A stretch of DNA of 25,688 bases from Pseudomonadota bacterium (GCA_031416315.1 JANOTL010000212.1:1-25688), one strand, 5' to 3'. Shown: positions 1 to 25,688, counted from the stretch's first letter. Translations and numbers: made by a program. The notes: generated from the letters alone by a model not told the origin.

Positions 1-423
1 CGAATGCGCCCTTTCCCAGCTTTAACTCGGGAAGCGTCGGATCAGTGCCACGTTGTCAATGTCGATGCCCCTTTCGCGCAATATGCTTGCCATATTGTCA
101 GCATTTCCTGAGAGCATTCCGCATTGCGTGTGCTGGACGATTACGATTTCCTTGGTCCCGAAAAACTGACACGAAAGCATCGCCGAGCGCACTGCATCGT
201 CGGTGACTATGCCCCCCGCATTTCGAAAGCAGTGAGCATCGCCACCACCGGCTGGTGAGTCGACCCGAATGCCGAGCGCTTCATCAACCGGCAGGCGCTC
301 ATCCATGCAAGCAAGTACCCACAGGCCTTTGTTGTTGTGACCATCTGGCCCATAGCGACGGCGCTTTGCCCAAAAGTCGTACGCAGCGACACGTGCACCG
401 AGCTGCTCCTTAAGACTCGTCAT
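1..423 (-). CDS. CS2 hydrolase-like beta-carbonic anhydrase; 1-nt frameshift near 43-45; 3' end beyond window edge
   Basis: Zn-ligand motifs CMDER and HTQC, plus RNAGGIVTDDA. NNKGLWVLACMDERLP and CQFFGTKEIV match my recollection of Acidianus/Acidithiobacillus CS2 hydrolases. GAGG RBS precedes the ATG at 423. After ...IDNVAL the expected continuation DPTLPELKLGKGAF is in a different frame. Confidence 0.8.
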
Positions 424-547
424 CCGATACCTCATCACATTTCTTTGCATTGTCCAAAGGGGTGTTCAAACCATGCGTTCGCCGCTGTCAACACCGCATG
501 TCTGAATTCATTTCCATCCTTTCTGTATTCGTTTAGTCTGCCGAGCT

Positions 548-565
548 GGCATTTCGGCAAATGCC
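548..565. promoter_or_regulatory. 7-4-7 inverted repeat GGCATTT-cggc-AAATGCC, possible operator or enhancer upstream of the CS2 hydrolase
   Basis: Perfect 7-bp arms in the intergenic region, about 125 nt upstream of the start codon. Confidence 0.3.
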
Positions 566-921
566 GTACATTTCGTTCAGAGACTGGAACCTGGTCCATG
601 GGCTCGATGGGAGTCTCTGTGCAAGTCATGATCCATCCGCTAAGTCTCGACTTGTTGCAGAGTCAGCCCCAGACACTCACTTTCCTTGGCATTCGCACTC
701 GGCGCCAGATGAGCCACGGCGCGCCACACCCTGCCCAACTCTCTTTGGTTCGCCGAGAAGCCCGGTCGGAAGTCGTTTTGAGTGCCGCAAAGCGCACATT
801 TGCAGAAAGCATACAAACATAGCAGCGGGCACCGTCTGCTGTTTTAGATTGAATCGTCGGCCTTTTTGTAGCGGCTTTCTGCTCAGCCAATCCTATAGGA
901 GGCCCGGCTCTTGAATGTCCA

Positions 922-1314
922 TTATAGGCTCTCTAGGGCCTGAGCGATCCGCGTATCCGCTTGTGTCGCCAGTTTTTCCAACGCTGCATCGCCCAGAATT
1001 TTCATCAGTGACGATGGCTTCGCCAGCTCGATCGACACCTCTCCGGGGCGGACCTCGCGCACGACCGCATTGCATGGCAAGAGGCTGGCCACATCGGAAT
1101 TGGCCGTGAAGGCTTCAAATGCGAGCGTCGGATTGCAGGCGCCGAGGATCACGAGCCGTGGCATGTCCTTGCCGATTTTTTCCTTGATCTTAGTGTGCAT
1201 GTCGATGCGAGTCAGGATACCAAAGCCTACAGTTTGGAGTGACTTCGTCACCCGGTCGATGGCCGTGTCGAAGTCGCAGGCGATCTCGCGCTTGAAGCTG
1301 ATGTCACTGTTCAT
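922..1314 (-). CDS. DUF302 domain protein
   Basis: GFGILTRID...ILGACNP...LLPCNAVV pattern; 130 aa; GAGG RBS. Confidence 0.88.
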   Translation of the reverse strand: MNSDISFKREIACDFDTAIDRVTKSLQTVGFGILTRIDMHTKIKEKIGKDMPRLVILGACNPTLAFEAFTANSDVASLLPCNAVVREVRPGEVSIELAKPSSLMKILGDAALEKLATQADTRIAQALESL

Positions 1315-1326
1315 GGGGAGATCCTC

Positions 1327-1776
1327 CTATTTTGGCTCGACTTGGACGGATGCGGCGATCGAGTTCGCAATGATGCAGTTTGCATGCGCCTTTTCGTGCA
1401 GCTGCTTCAGCTCTTCGGCGTTGGGCGCTTTGTCGCCTCCAAATGTAATTTGCGGCTGTAGCAGCATGCTCTGAATACACAGCTTACCTTTGGCGTTTTT
1501 TTCGAGCCTGGCGACAGCGGTGTCTTGGTAGGAGTCGACGACGATCTTCGAGTTCGCCGCGATCGCCAAGAACGTGAGCATATGACAGCTCGCAAGTGCC
1601 GCGAGCAGCATATCCTCGGGGTTCGCAAGCCCAGGCTTGCCGTTGAAGTCTGGCGCCGCGGAGGCCTGATAGGTGAAGCCACCCGAGAGCTTTATCGTAT
1701 GGGTACGGTCGTAAGTTTTAGGCAAAAAGTCGGGCGTTGCTCGGGCCCAGCTCAAGCTGGCCATGAATTCGGACAT
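1327..1776 (-). CDS. OsmC/Ohr-family peroxiredoxin-like protein
   Basis: NPEDMLLAALASCHMLTF and AHANCIIANS supply the two catalytic Cys; GGAGG RBS. Confidence 0.9.
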   Translation of the reverse strand: MSEFMASLSWARATPDFLPKTYDRTHTIKLSGGFTYQASAAPDFNGKPGLANPEDMLLAALASCHMLTFLAIAANSKIVVDSYQDTAVARLEKNAKGKLCIQSMLLQPQITFGGDKAPNAEELKQLHEKAHANCIIANSIAASVQVEPK

Positions 1777-1806
1777 CAGTGCCTCCGTAAACTTTTAGCT
1801 TGGTTA

Positions 1807-1822
1807 TGCACAAATCATTCCC
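1807..1822 (-). promoter_or_regulatory. Weak sigma-54 -24/-12 motif upstream of the OsmC-family gene
   Basis: GGGAATGATTTGTGCA gives GG-N10-GC, placed so that the RBS would be transcribed; poor -24 match. Confidence 0.3.
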
Positions 1823-1909
1823 GGCAATGCTAGTCGGTCTGTTTAGCGGCGGATGTGTCATCTCGCGCTTAGTGCGTGATTCCGTGCTCGCGAGCGCGAC
1901 GCCAGAGCG

Positions 1910-2348
1910 TTAGGCTTCGAGGATCCGACGCCTTTCGCTCGCGGCCAAGGTCTCGGTGCCGTGGGCGTGTGGAGGACTTTCGCCCCTCAGCTCGAGAGTA
2001 AGATCCGCCAAGCATAGGGTACGCCGTCACCAATCGCGCAGGCGTATTCGACGACGTTACGCTGCTCGCGCACGTTTTCGCGCCAATTGTGGGCCGTCAG
2101 CGCATCGCGCGCCCTCGCTTCCAGGGCCCTCCGACGTCATCAGCTCCGACGATAACGTGGCGCAGTTGACGGCGTTGAACGGGCCGCTTCAAGCGGCGGT
2201 TGATCGTGTGGATCGCGCGCGCCGCGAGCTCCTTGCCTGTCCCGGTCTCGCCGCGCATCAAGACTGAAGCCTCAGTGACGGCGACTTTCTTCAGCAGCGC
2301 GAAGAAGTCCTGCATCTTCGTCGAGACGGTGACCATGCCTTGAAATTG
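1910..2348 (-). pseudogene. Sigma-54-dependent (NtrC/Fis-type AAA+) activator, internally deleted and frameshifted
   Basis: Across several frames: QFQGMVTVS..MQ, Walker A GETGTGKELAARAIH, GPFNAVNCATLSSELMTSE, then directly ARDALTAHNWRENVREQRNVVEYA, then DLTLELR...TLAASERRRILEA-stop. GAFTGA, Walker B and the HTH are missing. Confidence 0.85.
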
Positions 2349-2509
2349 GGTCGGCTTTACATCGGGACGTTGATGAGTCTTCGTCGGTATCGGAGTCCTT
2401 GGCCCGTCATTGGCGTCATTGCATCATTCCGTGCCAGTAAAGCTGAGGAAGGAGGCGGCGTTTCAAGAGATAGATGCTGCGCCGCAGCTACCAAGTGAGT
2501 TGGTCTGAT

Positions 2510-3328
2510 TCACTTCAAAACCTCCGTGACTGTGATGGCGATGGCCACGACCACCAGGAACCATCCGAAGAACTTTCGAACGCGGATCTCCGAGAGCTGG
2601 CGAGCAATGCGAATGCCCACGAGGATTCCCGCCGCGGCTAGGCCTGTAAAGGCCAAAAGCATAGGCCATGCCACGGTCTTGCCGACCAGCAGGTCGGCCA
2701 GGAAGCCGAAGAGGCTGTTTGCGGCGATGACGAAGAGTGACGTCGCGACGGCGCGCTTCATGGGCAGACGCTCGACAAGCGCCAGCGCAGGGACCAAGAG
2801 AAAGCCACCTCCCGCCCCGACCAAGCCTGTCAGAATGCCGACCGCGAAACCGTGTGTGGCGGAACGTGCCATGCCGGCCGGTCTGCCTTTCTCTTGTTCA
2901 GGCAAGGCGTCGTAGGCTTTCTTCCGCCGCAACATCCCGTAGGCTGACATGGCCATGGCCACCACTAGCGCTGCAACGACGAGCGAGTCTTTGCGTAGTG
3001 AGAGCTCGAAAGGCAAGCCGATCAGATCTGGTATGCGCGGAACGACGACGTTTCTCACCAGGTGAATCGCGGCGAATGCCGGCAGCGCGAAGCGCAGAGC
3101 AGCCGGGTAGTCGATCAGCCGGTCTTTCGCGTACCGCGCGGCGCCGATAGCACTGGTCGTGCCGACGATGAAGAGTGAGTAGATCGTCGCGACGCCTGGG
3201 GCGAGGCCGAATCCGTAGACGAGGACCGGCAAGGTAAGGATCGCGCCACCGCCGCCGACGATGCCAAGAAGCGCTCCTATCGCTAGCGCTGCTGCATAGG
3301 GGGCGACGCCGAGAAGGTCCGCGCTCAA
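2510..3328 (-). CDS. TauE/SafE-family sulfite exporter
   Basis: Repeated GIVGGGGAILTLP / GLVGAGGGFLLVP motifs, AVATSLFVIA, about 8 TM segments; TTG start overlaps the upstream stop. Confidence 0.92.
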   Translation of the reverse strand: MSADLLGVAPYAAALAIGALLGIVGGGGAILTLPVLVYGFGLAPGVATIYSLFIVGTTSAIGAARYAKDRLIDYPAALRFALPAFAAIHLVRNVVVPRIPDLIGLPFELSLRKDSLVVAALVVAMAMSAYGMLRRKKAYDALPEQEKGRPAGMARSATHGFAVGILTGLVGAGGGFLLVPALALVERLPMKRAVATSLFVIAANSLFGFLADLLVGKTVAWPMLLAFTGLAAAGILVGIRIARQLSEIRVRKFFGWFLVVVAIAITVTEVLK

Positions 3329-3552
3329 GCGCTGCGCTTGCGGAGGACCGGAAAGCCCTCCGCGTCCCAGGCGATGCTGGCAAGGAAGCCGAGCTCTCCG
3401 CGTGACAATAGGCCCAGAGAGAGACTTGCGCCAATGACGGCGTGAAGTGTCGCGTACTTATCGGTTTCGCGTACGTCGATGACTGCCAGCCCGCCCGCTG
3501 ATTCTGTGCTCAGGTCATAAAGTTCCGATGGGGCGATTGTTTTGATGGTCAT
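3325..3552 (-). pseudogene. Rhodanese-domain protein lacking its catalytic loop (75 aa)
   Basis: AAGGAGG RBS. N-terminal IKTIAPSEL...VIDVRETDKYATLHA and C-terminal AWDAEGFPV rhodanese motifs are present, but there is no Cys and no CxxGxR loop between them. Confidence 0.65.
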
Positions 3553-3582
3553 GCTATGTCCTCCTTCAGCCGGTCGCTGCAT

Positions 3583-3598
3583 CCCAAGAGTCGTGCCA
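3583..3598 (-). promoter_or_regulatory. Sigma-54-like promoter for the rhodanese-TauE unit (variant -12 TTGG)
   Basis: TGGCACGACTCTTGGG: consensus -24 box, correct spacing, TTGG instead of TTGC. Confidence 0.5.
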
Positions 3599-3704
3599 TC
3601 GACAATTCTCCGCCGGTATCGGAGGCTTAAGTGAGGACGGAGTAGTTTGACGCAACACCGTCGACCCAATCTGAACGAACCGATGTCTTGGCTCGTCTGA
3701 CTGT

Positions 3705-3720
3705 TGGCCCGAATCTTGGA
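3705..3720 (+). promoter_or_regulatory. Sigma-54-like promoter for the YeeE/YedE-dioxygenase unit (variant -12 TTGG)
   Basis: TGGCCCGAATCTTGGA upstream of a GGAGG RBS. Confidence 0.45.
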
Positions 3721-3746
3721 TGGTTTCAGGGATTGGAGGTGACGCG

Positions 3747-4166
3747 ATGCAGCATCCTTGGTTGATGGGACTCTCCGGCGGCGCGCTCATTGGGGTCGCG
3801 AGTGCGCTGCTCCTAGTGACGCTCGGGCGCATTTTTGGCGTCAGCGGTATGGTCGGCGGCGTCGTAGCCCCCAAGAGGGGCGACGTCTTATGGCGTGTAG
3901 GCGTCCTGGCGGGCCTTCTGACCGGCGGGGCGATCCTCGCGGCACTCTTCGCATCGGCGTTCGATGCGCAGGCCGTTCGGTCCTTGAGCACGACCATCGT
4001 CGCCGGTCTGTTGGTCGGCTTTGGGACTCAGCTCGGCGGCGGTTGCACGAGTGGGCACGGTATCTGCGGCGTCAGCCGCCTTGCGCCCCGCTCATTGGCG
4101 GCAACTGCGATCTTTGTTGCGACGGGGATGGTCGCGGCAACACTTTTCCATAAACTGGGGCAATGA
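3747..4166 (+). CDS. YeeE/YedE-family sulfur-compound transporter subunit
   Basis: GRIFGVSG, GLLVGFGTQLGGGCTSGHGICGVSRL...RS; GGAGG RBS before the ATG at 3747. Confidence 0.9.
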   Translation: MQHPWLMGLSGGALIGVASALLLVTLGRIFGVSGMVGGVVAPKRGDVLWRVGVLAGLLTGGAILAALFASAFDAQAVRSLSTTIVAGLLVGFGTQLGGGCTSGHGICGVSRLAPRSLAATAIFVATGMVAATLFHKLGQ

Positions 4167-4648
4167 CGATGGCAAAGGTTGCATGGGCTTATTTGTCGGG
4201 ATTGATCTTCGCGCTGGGGCTCGGGCTCTCCGGAATGACCAGACCTTCGAAGGTGATCGGGTTTCTCGATCTATCGGGTGCCTGGGATCCGTCGTTGCTG
4301 TTCGTAATGGGCGGCGCGATCGCCGTTTATGCCGTGGCGTTTCGCCTCGTGATGCGCCGGCGAGCTCCGGTCGCTGCTCCAACGTTCCAGGTGCCGCCGC
4401 GGCGCGCACCCGACCGCCGCTTGGCGATTGGCGCAGCTCTCTTTGGGCTCGGGTGGGGTCTAGGCGGTTATTGTCCCGGTCCAGGCCTGGTCGGGGCCGC
4501 TACGGGGAATGTTTCAGCGCTGACTTTCGTTGCGTCAATGGTGGCCGGGGTCTTTGCGTATTCGATCCTTCAGAAATGGCAAGCTCGGACCTCTTGGCGC
4601 TCGAACGCCAAAATTGATCCAATTGCGGAGGGTTCTCGTGCAGATTAA
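4163..4648 (+). CDS. YeeE/YedE partner subunit (DUF6691-like)
   Basis: SGMTRPSKVIGFLD..GAWDPSL and GWGLGGYCPGP; ATGA overlap with the upstream gene. Confidence 0.9.
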   Translation: MTMAKVAWAYLSGLIFALGLGLSGMTRPSKVIGFLDLSGAWDPSLLFVMGGAIAVYAVAFRLVMRRRAPVAAPTFQVPPRRAPDRRLAIGAALFGLGWGLGGYCPGPGLVGAATGNVSALTFVASMVAGVFAYSILQKWQARTSWRSNAKIDPIAEGSRAD

Positions 4649-5510
4649 AGCCTTCTTCGACAGCGCAACCTCGACTTTGACGTACGTCGTCTATGACGAA
4701 GCGACCCGAGATGCCGCGATCGTCGATCCGGTGCTCGACTTCGATCCCGCATCAGGCCGCATTTCGCGCGCATCGGTAGACGAGGTGATCGCATTTGTGC
4801 GCAGTGCCGGCCTTAACATTCATCTGATACTCGAGACGCACGCACACGCGGACCATCTATCCTCGTCGCAGGTTCTAAAGCGCGAGTTCCCAAAGGCAAA
4901 ACTGGCTATCGGCGACAACATAAGGATGGTTCAGGCCATGTTTAAGCCGCGGTACGCGCTGCCCGATGCATTCCCGACCGATGGCTCGCAGTTCGACCAG
5001 CTCCTCCACGACGGGGAGCGCGTCGAGGTGGAATCGCTCGCTTTCAACGTCCTATTTACTCCCGGTCACACCCAGGCGTGTTCGGCGTATGACTTTGACG
5101 GCCACGTGTTCACTGGCGACGCGCTGTTCATGCCCGACTACGGAACGGGCCGAACAGACTTTCCGGGCGGAAGCGCGGCTGATTTGTTCGCGTCGATCAA
5201 GGAGCGCCTCTATACATTGCCCGATGCGACAAAAGTCTTTACCGGCCACGACTACCAACCAGGCGGGCGACCCCTGCGTTACGAGTCGACGATCGGCGAG
5301 GAAAAACGTTCAAACATCCAGCTGAGCGTAGCAACGACTCGCGAAGAGTTCGTGGAATTCAGGAATAGCCGCGACGCGACGTTAGCGGCTCCGCGGCTGC
5401 TCCACCCGAGCGTGCAGGTCAACATTGACGCGGGCTATCTGCCGGCAGACGAGGCTAATGGCGTCTCCTACGTGAAGATTCCGCTCTCGGGAGTGTTCTT
5501 GGGAAGGTGA
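4638..5510 (+). CDS. Persulfide (sulfur) dioxygenase, MBL fold, ETHE1/Blh/SdoA-like
   Basis: IVDPVLD, ETHAHADH, TPGHT, FTGDALFMPDYGTGRTDFPGG, GHDY, RDATLAAPRL..PSVQVNI; GGAGG RBS before the GTG at 4638. Confidence 0.92.
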   Translation: MQIKAFFDSATSTLTYVVYDEATRDAAIVDPVLDFDPASGRISRASVDEVIAFVRSAGLNIHLILETHAHADHLSSSQVLKREFPKAKLAIGDNIRMVQAMFKPRYALPDAFPTDGSQFDQLLHDGERVEVESLAFNVLFTPGHTQACSAYDFDGHVFTGDALFMPDYGTGRTDFPGGSAADLFASIKERLYTLPDATKVFTGHDYQPGGRPLRYESTIGEEKRSNIQLSVATTREEFVEFRNSRDATLAAPRLLHPSVQVNIDAGYLPADEANGVSYVKIPLSGVFLGR

Positions 5511-5755
5511 TGCCCTGTAGCCGCCTAAGTGCCAGGGTGATGGTTAGGTTTCCTCTAACTGCACGGCGCCGCTTTCGCGCTCGCCGAGCGGTGCTGCTCG
5601 GCTCAATTGAAGACTAAGCGTAAAGGCGAGATACGTGCTGCCCTGGTCGGCATCGTGTCAGCCGCCCACCGCAGCCGATCAACGTTCGCAATGATATGGT
5701 CAGCCGCTTGATGGTCATGCTGCTCACGGATGATCCGCAACTGAGGGCCAGGTCC

Positions 5756-5783
5756 TTCCGTACCTCACGCGTGAGGTACGGAA
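5756..5783. repeat. Perfect 28-bp palindrome TTCCGTACCTCACGCGTGAGGTACGGAA
   Basis: Two 14-bp arms that are exact reverse complements, with no spacer. Confidence 0.95.
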
Positions 5784-5858
5784 CCCAACAGGAGGTAAGG
5801 ACTCCGAAAAATTTGGACCCCAGGTGGACCGCGGACTGGCACCAATAATTTCCGCAGC

Positions 5859-6026
5859 CTCGTTACGAATCTACGGCGTCGCTGGGGAGACGACGGGGTT
5901 GTCGAGCTCACGGCACTCATCGCCTTTCAGAACCTGTCGAGCCGCTTCAACGCGGCACTTGCGATCGTGCCGCAGGGTCTGTGTCAACGCCCACCGCATT
6001 TGCTTCCTGCGCCGACATTGGGTTGA
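5859..6026 (+). pseudogene. 3' remnant of an AhpD/carboxymuconolactone-decarboxylase-family gene
   Basis: Frame reads LVTNLRRRWGDDGVVELTALIAFQNLSSRFNAALAIVPQGLC..., typical of this family's C-terminus; the N-terminal part is absent. Confidence 0.65.
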
Positions 6027-6050
6027 CAGCGGGAAAAACCGCCTTACGTT
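6023..6050 (+). promoter_or_regulatory. Possible sigma-70 promoter for the small GGCCG ORF
   Basis: TTGACA-N16-TACGTT, with a GCGG-N6-CCGC inverted repeat in the spacer. Confidence 0.4.
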
Positions 6051-6086
6051 TACTTGGTCGACGGTATCCAATCTTAGGAGAGTTGT

Positions 6087-6254
6087 ATGTTCCCTAATTG
6101 GAAGAGAGATGACGCGAAGGCGGCCGAGCCGAAAGTGGCTACGAAGCCCGATGCCGGCGGTTGTTGCGGCGGCAAGGCCAAGACCGAGTCCGCCAAGCCG
6201 GCGGCAGTGGAAACGCCACCCGCAGGGAAGAAGAAGGGTGGCTGCTGCGGTTGA
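6087..6254 (+). CDS. 55-aa Lys/Ala-rich peptide with two GGCCG motifs, putative metal-binding
   Basis: AGGAG RBS 6 nt before the ATG; MFPNWKRDDAKAAEPKVATKPDAGGCCGGKAKTESAKPAAVETPPAGKKKGGCCG*; below the ORF-track size cutoff. Confidence 0.75.
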   Translation: MFPNWKRDDAKAAEPKVATKPDAGGCCGGKAKTESAKPAAVETPPAGKKKGGCCG

Positions 6255-6265
6255 CGGCCAACCGC

Positions 6266-7042
6266 TCAATGGTGCTTGAAGAAACCGACGCCGATGATGT
6301 CGTTCCAACCGGTCGTGTTGTGGCACTCGAAGCACTGATCGACGTTCGCATGCTCCTTTCCGGCAATTTTCTGCGAGATCATCGAAAAATGTCCCATCGA
6401 GTGGCTGGGGGGCGCTTGGTGGCATTGCACGCACTCTTTCGTGCGCGATGTCGGGTGTTGGTAACCGGGAACGACCCAGGACGAGAGCGCGTGACACTGA
6501 GCGCAATCGCTGCCGAAGCGCTTTGAGTGCGGATCTCCGCGATCGTGACATCCTGCGCAGTTGAGAGCTTCGCGCGCGGAGCCATCGTCGAAATGCTCTG
6601 GGCTTTCGATCCTCAACCAGGTTTCTAACGAATCTAGCGTGGCTTTGTAATTCGCGTCCCCGCTCGAAGCGCGCTCTAGAGCTCTCGCGCCCACCTTAGC
6701 GAGTTCGATGTGATCCATCGTGAGCGGCCGTACGTTCGCGGATTGATGCTCGAGGTGACACGTCGAGCACTCTTCAACGCTTGCGTGGAACGCGGTTGGT
6801 TGCCGGCCGAGCAAGCGCTCTGCATTCGCGTGACATGGGATGCACTTGGTGACCGTAACTCCAACGGTCGGCTCGTGGCACGCAGTGCAGCGGTCGCTGA
6901 GATAGTCGTGGCGAGGTGACAATGCACCCGGGCTGAAAAACTGTTGCGCTGCCGAGGACGCAGCGGCGAAACGCAGGAGCGAAAACACCGCCGCCGCGGC
7001 CACCAAGAGAATGAGCGTGGTCCAGATTGCTAGCTTCCTCAT
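6266..7042 (-). CDS. Membrane-anchored or exported heptaheme cytochrome c
   Basis: Seven CXXCH motifs (CTACH, CIPCH, CSTCH, CAGCH, CAQCH, CVQCH, CFECH), extra His as candidate distal ligands, hydrophobic N-terminus; ATG at 7042 overlaps the upstream TGA. Confidence 0.9.
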   Translation of the reverse strand: MRKLAIWTTLILLVAAAAVFSLLRFAAASSAAQQFFSPGALSPRHDYLSDRCTACHEPTVGVTVTKCIPCHANAERLLGRQPTAFHASVEECSTCHLEHQSANVRPLTMDHIELAKVGARALERASSGDANYKATLDSLETWLRIESPEHFDDGSAREALNCAGCHDRGDPHSKRFGSDCAQCHALSSWVVPGYQHPTSRTKECVQCHQAPPSHSMGHFSMISQKIAGKEHANVDQCFECHNTTGWNDIIGVGFFKHH

Positions 7043-7782
7043 CGCATCCACCGAAGTCCGTAATAGATTCCAGACCCGATGTGCATCGAGAGCAATGCGT
7101 AGAAGATCACCGAGAGGATGATGTGGAGCTTGATGCCGCGCGAAAACCAGCGTTTGAAAAGCTCATGTGTGCGTACGGCGTACTCCAGATCCGCTACAGA
7201 CTCGGCGATGCGCGTAACCTCCCCGACCGCCCCCCCGTACGGGAGTTGTAGTCCGACGGAGGCTAAGGCCGCGGCGAAGAAGGGCGCGCTCGGAAGGCCT
7301 CGCCTAGCAGAAGGCGACGTTTCGAGCACTCCCCAAGCACTGTCGAGATCACCCCTAGCCGTTTCCAGCAAGAGCAACTTGTCCGCGATTTCACGGCGAA
7401 CGTAAGTGAGCAGATATCGGACGACGAAACCACTGACGACGACGAGGAGCATCGCAGCCGTCAATGCCACTCCGAGCCAGCTATCGTACTTGTGGCCGGT
7501 ATGAACGACGGCGAGCAGAGGACCAAAAATTCCAGCGTATATGTGGCCTGTAAGGAGTGATTGCATCGACACATGTCGCGCGAGTCTCTTTTGGACGAAC
7601 GGGATTCGCTTTGCGACCGGGTAAACGAGCGGCAAGAGCATGAGGATTGCCGCGGCAATCCCGATCGCTGATCCGGCTCCGCTGCCGGCAAAGCGTGGAG
7701 CGCGATGGACGAGGAACCCGAGCCAGCCGAGTAGCAAGACACTTAGGACACCCGTGACGACGACGCGTTCACGCTCTTTCAT
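7039..7782 (-). CDS. Cytochrome-b / ferric-reductase-like membrane protein
   Basis: About 5 TM helices with two His pairs in helices (GHIYAGIFGPLLAVVHTGH; LHIILSVIFYALLSMHI). Confidence 0.75.
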   Translation of the reverse strand: MKERERVVVTGVLSVLLLGWLGFLVHRAPRFAGSGAGSAIGIAAAILMLLPLVYPVAKRIPFVQKRLARHVSMQSLLTGHIYAGIFGPLLAVVHTGHKYDSWLGVALTAAMLLVVVSGFVVRYLLTYVRREIADKLLLLETARGDLDSAWGVLETSPSARRGLPSAPFFAAALASVGLQLPYGGAVGEVTRIAESVADLEYAVRTHELFKRWFSRGIKLHIILSVIFYALLSMHIGSGIYYGLRWMR

Positions 7783-7784
7783 GG

Positions 7785-9743
7785 CTACGCCTCGACCGCA
7801 ATGGCCGTCTTGGGCTTGGCCTGGCAGGCGAGAATGATGCCGTTGGCCTTGTCAGCAGCATCGAGCGCCTCTTCGACGGCCATTTCCACCTCACCGGAGC
7901 TCATCCTCACTTTGCACAATCCGCAGGTGCCGACGCGGCAAGAAAACTCGATGCCGAAGCCGAGCTCCTCGGAAAGCTCGAGTACCGTTTGACCCTCGCG
8001 GATGTTCGTAGATTTGTTGCTCTTCAGGAACGTGACCAGCGGACCCGTCGCTGGTGCGGGCGGATCGACCGTGGTACCAGCCGGGGCGGGCATCGGTCTA
8101 ACAGCCCCAAATGCCTCGGTTTTAACCTGTGCCGACGGTACACCAGATTCCGTAAGCAGGGCCTTCGTTGCGTCCATCATCGCCGGTGGGCCACACAGAT
8201 GAATTCGCCGAGATGCCAAGTTCGGGACAGCCTTCCTCAGCAAGTCCGCCGTCAGCCGCCCGCGCGGACCCTTCCATTCAGTGCCTTCGGTGCGCGACAT
8301 CGTGACTGTGACGTGCAGCTTTGAGTTGATGCGCTGAAGCTCTGCAACATGCTTTGCAAAGATGTAGTCGATCGGAGCACGACACGCGTAAATGAAGAAG
8401 ACCTCGCCGGCCCAAGACTTCTCTGTAAGGTTGCGAGCGATGCTCATCATCGGCGTGATGCCGACACCGCCTGCGATGAGGACGATGCTGTCCGATTCAG
8501 TGCCGTCAAACGTAAAGCGGCCCACGGGACCGCTGGCCTCGATTTCGTCGCCGACCTCGAGTAGATCAACCATATGCCGTGACACCGCGCCCCGCGGCTC
8601 CCGACGAACGGTCAGCTCCACGTATTGCCGCGCAGTCGGAGAGGACGAAAGCGAATAGGAGCGATTCATTCTCGCGCCGCCGATTGCGAAGGCGACGTTG
8701 AGAAATTGTCCCGGCACGAACGTGAATGGCACCATCGCGTCACCTGATATTGGCACGAGGCGGAACGTCTTGACGCTGGGGGTTTCCGTGACGACCGAAG
8801 AAATGCGCAGTCTTCCTTGCCATTTCTCCTTTGCCGGCACCGCCGCCGTGGAGCCGGCTACGATCCCAGGGGACGAGCTTTGGAGTGACGCCTTGGGCCT
8901 AGGCGCCGGCGTCGGCGATCCAGGCGGTGGTCCTTCGGTATCCGGTTCGATACGACCAAAGAGCGCAGCCGCACGACGCATCTTGAAAAAATACATAACG
9001 ACCATCGCTACCGCGAACGCGACGAGCAGCACCATGGCGAACAGGTGAAACGTCGCCTCACTGCGCGTCGGTCGTAGACTTCCGGCACTGATCGGGGACG
9101 CAAGATTCATCTCTCGTTTGAACCAGTCGAGGGCAAGATTTCGCGGCGCTTTGCCTTCCGCTAGAACCCGCCGAGCCGCGATCCCTGCTCCAAGCACGGC
9201 GAGGCCCTCGCGCATAATGCCAACGGAGATCTCCATGGCCGAGTGGTCGCCTGCTTGCGTCGCTCGGTCGAGCGCTTGGGATCCGGTCGCGAGGCGCCCC
9301 ATACCCTCGCGGATTTGTTGACTCGCGAGCTCGTCGATCTCAGCGTGCCTTTCGGGCGTGAGCGCTGGAAGCGTCATCAGCGTCGCGTAGATCGGGGTCC
9401 TCCCGGCAGCCGGCGGCCCCATCATTCCAGCCATCATTCCGGCCATCATGCCAGCCATTCCGGCTGCCGCTGGCGCTCCCGGCATGGCGGCGCCGACCAT
9501 TCCCGGAGATGCGGGGACCGTCGACGACGTCATGCCGGCCATAGGCTGGCCATCGGATTGGGCCGCGGCCGCGCTTTGAGGCGGGGCAGCGGTCGTCCCC
9601 GCTGCGGGAGTTCCGGTCGGCGCACTCGCACCAGGGTGATGGCTAGCGTGCTCATCTGCCGTTTGCGCGCCAACAGATTGCGTGATGAGCGCGAGTGCGA
9701 GTGCGAGTGCGAGCGCGACGCCGCTGATGTGCGCGTTCGCCAT
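7785..9743 (-). CDS. Membrane-anchored FAD/NAD(P)H oxidoreductase with C-terminal [2Fe-2S] domain and exported Met/His-rich N-terminus
   Basis: Signal peptide, DEHASHHP, AGMM repeats, a TM helix followed by KMRR, then PGQF, RSYSLSS, GGVGITP, CGP, and CRVGTCGLC...LACQ. Confidence 0.9.
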   Translation of the reverse strand: MANAHISGVALALALALALITQSVGAQTADEHASHHPGASAPTGTPAAGTTAAPPQSAAAAQSDGQPMAGMTSSTVPASPGMVGAAMPGAPAAAGMAGMMAGMMAGMMGPPAAGRTPIYATLMTLPALTPERHAEIDELASQQIREGMGRLATGSQALDRATQAGDHSAMEISVGIMREGLAVLGAGIAARRVLAEGKAPRNLALDWFKREMNLASPISAGSLRPTRSEATFHLFAMVLLVAFAVAMVVMYFFKMRRAAALFGRIEPDTEGPPPGSPTPAPRPKASLQSSSPGIVAGSTAAVPAKEKWQGRLRISSVVTETPSVKTFRLVPISGDAMVPFTFVPGQFLNVAFAIGGARMNRSYSLSSSPTARQYVELTVRREPRGAVSRHMVDLLEVGDEIEASGPVGRFTFDGTESDSIVLIAGGVGITPMMSIARNLTEKSWAGEVFFIYACRAPIDYIFAKHVAELQRINSKLHVTVTMSRTEGTEWKGPRGRLTADLLRKAVPNLASRRIHLCGPPAMMDATKALLTESGVPSAQVKTEAFGAVRPMPAPAGTTVDPPAPATGPLVTFLKSNKSTNIREGQTVLELSEELGFGIEFSCRVGTCGLCKVRMSSGEVEMAVEEALDAADKANGIILACQAKPKTAIAVEA

Positions 9744-9751
9744 GACTTTCC

Positions 9752-10549
9752 TCAGTGCGAAAGAAAGACCTGTCGCTGATCGGCGCTCAGAACTTTCCCC
9801 GCTCGACCGACTGATTTGATGAAATCGAGTCGTTGATCGGTCCGAAGCTTCTCGATTTCCTTGACCTTGTTCGCGATGCCTTTTTCGTTCGGAGCATCCG
9901 CCCCGGTCAACGAAAACAGCTGCTGCTCCGATTGAACGATCTTTGTCTGCAGCTCGCTCGTTCTCGCGAGCGATAGACGCTTGATTTCGGTCAGGTCCGT
10001 CGTTTGCTTGCTCGTCAGGTTGAGTTTGCCCGCTTGATCGAGAAAGAAGTCGATCGATCCAACGTGGTAGAGTCGGGTCGCATCCGGTGCGCCGACCGTG
10101 GTCGGCTGCGCCGCCCCGCCCATCGGCGGGGAAGCGTCGACTTGGTTGCCGCGATTCTGCATGCCCCCCATTTTACCGTTTGGATCCGCCATTCCTTGCC
10201 CCGCGCCCATCTGGCCTGCGCCGGCGGCTGGCGCCATTCCCATCATCCCCATCATCCCCATCATCTGATTTTGCATCGCTGGTGGCATCATGCCCATGCC
10301 CATTCCCTGACCCTGCGCCCCAGACCCTACGCCCGGCTGCGTCGTCTGCATGTTTGGCATGTTCTGACTGGGTTGTTGCGGACTGGTAGTTGACTGCGGA
10401 GCTGTCGCCGCCGGCATCTGACCCATGGGCATTTGCATCATGTCATCCTCCGCGTGAGCTAGGGACGGTCCGACAACGATGCCGATGATGACGCCGAGTG
10501 ACCTCAATGCGAGACCGGTGCTACGGTTCCGATGAATCTGATTGAACAT
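9752..10549 (-). CDS. Periplasmic Met-rich Spy/CpxP-like heavy-metal-binding protein
   Basis: GGAG RBS before the ATG at 10549; signal peptide ending AHA; long Met/Gly/Gln region; helical C-terminal domain with LNLTSKQ...LSADQR motifs. Confidence 0.75.
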   Translation of the reverse strand: MFNQIHRNRSTGLALRSLGVIIGIVVGPSLAHAEDDMMQMPMGQMPAATAPQSTTSPQQPSQNMPNMQTTQPGVGSGAQGQGMGMGMMPPAMQNQMMGMMGMMGMAPAAGAGQMGAGQGMADPNGKMGGMQNRGNQVDASPPMGGAAQPTTVGAPDATRLYHVGSIDFFLDQAGKLNLTSKQTTDLTEIKRLSLARTSELQTKIVQSEQQLFSLTGADAPNEKGIANKVKEIEKLRTDQRLDFIKSVGRAGKVLSADQRQVFLSH

Positions 10550-10611
10550 GAGCTTTCTCCACTCGAGACAAGGTAAAAATTGACGCGGACGCGAAGTGCG
10601 AACGCGCGGTA

Positions 10612-12339
10612 TCAATGACCGGTGGCGGCTGGCTGGGAGTCATTCAAAACGGTGAAGCCCATTGCCATACCGGCAGAAAGGTGCTCGGCGATGTGGCAGT
10701 GAGCTAACCAACGCCCTACGTTCGAGAGCTCCAGAACGATGTCGACCTTGTCGCCTTCGGGGACGAGGACCGTGTCCTTCCACACGAGGTTGCGAACTGG
10801 TACGCCGTTGACCGCCGCGATGACGAAGCGCTGGCCGTGAAAGTGAATTGGGTGCTGCATCGGATGATCGGACTTCGGATCGTTGAAGAGCCGAACCTTG
10901 ACGAAGTCGCCCTTTTTGAAGGTCCACTTGATGTCCATGTTTTCGAGCTTGGTGGCGTCGTCGACGAGCTTCCAGACGACGTTTTTGTCGTCACTTGCGG
11001 CATTCATCGACGCCATTCCGTCTTCCCATTCGATGCCGCCCTCCTTAGCCCGCTCGACGGTCGTATCCGGGCCTGAGCCTTTGATGGACGGCGCCATGGG
11101 CATCGAGGCTTGGGTCGTAGAAACGTCGAGCCGAAGCTCGTGGGTTACAGCAATACCGAGCTTTGGCTTGACGTCTCTGAACGCGGCGGCCGTCGCGTCT
11201 GGGGAGCGTAGGGTCTCGAACGGATTTGGTAATTTTCTGGCCGCGCCCGCGCGCACTTCGATCTTACCGAGTCGTGTCGGCGAGCCGACGGGTTTTTGGT
11301 TGACGATCTCGAAGGTGCCTCGTTCTGCGAACTGCACCTCAACGATGACGCGTTCCGATGGTCCGATCGTGACGGATTCTACCCAGGTTTCGTGCTCATA
11401 GAGCCCGTTGTCGCCGCCGACGAGCTTCAGGCGCAGTCCGGGAATGTGGAACGCGAACGTGCGGGTGTTCGCCACATTCGTCAAAAAGAGGCGAACCACT
11501 TCACCTTGCGTCGCCGAGAGCGTGAAGTCCGTAGCTCCATTGATCAGCATGCTGTTGCCGAACCGACCCGTCAGTGTATGGGTCGACCGCTCGCGAAAGT
11601 ATGGTTCCGCCGCAGGGCCGCTCTGAACATCGTCGAGGAGGAGGGGGACTTCCCGGTGCACCGCGTTGTAAAAGTTTTTGTCGGTCGGTTCGACCCAAAA
11701 ATTGCCGTAGAGCCCCGCGTCCTGCGTATAGTCCTCGTGGACGTGAGCGTGATACCAGAAGATCCCGGCATCGGGGAAGGCCAGCGCGTATTCGTGCGAG
11801 CGCCCCGGCTCGATCGCCGCCTGCCCGATGCCGACGACGCCGTCGTTTTTCTCGTCGATCCTGAGACCGTGCGGATGAAGTGTGGTCTCGACGTCCATTT
11901 TGTTGGCAATGACGAGACGAATCTTCGCGCCTTGTTTGACTTTGATGATGGGACCGGGAATCGAGCCGTTGTAGGCAAGGCGCCGGATCCAAGTGCCGTC
12001 GACTTTTTGCCGTGCAGGCGCGGCGGTAAGGGTGATGAGCGCCCCGTCTGCGACCTCAACGATCTCCATCGCCCGCGCTTCCGGAAGTCCCGTCGGACTG
12101 TCTGAGAATTTTTCCGATTCAGAAGCAGTGCTTGGCATAGGCGCCATTTTTTCTGGCAAAGCATGCGGTGTATCGCTAGCTCCCATCATGCGCAGACCAT
12201 CCGGCACCTCGCCGGCGACGGCGGGGGCGGGATCAGGAGGCATGACCATGGCGGCTTGGCTGAACGCAGCAGTGGGAGCCGTGGAGAGACTGAGAAGGCT
12301 CAAGGCCAGTATCTTGAATTTGATGATTTGGGTGCGCAT
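10612..12339 (-). CDS. Multicopper oxidase (CueO/CopA-MCO-like)
   Basis: All four Cu motifs: HPHG, WYHAH, HPIHFHG, HCHIAEHLSAGM; signal peptide; GAGGG RBS before the ATG at 12339. Confidence 0.95.
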   Translation of the reverse strand: MRTQIIKFKILALSLLSLSTAPTAAFSQAAMVMPPDPAPAVAGEVPDGLRMMGASDTPHALPEKMAPMPSTASESEKFSDSPTGLPEARAMEIVEVADGALITLTAAPARQKVDGTWIRRLAYNGSIPGPIIKVKQGAKIRLVIANKMDVETTLHPHGLRIDEKNDGVVGIGQAAIEPGRSHEYALAFPDAGIFWYHAHVHEDYTQDAGLYGNFWVEPTDKNFYNAVHREVPLLLDDVQSGPAAEPYFRERSTHTLTGRFGNSMLINGATDFTLSATQGEVVRLFLTNVANTRTFAFHIPGLRLKLVGGDNGLYEHETWVESVTIGPSERVIVEVQFAERGTFEIVNQKPVGSPTRLGKIEVRAGAARKLPNPFETLRSPDATAAAFRDVKPKLGIAVTHELRLDVSTTQASMPMAPSIKGSGPDTTVERAKEGGIEWEDGMASMNAASDDKNVVWKLVDDATKLENMDIKWTFKKGDFVKVRLFNDPKSDHPMQHPIHFHGQRFVIAAVNGVPVRNLVWKDTVLVPEGDKVDIVLELSNVGRWLAHCHIAEHLSAGMAMGFTVLNDSQPAATGH

Positions 12340-12403
12340 CGTGCCCTCGAATTCGGAATCTGGTGCTACGGACATTCCCTCCAACGCAAGAATGGGTCCA
12401 AGC

Positions 12404-14773
12404 CTAGGTCGCTCGCCGCAACCGAAGGGCGTTGCCGATGACTGAGACCGAACTGAGGCTCATGGCCAGCGCGGCGATCATCGGGCTCAGCAAGATCCCG
12501 AAAGCCGGAAATAGGACTCCGGCCGCGACCGGTATTCCGAGCACGTTGTATCCAAATGCGAAGAATAGGTTCTGCTTAATGTTTGCCATCGTCTGACGGC
12601 TTATGCGTCGCGCGCGCACGATTCCGAGCAGGTCGCCCTTGACTAAGGTCACGCCAGCGCTCTGCATGGCGACGTCAGTCCCAGTCCCCATCGCGATGCC
12701 GACTTGTGCCTGGGCGAGAGCCGGAGCATCGTTGATCCCGTCTCCAGCCATCGCGACGAATCGCCCTTGGGCTTGCAGGTTCTTGATGGCGTCGACTTTT
12801 TGGTCGGGAAGGACCTCGGCGATCACGTCGTCCAGAGCTAGCGCTTTCGCGACGGCTAGCGCGGTCGTGCGGCTGTCACCGGTCAACATCACGATCCGAA
12901 GACCTTCGGCGCGAAGGGCGTGGAGAGCCTCTCGGGCGGTCTCCTTGATCGGATCCGCGACGGTCACGATGCCGGCGAGGCTGCCTCCGACTGCGACAAA
13001 CATCGCGGTTTGCCCCTCAGCACGCGCCGATTCGGCTGCCTCTGCGAGAGCGTCGGTGCTGACGCCATGATCGTCCAAAAGCCGCTGGTTCCCGAGGAGG
13101 ACCACGCGGCCGCCGACGGTTCCTTTGACGCCTTTGCCGGTGAGAGACTCGAAGTCCGCGGCGACAAGATCCGATAGTCCATCGGCACTTGCGCCGTCCA
13201 CAATCGCAGCGGCGAGCGGATGCTCGCTGCCGCGTTCTAGGCTCGCGGCGAGCTGAAGAATCTCGTTTCGGTCCTTACCTGGGGCTGGAACGACCGCTGC
13301 GAGGCGAGGTTTCCCAAGTGTCAGGGTGCCCGTTTTGTCGACGACGAGCGTGTCGACCTTGCGTAGCGTCTCGATCGCCTCGGCATTTTTGAATAGGACG
13401 CCATGGGTCGCGGCCTTGCCCGTCGCCACCATAATCGACATCGGCGTGGCAAGGCCGAGCGCGCAGGGACACGCGATAATAAGTACCGCGACTGCGTTGA
13501 TCAAACCGTAAGCCATCGCAGGCTCAGGGCCCAAAGTCGCCCAGACGACGAATGTGGCAAGGGACACGATCACTACGGCTGGGACGAAGTAACCTGACAC
13601 GAGATCGGCAAGCTTTTGGATCGGCGCACGGCTTCGCTGTGCCTCACCGACCATGCGAACAATCTGCGAAAGGAGTGTATCGGCTCCAATTCGTTCCGCC
13701 CGCATCAGGAACCCACCGGTTCCATTGACGGTCGCACCGATGACCTTTTCACCGGCGACCTTCTCGATCGGAATCGGCTCACCCGTGATCATCGACTCAT
13801 CGATCGCACTTTTCCCTTCGAGGACGACGCCGTCGGTCGGAACCTTTTCGCCCGGCCGCACGCGGAGTCGATCGCCGATCGCGATGTTTTCGAGCGCAAC
13901 GTCTTCTTCGCGCCCGTCCGACGAGACGCGCCGGGCGCTTTTCGCAGACAGCCCGAGCAAGGCTTTGATCGCGGATCCCGTTTGACGACGGGCGCGGAGC
14001 TCCATGACTTGACCGAGAAGAACGAGCGTCACGATCGCCGCAGCGGCTTCGAAGTAGACGCCAACGAGCCCCATCGGATCATGAAAGGAGAGCGGGAAGA
14101 GGCTCGGAGCGATCGTTGCAACCAGGCTGTACGCATACGCAACGCCGACGCCAAGGCCAATGAGCGTGAACATATTGAGGTGGCGGCTCAAAAGTGACTG
14201 CCAGGCGCGCACGAAGAACGGCCAGCCTGCCCAAAGGATCACGGGCGTCGAAAGCGCGAGCTCGCCCCATTGCATGATGCGTCCACCCGAAGCGCCTACT
14301 TCGAAGCCAGGGAACGAATGGGACATCGCCATTGCGATCACGATGACTGAAAGGGGAACGCTCATCCAAAATCGATGCGTCATGCTCCGAAGCTCGTCGT
14401 CCTCCGCTTGGCCGTTCGTGGGTTCCATCGGCTCCAGGGACATACCGCAGATCGGGCAATTTCCGGGAGCGTTGCGGATGATTTCCGGATGCATGGGGCA
14501 GGTATACCTAGCGTCGACTGCTGCCGGCTTAGGCAACGGGACGCCGTTCTGAACGACCTCGGACGCCTTCAAGAAGCTAGCTGGGGCCTTGTCGAACTTT
14601 TGGCGGCAGCTGGCACTGCAGAACCGATACTCATGACTCAGGTAGGTCGATTGGTGGGTCGAATCGGGGCTGACTTTCATTCCACAAACAGGATCGATGA
14701 GAGGGGCATGCGCGCCCGCGACGCCGAGTGAAGGCCCTCTTTCGGAATGATCGTTTGATGGGTCTTCGAGCAT
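12404..14773 (-). CDS. copA: Cu(I)/Ag(I)-translocating P1B-1 ATPase with YHS-like and YTCPMHP metal-binding domains
   Basis: DPVCGM...FCSASC, YTCPMHP...[47 protein letters not shown]. Confidence 0.96.
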
Positions 14774-14799
14774 GAGAAGGCTCCTCTTTGCGATCTAGC

Positions 14800-14815
14800 T
14801 GCAAAAGCAGATCCC
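14800..14815 (-). promoter_or_regulatory. Possible sigma-54 promoter for the copA operon
   Basis: GGGATCTGCTTTTGCA: GG-N10-GC, strong -12, weak -24. Confidence 0.35.
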
Positions 14816-14891
14816 GACAGCGCGTGTGTGTGTCTTCACGCAAGCCTTGGCGATCGGGTGCGAGAGGCGCGTGAGATGGCTCACCTTTGAG

Positions 14892-14907
14892 CGGCACGCG
14901 GCCTGCA
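14892..14907 (+). promoter_or_regulatory. Sigma-54 promoter motif for the gene divergent from copA
   Basis: CGGCACGCGGCCTGCA: GG-N10-GC, about 30 nt before the ATG. Confidence 0.5.
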
Positions 14908-14936
14908 TGTCGCTACTGTCGCGGGAGTGATGCTTG

Positions 14937-15395
14937 ATGAGCGATGCGAGAACGGTCGTGAGAGCGCATGGTTTTCCTTGGAGAGGTCTAGGCGCCGCAA
15001 CACTGCTCGCTTTCGCCCTGCATTTCGTGTGGGAAGTGATTCAATGTCGCCTTTTTTTCATACACTTGGAATTGCCTCCGACCTGGGGCGCGATGCTTTT
15101 CGCAACTGTCGGTGACGTAGCAATGACGCTCTTCGCCTATTGCGTGGTCGCGGTTGGAGCGAGGGACGCGCGTTGGTTTCTGCGGCGACCGTGGCGACTG
15201 TCCGCGGTAACCTTGCTCGAGCTCTCCGCGGCCGTACTTGCAGTCGCGGTCGAGCGAATGGGCCTTGATATGGGTCGATGGTCTTACAGAGCGGGTGCGC
15301 CGATGCTACCGATGGTTGGCATCTCGCTCATTCCGGTCGCGCAGTTGATGCTGCTGTTTCCGGCCACGTTCGGCGGAGGACGTGCCTTTCGTTGA
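14937..15395 (+). CDS. Hypothetical membrane protein (about 4 TM) divergent from copA
   Basis: Hydrophobic ORF with FALHFVWE, ATVGD, VE...GRWSY...P motifs; GGGAG RBS. Confidence 0.75.
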   Translation: MSDARTVVRAHGFPWRGLGAATLLAFALHFVWEVIQCRLFFIHLELPPTWGAMLFATVGDVAMTLFAYCVVAVGARDARWFLRRPWRLSAVTLLELSAAVLAVAVERMGLDMGRWSYRAGAPMLPMVGISLIPVAQLMLLFPATFGGGRAFR

Positions 15396-15486
15396 AATCG
15401 AGCCGGCAAAGCTCAAAACCTTGTTCAAGGTCGCAGCTCGATCCACTGGCACTGCCGGCTAACGGATAGAATCCTTCGAGGCAGTC

Positions 15487-15711
15487 TTGAGCACCGGACG
15501 CAATGATCCGTGCCCGTGCGGCAGCGGTCAGAAGTACAAGAAGTGTTGTCTTGCGCGATCGACCGCAGCGCAGGCAGAAGATTTCGAATATCACCGCCTT
15601 CGTGAAATCGAAGCTCGAATGATTCCGAAGCTCATGCGGCACGCCCGGAAGCCTCGAAATTCCTCCATCAGGGCGAGATCGTCTACGCCGCGACCACGCC
15701 TCCCATTCTAG
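15487..15711 (+). pseudogene. SEC-C motif protein, probably truncated
   Basis: [18 protein letters not shown] at the N-terminus; the ORF ends after 74 aa next to the att-like region. Confidence 0.6.
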
Positions 15712-15812
15712 GCCGTGTCATGAACATCGGCATGGCACACTAGGAACGCAGACGTTACCACTAATGAATCTAAGTTTAGGACTCGTTACTAGCCGGCGAG
15801 CCCTGCGAGAAA

Positions 15813-15980
15813 GGTCCACCACCGGTCCACTACCCCACGAAATCCCCCGAAATTCCCGAACTCGTCCGCAAGCGCAAACCGCGCGTATAAACCGCCAAAT
15901 CCACGCAAATGCATATAACAATTTGCTTTTATTGATGAAATCATCACACGAAGACCGGCGGTTCAAATCTGTTGGTCATC
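15813..15980 (+). mobile_element. Putative decayed attachment site (island boundary)
   Basis: Tandem GGTCCACCACC/GGTCCACTACC, about 10-bp phased CCCGAAAT-like repeats, an IHF-like box, and a tRNA T-arm-like GGCGGTTCAAATCTGTT. Confidence 0.5.
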
Positions 15981-16043
15981 TGGAGGGGTGAAAAAACACA
16001 CTTTGTTGTCCCTCCTCTCTATTGCAAGGCCTAGACTCGCCAA

Positions 16044-16601
16044 ATGGGACTCTTGACCTTCAGCATCAACGTCACCCTGGACGGCTGCGTCGACCACCAG
16101 GAGGGAGTCGCCGACGACGAGACACACGCCTTATTCACCCGCCTTATGGACGAGGCCGGGGCGATGCTGTGGGGCCGCGTCACCTACGAGATGATGGAGA
16201 GCTACTGGCCGGCGGTCGCCCGCGGCGATGAGGATGTGCCGCCGCCGATGCGCGAGTGGGCGGTCAAGCTGGAGGCCAAGCCGAAGTACGTGGTGGCGTC
16301 GATGCGAAAGCACTTCCCGTGGACCAACAGCCATCACATCGCCGGCGACCTGCGCACGGGCGTGCAGAAGCTCAAGGACGCGACCCCGGCCGGCGTGCTC
16401 CTCGGCAGCGGCAAGCTCGCGACCGAGCTGGACCGGCTGGATCTGATCGATGAGTACAAGTTCCTCGTCCACCCGAGGATCGCCGGCCACGGCCCGACCC
16501 TATACCAGAGCGGCCTGCCCAGCACTCGACGGCTTGAGCTGGTCTCAGCGAAGCCGCTCCGCAGCGGCGCGGTCGCCATGCACTACCGGCGCGCGCGCTG
16601 A
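16044..16601 (+). CDS. Dihydrofolate reductase / RibD C-terminal family protein
   Basis: INVTLDG, LWGRVTYE, KPKYVV, GSGKLA, LIDEY...HPRIAGHGPTL. Confidence 0.92.
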   Translation: MGLLTFSINVTLDGCVDHQEGVADDETHALFTRLMDEAGAMLWGRVTYEMMESYWPAVARGDEDVPPPMREWAVKLEAKPKYVVASMRKHFPWTNSHHIAGDLRTGVQKLKDATPAGVLLGSGKLATELDRLDLIDEYKFLVHPRIAGHGPTLYQSGLPSTRRLELVSAKPLRSGAVAMHYRRAR

Positions 16602-16813
16602 CTCAGCGAGTGTTCGATCGCGTCGCGGCTTGGAAAACGGAGTGTTGCCTCGCGATTCGTTCGTCGAAGATCACGTCCCTTGCGCGCACCAGGAGCCGAA
16701 ATCCATGTTTCCGCTCGCCTTTCCTTGACTCCTGGCGCCTAACCCGCCAAAAATTATGGCCCGGGCGCGCAAGTGAGCGCCCCTTTCCCGGACACATGGC
16801 GGGTTACTAAACG

Positions 16814-19645
16814 ATGCGTTGGCCCAATTTCTTCCGACCCGCGTGGCAACATCCGGATCCCGAACGGCGGCGGGTGGCAATCGCGACCCAAGAGCTCGAA
16901 CCCGCCCAGCTGCGGCAGTTCGTCATCGGCGATCCCGACCAGAACGTCCAAATGGCCGCCGTGGCGCAGTTGGTGAAGCGAGACGAGACAGCGACGCTGG
17001 AGGGACTGGCGCGCGAGTTGGCCCCAGAACACCCGACGCGTGAGGGCGTACACGCCTATCTGGCAGCGCACCATGCGAAGCATTGGAAGCGCGGGCTCAC
17101 GCCCTCCGCCAAGCTCGAGGTGCTGCGTACCCTACCGCATGTGCGGCTGCTGCTGCCTTTTGTCCCCTTGGTCGACACCAGCGAAGAGGCCGCTCTAGTC
17201 GAGCAGCGTCTCGCGATCGACCCACAAGTGGAGGTCGTGCGCGCGGTGCTGACGGCGCCGGCGTTTCCTACGACCGTCAAGGATCGACTCGTTCAGGTCT
17301 TGCCTAAGGAGGTGCTGACGGGCCTCTTGTCGTCCCCGGATCATCTGGCGGGCTTGGGCAAAAAATGGCGCCAACGTATCGAACAATTGCTCGGCAAAGA
17401 CTCGGTCGCGGAAACGCGCGCGCGCGAGGCGGCGGCAGAGCTCACGAGCATGCACGACCGCCTGGTCCGCGCCTTAGCCGAGACGAACGATGAGCATCCG
17501 AAGCATTTGCGCAGTAAATTTTCCCTCGCGGCATGGACGGCGCTCGATCCTGAGGGGCAGCACCCGGGGGCCTCTGCGTACCGCGTGGCGATGGCGAGCC
17601 TTGAGCAGCGGATCGCGATGATCGAGTCCTGCGAGCGGCAAATTGACGAGTTGATGCAAGCCGTCCTCGCGGCCGCCGCCGACCCCGCATGGGACAGCGA
17701 AAACAACGGACCGCACGCCATGGCCGCATTCGAAGCCCGGGTCGAAGAGCTGGAAACGCAGCTGCCCAAAACGCTGGCGCGTACCGTACAGCAAAGGCGC
17801 GAAGTTGTTCGCAGCGCAGTCGCGCGGGCGGCTGAGCAGCGGCGAGCGGAGGCCCAGGAGCAGGCCGCAGTCGGGGCGCGAACGCGGCTTGAAGTGGAAC
17901 GCGAGCAGCAGCATAAGCAGCGCGAGCGGCAACGCGAGCAGGAACTGGAGCAGGGGGAGCAGCGGCGTGCACAACACGAAGACCGCGAACGAGAAGCGAC
18001 GCGCACACTGCAGCAGCAGCTCGACGAGCTGATGGCCCGCGCCCAGGCTCTACAAGATCCGGAATTTCCACGCGGCGAACGACCGGCTCGTCTGCGTGCG
18101 CTGCGGGCGCAGTGGCAGCATTTGAACGGCCCGGGAGTCGCCGCGCTCAAACAAGCACGCGACAAACAATTTCGCGAGGCGCTCGAGGCCGCCGATGAGC
18201 TGTGTCAACAGGCGGAGGAAGAAGGCGAATGGCGGCGTTGGGCCGTGCTGCAGAGCTTCGACCGAATGGCGGACCGTGCGCAAGCGCTCCTGACGCTCGA
18301 GGACGCGACTAAGGTGGCGACCGGGCTCAAGACCTTACGACTCGAATGGCTCGAGCTGGCGCGCCAGGGCGTGGGGGTCGACGGCGCTCCGCGCGCCCGC
18401 CGGTTCCAGGAGGCCTGGGATCGCGCCTTCGAACGCGTCCATGCTGCGCAGGAGCAGTGCCTCGCAGCCCTGACGGCGTTGACGTCGGCTGAGAACGCGC
18501 CGACCGTCGCCGAGATAAAAGTCGTTCAGGATGCGTTCAGCGCGCTCGACGTGCCGGCCGGGACGAAGCAGCGCGATGTCGAAGTGGCTTTCCGCAAGGC
18601 TGTCGACGGCTTTTTCGCACAGCGCCGCCAGCACCATGAGGAGCAGCGCCAGGCTCGCGAGCTAAATCTCGAAGCTCGCCGTGGTTTGATCGCAGAGGCG
18701 GAGCGCGTTCTGGCCGACCAAGCGGCGCGTGACCAAGGGGCGCGTCTGATCGAGCTGCAGCGGCGGTGGAAAGAGATCGGGCCGGTACCTCGCGAGCACG
18801 CCGAAGCGACGTGGATCCAGTTTCGCGCTCTCTGTCAGGCGTTTTTCGACAAGCAACGCGACGAACGGACTCAAGTCGTCGCCGAGCGCGAAGCGGTGTG
18901 CACGGCGATGCAGGCGCTTTTGGACACGCTCGGGGACGAGCCAGGAAACGCCTTCGAGCAGCGTACGACCGAGGCGGAGGCCCTGATCGCGCGGTGGCAA
19001 TCGGCTGTGGTGGCGCACGCGCAGCGCGAGCCGCTCGAGTCGACGTTCCGCGAGCTCACAAAGCGGTTTTACGACGGAGTGCGGCGTGGTCAGGAAAGCA
19101 AGCGCTCGGCCGCCACTCAGGCAGTGGTGCGCAAGCTCGAGCTTGTCGAGGAGGCTGAGCTCCTCGCCGAGCGCGCCGCCAGTCCCGACGCCCTCGCGCG
19201 GCTGCGCGAGATCGAACGAGTCTGGGCGGAGCTGCCGGGCGCGGTGAAGGCGCAAGAGACCTTGCTGCTTGAGCGCCTGCGCGCGGCAACAGCCCACTAT
19301 GCCAGGGTCGCGGACGGGGCGGAGGATTCATCTGCGGACTTAGCGACGAACTTGGCGAAGAAGCGCGAGGTCTGCGGCAAGCTCGCGATCCTACACAAAC
19401 TCTGGAACCCGAAGGCCGAGTCTTTCGGCTTTGACGTTGGCGATCTCGGCCGGCAGCTGCAGTTAGCGCTCAGTCTCAAGAAGGTCGTCGACGTGCCTGG
19501 CGACACCGAAGCGACGCGGCGACGCATCTTGCGTGAAGTCGGAGAGGCGGTTTGCGAGTGGGAGGCGGCCGGCGCGGTGGCGGAAGATCAGCGCCCGGTG
19601 CTCATGCAGCAATTCCAGCGAATGATGCGAGGGTTCGTCGAATAG
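16814..19645 (+). CDS. DUF349-domain coiled-coil protein
   Basis: 943 aa, helical; N-terminal FRPAWQHPDPERR; repeats such as LQRRWKEIGPVPREHAEATWIQFRALCQAFF. Confidence 0.85.
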   Translation: MRWPNFFRPAWQHPDPERRRVAIATQELEPAQLRQFVIGDPDQNVQMAAVAQLVKRDETATLEGLARELAPEHPTREGVHAYLAAHHAKHWKRGLTPSAKLEVLRTLPHVRLLLPFVPLVDTSEEAALVEQRLAIDPQVEVVRAVLTAPAFPTTVKDRLVQVLPKEVLTGLLSSPDHLAGLGKKWRQRIEQLLGKDSVAETRAREAAAELTSMHDRLVRALAETNDEHPKHLRSKFSLAAWTALDPEGQHPGASAYRVAMASLEQRIAMIESCERQIDELMQAVLAAAADPAWDSENNGPHAMAAFEARVEELETQLPKTLARTVQQRREVVRSAVARAAEQRRAEAQEQAAVGARTRLEVEREQQHKQRERQREQELEQGEQRRAQHEDREREATRTLQQQLDELMARAQALQDPEFPRGERPARLRALRAQWQHLNGPGVAALKQARDKQFREALEAADELCQQAEEEGEWRRWAVLQSFDRMADRAQALLTLEDATKVATGLKTLRLEWLELARQGVGVDGAPRARRFQEAWDRAFERVHAAQEQCLAALTALTSAENAPTVAEIKVVQDAFSALDVPAGTKQRDVEVAFRKAVDGFFAQRRQHHEEQRQARELNLEARRGLIAEAERVLADQAARDQGARLIELQRRWKEIGPVPREHAEATWIQFRALCQAFFDKQRDERTQVVAEREAVCTAMQALLDTLGDEPGNAFEQRTTEAEALIARWQSAVVAHAQREPLESTFRELTKRFYDGVRRGQESKRSAATQAVVRKLELVEEAELLAERAASPDALARLREIERVWAELPGAVKAQETLLLERLRAATAHYARVADGAEDSSADLATNLAKKREVCGKLAILHKLWNPKAESFGFDVGDLGRQLQLALSLKKVVDVPGDTEATRRRILREVGEAVCEWEAAGAVAEDQRPVLMQQFQRMMRGFVE

Positions 19646-19697
19646 TCGAGCGCAGTGGGGTGTTTCAAGGAGGGAGCGCCCCCCCCCTTCCTCGCGA

Positions 19698-19937
19698 CTA
19701 GTTCGCGGAGGCCTGGTCTTCTTTCCTTGGTCTTCGCCCACGTAACGGCGCCATTGCTCCGTCCAAAAGCATCCCCAAGAACCGATCTTTCGTGATACTG
19801 ATCGGCGCGAAGACCGCCAACGTATAGGCTTTGCTGCGCGACGTGTCGAGCGACAGCGGCGAGGCGCCGTCGCCCCGCAGCACGACGCGCACGAGGCCGG
19901 AGGTGTCGACGACGGTGACGGTGACGAGAGACGCCAC
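19698..19937 (-). pseudogene. Remnant of a GlcG/HbpS heme-binding family gene
   Basis: 19809-19925 reads VTVTVVDTSGLVRVVLRGDGASPLSLDTSRSKAYTLAVF; the flanking parts of the domain are not recognisable. Confidence 0.6.
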
Positions 19938-20104
19938 TCGAGCCTAAGGCGTCCGGGCAGAACGACGACATGACGGCTTGCTTCTTGCAGACATCCTGCA
20001 ACGCACACGGTCAAATGGGCTTCTCGAACGTCCTGGTCGACTTGGGCAATTGCGCGAGCAAAGCCAGAGTTCGGTACGCGTGAAATGAGCGAAGGATTGA
20101 TCCG

Positions 20105-21592
20105 ATGTCTCCGTCACGGCACAGCCCCGATCTCCTAGAGAACCTCATCGAGGCCGCACCCGACGCGATGGTCGTCGTCAACAGTGCGGGGAAAATCCTG
20201 TTGGTAAACCGACAGGCAGAAGCGCTCTTTGGCTACCGTCGTAGCGAGCTGATCGACCGCCGCGTAGAAATGCTCGTACCGGAAGCCAGCGCTCACAACC
20301 ACGTCGCCGTCCGCGAAAGATTCTCGCAATTTCCCAGTCTTCGTCCTATGGGAGCGGGGAGCAACTTAAAGGGTCGCCGCAAGGACGGCGCCGAAATCGC
20401 CATCGACATCATGCTCAGTCCGGTCGACGGCGCTAGCGGCATCGCCATCATCGCTACGGTACGTGATGCGACGGCACGTCAACTCGCGGCCGACAAGCTG
20501 GAGACAAGCGAGGCCATGTTCCGCGCGCTCCACGATCAATCGCCTGACGCGATCATCGCAGTCGACCGGCGAGGCTGCATCGTCCAATGCAATCAGAAAG
20601 TGCAAGAAATGTTCGGGTACGAGTCGGCTGAGCTACTTGGCAAGGAAATTGAGGTCCTCGTACCCAAGCGTTTCCGCCAGAATCATGTTGCTCAGAGAGT
20701 CGCATATACCGCGCGACCGCATTCGAGGCCTATGGGGGCTGGAGCAGATCTTCTTGCAATGCGCAAAGACGGGTTCGAATTTCCCGTCGACATCTTGTTG
20801 AGTCCCGTCCAAGTACCGGGTGGCGATGTGGTCATCAGTGTAGTGCGGGACGTCACCGAGCGAAAAGCAGCCGCTAGGCTGCTAACAGCACGCGCTGAAC
20901 AGCTCAGTCGATCCAACCAAGAACTCGAGCAGTTTGCTTACGTCGCGTCGCATGATCTTCAAGAGCCGCTCCGCGCCGTTGCGTCATCATGTCAGGTGCT
21001 GCAGAGAAAGCTTGCCGAAAAGCTCGACGAAGATTCGGGAGAATTTCTTCAATTCGCAGTCGATGGCGCTAAGCGGATGCAGGACCTAATCAACGACCTG
21101 CTGACGCTTTCACGAGCTGGTCGTAGCAAACCATTCGAATGCGTTGAGATGAGTCTTGTTTTGGAGCGAGCACTTGCGAACCTCGGATCGCAGATCCATG
21201 AGACGAAAGCATCGATATCAGCCGACGCGCTCCCGTCCGTCGGCGGCGACTTTTCTCAGCTCGTGCAGCTCTTCCAGAATCTAATCAGCAACGGAATGAA
21301 GTTTTGTTCCGGGGTGGCTCCGGTCATTCGCGTTTCCGTGACCGAGGCGCCGGAGAGTTGGACGTTTTCGATCAAGGACAACGGAATCGGAATTCCACAG
21401 GATTATCAACACAAGATATTTGTGATCTTTCAGCGACTGCACCGACAAGACCAATACCCAGGCACCGGCATCGGCTTAGCAATCTGTAAGAAGATCGTCG
21501 AAAGCCACGACGGCAAGATCTGGATCGAATCCGTCGCAGGCGCGGGGAGCACATTTTCCTTCACGCTTCCAAAGCGTTCGAAGCAGGAGTGA
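20105..21592 (+). CDS. Cytoplasmic PAS-PAS sensor histidine kinase
   Basis: Two PAS/PAC domains; H box [34 protein letters not shown]; no TM segments. Confidence 0.95.
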
Positions 21593-21594
21593 CC

Positions 21595-22050
21595 ATGGAC
21601 AAGCCCATCGAAATTCTCCTCATCGAAGACAATCACATCGACGTCAAGTTGACAAAAGAAGCGCTGAAGGAGGGGAAAGTCCGAAACAACCTCCACGTTG
21701 CGCGCGACGGCGAAGAAGCTCTCGACTTCCTCTACAAACGGGGAATCTTCGCCAATGCCGTGAGACCAGACATCATTCTTCTCGATCTGAATTTGCCCCG
21801 GATCGATGGTCGCGAGATTCTCCAACGCATCAAACCGGACCCAAATCTACGCACCATTCCGGTGGTCGTCCTGACGACGTCAAAGTCAGACGAGGACATC
21901 GTTCGCAGCTACGATCTCAATGTCAATTGCTACATCACGAAACCGGTCGACATGAATCAGTTCATCGACGTCGTCAAGGCAATCGATCACTTCTGGTTTA
22001 CGATCGTAGCTCTGCCTCCAAAACACGTACATGATCAGGGTCGCACTTGA
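21595..22050 (+). CDS. Single-domain response regulator (Rcp1-like)
   Basis: ILLIEDN, LLDLNLP, LTTS, YITKPVD; AGGAG RBS. Confidence 0.95.
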
Positions 22051-22080
22051 AAAGCCTCGACCCCGCAGGCTCCGTCCGAA

Positions 22081-23157
22081 TCAGTGACAATCCGCATGCG
22101 GCAGCGAAAAGAAGAATGTCGATCCCTTGTTAGGAATCGATTGAAGCCACATTTTCCCGCCATGTCGTTCGACGATTTTTTTGCAGAGCGTCAAGCCAAG
22201 GCCAATGCCGTCGTACGACTCGCGGGTATGAAGCCGCCTAAAGATGACGAAAATCCTGTCAAAATATTTCGACTCGATACCGATTCCATCGTCGCGCACG
22301 GAAAACACCCACCGAAACTCTTCTTTGATCGCCGAAACATGAATGCGCGCGGGACTTTCCCCGTGAAATTTTATGGCATTGCCGATGAGATTCATCAGAA
22401 CTCTCGTGATTTGGGCGGCGTCCGCGAGGATGACGGGCAGCGGATCGTGAGTGACGACAGCCCCGCTTTCTTCGATCTTGAGGCGAAGGCTGGCGAGAAT
22501 CTTCTCGAAAACCAATTCGCAGTCCGAAGCCGCCGAAACTTTCGCAGTCGTCGTCACGCGTGAGTAGTCGAGCAGTCCCGAAATTAGATCCTGCATGCGC
22601 TTTGCTCCGTCGACTGCAATGCCGATGAAGGCTTGCTCCTCCTCGTTGATCCTCCCGGCCAGCCGCCTCTCGAGCAACTGGCACGCACCCGCAACGGCGC
22701 GCAGGGGTTCCTTCAAGTCATGAGACGCTGCATAAGCGAACTCATCAAACTCCCCATTCGATCGAGCTAGTAGCTCGGCACTTTCGCGATGCCTGCCCTC
22801 GGCTTGCTTTCCCATGCTGACATCGTGAACGAAATAGACGAAAAACTTTCCTTCGGAAGTCTTCAGCGGCCGCAAACTGAGTTCGAGGAGCACTCCCTCG
22901 CCGCCCTTGCAACGACCCAAGATTTCGGTACCGCTCCCCATGGGAGACGACTTCCCAGCGCACAGCGTCGGGACGAGAAACTCAATCGGCTGCCCGATCA
23001 CTTCATCCCGCGAGTATCCAAATCTTCGCATCGCCTCAGCATTTACCCTTGCGATCCGACCATCTTCGCGAGTGATGACGATGGGATCTGGCGCAGCGTC
23101 CAGCATTTCGTAAAGCCCGCTCGCGTCAACGGCCGACAGCTGCGTCTGCGTGATCAT
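22081..23157 (-). CDS. PAS sensor histidine kinase (single, shortened PAS)
   Basis: FAYAASHDLKEPLR, NLIGNAIKF, DDGIG, GIGLGL; start at 23157 chosen by RBS (ORF extends to 23205). Confidence 0.9.
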   Translation of the reverse strand: MITQTQLSAVDASGLYEMLDAAPDPIVITREDGRIARVNAEAMRRFGYSRDEVIGQPIEFLVPTLCAGKSSPMGSGTEILGRCKGGEGVLLELSLRPLKTSEGKFFVYFVHDVSMGKQAEGRHRESAELLARSNGEFDEFAYAASHDLKEPLRAVAGACQLLERRLAGRINEEEQAFIGIAVDGAKRMQDLISGLLDYSRVTTTAKVSAASDCELVFEKILASLRLKIEESGAVVTHDPLPVILADAAQITRVLMNLIGNAIKFHGESPARIHVSAIKEEFRWVFSVRDDGIGIESKYFDRIFVIFRRLHTRESYDGIGLGLTLCKKIVERHGGKMWLQSIPNKGSTFFFSLPHADCH

Positions 23158-23353
23158 TGCTGTGCCCCTAGTAAAGCCGAGCAATTGAGGTGACGATGCA
23201 ACCAAGGATCATGGCGCTCAGCGGCGTTCGGAGATCGTGGCTCATGAAAGTAAGGAAGTCCGTCTCTGCTTGCCTGGCGCACTTGACGGACTCCAATTCA
23301 CGCGCTTCTGCTAGTCGCACGTCGTGCAGCAGGGGATTTTAGCCTGAACGGTC

Positions 23354-23369
23354 TGCACGGTACGTGCCA
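23354..23369 (-). promoter_or_regulatory. Sigma-54 promoter motif pointing to the second kinase
   Basis: TGGCACGTACCGTGCA. Confidence 0.55.
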
Positions 23370-23506
23370 AGTCTGTACCATCCCAGAAATGGCGAGCGGG
23401 ACGCTGGGGTCGTTTCTGAAGTGCACATTGGCTCGAAAGAGTGCGCTGATGGCTTCGTTTCCAATCAGCTAAGCGCCGAATGGCGCCATCGGTGGCCGTC
23501 GCATGA

Positions 23507-23522
23507 TGGCACTAACCTTGCT
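23507..23522 (+). promoter_or_regulatory. Sigma-54 promoter motif
   Basis: TGGCACTAACCTTGCT, near consensus. Confidence 0.6.
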
Positions 23523-23728
23523 GCATACGAGTATTCACGGATCAAAAGAGGCGCCAGCGATGCTTGAACACGGAAGTAAGGTGACCGTGACTCGGGCTGG
23601 AGTCTAGGAGAGGCGGAACGCCGTGCGAATTCATACAGATCGCATGGCGCGGCAGTCCGAATCGCGGCGACGGGGGATAGCTTCTCTTCGCAATCCTTAG
23701 CCACTACGAACTTACAGAAGATAGACCG

Positions 23729-24091
23729 ATGTTAATCTCAATGCTCGCCATAGCACTATCTTCGATCATCGCCCCCGCGCCCGTCGGCTCAATCGTCGGC
23801 CCCTTGACCTCCCTGTTATGCGGTGAGATCGATCCGATCGTCATCGGCGACGCTTGCGTCGCCAGGCTAGTCACCGTCGAGGGGCAGGCGTTCGGGCTCG
23901 TCGCTGACATCGAATTCTTCAGCGACGAGGACTACGGCGAGCTCCATTCCCTTCGTGGCGCATCCATTCGCGTCGAATGGAGCGAGATTCAGCGTATCGA
24001 GGATCCGAAGACGCTCGAGGTCTTGGGCACAGTCGGGCGAGAGCAGTTGCCCTACTATCGCTGGACCGGCCGATGGGACGTCGCCGAGTAG
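23729..24091 (+). CDS. Hypothetical exported protein (120 aa, two Cys)
   Basis: Signal-peptide-like N-terminus and plausible codon usage; no family recognised. Confidence 0.6.
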   Translation: MLISMLAIALSSIIAPAPVGSIVGPLTSLLCGEIDPIVIGDACVARLVTVEGQAFGLVADIEFFSDEDYGELHSLRGASIRVEWSEIQRIEDPKTLEVLGTVGREQLPYYRWTGRWDVAE

Positions 24092-24126
24092 CCCCTAGCG
24101 TTGCGCCAGATCGCGCACCCGGACCT

Positions 24127-24142
24127 TGGCATTGAACCTGCT
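24127..24142 (+). promoter_or_regulatory. Sigma-54 promoter motif upstream of the CBS gene
   Basis: TGGCATTGAACCTGCT, GG-N10-GC. Confidence 0.5.
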
Positions 24143-24162
24143 AGGAGTTCGGGACGGCGCAG

Positions 24163-24690
24163 TTGCCGATGGAGGCGATCCCTTTGCGACTTACTACTGT
24201 CCATGATGCCGTGCCGATCCCCCGTGCGATCTTGACCGTATCGGTAGACGCATCAGTCACCGTCGCCGCCAGAATCATGCGCGAAAACGACGTCCACAAT
24301 CTCGTCGTCGTCGATACCCGCGGTGGCGTCGTCGGGGTTCTGTCCCAGAAGGACCTGTTCAGGGCCGCAGTCGACGCCTCTGGCTCGTGGTCGTCTAAGC
24401 CAGACGCGATCGTTTCCGAGCTCACGGTCCGTCTGCCTCAGTTCGCCAACGACGATACGACTCTCGAGGAAGCCCTTGAGCTCATGGTTAAGCATCGCTG
24501 CTCCGCGTTGCCGATCGTCCGATCGACCGGCCTCGTTGGTTTGATCACCGAAACCGACCTCCTTCGAGCGCTCGCGAAGCTTTTGCAAGCGGCGACGCCT
24601 CTCGAAGACGCGCGGCGCAAGAGCGTCGTCACGTTGGCTAACCCGCTGATTCAGAAGGCTCTTCAAATCGTCGCTGATGCAGGCATCTGA
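24163..24690 (+). CDS. CBS-pair domain protein
   Basis: AARIMRENDVHNLVVVD...VVGVLSQKDL and ALELMVKHRCSALPIV...LVGLITETDLL; true start may be 24169 or 24184. Confidence 0.9.
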   Translation: MPMEAIPLRLTTVHDAVPIPRAILTVSVDASVTVAARIMRENDVHNLVVVDTRGGVVGVLSQKDLFRAAVDASGSWSSKPDAIVSELTVRLPQFANDDTTLEEALELMVKHRCSALPIVRSTGLVGLITETDLLRALAKLLQAATPLEDARRKSVVTLANPLIQKALQIVADAGI

Positions 24691-24699
24691 CCTGAAAGC

Positions 24700-25688
24700 C
24701 TATTTCAGAGTCTTAGAGAGCAACGCGACGATGTCGATCAGGAAGAGAACGACGATCGTTGCTTCCATCCACAGCATTCTTTTTTCGTAGATGTCCGACT
24801 TAACGACCGAGTGGAGGCGATCAAGATGCTCAAGCCGGTCGTAGACGCTGCGCCGCCATTGCTCGAGGTGGAAGCGCTCGCGCGCTCCGACATAGACGCG
24901 CGCGAGGTACCAGTCGCCAATGAATTTTCCGATGTGATCCACCTGGTCACTCAGTTTCGCGAAGTCGACGCGGATGGTTCTGAGAATGCGTAGGATCTTG
25001 CGCGAACGGCGAAGTCGGCCTAATCCGCGCCTCTTGTCGAGCTCGTAAGCTTCTTCAAGGTGCAGATCGAGCTGCGCGTCCATGACACGGAACTCTTCAA
25101 CCTGCAGGTTCGCGAGCTCCAGCACGTTCAGGACATCTTCAATATAACCCTTCTGATCGACGACAAGTGCACAATCCCAGTCCATGACGACTAGATCCGT
25201 CTTCTCGAAAGCAATCTGGACCTTGAGGGCACTGACGACTTGTTCCGGAGCCAGAAGCTTTGGATCGCTCGTCTTGGACAAGAGGGCCGCGATCGATTCT
25301 CCATGCGCATCTCGCCAAAAGGCGGCATTGACCCCTTCTGGAAGCTTCGTGATGCAGAAGACTGTGTATGCCTCAGGCGCGTGAGGTGGGGCGGGTTTGA
25401 TCAGAAGGTCGCCGAGACTGCGCTGGACGTCCCCGCAAACTTCCTTCGCATATGCGTTCAGCCCTTTCCCGGTCTCGAAAGTCGGATCATTTGCCCTACC
25501 GAGCTCGTCGAGAGTGAGGTCTTCGAACGGCAAGCGCACCATGATCGAGACGACGCCGACCTGCCAGATGCGGACCTCGGTCTTCATGGGAACGGCGGCG
25601 GCGCCGGTCGGACCGGGCGGTTGCGTGAAGCCGCTTACCCTGGGTGGCGAGGAGGAAATCTCGACGAGCAGAGGCCGGTGGAACGGCA
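24700..25688 (-). CDS. Uncharacterised protein with C-terminal TM helix (RMD1/DUF155-like), 5' end outside window
   Basis: The frame is open from the window edge to 24700; LELANLQ, GDWYLARVY...RFHL..W, and C-terminal MEATIVVLFLID. Confidence 0.75.
   Translation of the reverse strand, partial: PFHRPLLVEISSSPPRVSGFTQPPGPTGAAAVPMKTEVRIWQVGVVSIMVRLPFEDLTLDELGRANDPTFETGKGLNAYAKEVCGDVQRSLGDLLIKPAPPHAPEAYTVFCITKLPEGVNAAFWRDAHGESIAALLSKTSDPKLLAPEQVVSALKVQIAFEKTDLVVMDWDCALVVDQKGYIEDVLNVLELANLQVEEFRVMDAQLDLHLEEAYELDKRRGLGRLRRSRKILRILRTIRVDFAKLSDQVDHIGKFIGDWYLARVYVGARERFHLEQWRRSVYDRLEHLDRLHSVVKSDIYEKRMLWMEATIVVLFLIDIVALLSKTLK

Follow-up and report, generated by a model that had tools for sequence, protein, structure and literature searches.

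A conserved four-gene set in a copper-resistance operon possibly encodes a split trans-membrane electron-export chain

Background

Textbook copper resistance in bacteria consists of efflux, sequestration and the oxidation of Cu(I), and some bacteria have been reported to form Cu(0)/Cu(I) particles in the periplasm or outside the cell. In the available part of a 2020 review, specific cupric reductases are described as presumed absent from bacteria until CcoG, and those covered there include no heme-based, periplasm-facing bacterial cupric reductase (PMC7558416). Electrons from NAD(P)H are carried across a membrane by the NOX/FRE enzymes, i.e., eukaryotic NOX, the yeast Fre1 ferric/cupric reductases and SpNOX, in which they pass through FAD and two stacked b hemes to an outside acceptor (available parts of PMC5676040 and PMC11031084). 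In the Fre-MsrQ-MsrP system of Escherichia coli, a cytoplasmic NAD(P)H flavin reductase delivers electrons to a separate membrane b-heme protein and on to the periplasm, where they serve envelope protection (available part of PMC12525009).

Here we analyse a four-gene set at positions 6,266 to 10,549 of a stretch of 25,688 nucleotides from a Pseudomonadota bacterium (GCA_031416315.1 JANOTL010000212.1:1-25688), the whole of which is referred to as the window. A sequence-only reading of the window had put the set forward as its best candidate for an undescribed system, and our literature searches agree in that they gave no account of it as an electron conduit. In the text available to these searches there was no study of the system's function, and the only printed trace was Orf1 and Cyt of an Alteromonas hydrogenase cluster. 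In the available part of that work, the two are regarded only as possible hydrogenase accessory genes, are dispensable for activity in E. coli and receive no functional assignment (PMC3102683).

Results

Gene arrangement in the window

The genes are on the minus strand in the order copA, multicopper oxidase, Met-rich protein, reductase, membrane protein and cytochrome c. The first gene of the array, copA (12404..14773), encodes a P1B-type copper ATPase whose N-terminus holds YHS and HMBD domains (Pfam E1-E2_ATPase, YHS and HMBD; 591.8 bits for NCBIfam TIGR01511, cut-off 397). It is followed by a three-domain multicopper oxidase (10612..12384; Pfam Cu-oxidase_3, Cu-oxidase and Cu-oxidase_2), whose NCBIfam matches to CueO and copper_res_A are both under cut-off. 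With a P1B copper ATPase and a multicopper oxidase in one array, the operon as a whole belongs with the Cop/Pco/Cue systems. Downstream of these two, in the same transcriptional direction, are a Met-rich periplasmic protein (9752..10549), a 652-aa reductase (7785..9743), a 247-aa membrane protein (7039..7782) and a heptaheme cytochrome c (6266..7042, or up to 7051 with an alternative start). The stop of the Met-rich protein is 8 nt from the reductase ATG, the reductase stop is 2 nt from the membrane-protein ATG, and the stop of the membrane protein overlaps the start of the cytochrome (ATG at 7042) in an ATGA. The coordinates and Pfam domains confirm the arrangement read earlier from the sequence, namely four tightly coupled genes on one strand downstream of copA and the oxidase. 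To our knowledge, the four-gene set belongs to none of the described components of the Cop, Pco, Cue and Cus systems. A promoter and terminator scan of positions 5400-15500 gave counts not above those in shuffles.

Met-rich protein and reductase

The Met-rich protein has 265 aa when read from the ATG at 10549, which is preceded by GGAG; the ORF is also open to a TTG at 10615. A signal-peptide-like N-terminus is followed by a Met/Gly/Gln-rich middle, with 24 Met between residues 51 and 170 as counted in the long ORF, and by a putative 'Metal_resist' domain of Spy/CpxP/ZraP-like kind at the C-terminus. The protein of the window scores 19.2 bits against Pfam Metal_resist (PF13801; cut-off 29.2), and the same-position counterparts in four related loci (L013, L059, L047 and L072) pass the cut-off with 32.7-42.7 bits. 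The counterpart on Bradyrhizobium pBBta01 is annotated as 'Spy/CpxP family protein refolding chaperone'.

The reductase was earlier described as an FAD/NAD(P)H-[2Fe-2S] enzyme, and these domains stand: Pfam scores are 49.8 bits for FAD_binding_6, 66.8 for NAD_binding_1 and 54.7 for Fer2, all above cut-offs. The FNR-type module corresponds to residues 319-527 and the ferredoxin domain to residues 575-645, with the [2Fe-2S] Cys ligands C602, C607, C610 and C640 invariant in the 30 long-form homologues from which invariant positions were taken. The three domains and four Cys place the protein in the class of FNR enzymes with a C-terminal plant-type ferredoxin (PDR/Hcr/PaaE/GbcB-like). It reached no named NCBIfam equivalog, the best being GbcB (213.7 vs 500 bits), Hcr and PaaE, all under their cut-offs.

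The enzyme is not a plain soluble FNR: ahead of the FNR-Fer2 part there are a signal-like start, a His/Met stretch, a predicted helical periplasmic domain and a membrane helix, of which the earlier reading missed the periplasmic head and the helix. Residues 1-227 (9063..9743) form, as predicted from invariant columns and the AF2 model, a periplasmic head that holds a signal-peptide-like start, an invariant EHASHHPG (H32, H35, H36), a Met-rich run and a helical hairpin whose helices have AF2 pLDDT above 90. Hydropathy, invariant columns and an AF2 helix then indicate a single membrane helix (residues ~228-256; 8976..9062), in which H233 and M247 are invariant and M237 is near-invariant, with KMRR next to it on the predicted cytoplasmic side. 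The remaining part (7785..8975) consists of the predicted cytoplasmic FNR-type FAD/NAD(P)H module and the C-terminal plant-type [2Fe-2S] ferredoxin domain, both assigned with Pfam. Conservation of head and helix was seen in 63-66 loci, and the periplasmic helical domain and membrane helix are kept in 67/80 loci, where they are either fused or encoded just upstream. When the head was compared with the Met-rich protein, the similarity was of low complexity only.

Membrane protein

The 247-aa protein belongs to an unnamed family and is without any Pfam match (E <= 0.01) or NCBIfam match. Five membrane helices are predicted, together with a long hairpin of helices at residues ~126-214, and the AF2 model has a pLDDT of 92.1. 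The sequence-only reading called it a 4-His membrane protein, which is correct for the invariant His and not for the total: there are 8 His, of which only H80, H94, H220 and H234 are invariant in an alignment of 55 homologues (26-77% identity). H80 and H94 are on predicted helix 3 and H220 and H234 on helix 5, with 14 residues within each pair; in the ferric reductase domain superfamily, too, two membrane helices carry His pairs spaced by 13-14 residues. The positive-inside pattern and the AF2 helices suggest that one His of each pair is near each membrane face. From the His spacing and a weak structural analogy, the protein is predicted to bind two b hemes.

In order to obtain structural analogues, the membrane core (model residues 37-236) was compared with 48,161 chains using VIA-align. 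The best match was a designed two-heme bundle (7ah0_A; Z 10.7, rmsd 2.5 A, 101/104 residues) and the E. coli di-heme superoxide oxidase was at rank 23 (5oc0_A; Z 9.6, rmsd 3.4 A, 133/174 residues), both in the range of Z below ~13 that is common for helical bundles. There was no NOX chain among the best 50 matches. No Foldseek match in the PDB reached E <= 0.001, an ABC exporter coming out on top (E 0.21), and the ESM Atlas search returned unnamed clusters only. Profile searches of the PDB returned nothing useful beyond a non-significant match to 5o0t_A (E 0.44), in which H80 and H94 fall on the two His of helix 3 in the membrane domain of NOX5.

Comparison with families of known b-type cytochromes was also negative. 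PF01794 (Ferric_reduct) had no match in the window's own genome, while 6 proteins were over the cut-off in relatives and control genomes were positive. Comparison by hhalign with the ferric-reductase-domain proteins of related genomes gave probabilities of 2.8% (6 proteins), then 0.2% (14 short) and 1.2% (4 long). For PF01292 (Ni_hydr_CYTB / cytochrome b561), there was no match in the own genome, and hhalign with 11 members in relatives gave a probability of 1.1%. The NOX/ferric-reductase and Fre-MsrQ architecture to which the genes had been likened is, with no Ferric_reduct match and hhalign values of 0.2-2.8%, an analogy only.

Some annotators label homologues of the membrane protein 'iron reductase', on several plasmids. 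Only 3 fused longer forms were found, all joined to DUF547 (PF04784) on weak evidence and none to the reductase or cytochrome. A candidate fusion of reductase and membrane protein (P0178) was left out because its linker reads as a frame-shifted read-through of the 2-nt gap.

Heptaheme cytochrome c

The cytochrome has 258 aa from the ATG at 7042, and a GTG at 7051 is also open. It has 7 CxxCH motifs and 7 further His that are invariant in 34 aligned homologues, conserved motifs PPSHxMxHFxMIS and a C-terminal KHH, and an N-terminal hydrophobic segment (residues 4-35) that may be an anchor or a signal. Pfam Cytochrome_C7 (36 bits) and Cytochrom_c3_2 (33.5 bits) match above cut-offs. The CxxCH motifs, extra His and N-terminal hydrophobic segment are those of multiheme class III / c7-like cytochromes, and no solved relative was found in the PDB profile search (best E 0.067). 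Exactly seven CxxCH are present in 73 of the 75 complete cytochrome ORFs. The own genome carries c-type cytochrome maturation genes.

Conservation and neighbours in related loci

The module was found in 157 genome stretches, and 80 loci, with at least 15 phylum labels among them, were fetched and examined. Gene order is kept, with the reductase beside the membrane protein in 78/80 loci and the cytochrome in 77/80, and the gaps between reductase and membrane protein are mostly 2-4 nt. Since the 7 CxxCH and 7 further His are kept in 34 homologues and the order is kept across the 80 loci, the arrangement is far beyond chance. Homologues are on 54 plasmid records, and culturable carriers include Variovorax, Sphingomonas and Alteromonas.

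Conservation of the neighbourhood with cop genes, which had been proposed as a check, was positive. A P1B ATPase, multicopper oxidase or CopB is present in 39 of the 49 loci of at least 12 kb, leaving 10/49 without a flanking copper gene (7/49 if the Met-rich protein is counted), and a multicopper oxidase of one of several types is within 8 kb in 42/80 loci. The plasmid islands hold a MerR-type regulator, copA/copB, DUF411 and ccm genes.

An unexpected neighbour is glucose-6-phosphate dehydrogenase (G6PD), which is present in 24/80 loci, co-oriented in 23 of these and with an adjoining YHS domain in 9; in one locus (L014), the G6PD ORF begins after the cytochrome stop. GH15 enzymes were found in 16 and 10 of the related loci, and ADH and SSADH genes in a Sphingomonas island. 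G6PD was found neither on the window's contig nor elsewhere in its genome, which is 93% complete. This linkage to NADPH-producing sugar enzymes in relatives had been missed in the sequence-only reading.

Hydrogenase genes are a second kind of neighbour. On the Alteromonas macleodii plasmid pAM1A3, the set is directly upstream of hynD-hupH-hynS and hyp genes of a [NiFe] hydrogenase cluster. Among the 80 loci, the sole hydrogenase case is L064, which has hypF/D/E and a hydrogenase large-subunit fragment upstream. As reported in the available part of the Alteromonas work, Orf1 and Cyt were dispensable for maximal HynSL activity in E. coli, in an assay of maturation and not of physiology (PMC3102683).

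Discussion

The set looks like a conserved, horizontally spread module, apparently built to bring reducing power to the periplasm. We put at roughly one half the probability that it encodes a split trans-membrane electron-export chain, likely ending in periplasmic copper reduction. The parts list and carrier order of the sequence-only reading agree with the domains, the four invariant His and the predicted topology. On the cytoplasmic side, FAD would take electrons from NAD(P)H, and the C-terminal [2Fe-2S] domain would hand them singly to a cytoplasm-side b heme (H80 and H220), from which they would move to a periplasm-side b heme (H94 and H234) and on to seven bis-His c hemes. The end point may be copper on the cytochrome motifs (PPSHxMxHFxM, KHH), on the reductase head (EHASHHPG, Met run, H233/M237/M247) or on the Met-rich partner. 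Cu(II) would be reduced there to Cu(I), which is the form handled by Met-rich proteins and Cu(I) exporters, or further to insoluble Cu(0). NADPH is argued as the donor because of co-oriented NADPH-producing enzymes in 24/80 loci, and in many relatives it may be supplied by the dedicated G6PD, in some cases with YHS, and by glucan-degrading enzymes. A bolder version would be a mobile, self-fuelled copper-reducing battery, in which glucan breakdown and a copper-sensing YHS-G6PD provide NADPH to a NOX-like split enzyme of unrelated parts that yields periplasmic Cu(I) or Cu(0); this version is less likely than not.

Several observations run against the copper-reducing chain, namely the negative profile and Foldseek comparisons, the VIA-align scores usual for helical bundles, the copper-free flanks (10/49), the Alteromonas hydrogenase setting, the own genome without G6PD and the 'iron reductase' labels. 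Moreover, the accepted role of the neighbouring multicopper oxidase is Cu(I) oxidation, which runs against Cu(I) production in an oxic periplasm.

Some of these observations would be accommodated if the same export chain had an acceptor other than copper, such as Fe(III), which would keep up the iron supply during copper stress, Ag(I)/Au(III), or O2 together with reactive oxygen species. Multiheme cytochromes of the bis-His type reduce metals unspecifically, and P1B ATPases and CopA/CopB-type systems handle silver too. The 'iron reductase' annotation on several plasmids and the 10/49 long loci without a flanking ATPase, oxidase or CopB point the same way. Still, copper-binding-type His/Met motifs are conserved on three of the four proteins, copper genes are the commonest neighbours and iron-uptake genes were not seen among annotated loci, and we consider another acceptor unlikely.

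It is quite unlikely, in our estimate, that the chain feeds a periplasmic protein partner, either the multicopper oxidase or oxidised Met-rich proteins that are to be repaired. An oxidase is in the operon here and one of some type is within 8 kb in 42/80 loci, but multicopper oxidases draw electrons from their substrates and need no reductase, and the oxidase type differs among loci while the four-gene set is constant. Repair, which had been suggested earlier, would suit the Met-rich Spy/CpxP-like protein in the conserved set, although hexacoordinate bis-His hemes cannot themselves reduce sulfoxides. The precedent is Fre-MsrQ-MsrP (available part of PMC12525009), and an MsrP-like molybdoenzyme is present in 0/80 loci. 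We used tblastn with MsrP-type ORFs adjoining msrQ in 6 related genomes, one query being confirmed as Oxidored_molyb, and obtained no match in the 80 loci. This leaves methionine repair without its catalyst.

A third reading has no continuous chain: the 247-aa protein would be heme-free and perhaps a channel or sensor whose His bind copper, and the tasks of reductase and cytochrome would be separate. His and Met in membrane helices mark copper transporters too, and the protein has no family match, significant fold match or profile homology to known b-type cytochromes. Against this, two helices each bear a His pair with the same 14-residue spacing, invariant in 55 sequences, which is a classic bis-heme signature, and the best structural analogues are two-heme bundles. 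In addition, the protein is always flanked by a domain that donates single electrons and by a multiheme acceptor, at gaps of 2-4 nt or with overlaps. This reading is very unlikely. Finally, a wire running inward or in both directions, in which periplasmic donors such as the [NiFe] hydrogenase reduce the cytochrome and electrons go to NAD(P)+ or the membrane pool, would explain pAM1A3 and L064 but is highly improbable given hydrogenase genes in only 1/80 close loci, the dispensability of Orf1 and Cyt, the co-oriented NADPH-producing enzymes in 24/80 loci and copper redox couples that are too positive for NAD(P)+ reduction.

If the bolder version is true, the set would be the first dedicated bacterial periplasm-facing cupric reductase, and copper resistance would have, in addition to efflux and oxidation, a third arm that plasmids have carried through at least 15 phyla. 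Copper reduction by the set would change the picture of periplasmic copper chemistry and help account for bacterial Cu(0)/Cu(I) particles. It would also provide a compact NAD(P)H-to-periplasm wire for bioelectrochemistry and define a new family of di-heme membrane proteins.

Comparison with known systems

As in NOX/FRE enzymes, helices 3 and 5 each carry a His pair with a spacing of 13-14 residues, the N-terminus is predicted inside, and the membrane helix of the reductase would run straight into the FNR-type domain as NOX helix 6 does. Five predicted helices in the membrane protein and one in the reductase compare with the six-helix NOX/MsrQ-type fold. By analogy, and with no homology detected, the two proteins together look, in topology, like a NOX/FRE enzyme that has been divided after helix 5 and before helix 6. 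Unlike in NOX/FRE, there are two polypeptides, a [2Fe-2S] domain between flavin and hemes, a heptaheme output and a periplasmic His/Met head. The Fre-MsrQ-MsrP system similarly uses a flavin reductase and a separate membrane protein, but MsrQ is a ferric-reductase-domain protein with a molybdoenzyme partner, whereas the membrane protein here is unrelated by sequence and comes with no linked MsrP, a multiheme output and a copper context.

The membrane protein may have the four-helix core fit for two bis-His hemes that is present in CybB, the superoxide oxidase of E. coli (5oc0), and in the designed bundle 4D2 (7ah0), its best structural analogues at scores usual for helical bundles. CybB has a quinone partner, in contrast to the ferredoxin domain and cytochrome c here, and the present protein has no Ni_hydr_CYTB match. 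In the inner-membrane multiheme modules for extracellular electron transfer, such as CymA, ImcH and CbcL (cf. PMC12307469), a membrane-anchored multiheme cytochrome c likewise sends electrons periplasm-ward to metals; these depend on respiratory quinol oxidation, whereas the present set has a predicted NAD(P)H donor and is in a resistance island.

Reduction of Cu(II) to Cu(I) in copper homeostasis has been proposed for CcoG and NDH-2 as well. According to the available part of PMC7558416, CcoG has two [4Fe-4S] clusters and acts in cbb3 oxidase assembly and NDH-2 acts unspecifically through quinol, both without the hemes or periplasm-facing multiheme output of the present set. The homologues in print are 'Orf1' (36% identity to the membrane protein) and 'Cyt' of the Alteromonas macleodii Deep ecotype hydrogenase cluster (available part of PMC3102683), and that cluster shares the upstream reductase and a Met-rich-type gene with the set described here.

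Genetic organization of the operon

The window is an entire contig (25,688 bp) of a genome bin of 6.36 Mb that is 93% complete. Six consecutive genes lie on the minus strand, with the ATPase gene first and the cytochrome gene last. The first encodes a P1B copper ATPase that carries YHS and HMBD domains (12404-14773), and the second a multicopper oxidase of three domains (10612-12384). Next come the genes for a Met-rich protein (9752-10549) and for a reductase of 652 aa with FAD_binding_6, NAD_binding_1 and Fer2 domains (7785-9743). The last two encode a 247-aa membrane protein with no Pfam or NCBIfam match (7039-7782) and a c3/c7-type cytochrome c that has seven CxxCH motifs (6266-7042). Domains of the ATPase, oxidase, reductase and cytochrome were assigned with Pfam and NCBIfam. 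The sequence-only reading had described four tightly coupled genes downstream of copA and the oxidase on the same strand. The coupling (gaps of 8 nt and 2 nt and an ATGA overlap) was verified from coordinates and sequence, and the placement from coordinates and the above domains. No metal-responsive regulator was recognised beside the operon on this contig.

Several neighbouring features were also recorded. Divergent from copA lies a 153-aa hydrophobic ORF (14934-15395, plus strand), whose sole match is a sub-threshold one to DUF7378. A 55-aa Lys/Ala/Pro-rich ORF (6087-6254, plus strand) converges on the end of the cytochrome gene; it found no match in a Pfam search and has two GGCCG motifs, one at its extreme C-terminus. 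Small proteins with a YHS domain, encoded at seven related loci, likewise end in GGCCG or GCCCG (e.g. 3283-3468 of L006 and 3617-3802 of L080, both fetched around membrane-protein homologues), and an inserted AGCCG loop is present in some cytochrome homologues. Tails of this type may be Cu(I)-thiolate tails. A sulfur-related gene cluster (22-5510) adjoins the operon and contains a beta-carbonic-anhydrase-like ORF, DUF302, OsmC, a TauE/SafE exporter, a YeeE/Sulf_transp split pair with DUF6691 (3720-4166 and 4163-4648), and a persulfide-dioxygenase-like protein of metallo-beta-lactamase fold (NCBIfam Blh, 329.9 bits, below the cut-off of 625).

Components of the putative electron path

Close homologues of the membrane protein number over 1,800. 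The best 120 range from 244 to 249 aa in length and from 70 to 77% in identity, and the source-named entries among them are all labelled 'hypothetical protein'. In a library clustered at 50%, 775 representatives match at E <= 0.001. An alignment of 55 homologues, with identity down to 26%, has seven invariant columns (H80, H94, G118, H220, H234, G242, W245), and the invariant histidines form two pairs, H80/H94 and H220/H234, each with a spacing of exactly 14 residues. The AF2 model (pLDDT 92.1, pTM 0.83) has five membrane helices, with a long helical hairpin (about 126-214) separating helices 4 and 5. The distribution of loop charges, combined with this model, predicts a cytoplasmic location for both N-terminus and hairpin, which would put H80 and H220 close to the inner and H94 and H234 close to the outer membrane face. 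Such an arrangement would geometrically match an electron path through two hemes.

A few metagenome proteins (P0272-P0274 and P0125) fuse the membrane protein to a C-terminal DUF547 (PF04784). Distant relatives are also encoded in two relatives of the window genome (L085:1700-2659 and L087:1800-2582), with 26-37% identity over about 85-105 residues around H80/H94; one of them has a sub-threshold DUF4405 match. Both adjoin NAD(P)H flavoproteins with Fer4 and Pyr_redox domains, which suggests a wider superfamily of pairs made of a membrane His-protein and a cytoplasmic flavo-FeS reductase.

For the reductase, the FNR-[2Fe-2S] domains named in the sequence-only reading were confirmed by Pfam, but a periplasmic head and a membrane helix had been overlooked. 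A signal-peptide-like segment is followed by EHASHHPG, a Met-rich run, a helical hairpin, a membrane helix and then the FNR-[2Fe-2S] part. Among homologues EHASHHPG is invariant and the hairpin is conserved. The single helix (residues about 228-256) ends in KMRR, and within it H233 and M247 are invariant and M237 nearly so. The AF2 model has a mean pLDDT of 75, with the hairpin above 90. The reductase, too, is a membrane protein, and by the positive-inside rule its head would be periplasmic and its catalytic part cytoplasmic.

The sequence-only reading had described the last gene product as a seven-heme cytochrome c, and all seven CxxCH motifs are invariant in 34 aligned homologues. Seven further histidines (H45, H86, H99, H111, H172, H196 and H214, counted from the ATG at 7042) are invariant in the same alignment, a number sufficient for bis-His ligation of every heme. 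The homologues also keep PPSHxMxHFxMIS, and a C-terminal KHH is near-invariant. Among 75 complete cytochrome ORFs of related loci, 73 have exactly seven CxxCH motifs, one has six and one has five. A search for a solved structural relative found none. Cytochrome c maturation genes are present in the window genome.

Conservation and spread of the module

In a scan of one genome per species, 157 stretches encode a relative of the membrane protein, and we analysed the best 80 of these with flanks of up to 8 kb. The reductase was detected in 78 and the cytochrome in 77 of the 80 loci, with order and strand kept, and several loci without one or the other end at the gene. The periplasmic domain and membrane helix of the reductase were found in 67/80 loci. 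About 32 loci share the fusion to the reductase seen in the window; about 30 have a short FNR-Fer2 ORF (349-462 aa) with the periplasmic domain encoded directly upstream, a count that may combine split genes and frame errors. A Met-rich/Metal_resist protein was found in 51/80 loci by unmasked tblastn, where low complexity may over-count, and in 24/80 with masking and a 40% coverage rule. A P1B ATPase, multicopper oxidase or CopB is encoded in 39 of the 49 loci that span 12 kb or more; the count is 42 with the Met-rich protein included, and seven have none of these. Conservation of the neighbourhood with cop genes, the check proposed with the sequence-only reading, was borne out. On a Sphingomonas plasmid island the trio of reductase, membrane protein and cytochrome occurs with a heavy-metal-responsive regulator, copA-type oxidase, copB, DUF2933 and P-type ATPase, and on a Methylophaga plasmid island with DUF411, an ATPase and a complete ccm operon.

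At least 15 phylum labels are represented among the 80 loci, and a membrane-protein tree built by a quick method requires 27 or more changes of label, with phyla connected by short paths. A close homologue was absent from all 40 relatives of the window genome, from genus to order level. The mixing of phyla and this absence point to horizontal spread. A homologue is present on 54 plasmid records, including 17 from Sphingobium, 7 from Alteromonas, 5 from Legionella and 4 from Rhizorhabdus; 27 of the 54 are conjugative. The module is real, conserved and mobile. On one plasmid, pBBta01 of Bradyrhizobium sp. BTAi1 (L081), similarity to the membrane protein is found at three places; one reductase gene copy is interrupted by an IS3 element, Spy/CpxP and reductase genes form a second pair at a distance of 7 kb, and next to the cytochrome there is a gene with a glycogen-debranching domain.

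Neighbouring NADPH-producing enzymes

Unexpectedly, G6PD is encoded in 24/80 loci, in 23 of them on the strand of the module and often immediately 3' of the cytochrome gene. For a single-copy housekeeping gene within 8 kb this is far above chance by our estimate, as distinct from a computed test. Such a frequency speaks in favour of NAD(P)H as donor and suggests a high flux through the chain. In nine loci (L014:9550-11154, Pfam-confirmed, and L010, L023, L030, L036, L038, L068, L073 and L076) an N-terminal YHS domain adjoins G6PD. It is unusual for a central enzyme of NADPH production to carry a metal-binding domain, and this suggests a copper-regulated NADPH supply. Other neighbours in the 80 loci are 6-phosphogluconate dehydrogenase (5 loci), two GH15 glucoamylase types (16 and 10) and GH130 (9). 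A small cytoplasmic CBM48/AMPK-glycogen-binding-like protein of about 105 aa, without signal peptide and with the Cys-rich tail WCCRPGC...CGDC, occurs in 32 loci; at L059 its gene (5677-5994) lies between the Met-rich gene and the reductase. Sphingomonas has alcohol and succinate-semialdehyde dehydrogenases in place of sugar enzymes. The window contig has neither G6PD nor other sugar-enzyme neighbours, and the window genome has no G6PD_C match.

Proposed mechanism and alternatives

The likeliest reading of the module is a split heme wire that runs from NAD(P)H to the periplasm and serves copper handling. Electrons would pass from NAD(P)H to FAD, from FAD to the [2Fe-2S] cluster, from the cluster to an inner and then an outer b heme, and from there to the seven c hemes. 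We give the existence of this chain a probability of about 0.8. At its end, periplasmic copper may take the electrons, with Cu(II) reduced to Cu(I) for Met-rich carriers and exporters, or further to Cu(0). The cytochrome, the head and helix of the reductase and the Met-rich partner have conserved His/Met-rich motifs such as occur in copper-binding periplasmic proteins, and it is because of these motifs that copper is considered the acceptor. We put this last step at roughly one chance in two; the main conceptual objection is that copper reduction opposes the neighbouring multicopper oxidase.

The same chain could instead deliver electrons to iron, silver, gold or oxygen species. It could also serve a periplasmic protein partner, including repair of methionine, as had been suggested for oxidised Met-rich proteins; however, tblastn with MsrP-type queries did not find the repair molybdoenzyme MsrP at the 80 loci, which speaks against the repair variant. 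Inward or reversible flow from a hydrogenase is suggested by Alteromonas macleodii plasmid pAM1A3 (L096), where a Met-rich-type gene, reductase, membrane protein and cytochrome (7213-11475) lie directly upstream of hynD, hupH, hynS and hyp genes (12726-19325), but this adjacency occurs in only one of the 80 close loci. The Alteromonas counterpart of the Met-rich protein likewise matches 51/80 loci. The Alteromonas membrane protein and cytochrome are 'Orf1' and 'Cyt' of the published HynSL hydrogenase cluster; in E. coli, both are reported to be dispensable for hydrogenase activity to reach its maximum (PMC3102683). A membrane protein that binds no heme is a further, unlikely alternative, against which stand its two invariant His pairs.

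Comparison with known systems

Full-text searches of the literature outside subscription journals yielded no description of the combined parts as a system. A 2020 review names CcoG and NDH-2 as bacterial cupric reductases and treats heme-dependent, NADPH-driven surface reductases as a eukaryotic solution (PMC7558416). The sequence-only reading had compared the set with the NOX/ferric-reductase and Fre-MsrQ architecture; kinship of the membrane protein with ferric reductases gained no support. Pfam Ferric_reduct and Ni_hydr_CYTB match neither this protein nor anything else in the window genome. Comparison by hhalign with proteins of related genomes returned probabilities of 0.2-2.8% for ferric-reductase-domain proteins (6, then 14 and 4 sequences) and of 1.1% for 11 Ni_hydr_CYTB proteins. 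A Foldseek search of the PDB was negative at E <= 0.001. The sole match in a PDB profile search, the NOX5 membrane domain (5o0t_A), is non-significant (E 0.44), with both helix-3 histidines aligned. With VIA-align against 48,161 chains, a designed two-heme bundle (7ah0_A) ranks first (Z 10.7, rmsd 2.5 A, 101/104 residues, model range 37-236) and the di-heme E. coli superoxide oxidase 5oc0_A ranks 23rd (Z 9.6, rmsd 3.4 A, 133/174 residues), Z values of a size that the tool warns is common for helical bundles; most remaining rows match the hairpin alone. The protein may thus work like a di-heme four-helix core, while membership of a known family is not established. Topologically, the five helices of the membrane protein, with the N-terminus inside, together with the reductase helix running from outside to inside into the FNR domain, would correspond to a NOX enzyme divided between its fifth and sixth helices, a resemblance that we regard as analogy and not homology.
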